Source: Oopsacas minuta (lineage: Eukaryota > Animalia > Porifera). Taken from it: a DNA stretch of 64,000 nt. The stretch is taken from assembly GCA_024704765.1 (NCBI GenBank), contig JAKMXF010000332.1, positions 132,259 through 196,258 of the forward strand, written 5' to 3'. This document shows positions 1 through 64,000 of this stretch, in pieces; position 1 is the stretch's first letter; every line of letters begins with the position of its first letter. The notes below the pieces were generated by a model that saw only the letters and a program-made list of their open reading frames with translations, searched no databases and was not told the origin of the DNA. A program made the position numbers and the translations under genes.

Positions 1-1843
1 TTGAAACGATGGAGCAACTGCCATTAAGGGTTTTATAATAGAAATATCACAACTCGAATAATTAGGATTTGTTAGTTATATTTCCCTGATATTCCTTTTA
101 TACTTGACTTAAGATTGATCGAAATACATTGTATGATCGTTTGGAATGTATTCTTTAAGTATAGGTAATAATTACATGTGGTTTGCATGCCACTTTCCTA
201 AACCATTTGTTGTTCAACTCAGTAACCAGCAAACAGCATTCCAATTATACTAAATTTTGTATGTAATAGATACTGGTATAACTATGAACACATCAACAAA
301 TCTATACAATAGAAATTACATCTGAAACCACATATTTTTACCACACTTCTCATGTTTAATCTCAAGCATATTTACCATATTTTAGGTGATTGTTGGTTGT
401 AAAGAAAATTTATGTAAATAATCCCATAATCAAATAAATTTCTCATTCGGATCGTTATATTGTCTTCCGATAACAATAACTAGTAAATAGAATTTGATTT
501 GGCCACATTAATCCCAAATTAGGCGATGTACCTAGTACGTAGCTTATTACAACTTCCTAAATCAAGAGAGAATCGTCTTGAGTGAGTTACTAATTCTCAC
601 TCGATTACCTGAATTTGTCCTAATTAAGCGGAGTTGACTGTCTAATAATACTGGCATTGTAGGGACGCAGGAATCACAAACTTACTGTTGCAGCATTCAT
701 CACATCTCACCATTAATATACATTGCTAATTATTGGTTCGGAGCGACCGCCGAACCTGTTACACGACCTCATAAGGCCCAGTACTGTAAACTTCCGTTAT
801 AAGCTAACATCAATTATATGACTAAACTCACGCTATAACAAAGTGATTCAGAAACCTCCTCCAGCTTGAAAGTATTGATCTTACTCCGCATATATCCTAA
901 TGCTGCAGATCACGAAATGTAACCGGGTTCCGTACCAGTCCAGAACACTTCGTTATAATGAGAATGTGTTGCAGTTACAAACTGATTACACTTGCTCAAG
1001 TTTATCTATAATAGACATTTGACCCCACACATTTGGTTCAGGCAAGAAATACCACCCGTATTATATTAGCTATCCAAAACTTGATACTTTTGCTCTGCAC
1101 TGGCTAAACATTATCGGGGTATTACAGGGCAAGTGTCAACCCCATACTTGCCAACATGAGTGAAGATAAAATGCGGGACAGAAGGGGCTAATTGAGCGGG
1201 ACATCGTCGGATGCAGCATATTTGTATTAGACTGGACTACAAAATAGAGGGACAATTAAGGGTTTTGTCAAGTTTTGGCTGGACATTAGCCTCATTGGCA
1301 GTCAACACATATTCGGGGCGAGTAATCGTGGTGTCCCGCCAACCAACGGAACAGTTGGCAAGTATGGTACGTTTGAACGACTTCACATACAGGATGCAAT
1401 TTAGTTGCATGCATAATATGAAATGAAATGTTGCATTGTATATTTAGTGTTGCATTGTATATTTAGTGTTGCAGACAGAATTATGTAATAACCAGCTTTC
1501 CTTCAAAGTAACAAGAATTACCTGCAGTGAAATACACTGAATAGCAAACAAATGAGCATGAAAGAGTAGAGTAACAAGCGTGTATAACCGCAATATCAAC
1601 AGTATGAGCATTCCTATGGTAGTGGAATGCATAAATCAATACAATTTGACTATAGTGAGTAATACAATTTTCCCCATAGGATTTGGCTTAGGGAGTAAAT
1701 TTTTCGTAACTTTGTCAATTTTAATCCGATTTTGGATTTCTTTAGCTCTATCAACTTCTCTCAAGGAGTTCTTGAACGGTGCATATAGGGATTTTTGACC
1801 ACATTAAAAAAGTTGGGGGGGTGTAAGATTCTGCAATTGTACC
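1..1843 (-). mobile_element. Merlin (ISXO2-like) DNA transposon, subfamily A, copy 1 (runs off the left edge of the window)
   Basis: 1-1843 is a close copy of 13738-15558. It ends in the long TIR ...gggggtgtaagattctgcaattgtacc (1843). The transposase ATG lies at 24 on the minus strand (MAVAPSFQ...), so the rest of the ORF is outside the window. A 19-bp tandem duplication (tgttgcattgtatatttag x2, ~1429-1466) is specific to this copy. Confidence 0.88.
1142..1367. mobile_element. 226-bp MITE nested in Merlin-A copy 1
   Basis: Perfect 14-bp TIRs ccatacttgccaac / gttggcaagtatgg and internal gggaca/tgtccc motifs. Second copy at 14878-15103. No TSD seen. Confidence 0.65.
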
Positions 1844-1847
1844 CTTA

Positions 1848-2557
1848 TTGCTACCTGCTGCTCCTGGAAGGAAATCTGCTCCTGTTACTAGTGCCAATTC
1901 ACAGAAGAGGTTTTCCCCAGGTCTTGAGTCTCCTTCATTCGATCAAGTGAGGGAAGAGATATACTCAGAGGTAGCCTCTCTGATATCAGAGAATGAAACA
2001 CGTCTCTACCACATGCTGAAGTTCCTTCGTGCAGTTCGATCACTCAATACCGATTATCTGATACAATGTGGTCTGAGTTCTCTGAATCGTGTGATCAATA
2101 ATTATCAGAATCCTGATGTGATCGACTTCTCTGCTATCTCACCACCTCCACCTGCTTCTTTCCTACCTTGTGCACAGATGTCAGAGAGACAGCAGCAGAT
2201 GAAGGAGAGAAAAGAGACCGTGTACTCTCCCACCCAGAACTTTCCCATCGACGGACACTACTACCTGAACACGAGCCTGTCCGACTCAAGTGAAAAAGTT
2301 GATAAGCGAAGTTTCCCTCCAGCTTATCAGCTGTCTGGAGCAGTAGACCAGCACTACTCACTAGGTGACAAACCTCACGACTTCAAGGAAATACGAATAG
2401 CTGTTTCTGATGAAGATAACATCTCAGAGGTCACTGCCTATCCAAGTGAGGGTGACTTTGAGGAGGGTGTTGTGTCTGCCTGGAAACAACAAGTAAGTAC
2501 CCTTGTAATTCTTCTGACTCATTTCTTGGACGAGCATCTGGATGAATGTTGTGAGGC
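1848..2557 (+). CDS. PCM1: Pericentriolar material 1 (PCM1)-like protein, C-terminal domain fragment (partial, both ends unresolved)
   Basis: Open, GC-richer frame. REEIYSEVASLISENETRLYHMLKFLRAVRSLNTDYLIQCGL resembles human PCM1 RDTIYSEVATLISQNESRPHFLIELFHELQLLNTDYLRQRAL (recalled), and LLTHFLDEHLDECCE resembles VIPFLKEHMDEVCS. Homology stops at the N at 2558. Possible acceptor ttttccccAG at 1919-1920. Confidence 0.8.
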
Positions 2558-2558
2558 N

Positions 2559-4679
2559 CAATTATTTCTGTTGACATTTGAAATTGAGCGACAATAATTC
2601 TATTAAGTATGCTTTAACAATTACTTGTGTTGACAATTGAAATTGAGTGATAATAAGTCTATTCAGTGTTCTTTATCATATATTTGTGTTCACATTTGAA
2701 ATTGAGTAACAATATTTTTCTTAAGTGTGCTTTAACAATTATTTCTGTTGACATTTGAAATTGAGCGACAAGAATTCTATTAAGAATGCTTTCACAATTG
2801 CTTGTGTTAACATTTGAAATTGAGTGAGATTAAGTCTATTCAGTGTTCTTTATCATATATTTGTGTTCACATTTGAAATTGAGTAACAATATTTCTATTA
2901 AGTGTGCTTTATCAATAATTTCTTTTAACATTTGAAATTGAGTGACAATAATTCTATTAAGTGTACTTTATCAATCATTGTGTTGACAATTGAAATTGAG
3001 TCACAATAATTCTATTAAGTATGCTTTCACAATTGCTTGTGTTAACATTTGAAATTGAGCGACAATAATTCTATTAACTATGCATTAACAATTACTTGTG
3101 TTAACATTTGAAATTGAGTGATAATAATTCTATTAAGTGTAGCTTATCAATCATTTGTGCTGACAATTGAAATTGAGTGACAATAAGTCCATTCAGTGTT
3201 CTTTACCATATATTTGTGTTAAGATTTGAAATTGAGTAACAATATTTCTCTTAAGTGTGCTTTATAAATTATTTCTGTTGACATTTGAAATTGAGCGACA
3301 ATAATTCTAATAACTATGCTTTAACAATTACTTGTGTTGACATTTGAAATTGAGTGAGAATAAGTCTATTCAGTGTGCTTTATCATATATCTGTGTGGAC
3401 ATTTGAAATTGAGTGACAATACGTATATTCAGTGTGCTTTATCAATTATTTGTGTTGACATTTGAATTTGAGCAACAATTATTCTATTAAGTATGCTTTA
3501 ACAATAACTTGTGTTAACATTTGAAATTGAGTGACAATAAGTCTATTCATTCTGCTTTATCATTTATCTGTGTTGACATTTGAAATTGAGTGACAATAAG
3601 TCTATCAGTGTGCTTTATCATTTATTTGTGTTAACACTTGAAATTGAGTGACAATAATTCTATTAAGTATGCTTTATCATTTATTTGTGTTAACATTTGA
3701 AATCAAGTGACAAATTTATATTACGTGTGCTCTATGCCAGCCTTGTTTTGATTTTTCAAAATCAGTGACAATAATTCTATTAAGTTTGCTTTAACAATTA
3801 CTTGTGTTAACATTTGAAATTGAGTGGCAAAAATTCTATCAAGTATGATTTATAAAGTATATGTGTTAACTTTAGAAATTGAGCGAGAATAAGTCTATTA
3901 CGTGTGCTTTAACAATTACTTGTGTTAACATTTGAAATTGAGGGACAATAATTCTATTAAGTATGCTTTAATAATTACTTTTGTTAATATTTGAAATTGT
4001 GTGACAATAATTCTATTAAGTATGCTTTAACAATTGCTTGTGTTAACATTTGAAATTGAGTGAGAATAAGTCTATTAAGTGTGCTTTATCATTTATTTGT
4101 GTTGACATTTGAAATTTAGTGACAATAAGTGTATTCAGTGTGCTTTATCATTTATTTGTGTTAACATTTGAATTTGAGTGAGAATAATTCTATTAAGTAT
4201 GCTTTAACATTTGCTTGTGTTAACATTTGAAATTGAGTTAGAATATGTCTATTAAGTGTCCTTTATTAATTATTTTTGTTGACATTTGAAATTGAGTGAC
4301 AATAATTCTATTAAGTATGCTTTAACAAGCACTTTTGTTAACATTTGAAATTGAGTGACAATAATTGTATTCAGTGCGCTTTATCATTTATTTGTGTTAA
4401 CATTTGAAATTGAGCCACAATAAGTCTATTAAGTGTGCTTTGACAATTCTTTGCGCTAATATTTGAAATTCACTGACTATACTTTCTATTGCATCCTTTA
4501 TTAATTCTTTAGGGAGACATTTGACCTTTTGTGAAACGAATTTGTTTTGTATACTTTCTCATTTATATGGTTGACATTCGAATTTCAGTGAAATACTTTG
4601 TATAGTATATTTTCTTAATTATGGGTGTTGACTTTTGAAATTCAGTGACCCTTCTTTGATTAGTATTCTTTGTCAATTA
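2559..4679 (+). repeat. Tandem satellite, ~59-bp monomer, ~35 copies, with a partial ~178-bp trimeric higher-order structure
   Basis: The motif ttgaaattgag recurs about every 59 bp (approx. 2578, 2637, 2696, 2756, 2815, 2874...). Consensus ~acatttgaaattgagtgacaataattctattaagtatgctttaacaattacttgtgtta. It degenerates after ~4440. Confidence 0.95.
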
Positions 4680-4866
4680 CAGTAAACTTTGGATTTAAAC
4701 ACACTTGTTTGGGTAGGCAAAAAATGTTGTCATATCCCATTTGTCGCTTAATCCTAGGATTCTTTATATATGCATTATATACAGTATAACACCCAAATTT
4801 ATTCTTGTTATACGATGTAGTATACTGTGTTGTTGTATTATCTTTATAATCATGTCATGAATATGA

Positions 4867-7729
4867 TTAGTTTGACTTGAAAAAGCTAGTTATTGATGCC
4901 TGCCGCAATCGACTCAGTTGATTTTCTGCCAAGAAGTTTTGAAGATCGCTGACAGACTGAATCTGTTTCTCTGAGCATGGGAGGGTGAGCAAGAACTTCA
5001 TAACGGTATCAAGGCATGAGACAACAGTGTCGAATGACGGAACATGTATGTTGAGGGGATATTCATTGTCTTCATTTTAGATATCGATATCGTCATCACT
5101 TGGAGGGTGCACACTATTAAAGATATCGTCAATTTCGAAACCATTTGCACCAGGTCCAATTGCAACACCATCATCCCGAACAACAAAGTCCTCAAATGAT
5201 AAGCCATCCGAAACAAGCCCTGCTTCTTCAGCACTGCTCCAAATTGATATGTCAGGTGCTGAGGTTTCTTCAGTGGCAGGTAAATCCTTGAACCCAACAT
5301 GCTAATAGTAATGCTTGATGGTTGTGGGGGTGACATGATCCCAGGACATTTTTAGCCAGTCCAAGGCCTGGAGCAAGTCAAGTTGAACCCCGTTTCAGAA
5401 TCAACTGCCAATAAACGCTTCCTAACAAGAAACCGGTGGTAGTGGTGCTTGAGGTTCTTGATTATACCTGCGTCCATGGGCTGAGTCAAAGATGTTATGT
5501 TGGGTGGAGAAAGAAGGGGTTGACATGGGACAAGTTAAGGATCGGATGACCTGAGAAGTTGTCAAGAATCATGGCGATTTTCCTGTCATCAAATCTCTTA
5601 GAATTGTTCAACTTCCTTAGCCATTTCTCAAAAATCTCACTTGTTATCCATGCGGTTCGATTGGCATCATACTCCACTGGAAGATTCACGACGCCTCGGA
5701 AACTGTGGGGGCGCTTACTCTTTCCAATAACGAGTAGCGGAAACCTCTCCCCAAGCGCACTAGCTGCTACCAATACAGGGTGACAATTAAGTTCTGATAC
5801 ACGAATATACTCTGGTTTTTCCTAAACTAGTTATTCTTTCAATCCAAATTTTCACTGACAGTTAAAGCATATTATAATAAATCCTCCTATCCAATTCTAT
5901 TCGATATAACCGCCTTTTAACTTTACTACAGCTTTAAGTCTTCCTTGAAACTGTTGGACAGATTTACGGAGTTCTTCTTGCGGAATTTTCCCTCATTCTG
6001 TAATCAAAGCCTTCCGCAGAGATTCCAAATTTCCATGCGGAGTAGCACAGCCTCTGCTCTCTAAAGTCCCCAGATGGAATTGTCAAGTGGATTCAAATCC
6101 GGACTTGAAGGAGGCCATTCTTCCTTGGACAAAAAGTCAATATTTTACCCTAAAAGCCAGGATTGAGTTGCTTTCGAGGCATGCGCTGGCGCAGAGTCCT
6201 GCTGGAATATCCAGGGTGTGTTGTTGAACAAGGATGAACCAGCAGATTTGATTTCAGGCTCAAGAATCAACTCTCTATATGTTTGCGAGTTAATTTTGAC
6301 CCCTTGTGGGACAAAAATCAATTTTGTCCGAGAATTTGTGGATACCCCAGCCCAGACCATCACAGAAAGGGGTCTTTGCACTCGATCGATGAATTTAATG
6401 CTCTCAGGGATGTCTTTGCATGACGACGGTTTAATTCTATCATTTTGACGGTTAGTTGCTTCTTCTACCGTGAAAATCTTTTCGTCCAAAAACAATATGT
6501 GTTCATAATCTTCATTTACGAGGCGCCGCAGAAGCCTTTTGCACTTTTCAAGTCTTTTTACCCGAAGAGTGGGAGTGAGATGATGAACTGTTTGTCGTTT
6601 GAGTAATTTAAGTCCCAGGTCTTCATGTATCACCTTTCACAATGTTTCGCGATTAACAGAGTGCTCCCTTGCCATCTTCCGGATTGACCGCCTGGGATTT
6701 CGGCGGATTTTACTGCGAGTTTTTCCCTTAGTGCTCTCGTACGAACTGTAGTCGGTCGGCCAGAACGAGGCTTGTCTTCCACACTTTTGGTATCGTTATA
6801 TCGTTTAATAGTACGATAAATGAATAATCTGTTGATCTTTTCACTTTTCAGACTTTTCAAAATCTCGCTCTATATGCTCCCGGTCATTATTAATGAGATA
6901 ATTTTTGACCTCTTTACTTCCATGTTGAAATTTCTGATATTATGTGTATATAGATTTGGATTACTGTTTCAGCATAACAGGAAGACATATATGTTAGAAT
7001 ATAAATGATAGAAATGGTAATATAAAATATTGGTAACGTATCAGATCTATTGGAACTATGTATCAGAACTTAATTGTCACCCTGTACAGTGAGGCGTTCC
7101 TTAGAGCGCTTGCCTCCTTTGTACAAGTCTCCTCGGAAAGACAAAGTTCTGTCTGGTGTCATCTTCCAGAATAGCCCAGTTTCATCAGCATTGAAAATAT
7201 CCTTGTCTTCAAACTCTTCTCTGATCAGTTTCAGCTGCGTTGATATCCAGTTGCCAGCACCAGCGTGATCTGCTGATTGACTCTCACCCGAGATTTGACG
7301 GCTGGTGATGTCATGGTGCTTCTTCCAACGATCTATCCAATTCAGATCAAGGAACACAGGTTAAAGGTAGCCAGGCACATTTCGTACTTTCAGTTTCTCC
7401 GCGATGCACATCGACTGTTCTAGAAGAAAGGGACCGGTGACTGAGTCATCTGGAGCTGTGCTCTTCAAACAACGAAACCACTCAAGCAGTGCAGTATCAA
7501 TCTCTGGGTATCGAGACAACTTTGTGCTCTTCGAATCATGATTTGATGCACTTGCGATGGAAGTTTCAATCATCACCCGATCTTTCAAGAAGCCAGCTAG
7601 GGTCCCATGTGAAATGCCATGTTTCTGCTTCAAGAATGGTCGCTTAGCTCCTGCACCAAGCTCCTTCAAAATTTTGTATTTTTCAGCAAAAGAGAAGCGC
7701 TTCCTTTTGCCAAGTCCGCTCGAATCCAT
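4867..7729 (-). pseudogene. pogo/Tigger transposase pseudogene (CENP-B HTH + DDE_1), split by an insertion at 5776-7084
   Basis: MDSSGLGKRKRFSFAEKYKIL...; IFNADETGLFWKMTPDRT; KERLTV|LVAASALGERFPLLVIGKSKRP; ILDNFSGH; QPMDAGIIKNLK; C-terminal SITSFFKSN*. Contains frameshifts and stops. Confidence 0.9.
5776..7084 (-). mobile_element. maT/DD37D Tc1-mariner element (1309 bp), defective transposase ~5897-6923
   Basis: Perfect TIRs cagggtgacaattaagttctgatac and a TA duplication. Motifs LFLDEK, VMVWAGVS and FQQD-(37 aa)-D in WPPSSPDLNPLD. Confidence 0.95.
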
Positions 7730-8107
7730 GACGATTAAATTTTAACATTACATTGTACATACAATAGCTTTTAATATGCGTTTTCGTAAGAAGCCAAATG
7801 CTGTTGATTCAAAAGGAGATTTTAATTGTTTTGTATTTACATCAATTATTAAAACCCTAACAATTCACTAGTACACTTTTCTTAAGTCCACAGTATAGAC
7901 AGCCTAAAAGTCGTAATATCCAATTGGATTTGCATGGAGCAGGCAGAGAAATATGTCACTAAATTCAATGTGTCGTTATCTGACAGGTCGTTAAATATCC
8001 GAGGTATGGTGTGTGCAGAATAACGCTGCGAGATTCTGGGCAAGCAAAATGAGTGGTTATAAGCGATTTGTCGTTAAAGCCGATGTCGTTATATCCAATG
8101 TTTACTG

Positions 8108-10560
8108 TATCAGCAATCATTCACTAATATAATGCTCATACTTTACATTTCACGAAATTCCAAACCAAAGAAAGCATTTGTTAACATCTGAACTCTTCAA
8201 ACATTTCACAGCCAATATATACTCTCCACACACAGAATTGTGAAAATATGCTAAACCAATGGTTGTCACACAATATCAAATGTCAGCAATTATTCACTAG
8301 TTTAGTGCTCTATACTCAGGTTTCACAAGATTCTGAGACAAACAAGGCATTTGTTAACAAATGCCTTGTTTGTTTAAGAATTTTGTGAAATGCTAAGTAT
8401 AGAGCAATATATTAGTGAATAATTGCTGACATTTGAAATTGTGTCAGAACTATTTATTTAGTCTACTTTCACAACTCTGGGTGTGGATATGATTTATTGG
8501 CTATAAAATGTTTGAAGAGTTCAGCTATGAACAAATGCTTTGCTTAGTTTGGAATTATGTGAAATGCTAAGTATAAAGCAATATACCAGGTTGTCCAAAA
8601 AGTTCGCGGAATTGCAAATATATTTTATTTATCAATGATCGTACTCAACTAATTATTGTCCATAGTTTTCAATAAATTCACCCTTAACTCGATACATTTC
8701 TTCCATTTTGAAGGGAGGTTATTTATTCCTGTGGTGAAGAATTTTTCAGGGGTACCTTGAATCCATGAATTTACAGCGGACCCAAGGTGCCCAAAATCGC
8801 TGAAACGTTTACCTATAAGTGGTCTTTTCATTTCTGAAAAAGCCAGTAGTCGCTGGGCGCTAGATCTGGGCTGTATGGGGGATGTGGGAGTAATTCGAAC
8901 CCTAAATGACGAATTTCATCCAAAATTCGCCTGGTGGTATGGGTTGGAGCATTATCATGCTGAAGCAAAACATGAGAACTCAACTTGCCACGCCTCTTAG
9001 ACTTGATAGCTTCGCGCAATTTCTTCAGAACTTGAACATAGTATTCAGTATTTATTGTTACTTTGTTAGGTAAGCAATCAATCATGACTATTCCCTTTGT
9101 GTCCCAAAAGAATGTTTCCATCCGTTTACCTGCTGATGCGACGGCTCTGGGTCTAATAGGAGTTTGCTTCATGCCTACGCTTCCATTGACTCGTCTGTAA
9201 ACTTGTCTTAGGCTCATAAAAATGTAACCAAGTCTCGTCCCCTGTGACTAAACGATCAAAGAACCTTGGCTCCTTCTTAGAAATCCGTAAGAGCTGGCGA
9301 CAAACACGAACCTTTTCAATCCTTTGAGATTCAGATAACAAATTGGGAACCCAACGAGAAAGAACTCTCGACATTCCCAATTGTCCAGTTAGAATCTCAT
9401 TAAGTATTGATTTTGACATCCCAATTCTTCCTCTAACTGCCACAGAGTTACACGTCTATCTTTATCAAGAATGTTTGATATAATTTTGATATTTTCTTGG
9501 TTGGAACATGTTTTCGGACTTCCAGGTCTTGGGTTATCATCAACAATTGAATGCCCATCATTAAATCTGTCAATCCATTTGTAAACCATCGATTTACCAG
9601 GGCATTTACTATCATAAACTTTTCCATATCGTAGAGAATCTCGCTTCCACTTTTATTTTGTTACCAGAGAAACCAAATGATATATCGTTTCCCATCTTCT
9701 GAATTTTCCATTTTAGGAAAAATACGACAATCGTAAATGAAGCTAAAAGAATACCTAAACCAAACCTTTTGATTACAAAAGTTAGGATAATTGAGAAAAG
9801 GGATATTAGAATTAATCGAAACAATAGGCTAATTGATAGAGTGTATATACCACAAACTAGGGATAAAATTCCGCGAACTTTTTGGACAACCTAGTACTAG
9901 TGAATAATTGCTGACATTTGAAATTGAGTGACAACAATTTGTCGAGTTTAGTTTCACAATTCTGTGTGTGGATACTATCTATTAGTTGTAAAATGTTTGA
10001 AGAGTTCAGCTGTTAACAAATTCTTTGTTTGTTTAGAAATTTGTCAAAAGTTTAGTATCGAACAATTTACTATTGAATAAATGGTGACATTTGAAATTGA
10101 GTTACAAAACTTTGTTTAGCATACTTGCAAAATTCAGTGTGCGGAAATTTGAAATTGACTGAAATGTTGGTAGAGTTCTGCAGTTCACTGATCGTTTGTT
10201 TGTTTTGATATTGAGTAAAATGATATATATTGAACAATATACAAGTGAATAATTGCTGACATTTGAAATTGAGTGACAACAATTTCTATAGTTTGCTTTC
10301 ACAATTCTGTGTGTTGAACTATGAAGATGACAGTGAAATGTTTGTATAGTTCAGCTGTTCAATTCTAAATAGTTACGATTGGAAATTGAGTTTAATGCTG
10401 TGTATAGAATAATTATCATGTGAACATATTCTCATATTGCATACTGGGGAGACATACTTAGTAAAGTATACTTTTGGAATTCTAAGTGTTGTTATAGTTA
10501 ACGAGTGTGGAACATTTGTATAGTTCAATTGTTCAATTCTAACCAGTTACGATTGCAATA
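8108..10560. repeat. Diverged ~173-bp derivative of the 59-bp satellite; inverted arm 8108-8355, forward from 8356, interrupted by a mariner
   Basis: gacatttgaaattg at 8428, 9913, 10086 and 10258 (period 172-174 once the mariner is removed). Reverse-complement copies at 8110-8355. Perfect 36-bp palindrome at 8338-8373. Confidence 0.85.
8586..9894 (-). mobile_element. mariner (DD34D) element, 1309 bp, frameshifted transposase ~8649-9711
   Basis: 28-bp TIRs c(c/t)aggttgtccaaaaagttcgcggaatt with TA flanks. Motifs WVPNLL, VTGDETW and QHD-(34)-D in HPPYSPDLAPSD. Confidence 0.95.
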
Positions 10561-11081
10561 TTCTCTGAATGAATTGCGGGCACCGAACTCCCCGATCGAG
10601 GTAAATCAGTGACATCAGCATCACCAGATAAAAATGGGTAGCCCATAGCTCTACAGTAGATCTGGAAGGGCAACCCACGCACAATATCATCTGTAACTTG
10701 CTGAAGATCTGTACGGGCTGGATCTTGAGTTTTGTCGAAACACTATGTAAGTTCGTCACTTGAGGTTGAAGTTATCATCCTTTGAAACCATAAATTGGAC
10801 AGTAGGTATAAATTGACCACGCATAATTATCTCAAAAATTCATAATTTGTATTGAATATGCTTGAAACTTTCAGTATATCGAGTTGAACTATATGGGCTT
10901 ATAATATATGAAAGTTAGATATATTACTTGATAAATTCCTGAGATATACATGACCCGCAAGACTTCTTGAACGCCCTGATAAGCACAGATACCGTAACTA
11001 CAGACACTTCACTGGGTATAGCCATTGATTATTAAAAGTCTATAAAATTTTCGAGGAAATTTTCATATTCTTAATGATATC

Positions 11082-11645
11082 GAATTGGTAAATTTGCACG
11101 AATATATATACTTGATTGATAATAATCAAAACAAATCATGTGATCCCATTATTTCCATTTCGAAATGACGTCATATGTTAGGTTAAAAAGGCAATATGTT
11201 GCCATTTTAAATATTTCTTTTTGTCAAATCAGTCCTCCCAATATGTACTACATACCACTCCCCATGTCCTTAAAATTCAATTGGATTCGAGTACTCCAAT
11301 CACTATTGTATAAATCATTATAATGAGGAAATATGAGCATATTCACGATTGCGTTACACTGGTTGGAGAAAAATGTAGCACCCATGGTATCTAATATTAC
11401 ACAATAATAGGACAAATATATATTTTATGTATAAACATCCTCGGACCACTTGATAATAATCCTAAAATCAAAGACGTACTTAGTGGTCGTTTATAAGAGT
11501 TATAATAATGGAGAGATTTTAACAACATATTGCCCTTTTAACCAAACATATGATGTCATTTCAAAACGGGAATAGTTGAATCGTATGACATGCGTTGATT
11601 AGTAATTATCAATAATACACATATTCGAGCAAAATGTACCAATTC
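11082..11645. repeat. Old foldback/MITE with degenerate inverted arms of at least 120 bp
   Basis: ~11082-11201 (gaattggtaaatttgcacgaatat...aaatgacgtcatatgttaggttaaaaaggcaatatgttg) is the reverse complement of ~11523-11645. Weaker similarity extends outward. Confidence 0.6.
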
Positions 11646-12830
11646 AATAAAATCGAAGATATTTGGAATGGCTTGTGAAAATACATAGATTTGAAGTAAT
11701 CCATAGTGCAGGAAAATGGTCAATGAACAAGCTATAGTTGCGTCGGCTGTGTCTCATGAGCTATAAGGCTTGGAATCCAAATTGTTGCGCCAGTATCTGG
11801 TTACTATGCCACTATACTTTAGTATCGTGACCCATTATTGAAATGGGTGCATATATTTTTGCTTTCTCCGTGGATAGTATTTAGGTGATATATGGTGTAA
11901 GCTAAATTGAAGATATTCGTCGGGTGTGCCTCTCCCCTTTGGATATGCATCGGACACCAAGTGCCACATTTCACACTTTTAAAACTTCTATCTGGACTCT
12001 AGCCAAATATTATGGTACAATTGCAAAATCTTACACCCCCAACTTTTTTATTGTGGTCAAAAATCCCTATATACACCGTTCAAGAACTCAATAAGAGAAG
12101 TTGATGGAGCTAATGAAATCCAAAATCGGATTAAAACTGACAAAGTTGTATTACTCACTATAGTCAAATTGTATTGATTTGATTTATACATTACAATTAC
12201 AATAGGAATGCGCATACTGTTGATATTGCGGTTATACACGCTTGTTACTCTACTCTTTCATGTTCATTTATTTGCTATTCAGTGTATTTGACTGCAGGTA
12301 ATTCTTGTTACTTTAAAGGAAAGCTGGTTATTACATAATTCTGTTTGCAATACTAAATATACAATGCAACATTTTATTTCATTATTATTCTATGGCACCT
12401 CGATAATTCGACTTAGTTAATCGAATTCCCGATATGACACATATATTTGCATATATTCTGTTTCCTAAAATGGTAGTTTAATTTGTATTACTCACGCCAA
12501 GGCAAACCAATTTTGATCGTTCGTTTGTGTTCGTATCAATGTTAGAAACAATTCATGTACTATTTAATCGTATAGTTATGATCCAGCTTCTCTCCAGGTG
12601 CGTTAGTAATGTTGGAACAAAGTTTTCATGGGTTTCTACTTATGATAGTGGGCAGGATATTAAATAAATGACACCCCATGGCTGGATATAATACTATGGG
12701 GAGTAGTTATATTTGGAGTAACTAATTAGTATTGAGCTTTCTATACACTACTTTAACTACAAATCTACAATATAACAAGTAGTGCTACAAAAGAAACACC
12801 AAAGCAGAAGTATGGTACAGTTAGACAACT

Positions 12831-13760
12831 GGATATTGTTTCCTTATTTCCATGATAAGGTTGGAGAATCTAGCTTCTCCATATTTCTTCTGCCAACAAA
12901 CTTCAGATAAGTGGGTATCTAATAGTATGGGGTTAGTAGTCATGCAATTCCTCAGCCGTTTCTTCGCACCACCCCATGTACTCTCAACTGTTTGCGTATG
13001 TACACCTGTAGTAGGGTCAACAAAATTGAGACTATGGTTGGCGGTGAGATGCTGAAAACTTGCAGCGGGGATAGAATTATACGATGCATTCGTCAGAAAG
13101 TATGGTAGTGCCCGGAAGAATATATCTCTGGATGAGAGGGACTAATGTTGCAGCCGACCTGCCTTGAACAGGTACCATAAAGACATCTTTTGTCTCTCTA
13201 TCTATTCCTCCAAATACCCATTGACCTGATAGCATACGACCTCTTGAATACTTTCGATATCCAAACTTTGATTCATCTATTTCTACAATATGCCCAGGCC
13301 CTCCAATTGGTTGAGGATTAACTAAAAATTCTTCAACACATTGGTCTCTGAGGAAGTTCTTCCAGTCTGTTATAGTATGCTCTCCCCACCCCAGATTCTT
13401 GTGTAAAAAGGCAGTAGTTTGCAGATTATCGGCCCAAAATAGAGAAATTTTACCAACTCAGTTAACGGTATATGAGCACCTTCAAAGAATGAGCCAATCC
13501 TCATCGAAGCGAATTTCTTACATGACTTTCCGGGCACCTCCACCCCTTTCCATCTGCAATACCTGAAAATGTTCCGGGTCTCATAATTCTACCGCATTCG
13601 CACATCATCCCGGTAGTCAAAAGTCCGTTACTTTTGAGCCATGCTATACAAGCATCTTCATCAATAGTTATATTACGAAAAGTTGTTTCAAAGTCATTTC
13701 TTCAATAACTGGAAATATTGTAGGAACCAGCAGAGGTTGAAACGATGGAGCAACTGCCAT
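12831..13760 (-). pseudogene. Merlin/ISXO2-like transposase pseudogene
   Basis: Manual translation: MAVAPSFQPLLVPTIFP...CECG...WRCP...IGGPGHIVEIDESKFGYRKYSRGRMLSGQWVFGGIDRETK...ILSDE...NHSLNFVDPTTGVHTQTVESTWG...QYPVV*. Several frameshifts. Confidence 0.9.
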
Positions 13761-14877
13761 TAAGGGTTTTATAATAGAAATATCACAACTCGAATAATTA
13801 GGATTTGTTAGTTATATTTCCCTGATATTCCTTTTATACTTGACTTAAGATTGATCGAAATACATTGTATGATCGTTTGGAATGTATTCTTTAAGTATAG
13901 GTAATAATTACATGTGGTTTGCATGCCACTTTCCTAAACCATTTGTTGTTCAACTCAGTAACCAGCAAACAGTATTCCAATTATACTAAATTTTGTATGT
14001 ATTAGATACTGGTATAACTATGAACACATCAACAAATCTATACAATAGAAATTACATCTGAAACCACATATTTTTACCACACTTCTCATGTTTAATCTCA
14101 AGCATATTTACCATATTATAGGTGATTGTTGGTTGTAAAGAAAATTTATGTAAATAATCCCATAATCAAATAAATTTCTTATTCGGATCGTTAAATTGTC
14201 TTCCGATAACAATAACTAGTAAATAGAATTTGATTTGGCCATATTAATCCCAAATTAGGTGATGTACCTAGTACGTAGCTTATTACAATTTCCTAAATCA
14301 AGAGAAAATCGTCTTGAGTGAGTTACTAATTTTCACTCGATTACCTAAATTTGTCCTAATTAAGGGGAGTTGACTGTCTAATAATACTGGCATTGTAGGG
14401 ACGCAGGAATCACAAACTTACTGTTGCAGCATTCATCACATCTCACCATTAATATAAATTGCTAATTATTGGTTCGGAGCGACCGCCGAACCTGTTACAC
14501 CACCTCATAAGGCCCTGTACTGTAAACCTTCGTTATAAGCTAACATCAATTATATGGCTAAACTCACGCTATAACAAAGTGATTCACAAACCCCCTCCAG
14601 CTTGAAAGTATCGATCTTCCTTCGCATATATCCTAATGCTGTAAATCACGAAATGCAACCGGGTTCCGTACCAATCCAGAACACTTCGTTATAATGAGAA
14701 TGTGTTGCAGTTACAAACTGATTACACTTGCTCAAGTTTATCTATAATAGACATTTGACCCCACAAATTTCGTTCAAGCAAGAAATACCACCCGTATTAT
14801 ACTAGCTATCCAAAAGTTGATACTTTTGCTCTGCACTGGCTAAACATTATCAGGGTGTTACAGCACAAGTGTCAACC

Positions 14878-15103
14878 CCATACTTGCCAACATGAGTGGA
14901 GATAAAAAGCTGGACAAAAGGGACTAATTGAGGAGGACATAATTGGATGCAGCATATTTGTATTAGACTGGACTACAAAATAGAGGGACAATTAAGGGTT
15001 TTGTCAAGTTTTGGCGGGACATCAGCCTCATTGGCAGTCAGCACATATCCAGGGCGAGAAAGCGTGGTGTCCCGCCAACCAACGGAACAGTTGGCAAATA
15101 TGG
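14878..15103. mobile_element. 226-bp MITE nested in Merlin-A copy 2
   Basis: Homologous to 1142-1367. TIR ccatacttgccaac with one mismatch on the right. Confidence 0.62.
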
Positions 15104-15743
15104 TACGTTTGAACAACTTCACATACAGGATGCAATTTAGTTGCAAACATAATATTTAATGCAATGTTGCATTGTATATTTAGTGTTGCAGACAGAACTA
15201 TGTAATAACCAGCTTCCTTTAAAGTAACAAGATTACCTGAAGTAAAATACATTGAATAGCAAATAAATGAACATAAAAGAGTAGAGTAACAAGCGTGTAT
15301 AACCGCAATATCAACAGTATGCGCATTCCTATGGTAATCGTGATGTATAAATCAATACAATTTGACTATAGTGAGTAATACAATTTTCCCAAAAGGATTT
15401 GGCTTAGGGAGTAAATTTTTCGTAACTTTGTCGATTTTAATCCGATTATGGAGTTCTTTAGCTCTATCAACTTCTCTCAACGAGTCCTTGAACGGTGCTT
15501 ATAGGGATTTTTGACCACAATAAAAAGGTTGGGGGGTGTAAGATTCTGTAATTGTACCCACGGTACAACATAGTTGCATTGTGTATAGTGTGCTTTACAT
15601 TATTCAAACGAAAAAGAATCGCTGGGGATTATTAGAAGATGTGATACGTGAGGAATAGAACTAACAACTGTCTCCATTTAAAGTTCAAGTAGTTACTAAA
15701 TAATCTCTTGATATGTGGTTAAATACCTGAATAACATTATTAG

Positions 15744-17401
15744 AGATTGGATGTTTACTAAATATGTCTATTTCCTTGGAGATTTAAGAGAATGATTAAT
15801 AGGTAATGCAAAATACTTAAATATTGGAATGCTAATTAGGTATGTTGTAGTATTACAGGGTGGCCAATAAGTTCTGGTACATGATTTTATATCGTACTAA
15901 GATGTTTCATGATTTAGATTGATTGACGTTACTGGTTTGTATATATTCTGTTATCTCTCGCAATAAAATATTCATTGAAAAATACACTATTTGAAAACCA
16001 AAAAAATTATCTGCTATGGAGAAAAAACGGTCGGCGATTGTTGAATAATTTCACAATGAGAAAAAAAAAAGAAATAATGAAACTTTTAAAAATTCCATAG
16101 ACACGTCAGAATTTCGTAATCCGTACGATAAAACGCTTCAATGAGACTGGTGGCGTGATGGACAGAGACAAAACTGGTCGCCCGGTCTCCATCACGACCG
16201 CAAAGATGCGAAAGGTAGTGCAAAGTCGAGTGTGGCGAAATCCTCAAGCGATCGATCAGAATAATGGCTAAAGAACTGAAAATGTCCCGTGGATTTCTTC
16301 AAACGATTGTCAAGAGAGACTTAAGGCTATCTTTGTTTAAGAAAGGAGAGTCCATTTCCTTTCAGACAAAATAATGACAAAGAGGCTCTCAAGAAGCAAA
16401 GTCCTCCATGCACGATTCGCAGCCCAGGGACTGGATCAAGTCCTTTTCTCCGATGAAAACTTTTCACCGTTGAATAAGCATTCAATCGTCAAAAATGATA
16501 GAGTATGATCTAAAAGCACTTCTACTATCCCTAATTAGTACAGGTACGTCAAAAGAGTCCAGAAACCACTCTTGTTGCTGGTTTGGGCCGGAGTATCTTC
16601 TGTTGGCCGCGCACCACTGGTTTTTGTCCCTGTAGGGGTCAAAATCAATACTGCAACGTCTAAGGAGCTCATTTTACAGCCCATTGTGAAAGATCTTGGT
16701 GAGATGATGTTTGAATACCAGCCGTTCATATTCCAACAAGACGGTGCTCCTGCCCATACAGCAAACAGTACTCAGCGATGGCTTCAGACAAATATTCCTG
16801 ACTTTATCTCAAAAGTAGAATGGCGTCTTACCCAGACCTCAACCCTCTAGATTTCTCAGTGTGTTCCATTTGGGAATCAAGTGCTTGCTCGAAGTCCCAT
16901 AACAGTATTGAGTCTCTATAGCAATCTCTGAAGGGAGAATGGGCAAAAATCCCCAGGAAATGCTGCGTACCGCAGTGTGGGCAGTCCCCGGGCGTCTGAA
17001 GGCTGTTATCAAAAAGAAAGGCGGGTACATAAAATAGAGATTGTGTGCAATATAACTCATAATGCCAAACTACTTATGCTATAATATCAACTTAATATAA
17101 TGAATATTGGTTAAATTATAGTAGTTTCTCTATGTGCCAGAACTTATTGGCCACCCTGTATATGTACACTACTATACTATTTGCAACACTATTATTGTAA
17201 TATATTTGGCTTCAATGAAGTTGCAATTTTTCCCATAGACTTTGGCTTATAAGCTAGAATTGCTGTAACTTTTTTGTATCTTGACCGATTGTAGAAATCT
17301 TTAGCTCAATCTTTATCTCTCAGCATGTTCTATAACGGCTCATATAGCGATTTTACCATCTTCCAAAATGTTGGGGGGGTGTAACTTTCTATAATTGTAC
17401 C
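15744..17401 (+). mobile_element. Merlin subfamily B terminal repeat (~350 bp) split by a maT insertion
   Basis: Removing 15856-17158 gives a direct-repeat match to 19875-20223. Ends ...gtgtaactttctataattgtacc, homologous to the Merlin-A terminus. Confidence 0.8.
15856..17158 (+). mobile_element. maT/DD37D-type element (1303 bp), defective transposase ~16016-17037
   Basis: TIRs cagggtggccaataagttctgg with TA flanks. Motifs LVWAGVSS and FQQDGAPAH. Close relative of 56326-57631. Confidence 0.95.
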
Positions 17402-20223
17402 GTACCGTGTATTATGGGATGGTATACACAAAATTTTGCATCGTATGTATTGATCATTGCATGCCAAAATGTTGCACATAAATATTGTTGCATCTGTAGG
17501 GGGCTTAAAGCAAAGCTTTCAATGAAATTTTAGAAATTTATCAGATCATACTATAACACAGGACACCTTTTACACTTGCATGAAACTTCTATTGCAACCG
17601 ATTTGCCTGAAACTGTATTTCATGGTATGCATATTTTTGGTTGTTTGCCTGGAGTTGATTGAGAACTTATAAGAACTAGTGACTTTATTTTGCATGGGGT
17701 TGTGGGATACTCTATCTAGCAACTTTCGGGATAACTAATGCAAGAGTTTTTTTGTGAATCAATTCAAATTGTATTATTGAAATACCGTATTGGGTTCACT
17801 GATTAAGGCCGAAAATTCGAGCAAAATTCCCACATAAGGAAACTGGAATTAGGACGAAAATTATTCATTACCCCAGTAACAAGCAGCCTTATAACAAAGT
17901 TCGTTAAAGCCTCTGCGTCTTACAGTTCAGGCGGCTGCTTGCTATTGGACCCCCTGAACTATAGGACAAGGAAGCTTTCATGTACTTGGTTATACGACTG
18001 TTTGCTATTAGAGTAAGATTCATTTTCGAACTTAGTCATGTTTCAAAATATAGAGCAATACAAAAGGTTAAATTCAATATTATATCTATAGGAAAGACAA
18101 AGAACCTGCAAGAATGAGTGAATATACCCTTCAGTGAATTATAATGAATAAAAATGAACCGCTTTAGCTTATTCTAAGTATTCCATTACAAGTTAGAGAT
18201 GGTTATCTTCCATGCGTGTTGGAACAAACTCATATCATAAAAAGAATGAATTATAATGGGCTGTTAATGAATTATATTGTTCATCATGCGAATTATTTGC
18301 ATTTGTATGGTTTTTAATATTTTTAAATGGATTGTGTATAGTTTTTCTTGCATGTTAATGTAGTGTACTATGGCTTTTTCATGGTTGAAAAAGTAACAAT
18401 TGATTTTTCTATCTGAGTGATAAAAAAGCAAATCAATAGGGTGGATCATCTCCAGGTAGACAGATCTAACCAATCTCTATAAATATAAACATTTTATTTG
18501 GATATCAGAAATACAATTGCATATCATTTCAAACTTATATTTTTCACGATTGTCGCCATTTTCATGGCTACTCCCGTATTTAGACCTGTAATGATGCCTA
18601 CATCTTTTCCGTTCGTCGATGAGATTGAATTGAAGGAATTATTCTTAAGGATAACCATCAATCGTGCCAATTTATCAATTGGTTGAGGGTTCACGGATAA
18701 TTAGCAAGAGGTATGAGATGTAAATGTGGGGCAAACATGTCGGAAGGCGTATTTTCTAAGGCACACGAAGGGAGATGTTGGAGATGTCCTGAAAAGGGTT
18801 GCAAGAAATTTTCATCCCTACGAGTAGGATCATTCTTTGAGGGATCCAATATTCCTCTTACTCAGTTGGTGGAATTTTTGTATTTTTGGACAGAAGGACT
18901 ACAAGTACACATTTCTTAACCCTGAATCTTAAGTGGTCTCTAAACACCATCACGGATTGGAAAAATTTCTTGAGGGATATCTGTGTGGAGAAGTACCTCT
19001 CTAATCCTGAACCAATCGGAGGGCATGGGCACATCGTTGAGATCGATTAAAGCAAATTTGGGAAAAGAAAGTACCATCAAGGAAGGCAACTATCAGGAAA
19101 ATGGGTGTTTGGTGGGGTTGATAGAGTGACCAAAGAAGCTTTCATGGTCACAGTTGAGGATACATCAGCTTTTACATTGATTCCCATTATAGGACAATTT
19201 ATCAAACCTGGTACTATTATTCTAAGCGATGAATGGGCTTCATACAATCTTATTCCACCAGCTGCGTTCACCCATTTGACTGTTAATCACAGTATCCAGT
19301 TTGTCGTCCCTGGAACAGAGATTCACACACAAACCATAGAAAGCACTTGGGGTCAAGCCAAGAAAAATATGAGAAATTCCATGAGCATCAACCCTGAGGT
19401 CCTGGATACATACCTCGCTGAATATTGCTGGAGAAAGATATATGGTGACAATCCATTTCACAACTTAATAATAGAAATAAGAAACCAATATACTGTTACT
19501 TAGATACAATCTCTTGCATGCTAATTACTAGTTTTCATAGTTGCTAGATATTTACATGAGAATCAAAATAATTCTAGTTGTTCAAACAGTGGATCCAGCC
19601 ATGGGCTCAAACCATTAAAAAGTAGTTTATTTGACTATATTCCACAGTTATTGTTTGATATTGTTCCAAATTTGCTCCGTTGATAACGAGTAGAATGGCA
19701 TTGTTTGCTGTATATCACACAATAGAGATCCTGTTGTTCGTGAAATGAGAGGCGAAAATCTGTTTGAAATTTGCATAGATTTGTTGGGAAAATGCAACAT
19801 TCCCAAATATACTCAATTCAATACTTATATTTCCATTCTATAGTTATAATTATTAAATAATATAAAACTATTACAGATTGGATGTTTACTAAATATGTCT
19901 ATTTCCTTGGAGATTTAAGAGAATGATTAATAGGTAACAAAAATTACTTAAACATTGGAATGCTAATTAGGTATGTTGTAGTATTGCATGCACACTACTA
20001 TACTATTTACAACACTATTATTGTGATATATTTGGCTTCAATGAAGTTGCATTTCCCCCACAGACTTTGGCTTATAAGCTAGAAATGCTGTAACTTTTTT
20101 GTTCTTGAGCGATTTTAGAAATCTTTAGCTCAATCGTCATCTCTCAACATGCTCTATAACGGCTCATATAGCGATTTTTACCATCTTGCACTAGTTGGGG
20201 GTGTAACTTTCTATAATTGTACC
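17402..20223 (+). mobile_element. Merlin subfamily B element (left end not identified)
   Basis: Contains a Merlin transposase and a ~350-bp right terminal repeat (19875-20223) ending aattgtacc. The left boundary is uncertain. Confidence 0.75.
18564..19503 (+). pseudogene. Merlin/ISXO2-like transposase pseudogene
   Basis: MATPVFRPVMMPTSFP...CKCG...WRCPEKGC...GGHGHIVEID*SKFGKRKYHQGR...WVFGGVDR...ILSDEWASY...NHSIQFV...HTQTIESTWG. In-frame stops and a frameshift. N-terminus homologous to the Merlin-A ORF. Confidence 0.92.
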
Positions 20224-20252
20224 TTTGCCAAAAGTATGTTTTCACGGTGTTA

Positions 20253-21554
20253 CGAGGGGCACTCGAAAGGTTTTGCCGTTTGATATGAAACCATTAATCT
20301 GTCGGATATTTTTCCGTATCCATCTTTCAGACATATTTTATTACTCTACTTTGAAACTTTCATTCATTTATCTCTTCTACTTTCAGAAATTATATAATTT
20401 TAGTATGCATGGCTTCTAAAATATCTCAATCTAAATCAGATCTCACAAAACGTGATTTTCGAGCAGTGATTTTGATCTTAGTCAAACTACAGAAGACAAG
20501 AGTAGAAATTTATGAATCTTTAAAGTAACATTTCCGGAGCTAGTTCCTTCTCTAAGTACAGTTGGAAGATGGTACAGGGAATTTATTGACGGAAACTTTG
20601 TTCTTGAAGATGCCTTCGTTCAGGAAGACCGAATATTTCACATAGTGAAGAAAATGTTAACGAAATGCTAGATCTAATTACTAAAGATGTTCATATTATG
20701 TACGCTCAATTAGAGTATGAAACCGAGTTATCATGGGGACAATTAATATCAATTTGGACCAACAACTTTGTGTCAGGAAGTTGTGTGCCCGATGGATCCC
20801 CCATTCTTTGAACTTACAGCAAAATATCCCACATAGACTTTTGCAAAATTATGCTCCAAAGGTTTGCTAATGGAAGTTCAAGAGCTGTTTCTGAGATCCT
20901 TACAGGTGATGAGATATGGATATACCATTATGATCCAGAAACAAAGCGAATGTCAAAGGAGTGGGTTGAAGAAGATGCCCCACCTCCAACCAAAGTGCAG
21001 AGTGCTAGATCTGTTGGGAACAAATGTGGGCGATTTTTTTCAGGTCTAGTGGTTTTGTCGAAGCTGTTGCTCTCGAGGATAGAAAGACTGTTACTGCCAA
21101 CTGGTATACTACAGTGTGCCTACCCAAAGTCATCACAGCAATTGAGTCACAGCGGGAGAAGACAGGCATTAGAAGAATTCTTCTTCATCATGATTATGCA
21201 TCATCGCATACGTCAATCAGAACTCGTGAGTCTTTGGAAAATTCTGGACTCAAAACATCACCTCACGCACCCTACAGTTCTGATCTAGCCCTTTGCGACT
21301 TCTGGTTGTTCCCTAGACTCAAAGATCAATTATGTGGGAGGAGATTTTCGACTAATGAGGAGTTGAGAGCGACACTTTTCCAAGCAATTGGAGACATACC
21401 CAAACAAGAGTAGAAAAAATGTTTTGATAATTGGTTTACCAGAATGAAAAAATGCATAGATTGTCAGGGAGAGTATTTTGAAAAATGTAATAATCAATTT
21501 TATTATTACTATCCAATATGTCGGTCAACGCCAATACTTTTCGAGTGCCCTTCG
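20253..21554 (+). mobile_element. mariner (DD34D) element, 1302 bp, defective transposase ~20409-21490
   Basis: TIRs cga(g/a)gggcactcgaaa.. with TA flanks. Motifs LTGDEIWIYHYDPETK and HHD-(34)-D in PYSSDLALCD. Confidence 0.93.
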
Positions 21555-22507
21555 TAGAAATATATGAACAATTTATTGTAAATATTCATCACTGAAATTG
21601 TGCTCATTGATAAAATGAAATTTCAAAAACTGGCAACACTACAGGCGTTCAGCCCGATATGGTTCCCGTTTTATGACTATACAATACTGTTTGTATGAAA
21701 TATGAATTCAATTCATCAAACTTTGGCATGTAACTAGGATTTAAATGTCCAAAATCATAAAACGCGATCATTTTGTTCCGAAATAGCTAAATGGGAAAAG
21801 TTTGTTGGATCTAGGAGTCCCCTTCTAGATAATTATTTAGGAGTTAATTTTTCACAAAGGTGAGAGTGCGAAACTCTCACATCTTGTAAAAGACCCCGAA
21901 ATAGTAGGGAGTGTTCTCTGACGTCAAAAACATTTCAGCACTTTTTTAAGGTCACAAATGAAACATTCCCTGGTGTATTCGGTTAATGGCCTCTCTAGAG
22001 AGATTTAAGAACTCGATAATAAGAGAATAAATAAGAGCATTTGCATTTGTTGACCAATTTGCCAAATATGGAATCAGATGACATAATTTCGACTTGTACT
22101 TAGTTTGTAGAAGTTGATCCTGTATATAGTTAAATCTCAAAATAATGTATACATTCAGTCCAAAGGGTACCAATAAATATTGTTGCTACTACAAAATATC
22201 CATTTGTTAATAATGACAAAAAGTGTGAAGACCGCAAAAACTCACTTTACCAACATTTCTGGTATGCTTATGAGATGAGCAAGGAAATCCATATACACGA
22301 CTTCCTATGCAACAATCAATAGAACTAATGGTTTTGAGATCTGAACAAAGATTGACGGGCCTAAAGAGGGCAGAGTCATTGTGAGTTGAACCTCCAGATA
22401 GTGTATAAGTCGATGGAATATCAATCATCCAAATGAAACATATTTCTGTAATTAGCCACGAGTAGTAAACATATAATATTTGGATAAAATGGTATTTTAC
22501 CACACTG

Positions 22508-22676
22508 TATATGTTATGGGCAGTATGAAAAATTGGGCATTGTACATAATGCCCAGGCAATATGCATAATGCTACTTTCTTAGTCAATATGCATAATGTC
22601 CAGGCAATATGTATAATGCTACACTTATTGAACAATATGCATAATGCCCAATTTCTCATACTGCGCATAACATATA
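22508..22676. repeat. 169-bp hairpin/MITE-like element: ~42-bp inverted arms around a caatatgcataatg repeat array
   Basis: tatatgttatgggcagtatgaaaaattgggcattgtacata vs the reverse complement of tatgcataatgcccaatttctcatactgcgcataacatata (4 mismatches). About 4 internal copies of caatatg(c/t)ataatg. Confidence 0.7.
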
Positions 22677-25014
22677 TATTATGCAATAATACTAAAAAGT
22701 TCTCCAAAACAAAACTATAGCAATATGTATTAGTAGGAAATATACGGAAACTATGAAGAAAATATTACGCAGCTGAGGCAGATCCTATAAAATTAAGTTA
22801 ATGATCATTTAAGAGTCAATCTGTGCATAGTAGAGGATTCAGAATACTAAACAAAAACATCGAATTTTCGAGGTTTATTAGAGATCTATCCAATTTAGAA
22901 CTGTGAAATTTCTAATCAACCGCATAACACTTGACTGAACCACCTGAGTTCGAAATATCGTCCTTCCATGGTCTACAATACGCCCAAATTTTGGGATATC
23001 AACCTATGTAGATATATCTAGCTTTATAAATGACTATCTGTAGCATACTAGAGCCCGATCTTTGGATTTCGCACTAGCCAACCTAGTATTCGGCCCACAA
23101 TTTTTCACATATGTCTGAGGTGTTGGAGAAAATTGTCGACAGAATGCTGGGCTGGCCAGTTCGAGATAGAAAAACCATGGTTTGGCATGTCCTATAAACA
23201 TGTCTTAGCTACAGATACTTGCCTAGAGCACCTTCATATGTCTTTATATGTTGATACTCGAGTCCATTACCTTGGGACCTTGTATGCCAATGATAGACGA
23301 AGATGTAACATCATGTGGCTCAGTCCACTCTGATCAGATTGCATTGAAATTGACAATTAAGTCGTAATTTCGTCATGGGTTTACATTTTTGTCCATGACG
23401 CGAAATTGTTCGAGGCGGTCCAAAATACCTCTGTACGCCGAGAATCAGCCATGGGGAAGTTAGTTTCCTCAATCAATTCCGAACATACAAACATGTGTAT
23501 ACATAGGTTGGTATGCTTCTGGACTTGATACTGGGTACTGAAACAAAATGTATTACAAGGACATGGGAAGTGGGTATGTAGTACATATTGAATGCAGTGA
23601 TTTACCATAACACTTGAGACCAAATTCAATAGACTTAAAGTGATCCATGTTCCAGAGAATTCTAGGTCGTGATCAATTTATAATTTCATAGGCTCTTAAT
23701 ACCATCCTATATTGTATATTAATCATTATTTTGCTATTAGTATTTAACAGTCAAGAAATTTATTCAATCTCTATGGAAAATCTGAAGTGGCATAAAAATA
23801 GCACAATGTGTCAGATCAAATATCGTGACTCTCAGTTAACACTCTATTGTAGTTGCCCATGGACTTTGAATTTTATATAAGCATTTGAAGGATATTCTTA
23901 GAATGATATACAATGACACAAAACTTTACAAAGAATTCCGAAATTTCATTGAACAGGTTTGATTAGTATTCACATATCCGAAAAATCGTATATCTTAATG
24001 GCTCCGGGCACATTGGATTAATGGACGTCCAAACTATACTTGACGCATTTTCACAAAGCTTTGACTACAGGCCCTCCTTGTGGAAGTTTTTTTTTTATTT
24101 TGAAATACAAAAAGAATGTTCATCAAACATTGCATAACGTCCTCCTTCCCCTAGGTAGTGTTACACTACGATTGAATTACTCCTTAACGTGTGTCCACAG
24201 TATACAACTATAATTTTACATACTTGATGTCAGGCAACGGGCTAAGAAATAGACCAATAGAGTTGATGAATAGTCACTAAAGGTTGCAAATAACTCTTTC
24301 CCTTCGCTTGGTCTTCCGTGACTTTTTGTGAATTGAATACAATGATCTAAATTAGGTAGATCAATTAGTGAATCTAAATGTTTCCTATGTCCATTGTTCG
24401 GACAATTATGAATAACGAAGGATACGGCTTGAGTTCATGAGTTTGTACTTCTATAGAATCATTGTGTATCTTGATAGGAGAGTATTTGTTAGTTTTCTAT
24501 ATTTTAGTTAGATGTACGAATGCAACTAAAGACCTCAACTACTGTTGGTAAACCTACTAGGTATTATTATTTGATTAGTAGCAACCAGCAGAGAGTTCTT
24601 CATATGCAAACGTCTATACCCATACATACAGTAATAACCAATGAGAAACGCTATATATACTTTAAAAATATTCAAAACAATTATTATTTGTGGGGAGAAA
24701 AAATTTGCTACATAGTGAATTGGAAGAGTCAATTTAAAACATAAGTCTAACTGTTAATATGTTGTGAAGAGGCTTACCATATAGGGTTTATCCCGAAACT
24801 TTAACACGGTTGCATCAACACCTTTTCTTAAATGAGTTGAATGAGTTTGTAGTTATCGACTGAATAAGTTGGATTAATGGTGAAATAAAAGTGAACGAGT
24901 TGGTTAACAAAATTAAGTAGATACAGTCCTGTCAGTAGTAATAACTTATACACCTCTAGAGTAGTCATCAAAAGTGTATTATTCAAGAAGAGGTAGTTTC
25001 ATATTGCGAATACA

Positions 25015-27714
25015 CAAGCAGGATTCTATCTAGGATTGTAAATTTGGGGGGAAGCTTTGAAATCCTTAGTACCCAATTATCAAAATATTATAACCTTGAA
25101 GTAAACACCAAACATTTAATCTAATTCTTAATAATGAAGATTTCTATCGTTAGTAAAACATGAAAGGGTCGCTCACAAATTGATTTTTCTAATTTTCATT
25201 CCTTTATAATGCTCCAATACTGCCTCTAAATTTTCATCAGATAGGTGTTCAGGACCTTCAACACATATGCGCATGCAATAATCAAGTGTCTCTTCACTCA
25301 TTCGGCTGCGAAGTCTCGTTTTTATTAATTTCATATTGCTGAAACTCCTTTCGACTGTGGCTGTTGTCACTGGTAATACTTCCAAAATAGCGGCTATCTT
25401 TGCCAAGTTTGGAAATGCAGCATATATCTCTCCATTCCCAAGCAGTCTTGAGAGTACAAATTGTAAGAACCTACCTTTGTACTCTAGGAAAATTAAGCGT
25501 CGAAACAATTTCCACTCTGACTCAGTTTCTTTAGCTTCGATGTCAGGATGTGATATACCTTCGTCTCCTTCTACATTGATCCTTTGTTCTACACTATAAA
25601 AATCCGTGAGTGTCTTAATCTGTTCCATTCCATACTCTGATATTCGTCTTCTGTACCAGGAAGATGGCGAGGGTCAAAAACAGACATGGCTGAAATGAGT
25701 TCAGTAGACTCCAACCGGACATTAATATGATCTATGACACTTTGGAGGTATGGTCGATACACCTTGTGAAGAAATTCACTCTTCTCTTCTTCCAATACCA
25801 CGATGTGTTTCTCTCCTAATTGAGCATCATCAGTAAAAACCAAAGAATGTTCCTTGAACCATGTGCTGCTTGTTACATCTTCTTTGAGCTCCAGCAGCCG
25901 TTTAGTAGTACTAGCGACCATCGATGGCACACTCGCAAGATCAATATCCTTGGCTTGTAGACTTCCTTGCAATTTCGCTACGATATGAACATCTGATAGC
26001 ATGTAAATACATGCGACAGTCTTGTACTTCAATAAGAGAGTTGCAATTCCATGTGATTCTGCATCCCCAGTTTCTGCGTATATCTCTTCAAATGTACTGA
26101 CCAAAGCTGGTAAACTCCGTCGCACAACAGACACAGCTCTCTCACGGGCTAACCACCGAGTATCGCTAGGCTTCTGCATTTTGATTTCAGGAGCCTGAAG
26201 TTCAGCTTGAATCTCAGCAAGTTTCCCAGCTTTTTTGGGAGAAAAGTGAAAAGCCTTCCAGATTGTTAATAGTGTACCCAAAACTCTCTTCACTACTGTA
26301 TGTTCTGATGCAGCATTAAATGCAGCAAGTTGGAGCTTATGGCAGCGACAGTGCACATAGATAGAGCTTGGTGGATGTAATCTTAGCTGTATTTGAATAC
26401 CACTTCTGTGACCCGATATAGTATTTGTACCATCAAAACCAAGTCCACGCATCTTATCAAAACAAATGTTTTTGGAATGAAGAAAAGTTCGAAGGTAACA
26501 AGCGATCGCTTGAGCATTTTTCTCCTTCACATGCAAAATTCCAAGAAAAAGTTCTACTGGTTTATTTTCTTCTATCCAACGTGCACATACTGACAACTCT
26601 TCTTGTGATGCTACATCCGTACTTTCATCTACCATTAATGAATAATACGGGCTAGCACTGAGCCTGGTGATGATCCTCTTCTCGAGTACATTGCTAATAC
26701 TTGAGAGAAGTTCCACTATTGTGGTATATGATTCATATGTCGCATTGTGTGGACACTTCTCTCTGTGAGTTTTCAGTATGATGCCCCATTCTCAATTTGT
26801 AAAGTAATGAGATTTTCAAATGTAGTTGTATGGGGGATATGATGCTTAACCAAGAAATATAAGGATCGGATAAGCTTTTTCATAATGTCACGGTTCTGTT
26901 TCTTCTCCTCCGCAGTGGCTGCTTCCAATTGTTCCATTACATTACCATGTTCCTCTGTTGATTGAGACATAACCATTCTTTCGATCGCTGCTGTGTCCCA
27001 ATCAGATTTCTCATGTTGTATTAGCAAACTTTTCGCCTTCACCCAATTGTTTATAGGTCTTGTCACCCATGCACCTCTCGCTGTACCGGTGGTTTACCAT
27101 GGACCTTACAAATCATACACACCATACCATTTTGGGATGAATCGTAGTCCATCCAAGTATATTCATTCTTCCAAGTAGGATTATAAACTAAGTTGTCCTT
27201 GTAGGCTCGCATTTTTTTGGCTGTTTTAGAAGCGCATGGAGTAGAAACAATCGCATCTTCCTCTGGTGGTTGTGGTTCAGACTCAGATATATTGTTGCAA
27301 TCCGAAATATTTCTTTTAGTTCCTCGAATGATAACAAATTTATCCATGTGGTAACACTGGGTTAATCAATTATTACCTATGTGAAGTTAACAAAAAGAAT
27401 TTTTTCCGCTGAATTATACCTCAAGAATTCGTACATCACTAATATATAGGCGGCTGGATAGTGGGAAGCTGTACTTTCCAACATATGTTATTATTTCGCA
27501 GTTGCAAATTGCATGAAATGTGATTCAGGTTTCCCACATATTATTCATTTACACTTCAAATAGTATTTTCACAATGAATTGATATTCTAATAATTTATCC
27601 ATTGAATAATATATTGCGATTAATAGTACATTTTATGAGATTTTTGTGGGGGAAGTTGAAGAGTTTGGGGAGGAAGCTTCCCCCCCACCCCCCCAGTAGA
27701 TAGAACCCTGCTTG
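25015..27714 (-). mobile_element. hAT DNA transposon (ZMYM1/ZNF862-like transposase), ~2.7 kb
   Basis: TIR caagcagg(a/g)ttctatcta at both ends and G/C-rich subterminal tracts. No convincing TSD. Confidence 0.88.
25173..27347 (-). pseudogene. hAT transposase pseudogene in four frameshifted ORF pieces
   Basis: WKNEYTWM...CMICKVH (TTF-type Zn finger), YSLMVDESTD, GFDGTNTISG, YVHCRCHKLQL, SDTRWLAR, and TTATVERSFSNMKLIKTRLRSRM (hAT dimerisation). Confidence 0.92.
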
Positions 27715-29629
27715 ACAAGTATAAAATGTACAGTTCTGCTGTAGACCAGAATCACACAAACCATGGATGCATAGTACCCATGCTGGTTTCAAACACTATT
27801 ATTTTTGATAGGACACTTATATATCTCAAAAGAATGCCCCAACTTCCATCCTGTTGCATCATGCAGAATCACACTAACCGTGAACATTTCTATGACTTAT
27901 ATTCTAGTTTCACTCACTACTATTTAGACAGAATGTGAATACTCAGTTGGTCCAATCACCATACTGTTACGCTACGCAACCAGATGTCCTGATGCCAACC
28001 GTCAGTTAATCATCACTTTATTGTATTGACATAAATAAAGTTCTGTAGCAAAGAAATCTGAGGTGGTTGATCATTCGGACCAATATGCTCATTTTAGTCC
28101 AGAGTAATTATAGACTCAGTACTAAATAACAGGCTCGAATAATCGCTGAAAGCACATTTTCAGGACTACCATAGAACAAATTTGTTAATACTACCAGATT
28201 AACCCGATTAATCGAAAATGTATAGCAATATATATTAATCCAGTAGTGTGCGAAATTTAAATAATTGATAACAATTACTCATGGTTAGTGGGATTCTAGC
28301 ATGATGTAGCTAGTTTGCGGATTCAGTAAGAGATGGAGGTTGGACATCCCGTTGAAATATAGATATTCTCTCAAAGGACTAGTGTGGGAAACTTGCATGG
28401 GTAGTATGTATCCATCGTTTGTGTAATTCTAACATACAAGATCTTCATCATCAATATATTTTACGCAAACAAATGATGCAAATCAAAAATTTGAAAATCC
28501 ATAATCAAGCTGTGACAGCTTAGGCATATGTGTTGGTAGTACAATAATAGAACGTAACTCACACAGTTAATTTACTAGGCATCTCAATATTATTAGGCAG
28601 TCTCTACTTGAATCCCATACCATGGATGTTTAAAAGGAAATTGAGTTAGCAATGACGAAAGTCCCACATTTTTGAAAGGACTTCCTTCCATTTAAAAAAA
28701 ATTACTGAAAAAGTAAAACAGACCATAAGGAAAATAAACTAGGCCTGTACAAATGCTACCGTGAAGTGAGATTGTCATGTCAGTGTATACATTTGTCCTT
28801 GATGTCGACAAACTTAAGTGAATCTGAAATCAGTTAGTACGGGTGTTTACAGCAATAATTCGTAAAATGATGCGTAGTGTGATTTCAAATTTCGCATTCA
28901 AATCAAACAACATTTCAAGTAAACAATTGAAATTGAATAAACGCATTATGGTACCTATATCCCTATATCCAATGTATTTACAAATGAGATCAAAATAATT
29001 GATGAAATTATATTTCCATAGGTTGAACCACTGTGGCATGGATGCAATATGGCCTATGGACTCCTTAACTATAACTTCCCAATCTGAATTATCAAATTTA
29101 ATGTCCGACCCTAACCGATTGCTAAAGAGACAATGGACTTAAATTCGAAGATCCGAACCTGAGCGCCAAGGGTTCATATTTATAGGGGTAAAAGTATGAT
29201 TACTAGCTATAATAATAAGCTAAGCCAATGCGAAAATAAGGAAATAAATTATAAATATCACGGTATCAGTTGATATTCAAAAGGATCTACCTTCGTAGGA
29301 CTCAGCTGAAACAAAGGTTGAGAAGAGGGTCAAAGGAATTTCTAAGGGAGAATATAGATCCACATCCAATGCATTTTACTCAATGATATTCGGGTGTATT
29401 TCCACACAGCCCTCTTTGACCTTCAAAGAGGAAATCAAGACCGAGACACTTCACCAAGAAACATTACAAACGGCAACAACAAAATGTCAAGGGATTATTC
29501 TAAGGTATTAACCCAATTCAGCACATTAAACTTTACTCTTTAATAAATGAAATATAAATAACCACACATAAAATATACACTATCAAATTTCCCGGTAAAA
29601 GGGACAATGTCACGTATCGCGAAATAGCT

Positions 29630-30219
29630 TCACAGACCAAATTCATTCTTTAAAAGAGTGGAAATCTCCTCTTCAGCAACAAATCTAAGGTAAGTAATTT
29701 TACCCTCCGTCAGCTCAGAAAATTCAGAAGGATTATCCCTGGAATAGTCTTCCAAAATATCCTCAATTATATGCCTTTTAATGCAAACTATTTGTTTTTG
29801 ATCATTTGGATAACCATTTTTACTAATTGCACTTTGAATTCTATTTGAATTAATTAGGGAGAGAATCTCATACTTTGCAATGAGAGTGCACTCATCATGA
29901 ATAGAAGTGTTTCGGAAACTTGGTTGAGCAATGTATCTTACCTTCTTTTCTAAAAAGTTTGGATGCTTTCGCTTGTAAATTACCCTCCTTAACCCTTTAG
30001 AAGTAGGTAAATAGATTGTTTGCAATGGTTTGACAACGATACCTTCAGCTAAATTAGAACGATTGACTAATTTTGGAAGAGAAAACAAAGCTGGTATGGT
30101 GGTTTGAAAGTCCAAATCATAATTCTGAGCATGAACAAGCTTTCCACAATAAAGGGACCTACAGCAAAGAATTGTGAACCTTTGGCACAGATCAATAACT
30201 TTATCCCAGTCTAAGTAAA
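29630..30219 (-). CDS. Rnl2/RNA-editing-ligase-family ATP-dependent RNA ligase, terminal exon (195 aa, 5' part missing)
   Basis: The frame extends from the ORF track to an acceptor ttttttAG (30220-30221): YLDWDKVIDLCQRFTILCCRSLYCGKL...DFQTTIPALFSLP...NLAEGIVVKP (motif IV; T4 Rnl2 AEGYVLKP) ...RRVIYKRKHPNFLEKK (motif V; T4 RVAIKCKNSKFSEKK) ...NSNRIQSAISKNG...EDILEDYSRD (Rnl2 C-domain; T4 TLNRVNNVISKIG...QDILEETSRE). No stops. Comparison sequences are recalled. Confidence 0.85.
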
Positions 30220-33200
30220 CTAAAAAATGAAATATATAAGTAATCTATGCAAAGATATTTGAAAAAAGGATAGATACAAAAATTGAGTAATGCGGTTATA
30301 TAAATGTTTGTAGAATTAGATTATAAAGTAGTGATATCAAAATTGTCAAATATTTCATGTACGACTGATGAAGGATACTAGATAAGTTATGTAATTCAAT
30401 TTGTTCAAACATACAACAAACTTCAAATTTAGCCTCAAATTTGGAATAATTCAACATCTAAATAGGAAATTTCAAGAGCTAGCTCCAGTAAAATGAATTT
30501 GTCGACACTCTCCCTTTATCGCATAATTCTTCAAAACTATGGTGATGCAAAATAGAGCCCAAATTCGCTCAAAGGCCAATTTTATCTCCTGACTTAAGAT
30601 ATCAAGTGTGAACCCTATAAGTGAGGATTACCTTAAGTTTAGGGATGTATATCCATCTCCACGAATGGTAACAGAGACTATCGAGAGTTCACATTGGAAA
30701 GTTACATACTACCTGCTGCATTCTCTTTTCCTAGCTCTCGTGACTCCTGACTGTTTCCTAAACTTTAAGGAAATCCAAATTTCAAGCGATGAGAGTAAAA
30801 TCAGTGGTTTGTGATAGATTAGCACCCCAGAGAAAAGTGCAAATGAATGCAAAAATGTACATGTGAAGTTAGTGGCTTACTGGAACATATTCAGATACAA
30901 ACTTATCTAACACCATTTGTAAACATGAAATACATCGTCCTCTACCCTTGCAAGTTTAAAATCGACTTGTAGAAGGCCCGGAAGGATTATTGATAATGGA
31001 TGTCATGGATTTGAATAACATAAATCTATTAATCACTAGATTTTCGATGTATTTAGATCTACAATATAAAAAGTCCATGGATTTGGGATTAATTTGGGGC
31101 TCTGACACTAGCTAGGGATGCGGATGTTCTAATACTTATTGATTCCTCACCCATATTTACATTTTGAATGCTCGAAATCGAGGTATCATTGAGAGCATGG
31201 TCAAGGCTGGATATGAAGTAATGGGGGCCTGTTGTATGACAAATTTACTACCATGACAGTTTTACTACCTAACCACTGTCCTTAGTTCAGTTTAACTGAT
31301 ATTAGCTAGAAACTTGTGGAAACTTCGTATGGACCATACTTATGACATTCTAATTTCAAATTCTTGTGAGTTGTTTGGCTATTCACCATACGCGTCCGCT
31401 CACCGTGTAGAGAGGTTATTTGCTGAAACACATCCTGCCAAATGGACACCTTGGAATTAGGACATCTTGCCGAAAGGATATCTTGCAGAAACTAAATGTA
31501 ATTTTATTATTTCTCAGATATTTCAATAATAATCTAGTAAGTAGAGTATCAAGCAAAGATTCAATGAATCTTAGCCCTGGGTATTGTCTTTTTGGCCAAC
31601 CCTTGGTTGTTGCGAGGTGTACTTTGAACGGTTATTCCAAGTAGTGGAAGGGTTTTCACCTAATAGTATATAAACAAGCGTTAAATGTTGTATTTATGTT
31701 TATACGATATTCGCTCTTATGAGAACTCATAAAGCTAGAGCATAATTAGAATATTACAGATTTTGTCGATTCATGTAAAAGCTCCATTTCTAAATTGGCT
31801 GAGTTTCTCATTACTGCCAGAATTCTTTTAGGAACATGACAAACACCTGGATGTCGCAGCAACTTCGCCATATAGTATAATGCTTAATGGACAGGGTGTT
31901 TCACTGATGCTGCCATCAAATAGATTGATAATACTCCGAAAATGGTTGACTATTCATTTATCTTCCGTTAATGATGTTGTTTAGCACTTATTGTCATTTC
32001 GATAAAACTGCTTATCATATTAGTTTTTCATAAATGAAAAGGTTTTCCTATCCTATGTGGCAATAACCATCAAATTATCCCAATCACAGGTAGAATGTAT
32101 GCAATTTAGTTTCGTGCACGATTAATGAAACAGCATGCACATAATAACACAGAACATTTAAAGTTTGAAGTTGTATGACGGGGAAAGTGTCAAGACACTT
32201 TCTAAAAGCAAGTATTGAAAGGAATATCCAGTACCTAAGGTTTTTAGAAAATTTTAGGATAGACATAGAAATTCGAGCTAAAGGATACAAGGATTTTTCC
32301 ATTCGGCGCCAGAGGAGCAGGCTCTTAGATAGAAATTACGTTTAAGAGTATGCGTATATTGCGTTCCTAAATGTATATAAATAGATAATCTCCTATATAC
32401 TAATCCTATACAGGTATCCCTCGCCGTTCGAGGTAGTTAAGTTCCGTTAACGACAAATTCGCGAACGGCGAGAAATAGCTTAATGAGAATAGTGACCTTA
32501 CGTTCACAGATTTCAGGAGCTGAGGTGAATTTCCTAAGGGTCTACTAACAGAATTGTTTCGAATTAGCTGGGTGCTTGTTTCTTGGAGCCAAATCCATAT
32601 GCTTATTGATACGTAACATAAGGTGAATCAATGAAACAAGAACTATGTCCGGTCATCTTTACATGCAGGGAAAGTAGGCATGTCCAGAATTGATTGAAGA
32701 AACTGGAAAGCCCATGTGCTGATTTTTGGCATACTAGGGTATTTTGGGACTCGCTTGGGCAGGTTCGAGTCTTGGACAAAAATTCACGGCCAATAACGAA
32801 ATAGTGACATCATGTCACCTCTAGGATTCAGAAATCATAATATTAACCACTCCTTAGCCAATATACATGATACAAGTTTGATATTAGAATCACAGGTTTT
32901 TCTCAATGTGACAAAGTTCTGATTTCATGATTTTTCCATAAATGCAAAATCATCATGGGATTAGTGAGTCATCATGACTGTTTATAATCAAATTTCCCCA
33001 AATTTAGAAATTTTTTGAGAATTTCATATATTTTAGACAAGAAGTTCCCAGATTACGAACCAAAGGCAGCTAAGAGATGCACTATTAACATTGCATGCCA
33101 TTAAATGGAGCATGGTGGGACCAAGGAAATATATAGCGTAAATTTCGGCAAAAACTTTACCTCGACACAGGTAGTGCTGAGACATCCTGTCGCGTAGCGA

Positions 33201-34664
33201 TCTAAAGCATCAAGAAACCTATCTATTTGATACTCAAGCTAACCTGAGGTACTATCCTTATCGCAGCGACCTAGCAAGCAAACCGCGCTTGTACAGATAA
33301 ATTCGCTTTGAAATTAATCCATTATTTAAAAATTCATAAATATATACTATATCGGACAAAATACGTTCAACAGATTTTCGAATTCTATACACCCTCAAAT
33401 GAAATAATACTGGGCAAATGTGACAAAAATTTTAAATTCAAAAGCCAAATTCCGTTTGTTTCAGATGGGAATTTAGAATTAACAATTTATGCACTGACTT
33501 AAAGACAAATACCCGATGTGACAACATAAACTGTGGGTAAAATTACCAGATTGCAACTGTAGTTATTTAACTATATTTTTGATGAATGTATTTAATGATT
33601 GAAGGTGCACGAATATGAGTCCTCAAAATTTGCCCATTAGAAAACATTTGAAGTTAAATTTCAAAAGTCCACTATTTCGTCGGATATTTCAATCGTCTAC
33701 ATACGTCTGAAATTTTGTGGCTAGATAGCATTTTTGGTCCTAATTGGGTCCGTTTTGACACATCTAGAACGATAAATATAACAGAAAAGAAATCAGAACA
33801 ATTCCAAATAATCTAATGATTTATTACCTAAAATTCAAATTTCACCAGGTAGGCGAATTCCTGAAGTTGGTATTATCCACAAATTAGCGATCCCGATTGA
33901 AATTAATCATGATGATTATGGAGTTATAATAGATTACCCAATAATTGTGTGATCTATGTATCTAAGGTACCTGAAGAATTATCCAACTTTTGCAATGATG
34001 TACTAAACAGTCGCGCAGCTGCCCAGTAAATGAAGCTTGGCAGAGTGAAAAAATTTTCTGAGTTTTTGAATCTCTTAAAAGAATTTTGGTGAATTACGAT
34101 GGTCTTGTCAGATAATTGTTAATATTTTTAGGGAACAGGGGTAGTTAATGTAACTTGATACATTCTATCACACCCAAATCTATAAACGTTAAAGTTAATG
34201 TTCCTTATATCTCCTTGAATGCTATATTCCATTTCCAATTTCACTTCAGGTAACAGTTTGGTTACAGTTTCGAAGCTGTATATATTTCCGTATCAATCCA
34301 ATAAGCTTTCAACTAATTTCTCCAGATCTTTTACATATAATTTCAACAACATAAGATGATATTTCACAATTAGATAAGTGTTTAGTTAGAGCAGTCAGTT
34401 ACTAAAACAGAAATTCTCTGAATTCATGATGAAATCTCGAAATATTGGAGTGTCATAACAGTATTACTATAAGACCGAAGATTTGAAACTTAGATATAAT
34501 CGTTGGTATGTCCATGAGAACGACTCACAAATCAGTGATTTCACCAACATCCTCCGAAATCGGAGGATGTTGGTAAAATGACTGGTTACGTTGAACTGAA
34601 ATTGCCCCAATGATATGTTCAGATTTCATTCTTAAGGATCTGTAGTGCACCAAATGCATAAATA

Positions 34665-35960
34665 CCGAGTGTTCAATAAGTTCTCGGAAAAGATGTTTCC
34701 ACGGCAGTGAACTAACAAGTTACTATAATGAATGTTCAAAATATTCCACATTAGTATCAATACACCTTTGACAGCGATGTAACCACATGTTAAATAGCTT
34801 AAAATAGCTACTTACTGGTATACACTCAGCTGCCTCTAAAAACGCAGCGATTAGCTCGGATTCTGATTCAAAACGTCTGCCCTTAAGTTGTCTTTTTATA
34901 TTCGGGAACAGCCAAAAATCACAAGGGGCAAGATCTGGACTGTAAGGGTGGATGTTCAACCATTTCTAAGGCTGATTGCCTAAGAAACTCTTTGGTCCTT
35001 CTGACTCTGTGTGCTGGAGCACTATCATGATGAAATTTCATCCTACGATCCCAGACTTTGGTCTCAACGTCTCCACTGCTTCGAACACTTTAGGAAGGCA
35101 ACAATCGGTATACCAAGCTGCAGTAACTGTATGCTTCGCTTGAAGCATCACAAATTCAAGAAGTGCTCTCGTGGCGAAGAAAATTGCGAACATTCACCTG
35201 CCGACCGCCATGAATCGTTTGGGAATTGTGTCCGGTACCTCCTCTTCAAAGATCCATTTAGAGCTCTGTTGCTTCGTTTGCATGTCATAGAAGTAGACCC
35301 AAGTTTCATCACTCGTTATTACTTCTGAATGCCGCCGAGAATCTGCTTTCGAGTACTTTAGTAACATAGAGCGACAAAATTGGATACGACGATTTTTCTG
35401 CTCCAAAGTTAGCAAATGTGGGACTAACTTGGAACAAACCTTTCTTACAAGGTGTTGGTGTAGGATGTTTCTAATGTTCCCGATGATACATGCATCGTGA
35501 ACTAACTGACGGATAGTAATTTGTCTGTCCTCTCTTACCAGTTCCTCCACTTTGATGATATTTTCATCGGTGGCCACCGTAATCTGATGTCCGGTTCGAA
35601 CATCATCATCCAAGCACATGTAACCCAAACGAAATGGGCTGTACCACTTGTAAATGCTTGTTTTGGTTGGAGACTGTTCTTCAAAAACAGAAAACATGTC
35701 AGTGATCACTCCATAGTGTTTGTTCCACGTTTATAGTTGTAAAATATTATTGCTCGGAAATCCCTATTATTCAAATTCTCCATTGAAAATTCAAAATTTG
35801 AAAATGACTTGACTAAATTGAGTGTAACAGAAAAAGTAAACTACTTAGAATGTTGAAATTTATCTACTATTCACTCGCTAGCTATACTACTTATAGTTAA
35901 TTAACATTAACGCTACCAAATGAACTTTATATAGATTCCGCGAACTTATTGAACACTCGG
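34665..35960 (-). mobile_element. mariner element, 1296 bp, defective transposase ~34723-35783
   Basis: TIRs ccgagtgttcaataagttc(t/g)cggaa with TA flanks. Motifs ITSDETWVYFYD and HPYSPDLAPCDFWLFP. Confidence 0.94.
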
Positions 35961-36970
35961 TATTTCAATTAATTGATATGCTACGCCTGCTGGTTGTTTT
36001 GAAGTTAACAAAAGTAAATCACAATACATAGTCAGGAGGTCTTGATGAGCAGGATCCATAATTGGTGAATACACTAAGTGAACCAGTCAATTTACAAATT
36101 GAACGAAAATTTGACGAAATATGTAAACTGATTTTACAAATTGAGTATATCGTATTTAACGAGGTCATATTGACCCCCCATATTTGGTAAAGAAATCTTA
36201 GGTATTATTGATTCATCAGAGTATATCCAAATTTTCCTGTACTAAGACGTTTTGAATATAAATGGTCAAGCTCTCACTCAAGGATTAATAAAATTCTATT
36301 GACGATAATAATTTACTTCTCAATAGTAAGAACTGTCAACTCTCCAATGTTTTGTCTAAAATTATTTAGTATTTTCATATGTAATTCATTATTGTTGAAA
36401 AGGAAATAGTATTTACGGGGTGTATAGCATAGTTCCATATTTCGAAAATTCTTGTTGTTTTCGTTTGGCAGTTATTACACCTTTTCATAAGTATATTGCA
36501 ATAAATCGTTGTCCCTGGTCTAAAATTTCAAAAGCCTCATTGCTTTAGTATATAGAATGCTATAGATAAGCCAAATGTGTCGATAGACTCCAAATGTACA
36601 TGTTCCCTTCAAAAGATTACGTTTTGGCGTTCGAACTTAAGCAATTTCTGAATATTTAGTAATATATCACATAAATATGTAGCAAAAGGTATGATTACTG
36701 TAAAACGCTAAAAGAAGAAATTTTTAAATTTATGCCACCATGTGCAATATACTCCGCATATACAACATGCACTTTAACAATAATACACTTTATAACAAAA
36801 ACTAAACAGTTTTAGCGAGAATAATGTCACGAATTTGATGGCAGGAATTAGAGAGTTTGATTTGGGTAAAATTGTACAACAAATTGAAGACATAAGGAAG
36901 TTGATGAAAATATACAAAGATTTTTAGCTATAAAATTTGTTTAACAAGCTGTGACAACATTTTGGGAAAC

Positions 36971-37606
36971 AATGTTGATGTTGCAGTCTAAATCTGAGTT
37001 TGATGTACTCGCAATCACACTGGTGTACTCATAATCACACCAACCTATTGGTGTAAGTGCGAGCTTCGAATAGCATCAATATTGGGTAAATTTTAATTAC
37101 TGATCTCTGCTATATGGAATATAAGTAATCCTAATTAGAGATAATTAGGGTTAGGTACTAACAATAAACTAGCAATCACCCTACGCATAATACTATGCAT
37201 AATGGAACTACAAAAAATTCTAAAGTGATTCGATTGAGGTTAAGGATGATTCTTATCTAGATTCAGTCCCTGGGTTAAACATCTTGAAGCTTTAAATATA
37301 ATTATTTCCCAAAGATTATTCGCAGAATTGAGTATTTATACTTGGATATATCAAAAAGTCATCTATGTACCAAATTAGAAATGGGGAAATACTCATCAAC
37401 ACATGCGTAAACTGTGTTTGATAAACATCAAACTAGCCAAATCAATGATGTCATCTACAGTGACTTTCATTCCATAAAATGAGTTACGGAAAACAGTGAA
37501 TACGCAATATACCTATAATGATTCTATTTAAAGCTCGCACCTACACCAATAGGTTGGCGTGATTGCAATCACACCAAACTCGCATTTACACTGCAACATT
37601 GACATT
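36971..37606. mobile_element. ~640-bp foldback MITE with ~110-bp TIRs
   Basis: aatgttgatgttgcagtctaaat...ccaacctattggtgtaagtgcgagct (36971-37070) is the reverse complement of ~37530-37606. The left arm carries a ~20-bp internal duplication. Confidence 0.7.
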
Positions 37607-38141
37607 CTTGTGGAATAGAATATTTCAATGTGCAACGAAATTTCAGAAGAGAATTCGGATTCTGAACAATCTTTCATATATAATTATGTGGTGGTAATCT
37701 ACATGAACCAAGAAGGAACACATACTAATCTATGAATTATGATTTTTTCCAGTTTAGCGTTCAGAATTATTAAAACCATAGCAAACTAAAGATAAGTCCT
37801 GATCACTGAGTCAATGTTTACTTGATCAGGGATAAAATGAAATAGATATATTTAGATAGGAAATTCTATAATCGTCGATAATGTGTAACTGGGACACTTT
37901 CACCCAAACAAAAATATTATGATATGAAAGAAGTCACAAAAGCCACATTTGTGAGGAATTGCTGATAGAGAGTCATCACTACTAGTGTAGCTGACAAATA
38001 TGTAATACAAATGTTCCATCTTGGATAATGTTGAAAGTTAATTAAATATTTATGTTCAAAATATTGAAATACCAAATGATCTAAAACTGTTTCTATAAAT
38101 ATACAAAAATTCTCATTATAAAGATAGCATTTTTGAATGTA

Positions 38142-39447
38142 AAAGGTGGCACATAAGTTCTGTCAAAGGTAAATTTTCTATATGATTTCTAATAAGCACA
38201 GTATCATTCTAATACTTTTCAAGTGAATACAAATACATTCATTGTGAATATTATCAATTATATTTCAATATCGCCACCTTTTGCTTTGATAACAGCGTGC
38301 AGTCTCTTAGGAAAAGCATCAACAGCGGAACGTAGGGTTTCTTGAGGTATCCTATCCCATTCTCGACACACTGCGGTTTTCAATGACTCTACATTAGTGT
38401 GAGACTTTGAACAAGTATTTGTTTCCAAGATTAACCAGATGGAATAGTCCATTGGGTTAAAATCAGGACTGTAAGGTGGCCATTCCTCCTTCCGAATAAA
38501 ATTGGGAGTATTGCTCCGAAAGCATGCGTGTGTGGCATTAGAAGTATGAACTGGAGCACCGTCCTGTTGAAACACAAAAGGTTTTCCAGAAAACATCGTA
38601 CGGCTCAGTTCTTTTACAACAGGCGATAATATAAGCTCTCGGTAGGTCTGAGTATTGATTTTGACTCCTACGAGTACAAAGATGAGTGGTGTCCAGCTAA
38701 TTGCAGAAATTCCCTCCCATACCATCACTGAGAGAGCTTTTTGATCCGGCTAACGTATCGAAGTTCTTCAGGAATGTTTTCAAGTGAGGATGAGATGATA
38801 CGATCGTTTTGCGGGTTATGTATTTCCTCTATGGTGAATAATTTCTCATCAGTAAATACAAAAGATTCAAGACCATGGATTGCGTGCCAGTATAGGAGTC
38901 CCTTGCTCCTCGTGATTCATTTTCTCTTTACTAAGTCCGAGAGATGGTGCACTCTCTTTCGCTGGAAAGAATGTATCTCTAAGCCTCTTTTAACAACTCG
39001 TCCGATAGATCTACGAGAGATCCTAAGTTCAGAGGCCATTTCCCTCATTGAACGGCAGGGATTCCTGTGTATCCGTTCCCTCAATACCTTTTTAAGCCTT
39101 TGTGTGGTAACAGAGCGTGGAAGACCAGACCTACGTTTGTCATTTCTCCCTCCAGTATCTGTATATGGCTTAATAGTTCTATATATCAACTTCCTCCTAC
39201 TATTGGGAAATTTTAGTAGTTTGTCTATTTCTGATGGACTTTTCCCTTCCTCAAATAATAGAATAATTCTTGATCGATCCTGGTCCATTACAATATTGTC
39301 AAGATTATTGAAACAGAAGAAATAGGACTTTATTACAACACCCTAAACATATAACACAATGTAGATAAGGGACAAATAAGACTTGAATGTTGGCGGAAAT
39401 ATTTGTGGTAACTTATATTATTGTGGCAGAACTTATGACCCACCCTG
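38142..39447 (-). mobile_element. maT/DD37D element (1306 bp), defective transposase 38258-39288
   Basis: TIR cagggtgggtcataagttctg (the other end is degenerate) with TA flanks. FQQD-(37)-D in WPPYSPDFNPMD. The core appears identical to 47101-48402. Confidence 0.95.
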
Positions 39448-40878
39448 TATACTATAGAATATAGATCTTGATTACTACCAAAATTTCCACGATTATCGAG
39501 CTATATGAAGATTTTGACAAAATGCATGCAATATATCATCTGTGCGATAACTCACAAATGTTGGAACTTTATCATGAAACCATTTTTTGCGTGAAAATGT
39601 ACCAATTTCATATAATTGCTGATGGAAGATTTTCCATCCAAATTTATCCACTTCCGTTTATCCCTAGACACAAGCAGTGATGAATGGTCATCTTTAGTAG
39701 GCTATGCTCAAATATACACTATTTAACCCATGAATTCTTGTATAATTAAAAACTCAACTACAAATGAAAGATCTAAGAATGTGGATCTACAATTCCAGGC
39801 AATATATTTGGTAACTATGGCTCTAACTCGTATACATGTTATCATTCGTACTACAACTACAAGTACAAATTAGATTCGAAGTTGTCCAGGCCAGGCCCAA
39901 AGTACTACTGCATGCTAAAAGAATCCCATGGAGGACTCTATTTTCTTCAATATATTAAGGATATACAAACATATATACATACACTAAGTGGATAAAAGTG
40001 TCTGAAATTATAGAGGATATACTATACTATACTAATATATGGTAGGAATGTTCAATTCAGAGATTATGTAATATTCACTAAAACTACATGTTATGAAGTC
40101 AAATAGCTTAGTTATTCTCAATTCTAATATTTTGTAGTATGAACTTTCATCTTTTGACTTCCTTTAGTCTTTTGGGAAGACTTTCGATCAACCTGTCTAT
40201 TTGTTGGACGCTTATCGTGCCCATTCTTCTATTATGGAATTGCATAACTCTGCTAGGTTTCTCGGTTCCAGTTGCTTCTTTCGGACGTTTATCATCAATA
40301 AATCCCAAACATTCTCGATGGGATGTATATCGCGGGATTGAGGCGATTAGGTTAACAGAGGAATCCTTTTCTTACCAAACCAGCTTATTGTATTTTCGCT
40401 TTGTGTAAGGAGCATTGTCTTGCATAAATGTTCTGTGTTTCCTCTTGAATATCTTTCAATTTGGGAGAAAACGATCTAAAAGATTGGAATTATACTCATT
40501 AGAATTCATTGTAGTTGCAATTTCAATTAGGGGACCGATTTTCCTGTAAGCTATACATCCTCAAAACATGGCGGACCCCCTCCAACTTCAATAATCTGTT
40601 TTGTACATTCAGGCCGGTAACACTCTGTGGCATTCATCCAAACTTTTACTCTCCCATCTGAGTTGATTAAGTTAAACATCGACCCAGGAAAATGATTCGC
40701 TTTCAAAAGATTATACCCCAAATTTGTGACTAAAAGCAAAATATAACCTTTTCCGTTGATTAACTTTGGAGATCCACGGTTTCTTGCACAAGCGGCGAGC
40801 ATAGAATCTAAGATGATGCAGGCTGAGAGATAAGGTCTTTTTGTATATTTATGGAACTTTCCTGTCGTTATATAGTTA

Positions 40879-42250
40879 CAGTGTGTTCGGAAATTATTGG
40901 GACTGATTATAAATGTATTCTACTATGAATTCATGACTCGTAGAGATTTCTCGTTTTAACACTAAGTTAAAATACATATAGTTGAAGAAAAACTAGCATT
41001 ATTATCACATTCTATCAATAATTATTTTTTTTCCCAGCATTGTCTAAACACAATCTAATTCTTTTGAGCATTGAAGTGCAAAAGGGACGGAGAAAGTCTG
41101 GATCAAATGTTGCCCATATGTCCTGAATTGCCTGTTTTAGTTGGCTTACAGTTTTAGGATGAAGTACAATCAACCTCCTTTTCAAAACTGCCCACAGATT
41201 CTCAATGGGCGCTAGGTCTGGGCTATTTGGCGGCCAATCAATTCTAAGGGGGACGAACTCCGTCTTCCACCCCTTAGCTGCTCTGCCAGTGTGCACAGGA
41301 CTGTCATCCTCCTGTAAAACCCAGCTATCTCCGTATTTTGCGTTAGCCTCCTCAATAAGACACTCGCGAAGAGTGGAAATATACACCACCTGATTAGAAT
41401 TTTCTGTGAAAATCCTCCGATGTGTAGTCCCCATTATCGAAATTCCACCCCAAAGATGAACTTTAGATGGATGCCTGAATGTTGGCAGATGAACTGTTTG
41501 TCCCTTTTTAATCCACATGTTGACTCTTCCAGAGTCAAGCCAAACTGAACATTCATCCGTAAAGAAGGTCTTGCTCCAATCAAAACACTTCATTTCTTTA
41601 CACCAGGCGATTCTTTTGGAAATATGGAGGTCGGTGAGTGCTGGAACTCGGACAGCCCGCTTGCTGACAAAGTTTTGCCTCTTTACCTGAGCATAAAGAG
41701 TACTTATGGATACAGGAGAGCTCAATCTCGGTAGTATAGAGCGTAGAGAGGTCCTCGGATTGCTTTGATACAGAGCAGCTATCCTTCTTTTGTCATTTGC
41801 CTTGATTTTTGAAGGCCGACCAGCACCCCTTTTGTGCTGAAGGCTTTTTTTATCTTTTATCTGATTCAAGACACAATATACAGTCTGCTTAGGTATACTT
41901 GTTCGCTGCCAGATATCCACTCCTTTGGTAATTCCTGCATTGTATAGTGTCTCTATTTGATTTCTGCGCTGTTGTTGGGTAGAGTGCTTGTACATTGTAC
42001 AAAATATGCGGTCTTAGATGACGGAAATGGGATCTCGAAATATATATAGGTATATTTGCTTGGAAATCACAATATTTCAGCCAAACAAACGAAATATTAG
42101 GTGAAATAGCGAATCTATTGGTTTTCTAACAATTATAGGAAGTGTATATATACAGTAAGGTAAATGGTTGTATAATATGTGCATAACCTGATATCCTTCA
42201 TGGTGATTCAAGTTAATCATGAAAAGTCCCAATAATTTCCGAACATACTG
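40879..42250 (-). mobile_element. Tc1 (DD34E) element, 1372 bp, apparently intact
   Basis: 26-bp TIRs cagt(g/a)tgttcggaaattattgggact (1 mismatch), a TA duplication and an uninterrupted transposase. Confidence 0.96.
41015..41995 (-). CDS. Tc1-family DD34E transposase, 326 aa, intact
   Basis: ATG-to-stop ORF with HTH (GAGRPSK), FFTDE, VHLWGGIS and LQED-(34 aa)-E in WPPNSPDLAPIENLW. Confidence 0.93.
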   Translation of the reverse strand: MYKHSTQQQRRNQIETLYNAGITKGVDIWQRTSIPKQTVYCVLNQIKDKKSLQHKRGAGRPSKIKANDKRRIAALYQSNPRTSLRSILPRLSSPVSISTLYAQVKRQNFVSKRAVRVPALTDLHISKRIAWCKEMKCFDWSKTFFTDECSVWLDSGRVNMWIKKGQTVHLPTFRHPSKVHLWGGISIMGTTHRRIFTENSNQVVYISTLRECLIEEANAKYGDSWVLQEDDSPVHTGRAAKGWKTEFVPLRIDWPPNSPDLAPIENLWAVLKRRLIVLHPKTVSQLKQAIQDIWATFDPDFLRPFCTSMLKRIRLCLDNAGKKNNY

Positions 42251-42808
42251 TAGGTTAAGTTCTTAAGACTTGATCAGGGAATTGATTTTACTATTGACCA
42301 CAGCTGCTCGCAACCTCTTTCTGTCTTCAATTTAGGACAGCCTGCCCTTTTTATGATTCTGGGTTGACCCTACCTTTTCCACTTACGAATTATGTAGTGC
42401 AATGATGAACCGTTTGCATAAAATCAGGGAGATTTGTGCAACTCGATAACAACCTTTATGTAACCCAAATGCTTCCGAGCGAGTTGAATTGGGAATTTCA
42501 CAAATATTAGACATTTAGGGAGATTATTTGGTGTAATCCAGGGGTGTCCAACCCGCGGCCCGCGTATGTCCTTGGTGCGCCCCGCCAGCTAACTTTGTCA
42601 TTGTGCGGTACTTTTCTGGGATAATGCATCAATGCGAATTTTGAATGCTTCTAATATAGTTGGGTTTCTGGTTTATTGTTATTAGTAAAGTCTAGTTGCG
42701 AATACCTATAATTTAACTATTTCTATGGCTAGTTATATTTGTTTTGGATCCCATACAAATCAGACTACTGTTTCAGGAGTTCTAGAATCTAGAATTTTAT
42801 TATATATA

Positions 42809-43709
42809 CAGTCAATGGACAAAAGTATTCAACCACACAAATATATTGTCATAAATTGTATACTCTTTCCCGCTCCTATATATTGTGTAGTCTATATTCG
42901 TAGCTGCAATCTAGTAATTTGCATAGAATAACGTATGTTTTCCGAGTATTTCAAAAAATATTTTCGATTTACACATTTTGAAGGTGTTAATTATTAATAA
43001 TCATTTGATAATTATTGATAATAAAATATGTGGTAATTCAAAACCTATTAAGAATCTGTAATTCTGACTTGATATTTTAATTCTACGTAGCGAGTTACCC
43101 TAGATTTAAATTTCCAATGAGATTGAACAATTTTTACCAAGGTTATAGAAGAATTTCAATTTGTGCCACTTTAGCCACTTCTTGAAAAAGTGGCACAGGC
43201 GACAGGAAAAAGCGCCACTATGAGGAAATCAACTAGGATTAGGAGGAATAAGTCAAAGTAATATTTTCGAATGATATGACTATGCTAACCCTTGAATTAC
43301 AAAACAACCTCTGGGTAACGACCACTTGTGCCACCTTGGGCAAAAGGTGGCACAAATTGAAATCTTCTATAACTTTGGTAAAAATTGTTCAATCTCATTG
43401 GAAATTTAAATCTAGGGTAATTCGCCTACGTAGAATTCAAATATCAGGTCAGAAATTACAGATTCTTAATAGGTTTTGAATTACCACACAATTTGGTTAT
43501 CAATAATTATCAAATAATTATTAATAATTAACACCTTCAAAAAGTGTAAATCGAGAATATTTTTTGAAATTCTCGAAAAACATATGTTATTCTATGCAAA
43601 TTACTAGATTGCAGCTACGAATATAGACTACACAATATATAGGAGCGGGAAAGTGTATACAATTTGTGACAATATATTTGTGTGGTCGAATACTTTTGTC
43701 CCCTAACTG
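42809..43709. mobile_element. ~900-bp Tc1-ended MITE/foldback with ~350-bp TIRs, copy 1
   Basis: cagtcaatggacaaaagtattc / gaatacttttgtcccctaactg with TA flanks. Long inverted arms and no ORF of substance. Second copy at 48528-49442. Confidence 0.9.
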
Positions 43710-43715
43710 TATGTA

Positions 43716-45044
43716 CTACGGCTGTTCAATAAGTTCTGATCACTAACACCAAAGTACCCAAAAGTATGTTGTACTCAAACAATCAGTGTTTAATTATTTC
43801 GAAATACTCCCACCATTATTTATACAGCGTTGAAGACACTCCAACCATTGTACAAAATATTTTTATAGTCTTCCGGCGGTATCCGTTTGAGATACTGGAA
43901 AATCGCCGATCCCAGTTCTATGCTGTTGCTAAAATGACGACCAGAGAGGTATTCCTTAAGCTTAGGGAAGAGATAGAAATCGCAAGGAGCTAGATCTGGG
44001 CTGTAGGGTGGGTGTTCAAGCTCAGTTATCCCCATCCTTAAGATTTTTTCTTTGACTTGCTTGGTTTTGTGAGGACGGGCATTATCATGTAATAATCTCA
44101 ACCCTTTAGCACCAGTCCTTTTTCTCCTCTTCGACAAGTTTTCTCCCACTGCACCAAGACAATTACTAGTGTAGAAGCTTCCAGTAACAGTTTGTCCCTT
44201 TGGAATTATCACCTGGGCCACTGGGCCATGTACATCAAAAATATGCAATACATGATCCTCGATGATCTGAAATCTAGACGCGGTATCATCGGGGGTCCGA
44301 GTGCTTTCTTATCCGCACCTTATTTGCCTGTTTGGAAAAGGTGTGTTATACTGAACCCATGTCTCATTACCAGTCACTATCTCAAATAATCTTCGCGGGT
44401 CGCATTCTTTGTAGGATTTAAGGAGATTACGACAACATCCCACCCTTGTCTCTTTCTGGGCCTTTGTGAGTAAATGTGGAGCCCATCTGGCACAAACCTT
44501 CGTCAACTTGAGCTGTGATCTTAAAATGTGGTCTACACTTCCCATCGAGATGCCAACACTTTTAGAAAGTTCCCTGATAGTTATATGTGAGTCTAGGTCT
44601 ATCAGTTTCTTGATAGCGCACGATTTAATGGGAGATGCAACCATAATTGGTGCTCCAGGCTGAGGATCATCTTCGATAGACTTTCTTCCCAGCCTGAAAC
44701 GCTGAGCCCATCTTCTGACTCCTGCATAAGACAGAGCACCTTTCGTAGTATAGACTTGAACCAAATCAAGATGTATCTCGTGTGCAGATTTCCCGAGCAG
44801 AGTACGAATCTTGACATAAGCTCTTTGCTCGATTTTAGAATGCTTGCCAATGTCATAAAGGTATAGTATAAAAAACATCTGTTGTAAAATTTGATGTAAC
44901 TTGTTGAGTTTTTAAGCGATAATGAAAAATCAATACTAGCTCGTCGACAGAGGATTAAGTATTCACATTCAAATATCAATATATTATTGTTGTGTTATAA
45001 ATCCCCACAGTAATACAGTGATCAGAATTTATTGAACGCCCTAG
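43716..45044 (-). mobile_element. mariner (DD34D) element, 1329 bp, frameshifted transposase ~43820-44878
   Basis: TIRs cta(c/g)ggc(t)gttcaataa(g/a)ttctgatcact with TA flanks. Motifs WAPHLL, VTGNETW (first D mutated to N) and LHD-(34)-D in HPPYSPDLAPCD. Confidence 0.94.
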
Positions 45045-45119
45045 TATATGCCACTATCTTTACACAATCACTTTTCAAACTGATATAGTATTATAATACA
45101 CGTCTAAGATACCTTCGCC

Positions 45120-46910
45120 ATGGCATCCATTTCTAACAAGATAAGGAAAGTAGAAGATGAATTAAGGGTTTTTCAAACTAGATGGACTGAAAGTTATTCC
45201 TTTATTGAATTTAACAACATACCTATTTGTCTCATATGTAATGAATCTATATCTGTTCTAAAGGAATTTAATGTTAAACGCCATTATGAAACTATTCAGG
45301 GAAAGGAATATATCACCATACAAGGAGAATTTCGGAAAGATAAAATATTACACTTAAGAAGAATCTAACCAAATACCATCAAATCTTTGAGAATTTAGGG
45401 GACTAATCTGAATCTTCTGTCAAAGTTAGCTATAAAGTTGCGGAAATAATTGCAAAGAAGTCCATACCATTTTCAGATGGAGAGTTTATTAAAGAGTGTT
45501 TGAGAAGTGTTGCTGAAATAACATGCCCAGACAAAACAGATGAGATTTCAAAGATAAGTCTATCTCATCAGACAATAGCAAGACGTATAGTTGATTTGTC
45601 TTGCTCAATTGAAAACAAGTTGATCTTACGAGCTTCAAATTTCAGGTTTTATTCATTGACACTTGACGAAAGTACAAATGCTGCGGATACTGCTCAAGTA
45701 GCTATTTTATACGAAGTCTCGAAGACGATTTCAACATTACCGAAGAAATGGGCGCTTTAGTCTCATTAAAGGATGCCACGAAAACGAATGATATTTATAA
45801 GGCAGTTACGACTACACTGGCAAGATTTGCTTTAGATTTCGGTGAAATTTCGGAAATAACGACGCATGAAGCTCCAGCAATGGTAGGTAAAAGGGAAGGC
45901 CTCATGAAGTTAATTGAAAACGTAGCGCTGCAGTCAGGTAATACTAATTTAATGAAATACCACTGCATTGTTCATCAAGAGAACCTATGTGCCAAATCTC
46001 TTAAAATTGAAAGCGTAATGAAAGTTGTTATCAGAACAGTTAACTTCATTCGCTCCAGTGGACTTAATCATAGACAGTTTCAAGAATTGCTGAGTGATTT
46101 ACATTCAGAATTCGGTGACATTATTTACTATGCTGAAGTTGGATAATTGAGCCGTGGTAAAATGTTAAAACGATTGTTTGATTTGGAAGATGAAATTCAG
46201 ATGTTCACGCAACGAAAAGGGCAACCAATTCCTGAATTCCAAGTCGACGAATGGTTACGTGATTTTGCTTGTTAATAGATATTAGTTCTCACTTGAATGA
46301 ATTAAAACAAGACTTCAAGGAACAGACCAACTAATCCCTGCGATGTTTGATCATATCAATGCTTTTCAAATTAAGCTTAGTTTATGGGAATCTCAACTCA
46401 GAGTAAAGAATTATGTTCATTTTCCAACCATAAGAATGCACAAAGTGAATGATCCTGAAAGATCGCCAAGTAAATTTCGTCTTTAAGAGAAGAATTCAAT
46501 GATAGATTCCAGGATTTCAGAAAATACAGTCCCTATTTGAGTCTATTTTCATCTCCATTCAAAGTAAATATAGATTCCGTGACAGAAAATCTACAAGTGG
46601 AGTCATTGATATGCAATGCGATTCTCTTCTAAAGGATAAATTTGGTCAAGTGGGTTTACTCGACTAAATACATCGTATGTATCTAAGGAAAAATATCCTA
46701 GAATACACAATCATTCACTTTTAATGAGCTCTCTTTCGGAAGCACATATATATATGAGAGCAAGTGTTTTCCAGGATGAAAAATATCAAATGTAATAGCA
46801 GGACTCGTATCACAGACAACAACCTTGAATCTTCCATCAGAGTTGCAAGTTCTGCGATCTCTCCTAATATAGAATTTCCTGTTGCAGCTAAAAATAGCCA
46901 AATCTCCCAT
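45120..46910 (+). pseudogene. SPIN/GTF2IRD2-like hAT transposase pseudogene
   Basis: RVFQTRWTESYSF...CLICNESISVLKEFNVKRHYET; SLSHQTIARR; YSLTLDESTN; YHCIVHQENLCAK; LNHRQFQELL. Many frameshifts. The 3' end is approximate. Confidence 0.9.
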
Positions 46911-47100
46911 TAATTTCTAGCCTCATTATCATAAATCATAATCTTAATAAATTATCCTAAACAATAGAAATAATTTAAGAATACGGTGCGGCCGACGTCA
47001 AAATTCATGTACAAGCTGTGGCCCTTTGCAAAAATAGGTTGAATATCCCTGGTCTAATCTTTGTGATAATATAATCAATAAACTCAGGAATTATTGAATA

Positions 47101-48402
47101 CAGGGGGGCATAAGTTCTGCCACAATAATATAAGTTACCACAAATATTTCCGCCAACATTCAAGTCTTATTTGTCCCTTATCTACATTGTGTTATATGTT
47201 TAGGGTGTTGTAATAAAGTCCTATTTCTTCTGTTTCAATAATCTTGACAATATTGTAATGGACCAGGATCGATCAAGAATTATTCTATTATTTGAGGAAG
47301 GGAAAAGTCCATCAGAAATAGACAAACTACTAAAATTTCCCAATAGTAGGAGGAAGTTGATATATAGAACTATTAAGCCATATACAGATACTGGAGGGAG
47401 AAATGACAAACGTAGGTCTGGTCTTCCACGCTCTGTTACCACACAAAGGCTTAAAAAGGTATTGAGGGAACGGATACACAGGAATCCCTGCCGTTCAATG
47501 AGGGAAATGGCCTCTGAACTTAGGATCTCTCGTAGATCTATCGGACGAGTTGTTAAAAGAGGCTTAGAGATACATTCTTTCCAGCGAAAGAGAGTGCACC
47601 ATCTCTCGGACTTAGTAAAGAGAAAATGAATCACGAGGAGCAAGGGACTCCTATACTGGCACGCAATCCATGGTCTTGAATCTTTTGTATTTACTGATGA
47701 GAAATTATTCACCATAGAGGAAATACATAACCCGCAAAACGATCGTATCATCTCATCCTCACTTGAAAACATTCCTGAAGAACTTCGATACGTTAGCCGG
47801 ATCAAAAAGCTCTCTCAGTGATGGTATGGGAGGGAATTTCTGCAATTAGCTGGACACCACTCATCTTTGTACTCGTAGGAGTCAAAATCAATACTCAGAC
47901 CTACCGAGAGCTTATATTATCGCCTGTTGTAAAAGAACTGAGCCGTACGATGTTTTCTGGAAAACCTTTTGTGTTTCAACAGGACGGTGCTCCAGTTCAT
48001 ACTTCTAATGCCACACACGCATGCTTTCGGAGCAATACTCCCAATTTTATTCGGAAGGAGGAATGGCCACCTTACAGTCCTGATTTTAACCCAATGGACT
48101 ATTCCATCTGGTTAATCTTGGAAACAAATACTTGTTCAAAGTCTCACACTAATGTAGAGTCATTGAAAACCGCAGTGTGTCGAGAATGGGATAGGATACC
48201 TCAAGAAACCCTACGTTCCGCTGTTGATGCTTTTCCTAAGAGACTGCACGCTGTTATCAAAGCAAAAGGTGGCGATATTGAAATATAATTGATAATATTC
48301 ACAATGAATGTATTTGTATTCACTTGAAAAGTATTAGAATGATACTGTGCTTATTAGAAATCATAAAGAAATTTAACCTTGTATCAGCTTTGCCCCACCC
48401 TG
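47101..48402 (+). mobile_element. maT/DD37D element (1302 bp), defective transposase 47258-48288
   Basis: Inverted twin of 38142-39447 with identical ORF translations. TA flanks. Tips diverged. Confidence 0.95.
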
Positions 48403-48527
48403 TATACAATCAGTAATAGAAATATCAAGATACAGCGAATTCTATGCACATATATTGTGGTTGAAATATCGGCATTAAAAGAAAGGGAATATTTCAAATA
48501 ATTTTATCCACTTGGTGTATGTATATA

Positions 48528-49442
48528 CTCTAAGTGGGCAAAAGTATTTCAAAACACAAATATATTGTCATAAATTGTATACTCTTTCCCGCTCCTATAT
48601 ATTGTGTAGTCCATATTCGTATCTACTATGTAGTAATTTGTATAGAATAACATATGTTTTTCAAGAAATTCAAAAAATATTTTCGATTTACGCTTTTGGA
48701 AGGTGTTAATTATTAATAATTATTAGATAATTATTGATAATCAAAATATGTGGTATTTCAAAGCCTATTAAGAATCTATAATTTCTGACTTGATATTTGA
48801 ATTCTACGTAGGCGAGTTACCCCATATTGAAATTTCCAATCGGATTGAACAATTTTTACCAGAGTTATAGATGAATTTCAATTTGTGCCATTTGTGCCAC
48901 CTTTTGCCCAAGGTGGCACAAGTGGCCGCTACCAAGAGGTTATTATGGAATTCAAGGGTTAGCTTAGTCATACCATTCGAAAAATATTACTTCGACTTAT
49001 TCCTCCTAGCCCTAGTTGCCTTCCTTGTAGTGGCGCTTTTCCTGCCACCTGTGCCACTTTTTTCAAAAAGTGGCACAAGTAGGACAAATTGAATTTCTTC
49101 CATAACTTTAATAAAAATTGTTCAATCCGATTGGAAATTTCAATATGGGGTAACTCACCTACGTAGAATTCAAATATCAAGTCAGAAATTATAGATTCTT
49201 AATAGGCTTTGAAATACCACATATTTTGATTATCAATAATTATCTAATAATTATTAATAATTAACACCTTCCAAAAGCGTAAATCGAAAATATTTTTTTG
49301 AAATTCTTGAAAAACATATGTTATTCTATACAAATTACTACATAGTAGATACGAATATAGACTACACAATATATAGGAGCGGGAAAGAGTATACAATTTA
49401 TGACAATATATTGTGTTTTGAAATACTTTTGTCCACTTAGAG
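48528..49442. mobile_element. ~915-bp Tc1-ended MITE/foldback, copy 2 (opposite orientation to copy 1)
   Basis: ctctaagtgggcaaaagtatttc / gaaatacttttgtccacttagag with TA flanks. Internal region is the reverse complement of that in 42809-43709. Confidence 0.9.
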
Positions 49443-49579
49443 TATATATACATAAATTTGTTGTTTTCTCACGCATTGGTTTCTTTCAAAATTCGAATAG
49501 TCTGAAAGTTGTTCATGTATTCCTTTAGATATATCATGCGTTGTTCGAATATTACACAAATATGTCTGCGTGTATTCTA

Positions 49580-50886
49580 CAGGGTGGCTCATAAGTTCTG
49601 TCCCATACTTTAATACATAACCATAGATTTTAGGGTATAGCTAGGTGATTGGTTTTGCGTTTCAAGCTTCTATATAGTCTTATAATTATTCTAAACTGTT
49701 CATCTTAACATCTTATAGTTTTAGCTAGACAAATTCCTCGATGGAAACGGAAAGGTTGACAATTATCGAATTATATCGAAAAGGAAAGATCAAAGTGAAA
49801 TTTTGGAAATTCTCAATATTCCTAAAACGAGGCGAAAGTTTGTATACAGTACCATTAATAGGTATAAAGATACTAGCAGCGTCTCTGACAAGCCCAGATC
49901 TGGTCGTCCCACATCTGTAACGACAACAAGGATGAGGAAGATCGTAAGAGGTCGTGTATGGCGAAATCCCAGTCGATCCGTGAGAAAAATGGCTGCAGAG
50001 CTCAAGGTATCTCGTTCTTCCCTCCAAAGAATTGTCAAAAGAGACCTGGGTTTATCCTCATTTAAAAAACGTAAAGTACACTATCTTTCAAAGGTAATGA
50101 GGAGAAGAGGTTGAAGAGAAGCAAAGGTCTCATTGACCGGTTCGCTATCCAAGGTCTTGATCATGTCTTGTTCTCAGATGAGAAATTATTTACGATAGAG
50201 GAAGCTTATAATCAACAAAACGACAGAATATTGTCTTCTACAGCGTCTACCATCCCTGAGGAGTACAGATATGTAAAAAGAGTACAGAAACCATGTTCTG
50301 TTATGGTTTGGGCTGGAATATCTTCACTTGGCCGGACTCTAATAGTTTTCATCCCAACTGGGGTAAAATAAATGCTCAAACTTACCAAAACCTTGTTCTA
50401 AAGCCTATAGTCAAAGATCTTAGCAAGTCGATGTTTAACAATGAAACCTTTTTGCTCCAACAAGACGGTGCCCCTGCTCATACAGCAAATACCACTCAAA
50501 GCTGGCTTCACTCCGAAATTCCTGACTTTATTTCCAAACAGAAATGGCCCCCATCTAGTCCGGACCCTAACCCTCTAGACTTCTCAGTTTGGTCTATATT
50601 ACAACAAAGGCTTGTTGTAAATCCCATAAAAATTTGGAGGCCCTGAAGCGATCAATAATACGTGCTTGGAATGAAATCCCCCAGAAAACCATGCGAATGG
50701 CAGTAGAAACGGTTCCTTCACGACTTAGGGCTGTAATTAAGAAAAAAGGTGGATATATTGAATAAGCCTAATATATTATTATCCAAATAATGTGTACGTT
50801 ATTGTGTTAAGATTTTAAGTCATTTCAGTTAGTTTTGCCAAAATAATGACCTTTTATGTGTGGGAAAGAACTTATGGGCCACCCTG
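49580..50886 (+). mobile_element. maT/DD37D element (1307 bp), frameshifted transposase ~49741-50764
   Basis: TIRs cagggtggc(t/c)cataagttct with TA flanks. Motifs LFSDEK, VMVWAGIS and LQQD-(37)-D. Confidence 0.95.
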
Positions 50887-51120
50887 TAAGTGCTAAGAGT
50901 AAATACCCGAATGAATATTTATCAACCAAAATTCAAATTTATGTCATTATATTAGTGACAGGTGTTTCGATTTAAATGTTATATTAGATCCCAAAGTGTT
51001 TCAGTTGGAAATATTTACTCGTAATATTTGAAAATCATTGTAGAGAACCGGATGCGTATGGTAATTTTAGGAGAAACAAGTATATATGTAAGGAAACGCA
51101 ACGAAATACTGCCCATTCTA

Positions 51121-51745
51121 TTTGGGGCATTCAAAAATTCCCATCCTTAGTTTATAGTAGCCAAACTCTCCTCGATTACATGAAATGCATTTTATATCCT
51201 AATAAGCCAACGAGCACCTATGATATGCTGTTGAGCAATTCACTCTAGCTAATATAACCCTGATATATCCTACTTCCAATTTGACCTATTTTTGAGAGTC
51301 AACTTTTTCATGTCTTCAAAACAAATGTCAAGCAAAAGGGAACAACGAGCTTACGAAAAGATTTATGCAGAACTCGGATACAAACCACGCCAGATACATG
51401 GGGATCTAGTCATTGTTTAACATTGGGCAGCTCTAGCGTATCCCACTGTAAAGGAATGGCCACACAAATTAAAGTTGGTAGAGGCAGCATTGAAGATGAC
51501 CCTCGGATCGCGGACGAATTTCCGATACCACCGCTGAAATTGCCTCTGAAATCCTGGAAGATTTGGATACTGACTCCCATTTGAGCGTTGAAGAGATTGG
51601 TCAAATCCTGTACATCTCATTGGGGAAGTGTTCATACAATTCTACACGATTATCTCGAATACTAGAATGATTTCAGACAGATGGTTACCAAAAATCCTCA
51701 CAAGGGGGCATAAAGAGGAGAGGGTTTCATGCTTGACCAATCTAT
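51121..51745 (+). mobile_element. 5' fragment of a mariner element
   Basis: Starts ta|tttggggcattcaaaaa. Degenerate EQRAY...VGRGSIEDDPR HTH region, homologous to the 5' part of 53894-54800. The 3' boundary is approximate. Confidence 0.7.
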
Positions 51746-52318
51746 TTGTCACAATTAATTGATTAGGTTAATATTGAGTTGTTTCGCCTCTTTCTTTGAC
51801 TCTGAACAATATATTTAAAGTATATGTTTTGCAATGGTAGCACAATAATATATCCTGTATATAGCAATGTTCCCAAAAATTTAAGATTTTTGTAAAATAT
51901 TGGGAAGGGGAACCCCAAGATCTCAGATACAACAGCAATAGGCGAATAAATATGATTTATCTAAAGATGATGAAATACATAGTTTAATTATGAAGAATAA
52001 CCATTGTTGATTTGAAAAATGGCACATACGCTATCAATTAATATTAACGCTTTGAAGAGGCCGCATAGGTGTTAAGAATATTTTGTGGAATCAATTGTGC
52101 AAAGAGTAATCTCAATACTCATATAAGAATAATGAAAACGATATAATACCTAACTTCCTATAAAGTATTCTTAACAATTTGCATGAAGAGCACAATAATG
52201 GCGCATAAATTTGTATCGAAATATTGAAAATAGAGAGATGTATTAACTGGACGGCTTCAAGTAATTGATTATAGAACAATAAATGCTATACGTAGATAAA
52301 GATTACCGAATTTAAATA

Positions 52319-52598
52319 TCGTATCTATTCGAATAGTACCGGGGCGATTATAAATTTTAACCCATTCTAAGGGGCGACAATTATTCAAGTGAAGTGATTG
52401 GGTAGGTACTAGGTAGCTCTTCATTTAGCCACACTAAATGGAGTAATGCTATTAGTATCTACATTGATCTACTATTTGGATAGATGCGATATTAACAATT
52501 CGGGGTAGGCGATTATTAATTTCAAACACCCCAAAAGGGGGGCAATTGTTCGAGGGAGGCGATTATTTGAATAGGTGCTACTATTCGAATAAATACGA
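52319..52598. mobile_element. 280-bp pogo-like MITE
   Basis: TIRs tcgtat(c/t)tattcgaatagta with TA flanks, plus an internal direct repeat (ggcgatta...ggggc...aatt.ttc). Confidence 0.7.
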
Positions 52599-53893
52599 TA
52601 AACCAAGAAGTAACAATACATTGGTTAAATACAAGAATACGATAAAATAGTTCATTTTTAGAGAAATATGAGTTGTGTTTAGGGACAAAATATTTATAGA
52701 ACTATTTGGGTTTCATTGTGTTGAATCTTTGAGTGTTTTCCACATATACTTCAAGGGTAGCAAGGGATTCAAATACAAAATCTTTTGAAATAAATGCAAT
52801 AGAATTCACAGAATAATTGTTTACTCCCGACAGATATATAAATACAGTTTTGACAGAATTATTAAATATGAAGCACATTTCACAAAAGGTTATAACTATT
52901 GGGTGTCTGCTTCACCTGTTGATGAATTAATATCGAGTAAAATTAAACAAAGGTTCTGAATGATTTATGCCAAATAATAATAGGAGACCATGGACCGAAA
53001 ACTCCCCGAAATTTGAATACGAATAGAATACTCGGTAGCCTATTCCAGTGAATATTTGATGAAGGATACACTAGCAACCACACATGCATATATTTCAAAT
53101 AGGAGAAAGCAATAATCTTGGAACACCTTGGAATCTGGGAGTATGATTTCAGTATATGTTTCTACACATATTTCAACACCTCACCCAATATATGCATCCA
53201 AAAGAGGAACAATTTACGTTTTGAAAAATACATACATTCGACATCAGATAATTTCACGTGTACACGAAAGACAAATCGTTGGCGTTAACGAATAACAGGA
53301 TTATTGAAGGTTCGAAAAAAAATAGACAGAACATCAAAATACAAGAACACAAAACTAGGTATTAAGAAGTAAAGACTATGCAATATGCCAGTGATGCCCA
53401 ACTAGGCAGATCGCAGTCCGGATTCGGACATTTCTTCAATCTAATCCGGACCGCAAGCTTCGGATTGGATTCATCCAAACTCCTTTCAGATTCTGACTAT
53501 CTAAGAAATATATTCTATGTAATTACTCTTCGAGATAGTTTTGCCAACTTAATTATATATACAATTTCATTTAAATAGAGACTTAACTTCCACTGATTAT
53601 AATACATGAATTATCATTCCAAGTAAATAGTTTATGACTTTTATGTACTTATTAGCATTAGATTCACAGTAGGAAATTTAGTGGTATATTGCAGTTTCAT
53701 AGAAGCGATTAATTTAGTGAAATATATGTAGTCGACCGCTGATCTTTTGGTATAAATATATGGAACTTTACTGAAATACTTGGGGAATCTATACAGTATG
53801 CGAAGTTTAGTATATTTCAAAATACTATCCGGTAACAGAAACATGTACAAGGTGCTAAGAAAATGATATCCGATTATTGGAAAACAAATAATA

Positions 53894-54800
53894 CTTCTGG
53901 CATTCAAAAACTTGCCATCTTTGTTGAATACCTTGACACTACATCTTACGAACCTAAATTGTACATAAAATGTTCGAAATACTCCCCCTCTACATCTATG
54001 CATAGTTGTAGCCTTTCAACCCACGACGAAAATGGATTTTTCTACTCGTCTCTATTCACTGAATTAAGGTAGTGTTAATCCCATTTCCTAACTCTTGTGG
54101 GGTTTGAAATAGCCGCCCTCCGAAATGTGTTTTCAAGTGAGGAAATAGCCTGAAATTACAACTGATAGATCTGAGGAATAAGGAGGATGTTCTTCGCGCA
54201 TCTTGTCCTCTTATCCTCTTGCCATTTGGAAGGTTTTTGGTATCCATCGTACTGAAATCTTTCGATATTCGAGATAATCGGTAGAATTGTATGATCACTC
54301 CCCGATGAGATGTCCAAGATTAGGGCAATCTCCTCAACTCTCAAATGGGGTCAATATCGAATAGTTCCAGAATTTGAGCAATATCAGGGGTGGTTGCAGA
54401 AATTGGTCTTACAGTCCGAGGGTCATCTTCAATGCTGCCTCTACCGCCATTAATTTACGTGCCCATTCCTTTACAGTGGGATACGCTAGAGGTTCCCAAT
54501 GTTCAACGGTGACGAGATCCCAATGTATCTGGAGTGGTTTGTCGCTGAGTACGGTACGAATCTTTATATAATCTCATTGTTCGGTTTGCTTGATATGTGT
54601 TTTGAAACCATGAAAAATTTGCCGCCGAAATAGGTAAAATTGAAGGTAGTATATATCAAGATATATATATAGCTTGAGTGAATTGCTAAACTGCTTTAAA
54701 TAGGCAATCGATAAGACTAATCGGATACTATAAATCTCATGAAATCGAGCAGAGTTTAGCTGCTATAAACTAATGATGGGAACTCTTTGAATACTCTAAG
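53894..54800 (-). mobile_element. Internally deleted mariner derivative (907 bp)
   Basis: The HTH region jumps directly to an EHPPYSSDLS-like C-terminal block and FPHLKTHFGGRLF. Degenerate TIRs (ggcattcaaaaa / agtattcaaaga) with TA flanks. Confidence 0.78.
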
Positions 54801-56325
54801 TACTCGAATATTATGAGATATTATTGGGAGGTATTCTAGTACATTATCGATAAGATAACCAATAATAATCAACGCGAAGTTCGAACATCAAATTATCGGA
54901 AAGTGATAATTCGCTATTAAGATTTGAAAAATATTATAGGGATTAAATTTAAAGTAATTAATCACAATTGTAAAATAAAGTGATTACCAATTTTCCACGA
55001 GAAAATTACAATCCATTCATCTTTGACTCAGATTGCAAGATAATCGTATCTGAACCTGAAAATTTCTGTATTAAGTTTTGTGGGATGGGACAGAGTGTGC
55101 AAGGAGAATGTGTCAAAATGTTTTGTGAAAGTAGCGATGCTATAGTTAAACATAATCAAATATAATCGTGGGGCCTGGTCTGCCAATTTGGTAAAGATAA
55201 TGGTTAGGAAGAAATATCTCTTGATGTTCGAATTTTATCAAATAGATTTACATTCTTCATAAATTTCCAATGAATAACAAAATTTTGGATGATTTTTAAA
55301 GAATTCGCGTTTATCCCTATCCTATGGAAAATGTTAAGTAAGATATTTTGTGAGTATATAACAGCTTTTCGTTGATAAGGAATAATATCTCAATATACGG
55401 GAATGTCAAATAACAATCATACAAAAATATAATATGTGTCACAATATTCATAATCTAAAGGTATAAAATAGTATGGATATATATATATACTCATTAAAAA
55501 AGAAAGATCTGCAGCATATGATAACTAAAAGAGAAATATACGAAAAAGGTAATAACGCAGAAAATACATTCCTCAAAATTTTCAAAAGGAAGATGGGAAA
55601 ACATATACAAGAATATTTCCCTTGAAGTTAATTCTATTGTATACATGAAACTGCCCAAATACAAGATAGCATTTGAACTAACAAAAAAATGCACCATGAC
55701 AAAGTTCAATAACAAAGGTTATAGGCTCATCCAATCAGAGGAAAATATCAATACAGGAAGGTCGAGGTCAAATGTGTTTTCCCAAATAATAATTCTCATT
55801 AGGGAATCTTGCTGAGCATTGATATACCATCTATATGTGTATTAATGCAATTAGACAAGTTTGAAAACTAAGAGAACGAGTCTGACTATAATCAATTTTA
55901 TAATGGATACTCCAGTGAAATAACACTCCAATACCCTTCGGCAACAATTAGGGGATTACTTGATTAAAATCACCCAGAAGGAGCATACATTGAGGGCAAA
56001 TAACATAAGACAAAGAGTCCGTGGTGAGTGAAAAGGCCTGAATGACATACGTAGGACTGTATTTATTATGTGCAGGGAGGAAGAAGAAATATTACACTGC
56101 ACATACTGATGATTATCATAGAGAATCATTTCAAAGTCGATGAACATGATATTCTATCCGTAAACAAAAATAGCCCTTAGGATCTTTAGGTTTAAGACAG
56201 TAAGGCCGCTACAGTGAATACACAATTGGTGCAACGCAATACTTGACGAATTGTGATAACATGTAAATACACTAACAGAAAACGTTGGGAAAAATACGCT
56301 AAAATAGTTATTAACAGATTATCTA

Positions 56326-57631
56326 CAGGGTGGCCAATATGTTCTGGCACATAGAAAAACTACTATAATTTAACCAATATTCATTATATTAAGTTGATAT
56401 TTTAGCATAAGTAGTTAGGCATTATGAGTTTTATTGTGCACAATCTCTATTCTATGTATCCGCTTTTCTTTTTGATAACAGCCTTCAGACGCCCGGGGAC
56501 TGCCCACACTGCGGTACGCAGCATTTCCTGGGATTTTTGCCCATTCTCCCTTCAGAGATTGCTATAGAGACTCAATACTGTTATGGGACTTCGAGCAAGC
56601 ACTTGACTCCCAAATGGAACACACTGAGAAATCTAGAGGGTTGAGGTCTGGGTAAGACGGCCATTCTACCTTTGAGATAAAGTCAGGAATATTTGTCTGA
56701 AGCCATCGCTGAGTACTGTTTGCTGTATGGGCAGGAGCACCGTCTTGTTGGAATATGAACGGCTGGTATTCAAACATCATCTCACCAAGATCTTTCACAA
56801 TGGGCTGTAAAATGAGCTCCTTAGACGTTGCAGTATTGATTTTGACCCCTACAGGGACAAAAACCAGTGGTGCGCGGCCAACAGAAGATACTCCGGCCCA
56901 AACCAGCAACAAGAGTGGTTTCTGGACTCTTTTGACGTACCTGTACTAATTAGGGATAGTAGAAGTGCTTTTAGATCATACTCTATCATTTTTGACGATT
57001 GAATGCTTATTCAACGGTGAAAAGTTTTCATCGGAGAAAAGGACTTGATCCAGTCCCTGGGCTGCGAATCGTGCATGGAGGACTTTGCTTCTTGAGAGCC
57101 TCTTTGTCTTTATTTTGTCTGAAAGGAAATGGACTCTCCTTTCTCAAACGAAGATAGCCTTAAGTCTCTCTTGACAATCGTTTGAAGAAATCCACGGGAT
57201 ATTTTCAGTTCTGTAGCCATTTTTCTGATCGTTCGCTGAGGATTTCGTCACACTCGACTCTGCACTACCTTTCGTATCTTTGCGGTCGTGATGGAGACCG
57301 AGCGACCAGTTTTGTCTCTGTCCATCACGCCACCAGTCTCATTGAAGCGTTTTATCGTACGGATTACGAAATTCTGACGTGTCTATGGAATTTTTAGAAG
57401 TTTCATTATTTCTTAATTGTTTTATCTCATTTTGAAATTATTCAACAATCACCGACCGTTCTTTCTCCATAGCTGATATTTTGTTCTTCGTTTTCAAATA
57501 GTGTATTTTCAATGAATATTTTATTGCGAGAGATAACAGAATATATACAAACCAGTAACGTCAATCAATCTAAATCATGAAACATTTTAGTACGATATAA
57601 AATCATGTGCCAGAACTTATTGACCACCCTG
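56326..57631 (-). mobile_element. maT/DD37D-type element (1306 bp), defective transposase
   Basis: TIRs cagggtgg(c/t)caata(t/a)gttctggcac with TA flanks. Close relative of 15856-17158. Confidence 0.95.
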
Positions 57632-58537
57632 TAAGAGTTGAAAATAAATGAAAACTAAACAAATAGACAAACCTCTATGCTTCGTAGTTTCATATATTGC
57701 GATGTCAAATATCATAAATTGGAGTTCAGAAGTGTACATCACGGAAGATTGAATAGGTTGGATTTGTAACGTGGATTGAGAAACATCAGGATGCTGGTAA
57801 ATGCCTAAAGCAAAATATGGATAAGAAAATATCAAAAATTAGTTATATTGAATTCTTGACTAAAGTTTTTGCAAGACGGTAACAAAGGGGTACTTTAGTA
57901 CCACCCCATAGTACTTCATACATTCCAAACTGATTCAAACAGGGTACTCGGAAGTGTGCCTAAATATAGGAGCATAATATTTATGGTTCAGTAGTATTAA
58001 CCTTTCTAATTTTCATTATCAATATTTGACTGAAAATTGTCGAATCCATCATCTACAAGCTAAAAAAGTTGGTTATTTAACCCCATGTTCTAGAAATAGA
58101 TCCAATAGTGTAATCAATATTAGCATGTGAATATAGTATAAATAGTTGACAATTCTGATGGTCCACAAACTTTTTTATTTTCTATGATGATTTCTAGTTT
58201 ATCAACAAGGTTCTCTTCTATTGTCCGTGAAATACATTTAGGCTTTTCTTATGCAGAACCTGTATATAATATTCTAAAATCGACTATCTGTAATATTAAA
58301 GATTGTGGTCTGTTGTCGAAGCGGGGTACAGACAAATATCCACTCAATGTTCAATTATTCAAATGTCTTCTACGGATTCGACACTGCGACCAAAAGCACA
58401 GCATCCATGCAATCCAGAAAGAAAATTTATTAGATTTCTTTATATTTGTTTACATCATCAAATCCATCAGGAAAAATGGGTAAATCTAAACATTTGGAAA
58501 ATAAATTCATTTTCAGAAATTCGATTATTGCCAATTA

Positions 58538-59845
58538 CAGGGTGACACAAAAGTTCTGCAACAAATTTCAGTCTTATTATTAATAGTAAACCCTAATCCA
58601 AATCTTAGTTCTACTATGTATATCCAATTAACACACAATTATATTTAGCTCCTACTATATTTGATCATTCAGTATCATTATGTTTGGAGTATCAGTATTT
58701 CAACAAAAGCGCTCTGCTGTTGTTCAATTATTTCTCAATCGTAAATAGCAATGCCAGATACCAAGAATCCTTGGTTCAATCAAATACATACGATCTTTAT
58801 ATCTCGAACAATTAAACGCTATAACTAGACGGGAAAGATCACAGATCTTCAACGATCAGGGCGACCACGCACGATCAGGACGCCTGCTAACAAGAAGATT
58901 CAGCTGATTTTGAACCGTCAACCAACAATGTGCACCCGAAAGGTCGCCGCAAAAGTCGGGATTGACAGAGAATCTGTTCGGCGAATAATTCACAAGGATT
59001 TAGGCATAAAATGTTTCAAACAAACAAGGGGAGAGTCTCTTAATCCCCAAACTATTTCAAAGAGGATATAAAGTTGTCGAAAACTGCAGGCCTGGCTCAA
59101 AAATGTTAACTGTGAATCAATTATCTTTTCAGACAAAAAAATCTGTATAAAGGAAAAGTACAACTCCAAAAATTCATGTGTTTATTCCCTTACACGAAAG
59201 GATATCCCAGAGAAATTTCGGACTGTCCAGAAAGACAACACCCTAAATGCATTATGGTTTGGGCAGGAATCTCAGCAAAGGGAAAAACCCCTTAGTATTC
59301 ATGCCAGATGGATTAAAAATTAATGCAGATTTGTACATGACCAAAAATTTGAAGAAATATGTTCTTTCTATCAGTTCAACCTTCATGAAAAACACGCAAT
59401 GGGTATTCCAACAGGATGGTGCCCATACAGCGAAAGTATCACAAGATTGGTTGTCAACGAATTTACCAGGCTTTTTATCCCGTATCGATTGGCCTCCTGC
59501 AAGTCCAGATTTAAACTATTGTGACTATATTTATGGGGAGATTAGAGGAAATAGTGAATAATAGAGCATACGATAATATTCCAGTATTTAAATGGGCTTT
59601 GTCCAAAGTTTGGTCTGAATTAGACCAAGATGAAGTAGCTTGGGCCTGCAATTTGTTCCCAGACAGAGTGAGAAGTTGTCTGAAGGCCCGAGGGAGTAGA
59701 TTTGAAATGAACTAGATTCAAACTGTATTGAAATTGTGTATTTAGGTATAGTTTATTATTCTTAGTCAGGCTTTAGAGTTGTTACTTCCCTTTTATGTAT
59801 TCAATGAATATTTCAATTTTGTTGCAGAACTTTTGTGTCACCCTG
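58538..59845 (+). mobile_element. Divergent maT/DD37D-type element (1308 bp), defective transposase ~58680-59715
   Basis: Perfect 26-bp TIRs cagggtgacacaaaagttctgcaaca with TA flanks. WVFQQDGAH...WPPASPDLNYCD (D-D spacing 35, probably from a 2-codon loss). Confidence 0.93.
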
Positions 59846-60551
59846 TAATAGCAAATGCAAAACGAAATATAAGTGACATAAATAAATCTCTTCGTGAAAT
59901 TTATCGATCCTCCATTTCGACAATCCACTTTAAGTCTAAATCAAAATATGATTATCGCGAAATTGGCTATGCACCAATTGAAGATACCCGTAATTAGAAA
60001 AATCTGATAAATATCTTGAAGTATGCACCAAAATTAACAGCCAAAGCTTGTTGGCCCTCTAGGTTAGGACGACAAAATGTTAGTTTTCCATTGAAATAAT
60101 ATTATGAAACAACATCAGTTGGTCTACTAGCTTGAAAATGGAAAATAACACCAAACACATAAATCAAAGGGTAGAATATCTTGAGCTAATCAATAAAGTG
60201 CGAAAAATATTTAATTTAAACTGAGTTGGGTAGGAAAAATATACTATTTAATGATGAATATTCAGTTCCAATTTATCCCTTGGACTTTTGTTTACATTTG
60301 AACAACGTTGTCTCTTAGTTGGATTGCTGGCTATATACATCTGAAAAGTGTACAACACAAACCTTTACCAGCTTCAGACACACTTGCGAGGTGTTAGCAC
60401 TTCTAGTCACACAACTTAAAGCAGTACTGCCAAATGAATTCAGAAAAATTAATGAGATTTAACGAAAAACTTACGTATAAAACATATTTTATACGGAGAT
60501 TTGAAATCCCTTAATGATCCCAACAAGCATCAATATGATTTTTCAAATGCC

Positions 60552-63285
60552 CATAGGCGTAAGGTTTTGTCCAAAAGTCAAAATCTGGAGGGGCGGGGCG
60601 TGAATACAACATACGTCAGCACATGATTAACCGTAACTAACTCAAACATATAATTTTCTACTATTAGTCTATTGCAATCTCTAATTAAATGGATGACTTA
60701 GGTCCGAACAAGTTATGACGCTGCATTGTTCTGCCAATAAACTCTTCCATTAGAGGTCTGATATCCATTTCTTCAGTGATATCCTTGTGTGCTGCGAGAA
60801 CAGCGCAGTGATTGAGACGCTGCTGAGTCTGAGAATATCTCAGCCAGGTGTGGATCCTCCTCATCATACTAAAGGAGCGCTCAGCACCACACACTGATAC
60901 TGGTAGACATACTTAAATGGTGCATATCATGTGCAGATTTGGTAGTAAAACTTGAGTGTTGTCTCTTCTACGAAATTCGAACGCAGAATTTTGATGGTTG
61001 GTACGACTCCATTTCCTTCACATAGGGTGAACCAATTGCGCCGTTCTTGTCTGAGCATCTCAAACTGTACATCAACTTCATAAAATTGGACCAATTCAGT
61101 TAAATCTACATCTGACATTTGGGGCCTTCGAGAGATTTGCGCAACAGTTCCACTATTTCTAAGTCATTAGCAGAATACCTATCTGTGAGTGCATTCGAAC
61201 AAACATTCATCACAGCCAAATATAGACCAGCGTAAAACTCTTTTATTTGTTCTTCTGTCACCGGATTCTGGGTAGCAGCTCGAGTCCGTGCGCCACGTGC
61301 TCGTTCAACCCTGGGCAATGCAGGCAGGTCCAGATGTAGGTCATCAAGGGCCGAAAACTTAGCAGCGACTTACAGCTCTGCTGCGTTTGTGCAGTTGATT
61401 ACTTCAGCCGAAAGAGATAAGGCCAAAGTACCAACCCAGTTTCTGACTTCTCCTGCTGTAACATGCCTGCTCTGGTATTGCACATGGATTGGGTGACTTT
61501 CCATAGAACAGCCTGGACAATTCTGAGGCAAAAATAGTTCTAAAATGTCTCAAGACCCCTAAGATAACCCTCGACCCACTCTTTCTTGGCAGGCTCGGTG
61601 CGATCATTCTTAAGTTCATCCATGAACTCCAAAATAGAGGCATAATGAGCTAAGAAAGCGTCCACAGTAGGCAATCGCATCACCCAGCGTTTAGGACAAA
61701 GAGGTCTGAGAACAATGTTGTCAAGGTGAGGATCATCATCCATCTCCAGATCTTTGACGATATTGTTGAATCTGTTGAGCTTCTTTGGTGAATTCTTGAT
61801 GAAGTGAACCACAGAATTCATACTCTCCAGGGCTATGGACACCTCAGGAATCACTCCCAATGAATCTTGGACGCACAAGTTCAACTGGTGGCCGAGACAA
61901 TACAAGGTACAATGCTTTTGAATTTTCAGTCGACAGTTTAGCCTGCAGCCAATTACGTTTTCCGGCAACATTTGCTGCTCCGTCATATCCTTGTCTTCGA
62001 ATACCGGAAAAGGTAGACCAAAAGCTAGCAGTGAAGTCTTCACAAGATGCAGAAGAGTGTCGGCGTTAGTTCTAATTGTTGTGTGACAACCTAGAAAGAC
62101 TTCTTCACTTTCCATATGGGCATTACAGAAACGAATGCAGAATGAAACTTGCTCCTTCCTGTTGATGTCGGATGTTTCGTCCAGAATTATTGAGTATATA
62201 GACTATTCTTCAGCGCGCGTTCTTCCTACAGATTCTGATTTAATGCGAGTAACAAGATGGCGCTGGAGGCCGTGGGCGAAGATCTCCAAAATCTCGTTCT
62301 GGGACTGAGGTGTCAGATATTTCAATTTGATGTCAACAGTGATGTATTTTTGAACAGAAGTATTCAACTTTCCAATTAACTTGAACAAGCAATTTAAGTT
62401 GGCAGTGTTATCTTGATCACGGTGACCACGCAAAGCCAGACCCTGGTGCCCACATACTCTTACAACCTCGAACACAGCCTCTAGGCCAATCCTGTTCAAC
62501 TCGTTTTCATTCGCGACCATTCATCTAAAATCACCCGATGAATATGCGCCAGTTTCACCGCATTCAGTGCGTATTCTCCACCCTTATGAATTCCACAACC
62601 GTCGTGTTTCAAGATCCTATCACGCCCCCTTTTGAAGTCGGCCCATCCAGCCTCCCTGTTGATCCACAACATATTATTGCCACCTACATATGTTCTCATG
62701 TCAGCATTGTTGAAACACTTGCACTTGAGAGAGCAAAAACAGGTCATGCACTACAACGATTTCCTGTTTTCTTCCAACTTCAACCAGGAAAACTCTCCAA
62801 ACCAGCTACTGTTCATCTTGTGATTTGATGGGTTCATCTTAGGCATTTGGCCAGGAAGCTCGTACATGTTCTGGGTATCAGGGATCTCCAGTTCAATGAC
62901 TTCAATAGGAGAAGTAGAGTTCGCGACACCAAGTTCTTCACCATGCTCAGCAATTTGCAGAACATTTCCCAAGTTCTCTAATACGGAAGGCGTGGTTTCT
63001 AGGGGAAAGGTCATCTGCTTCTTGGAAATGAAGTGGGTCAAAAGAGTTTGATCTTGCTTCCTTTTCGTAGACTGTTCTGCCATAACAAGGAGGAATAGTA
63101 TTATACTTAAGAAGTATTCAGTACCTAAGATAATTAGCAGAGGCTAATCTACAAAAGAGATAACAAAATTGAAGTAAAATACATAAAATCTTCTCAAAAA
63201 ACTGGAGGGGCGGAAGCACCTTCGCCCCCCAGTTTTAAAGTCTAGGGGGCCAGCCCCCCCCGGTCCCCCAGACTTTACGCCTATG
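60552..63285 (-). mobile_element. hAT DNA transposon (ZMYM1/THAP12-like transposase), 2734 bp
   Basis: 11-bp perfect TIRs cataggcgtaa and a perfect 8-bp TSD caaatgcc (60544-60551 / 63286-63293). Confidence 0.96.
60685..63083 (-). pseudogene. hAT transposase pseudogene, multiply frameshifted
   Basis: WFGEFSWL, CGHQGLALRGH, SQNEILEI, IILDETSDINRKEQVSF, YCLGHQLNL, LCPKRWVMR and CGAERSFSMMRRIHTWLR. Confidence 0.92.
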
Positions 63286-63910
63286 CAAATGCCATTAGCT
63301 AACAACTTTTTATCAATAATCATAAATAAATGTAGATAATGGGCGCTTTCGCGTTGGTAAATAATAAACTACAATCACTATTGGCATGCAACAAACTATC
63401 AAAGTATCATTATACGTATATGTTCGTCATACTTTGAGAAAATTTGGAGTATTGACCTTCCATCATTAACAAAAAAATATTACGCATACATGTAACTCGC
63501 TAGAAATACGTAGAAATAAGTCTCCATTGTAGATACGTAGCTAGCAGTCAAATTTACACAGACTTGGTAGCACTGACATAAAGAGAATTGCGGCTACCAA
63601 TACCTCTAACTGCAAAGAATCTAGAATGATCTTCTTGATCAAATCTTAGATCTATTATGGACAGATATCAGGATCCCATTATCATATTTCTATTAACCAG
63701 ATAGTAGTGAGCGAACACAGCCTCCAACTTTCGAATTTTATACAGGTGTTCGATCTTAAATATTCTTCTGCGTCTAGCTCTACATATGGTACTATATCTC
63801 TGAAATAATATCTCAACAGATTAGCTGACGATTGTGATTGTATAAATCAGGAACAACTTGATATAGAACATTATCTCACCTAATTGAATGAAATCGTACT
63901 TCCTGAAATA

Positions 63911-64000
63911 CAGGGTGGCCCCAAAGTTCTGTCCCATCTTTTAATGTACAAGGAAATGAAGATACTAGAATCACTATACATGATTTAATGTTGTAATCGA
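63911..64000. mobile_element. Terminus of another maT-type element (continues beyond the window)
   Basis: ta|cagggtggccccaaagttctgtccc matches the TIR family of the DD37D elements above. Confidence 0.7.

What the first reader, a model, noticed from the sequence alone, without database searches (positions are those of the whole stretch)
29630..30219. Spliced Rnl2/RNA-editing-ligase-type RNA ligase in an animal-like genome
Seen: an intact 195-codon exon behind a clean ttttttAG acceptor, with nucleotidyltransferase motif IV (EGIVVKP), motif V (KRK...FLEKK) and the Rnl2-specific C-domain (NRIQSAISKNG...DILED). Established: Rnl2 ligases (T4 Rnl2, trypanosome REL1/REL2) seal 3'-OH/5'-P RNA nicks in phage RNA repair and U-insertion/deletion editing, and are a different family from animal RtcB and RLIG1/C12orf29. 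Inference: an intron-containing, lesion-free copy amid decayed transposons suggests a selected, little-studied RNA repair or organellar RNA-processing function, possibly from old horizontal transfer. Motifs I (KxxG), Ia, III and IIIa should lie on upstream exons (>30221) that I could not place. REL-like annotations do exist in some invertebrate genomes, so novelty may lie in function rather than presence.
Basis: partly seen in the sequence, partly recalled or inferred. Interest (0 to 1): 0.8.

Follow-up and report, generated by a model that had tools for sequence, protein, structure and literature searches.

The report
Spliced Rnl2-type RNA ligase gene, glass sponge
The exon is the real, transcribed last exon of an intron-containing RNA-joining enzyme gene of the phage T4 Rnl2 / trypanosome editing-ligase family, in a glass-sponge genome. 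Databases already label such genes in other sponges and a cnidarian, but I found no paper that studies one in any animal.

Summary
Minus strand 30219..29630 is a 195-codon open exon behind an AG acceptor. It carries ligase motifs IV and V and the Rnl2-specific C-terminal domain (PF18043 above Pfam's cut-off; TIGR02307 E 2e-16; best predicted-fold match T4 Rnl2, Z 10.1).

I found the preceding exon 27.4 kb upstream (57804..57673, motif IIIa FDIA). Its splice phases fit the last exon. One public run (X4) behaves like RNA: it covers the exon and 3' UTR heavily and the intron hardly at all. One of its contigs runs from 30219 straight into the end of that upstream exon, so the splice is seen directly.

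Four other, unidentified species (contigs from public metagenome assemblies) have the same exon boundaries and intact frames, with synonymous sites saturated. This points to long-term purifying selection.

The exons for motifs I, Ia and III, including the catalytic lysine, are not in the window.

The genome is Oopsacas minuta or a close relative. RefSeq already names relatives "RNA-editing ligase, mitochondrial-like" in Amphimedon and Hydractinia. This is a new member of a known, biochemically unstudied animal group. Horizontal transfer is neither shown nor excluded.

The parts
29630..30219 (-). Last coding exon: 2 bases of a split codon, 195 codons and a TGA stop. It encodes the C-terminal third of the nucleotidyltransferase domain (motifs IV and V) and the Rnl2-type helical C-terminal domain.
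   Evidence: Predicted fold has mean pLDDT 91.5; its best PDB match is T4 Rnl2 2hvr_B, Z 10.1 over 165 residues. Run X4 has exact-match contigs at word depth about 1400-1640.
29195..29629 (-). Probable 3' untranslated region. Its far end is approximate.
   Evidence: An X4 contig covers 29195-29694 at depth 243, and X4 depth is essentially zero (0-1.3) below about 29090. I saw no canonical AATAAA near the end.
30220..57672 (-). Intron of 27,453 bases (GT at 57672-57671, AG at 30221-30220), filled with transposon remains.
   Evidence: The boundaries follow from the two exons. The junction 57673^30219 is read in an X4 contig. Tc1/mariner and other transposase ORFs lie inside.
57673..57804 (-). 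Penultimate coding exon, 132 bases: 2 bases of a split Gly codon, 43 codons (window:57674-57802:-) and 1 base. It encodes the subfamily-specific 'YxHPxV...PIQ' insert and motif IIIa (FDIA). Across the junction to the last exon, G+TT gives Val.
   Evidence: A profile built locally from 99 full-length relatives scores it E 1.2e-9 at profile positions 133-173, directly before the last exon at 177-365. BLASTP to transcript-derived P0006 gives E 7e-9. An exon of the same length and phases is at L005:5243-5374. The 18 loose letters of the X4 contig match 57675-57692 uniquely.
30632..30967 (-). Minor alternative or cryptic upstream exon, spliced to the same acceptor at 30219 (donor AAG|GTAAT). It shows no ligase similarity.
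   Evidence: One X4 contig at depth 8.8 shows a joint 30219^30632 with canonical ends, against about 1400-1640 on the main exon. Sequence.
57805..64000 (-). Upstream intron sequence. No exon for motifs I, Ia or III was found before the window ends.
   Evidence: No hit from the motif regex, from tblastn with phage Rnl2 proteins, or from the family profile run without speed filters.

Best explanation
These are the last two coding exons of a genuine, transcribed, spliceosomally spliced nuclear gene of a glass sponge (Oopsacas minuta or a close relative). The gene encodes an Rnl2-family ATP-dependent RNA ligase.

Inferred mechanism, by homology with T4 Rnl2 and trypanosome REL1:
1. A motif I lysine, on an exon outside this window, takes AMP from ATP.
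2. The AMP is passed to a 5'-phosphate RNA end.
3. The 3'-OH attacks and seals a nick in duplex RNA.

In this scheme the residues of motifs IIIa, IV and V encoded here contact the nucleotide, and the helical C-terminal domain encoded here holds the nicked duplex for the sealing step.

Shown here: family membership of the encoded part, the exon structure, the splice, transcription, and conservation.

Inferred: the complete reading frame, catalytic activity, and the cellular role. I take that role to be most likely cytoplasmic or nuclear RNA repair rather than mitochondrial editing.
For: Family:
- PF18043 is above its cut-off and TIGR02307 gives E 2e-16.
- Phage rnlB matches at 28-31% identity.
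- A profile of animal-type relatives hits TbREL1 (1xdn) at E 6e-43 and T4 Rnl2 (2hvq) at E 5e-27 over its full length.
- The predicted fold matches T4 Rnl2 residues 132-331 at Z 10.1, with the next match at 7.0.
- Columns invariant across 40 relatives are kept in this exon: the motif IV E-G (the Glu in at least 90% of rows), the motif V K82 and K84, R78, R126, S132 and G135.

Gene structure:
- The penultimate exon has matching phases.
- The acceptor position and phase are the same in L001, L005 and L007, and L005 has the same 132-base exon.

Expression:
- Run X4 covers the exon and 3' UTR at word depth 240-2100 and the flanking intron at 0-9.
- One of its contigs continues from 30219 into 18 bases that occur once in the window, at the end of the upstream exon.

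Selection:
- In every comparison with the four orthologous exons, the proportion of synonymous differences (pS) is 0.69-0.84 and of non-synonymous differences (pN) 0.28-0.41. All five frames are open at 195-197 codons.
- The window's exon scores as high on the family profile (181 bits) as its orthologues (165-183).

Host:
- It lies on the same contig as a PCM1 exon that is 96% identical to O. minuta PCM1.
Against: - No exon with the motif I lysine, motif Ia or motif III was found in the 6.2 kb that remain upstream in the window. A full catalytic protein is therefore not demonstrated.
- The RNA evidence comes from assembled contigs of a single run whose library type is not on record, from the same sample as the DNA runs.
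- X4 contigs break between 29694 and 29709. The 3' part is about six times shallower than the rest of the exon, which I cannot explain.
- No ligase of this animal group has been assayed in any paper I could find.
Confidence: 0.8

Rival explanations
1. A transcribed but truncated or non-catalytic remnant. The two exons are spliced and expressed, but the 5' exons with motifs I and III are lost or decayed. The product would then be only an RNA-binding or regulatory fragment, or a non-coding transcript.
For: No motif I or III exon is in the window. In the related loci no upstream exon was found within 5-10 kb either, so completeness is unproven in every genomic copy I could read.
Against: - Long introns explain the absence: 27.4 kb here and more than 10 kb in L001 and L007.
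- Motifs IIIa, IV and V, whose only known role is in catalysis, are conserved across five diverged species under purifying selection.
- Full-length transcript-derived relatives (P0006, P0031) carry all motifs.
That length modulo 3 equals 1, which would fit the phase needed by the exon at 57804.
Confidence: 0.12
2. A mitochondrial RNA-editing ligase like kinetoplastid REL1/REL2, as the RefSeq names of relatives suggest. It would seal mRNA after U insertion or deletion.
For: The nucleotidyltransferase domain of the animal-type family is closer to TbREL1 (E 6e-43) than to T4 Rnl2 (E 5e-27). RefSeq calls the Amphimedon and Hydractinia relatives 'RNA-editing ligase, mitochondrial-like'.
Against: - Those names are automatic transfers by similarity.
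- The C-terminal domain here is of the T4 Rnl2 type.
- The N-termini of full-length relatives (P0006, P0011, P0186) are acidic and do not look like mitochondrial presequences. This is by eye only.
- The same subfamily is common in cyanobacteria, Bacteroidota and amoebae, which have no editosome.
Confidence: 0.05
3. Foreign DNA: a bacterial or phage contaminant, a recent insertion, or a gene carried by a transposon.
For: The nearest characterised relatives are phage and protist enzymes. The gene sits among transposon remains.
Against: - It has two canonical GT-AG introns, one of 27.4 kb.
- The splice is seen in RNA.
- Intron positions are shared with four other species.
- G+C is the same as the surroundings.
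- DNA runs X1-X3 cover exon and flanks evenly, and one 7.1-kb X2 contig spans the whole stretch that was laid.
- An animal PCM1 exon lies on the same contig.
- In the tree the clade lies outside the bacterial group.
Confidence: 0.02

Closest known systems
Bacteriophage T4 RNA ligase 2 (Rnl2, gp24.1; PDB 2hvq/2hvr) and the rnlB genes of Vibrio phages such as KVP40
   Same: It has the same two-part build: a nucleotidyltransferase domain with motifs I-V followed by the Rnl2-specific helical C-terminal domain. The exon matches PF18043 and TIGR02307. It aligns to phage rnlB from the 'YLDWD' position onward. Its predicted fold overlays T4 Rnl2 residues 132-331.
   Different: Identity is only 17-31%. 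The animal-type subfamily has an extra segment after motif III (GG-Y-P-H-P ... P-I/V-Q), encoded here by the exon at 57804..57673. Pfam and NCBIfam do not recognise that segment on its own. The gene is nuclear and split by long introns.
Kinetoplastid RNA-editing ligases REL1/REL2 (TbREL1, PDB 1xdn)
   Same: This is the closest solved nucleotidyltransferase domain. The exon alone gives E 0.013, and a profile of animal-type relatives gives E 6e-43. The model overlays it with rmsd 2.6 A over 86 residues at 28% identity.
   Different: The C-terminal half of the exon matches the T4 Rnl2 C-domain model (PF18043). The solved REL1 chain covers only the catalytic domain, so the C-terminal parts could not be compared. 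There is no evidence here of an editosome, of mitochondrial targeting or of U-insertion/deletion editing.
Database-annotated animal relatives: Amphimedon queenslandica 'RNA-editing ligase 2, mitochondrial-like' (P0186), Hydractinia symbiolongicarpus XP_057316468 'RNA-editing ligase 1, mitochondrial-like' (P0136) and Ephydatia muelleri Em0015g76a (P0038)
   Same: They belong to the same subfamily clade with the post-motif-III insert (support 100/100). They are non-bilaterian animal genes with the same invariant residues.
   Different: Identity to the window's exon is only about 30-36%. The window groups in its own well-supported clade (97/95) with five exon-only ORFs from public metagenome assemblies whose organisms I did not identify. 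Branching among the animal groups is unresolved. No protein of O. minuta containing this exon turned up in the protein collections.
Bacterial and protist 'Rnl2 family RNA ligase' proteins (cyanobacteria, Bacteroidota, Asgard archaea, Arcella, Willaertia, Paratrimastix)
   Same: They have the same length, the same motifs and the same insert, at 30-38% identity to the exon.
   Different: They are intronless or of unknown gene structure. In the tree they form a separate group of 17 rows (93/98) that does not contain the sponge clade.

Membership tests
Rnl2-family RNA ligase (T4 Rnl2-like; TIGR02307 / PF09414 + PF18043) | Motif I lysine (KxxG; K-I/V-H-G-x-N in this subfamily) that becomes adenylylated | tested here: inconclusive
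It is not found in any frame of the window. The exon that should carry it lies beyond the window's end.
Rnl2-family RNA ligase (T4 Rnl2-like; TIGR02307 / PF09414 + PF18043) | Motifs Ia and III (GELFGG in this subfamily) | tested here: inconclusive
   They are not in the window. The exon at 57804 begins with the last two bases of the Gly codon that ends motif III, so the motif must be on the preceding exon.
Rnl2-family RNA ligase (T4 Rnl2-like; TIGR02307 / PF09414 + PF18043) | Motif IIIa (aromatic residue followed by Asp: F-D-I-A) | tested here: met
   It is present in the exon 57804..57673 and aligns to the invariant Asp of the family.
Rnl2-family RNA ligase (T4 Rnl2-like; TIGR02307 / PF09414 + PF18043) | Motif IV (E-G-x-V-x-K) and motif V (K-x-K) | tested here: met
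   AEGIVVKP and KRK are present. G59, K82 and K84 fall in columns invariant across 40 relatives, and E58 in a column conserved in at least 90% of them. They align to the same motifs of phage rnlB and TbREL1.
Rnl2-family RNA ligase (T4 Rnl2-like; TIGR02307 / PF09414 + PF18043) | Rnl2-specific all-helical C-terminal domain | tested here: met
   PF18043 scores 36.5 bits against a cut-off of 27. Residues 109-193 are predicted as five helices (H109-121, H124-134, H140-161, H163-167, H171-193) at pLDDT above 90. The whole model aligns to T4 Rnl2 132-331 at Z 10.1.
Rnl2-family RNA ligase (T4 Rnl2-like; TIGR02307 / PF09414 + PF18043) | Whole-protein score above the TIGR02307 equivalog cut-off (197 bits) | tested here: inconclusive
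   The last exon alone scores 60 bits over profile positions 134-296. The full protein could not be scored, because the 5' exons are missing and joined exons were not to be searched.
Rnl2-family RNA ligase (T4 Rnl2-like; TIGR02307 / PF09414 + PF18043) | ATP-dependent sealing of 3'-OH/5'-PO4 nicks in duplex RNA | not testable with these tools
   This needs a biochemical assay.
Kinetoplastid editosome ligases REL1/REL2 | Mitochondrial targeting and assembly into an editosome through the C-terminal interaction region | not testable with these tools
   The N-terminus is outside the window. The C-terminal half matches the T4 Rnl2 C-domain model. The solved REL1 chain lacks its C-terminal region, so no comparison was possible.
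Kinetoplastid editosome ligases REL1/REL2 | REL1-like nucleotidyltransferase domain | tested here: met
   The exon against 1xdn gives E 0.013. A profile of animal-type relatives gives E 6e-43. The structural overlay has rmsd 2.6 A over 86 residues.

The most novel reading that the evidence does not exclude
Sponges and cnidarians keep an ancient Rnl2/REL-type nick-sealing RNA ligase that bilaterians lost, and it does work that is not yet described in animals. That work could be repair of RNA cut by ribotoxins or anticodon nucleases of microbes, as has been proposed for the horizontally acquired RNA ligases of bdelloid rotifers (PMC11258130). It could also be a step in organellar RNA processing. 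The very high read depth on this exon in the one RNA-like run would fit an actively used enzyme.
Probability: 0.12. Interest if true: 0.65.

Novelty: new member of a known kind. Interest (0 to 1): 0.38.

Why it matters
Animals are usually described as joining RNA with RtcB, and recently RLIG1. Rnl2-type ligases are described as 'scarce and scattered' (PMC4599027) and are known functionally only from phage T4 and kinetoplastid editing.

This locus shows that a glass sponge has such a gene. It is split by a 27-kb intron, spliced, transcribed and under purifying selection, with the same exon structure in four other species.

It also appears to be missing from the public protein sets of the (near-)same species, probably because of the long intron.

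It offers a concrete candidate for the first biochemical test of an animal Rnl2-type ligase. It also bears on whether early animals inherited or acquired an RNA-repair enzyme that bilaterians lack. The gain is modest, because automatic annotations of relatives already exist.

Tried and rejected
Searches for the 5' exons that found nothing:
- A regex for motif I (K.[HDN]G.N) in all six frames of the window.
- Looser regexes for motifs I and III in 57805-64000. These gave only a transposase zinc-finger-like 'WFGEFSWL'.
- tblastn with two full-length phage Rnl2 proteins. This found only the known exon.

Other approaches that gave little:
- Pfam and NCBIfam on the 43-codon exon alone gave no hit. 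It was recognised only by a profile built from 99 full-length subfamily members, and by BLASTP to P0006.
- Translated comparison of the window with L001 showed only the last exon conserved.
- The flanks of L001, L007 and L008 (5.8-10 kb upstream) hold no further ligase exon. L005 and L006 hold only the penultimate one.
- Foldseek gave only a weak E-value (0.024) for T4 Rnl2, because the model is half a domain plus a second domain. The VIA-align re-alignment settled it.

Literature: searches for Rnl2 or RNA-editing ligase together with sponges, cnidarians or metazoa found no study of an animal enzyme. Burroughs & Aravind 2016 is not held in the library.

Rejected readings: contamination and transposon cargo, for the reasons given under the rival explanations.

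Horizontal transfer: the tree leaves the animal groups, Paratrimastix and the bacterial group in an unresolved polytomy, so no donor or direction can be named.

Only the single junction codon (G+TT, Val) was computed.

Full report
OBSERVATION. On the minus strand, a T-rich tract and an AG (30221-30220) precede an exon that starts at 30219 with two bases of a split codon. It runs through 195 sense codons to a TGA at 29632..29630. The quoted motifs EGIVVKP, KRK...FLEKK and NRIQSAISKNG...DILED are all there.

FAMILY. Several independent comparisons agree.
- Pfam T4_Rnl2_C scores 36.5 bits (cut-off 27, E 6e-9). The last third of the Pfam RNA_ligase profile matches at E 0.004.
- NCBIfam TIGR02307 'RNA ligase, Rnl2 family' matches profile positions 134-296 of 326 at E 2.3e-16.
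- tblastn against phage genomes finds annotated rnlB (RNA ligase 2) genes of Vibrio phages, at 28-31% identity over 86% of the exon. The alignment starts exactly at the exon's first residues, YLDWD.
- The only solved structure hit by sequence is TbREL1 (E 0.013).
- The exhaustive HMMER search gives 904 relatives at E <= 0.001.
- A model of the exon built with 40 aligned relatives has mean pLDDT 91.5: a beta-rich part followed by five helices. Its best PDB match is T4 Rnl2 bound to a nicked duplex (2hvr_B). Z is 10.1 over 165 residues, model 1-195 onto chain 132-331, and the next match scores 7.0. The high rmsd reflects the hinge between the two parts. TbREL1 overlays residues 1-90 at 2.6 A.
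- Columns invariant across the 40 relatives are kept in this exon: the motif IV Gly and the two motif V lysines, with the motif IV Glu in a column conserved in at least 90% of rows.

THE REST OF THE GENE. I built a profile from 99 full-length relatives and ran it, without speed filters, on every stop-free segment of the window. It found one more piece at 57620-57838 on the minus strand: E 1.2e-9 at profile positions 133-173, directly ahead of the last exon at 177-365.
- Read with its splice signals, this is a 132-base exon, 57804..57673. It has an acceptor ...ttgctttag|GC and a donor G|gtttgt. It consists of two bases of a split Gly codon, 43 codons including motif IIIa (FDIA), and one base.
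- That last G plus the TT that opens the last exon makes Val, so the phases fit. The intron between them is 27,453 bases and is full of Tc1/mariner and other transposon remains.
- Pfam and NCBIfam do not see this short exon on its own. BLASTP to the transcript-derived relative P0006 does (E 7e-9).
- No exon for motifs I, Ia or III lies in the 6.2 kb that remain upstream in the window.
- An earlier first-reader note of this scan (s1-285016) reports an intron-containing Rnl2 piece of 343 bases, 21,387 bases beyond the window's end. I could not read it. 343 is 114 codons plus one base, which would fit the phase that the exon at 57804 needs, and about 114 residues is roughly what is missing. This is a lead, not evidence.

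TRANSCRIPTION AND SPLICING. Four public runs from one sample hold the stretch, and none is on record as RNA. I laid them on 27800-33300.
- X1-X3 cover everything evenly, as DNA does. One 7.1-kb X2 contig spans the whole stretch.
- X4 has essentially no depth (0-1.3) up to about 29090, 243 on 29195-29694, about 1400-1640 on exact-match contigs across 29709-30188, and 0-9 in the intron.
- One X4 contig runs past the exon boundary into 18 letters that lie nowhere in the laid stretch. Those letters occur once in the window, at 57675-57692 on the plus strand, which is the end of the upstream exon. The two bases before them (CT) are shared by both sides, so the joint is 57673^30219, exactly as predicted.
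- A rare second joint (depth 8.8) links 30219 to a cryptic exon ending at 30632.
- Caveats: these are assembled contigs of a single run of unrecorded type. The contigs break at 29694-29709, and the 3' part is about six times shallower. I cannot explain either.

CONSERVATION. The nearest relatives are ORFs called on large contigs of public metagenome assemblies. P0001 and P0002 are 51-53% identical to the exon, and P0003, P0004 and P0005 are 39-43% identical. I did not identify their organisms. They look eukaryotic, because they carry spliceosomal introns and eukaryotic-type transposase ORFs.
- Each ORF starts at the same place as this exon. In L001, L005 and L007 an AG acceptor sits at the same position and phase.
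- L005 has the same 132-base penultimate exon, with the same phases, 4.6 kb upstream.
- All five last exons are open for 195-197 codons.
- Against the window, the proportion of synonymous differences is 0.69-0.84 (saturated) and of non-synonymous differences 0.28-0.41. The closest pair, L001 and L008, gives dN/dS 0.22.
- The window's exon scores as high on the family profile as its orthologues.
This is the pattern of a gene held by selection, not of a decaying fragment.

HOST AND RELATIVES.
- An exon at 1848-2597 (+) matches Pfam PCM1_C and is 96% identical to PCM1 of Oopsacas minuta. This agrees with earlier follow-up notes that call this genome a glass sponge.
- Named relatives include Amphimedon queenslandica 'RNA-editing ligase 2, mitochondrial-like', Hydractinia symbiolongicarpus 'RNA-editing ligase 1, mitochondrial-like' and Ephydatia muelleri gene models. 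They also include many cyanobacteria and Bacteroidota, an Asgard archaeon, and the protists Arcella, Flabellula, Willaertia and Paratrimastix.
- In a careful tree of the region that the exon covers, the window sits in a well-supported clade of the six intron-bearing exons (97/95). That clade lies inside a 100/100 clade of the subfamily with the post-motif-III insert.
- Within this larger clade, the sponge and cnidarian groups, Paratrimastix and a bacterial-archaeal-protist group form an unresolved polytomy. The sponge clade is not nested among bacteria. The data do not say whether the animal genes are one lineage, so horizontal transfer is neither supported nor excluded.
- A profile of animal-type full-length relatives hits TbREL1 at E 6e-43 (catalytic domain) and T4 Rnl2 at E 5e-27 along the whole length.
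- No O. minuta protein containing this exon appeared in the protein searches. The gene seems to be unannotated there, plausibly because of the long intron.

MECHANISM. By homology (established for T4 Rnl2 and REL1; cited from my own knowledge of that literature), the enzyme should work in three steps. It adenylylates a motif I lysine with ATP, transfers the AMP to a 5'-phosphate end, and seals a 3'-OH/5'-PO4 nick in duplex RNA. The C-terminal domain would be needed for the sealing step. The parts encoded here (motifs IIIa, IV and V and the C-terminal domain) are intact. The lysine is unseen.
- A mitochondrial editing role is unlikely. The RefSeq names are automatic, and the N-termini of full-length relatives are acidic (judged by eye). 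The subfamily is also common in organisms without editing.
- RNA repair, perhaps against RNA-cutting toxins as proposed for the rotifers' acquired RNA ligases (PMC11258130), is my preferred reading, but it is only inferred.

LITERATURE. In the library searched I found no paper that describes or assays an animal Rnl2-type ligase. [quoted passage not shown]

LIMITS. 

VERDICT. This is a real, spliced, expressed and conserved Rnl2-family ligase gene of a glass sponge. Its 5' exons lie outside the window. It is a new member of a group that is annotated but unstudied in animals.

Noticed in passing
window 38166-39441 and 47105-48380: A 1,276-base perfect (100%) inverted repeat with 7.7 kb between its arms, inside the ligase intron. 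Each arm carries the same set of ORFs in mirror order. The enclosed stretch holds an intact-looking 326-aa Tc1/mariner transposase (41015-41995, minus strand; HTH plus DDE_3). It could be a recent inverted duplication, a composite element or an assembly artefact.
   Followed up: partly
window 1848-2597 (+): An exon matching the C-terminal region of pericentriolar material 1 (PCM1_C, E 1e-11). It is 96% identical to the Oopsacas minuta PCM1 protein, which identifies the host as that glass sponge or a close relative. There is a single N at 2558.
   Followed up: partly
window 30632-30967 (-): A low-level alternative or cryptic exon with a good donor (AAG|GTAAT), spliced to the ligase acceptor at 30219. 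It is seen in one RNA-like contig at depth 8.8 and has no ligase similarity.
   Followed up: partly
window 29694-29750: X4 contigs break between 29694 and 29709, and the 3' piece is about six times shallower. A GGTAAA sits at 29704-29699 on the minus strand. A DNA contig of X3 matches only from 29750 onward, preceded by 122 unlike letters that are absent from the window. Possible explanations are a second copy, a haplotype variant or alternative 3' processing. Unresolved.
   Followed up: partly
window 25589-26716 (-): A 375-aa ORF with a DUF4371 match, just downstream of the ligase gene on the same strand. DUF4371 is, to my knowledge, typical of hAT/ZMYM-type transposase-derived proteins.
   Followed up: no
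window 31229-31270 and 32678-32708: Short segments with 7- to 65-fold excess depth in all four runs and many loose ends. They look like edges of high-copy repeats inside the intron.
   Followed up: no
If true, the sponge has at least two paralogues, one of them beside another RNA-end-processing gene.
   Followed up: no
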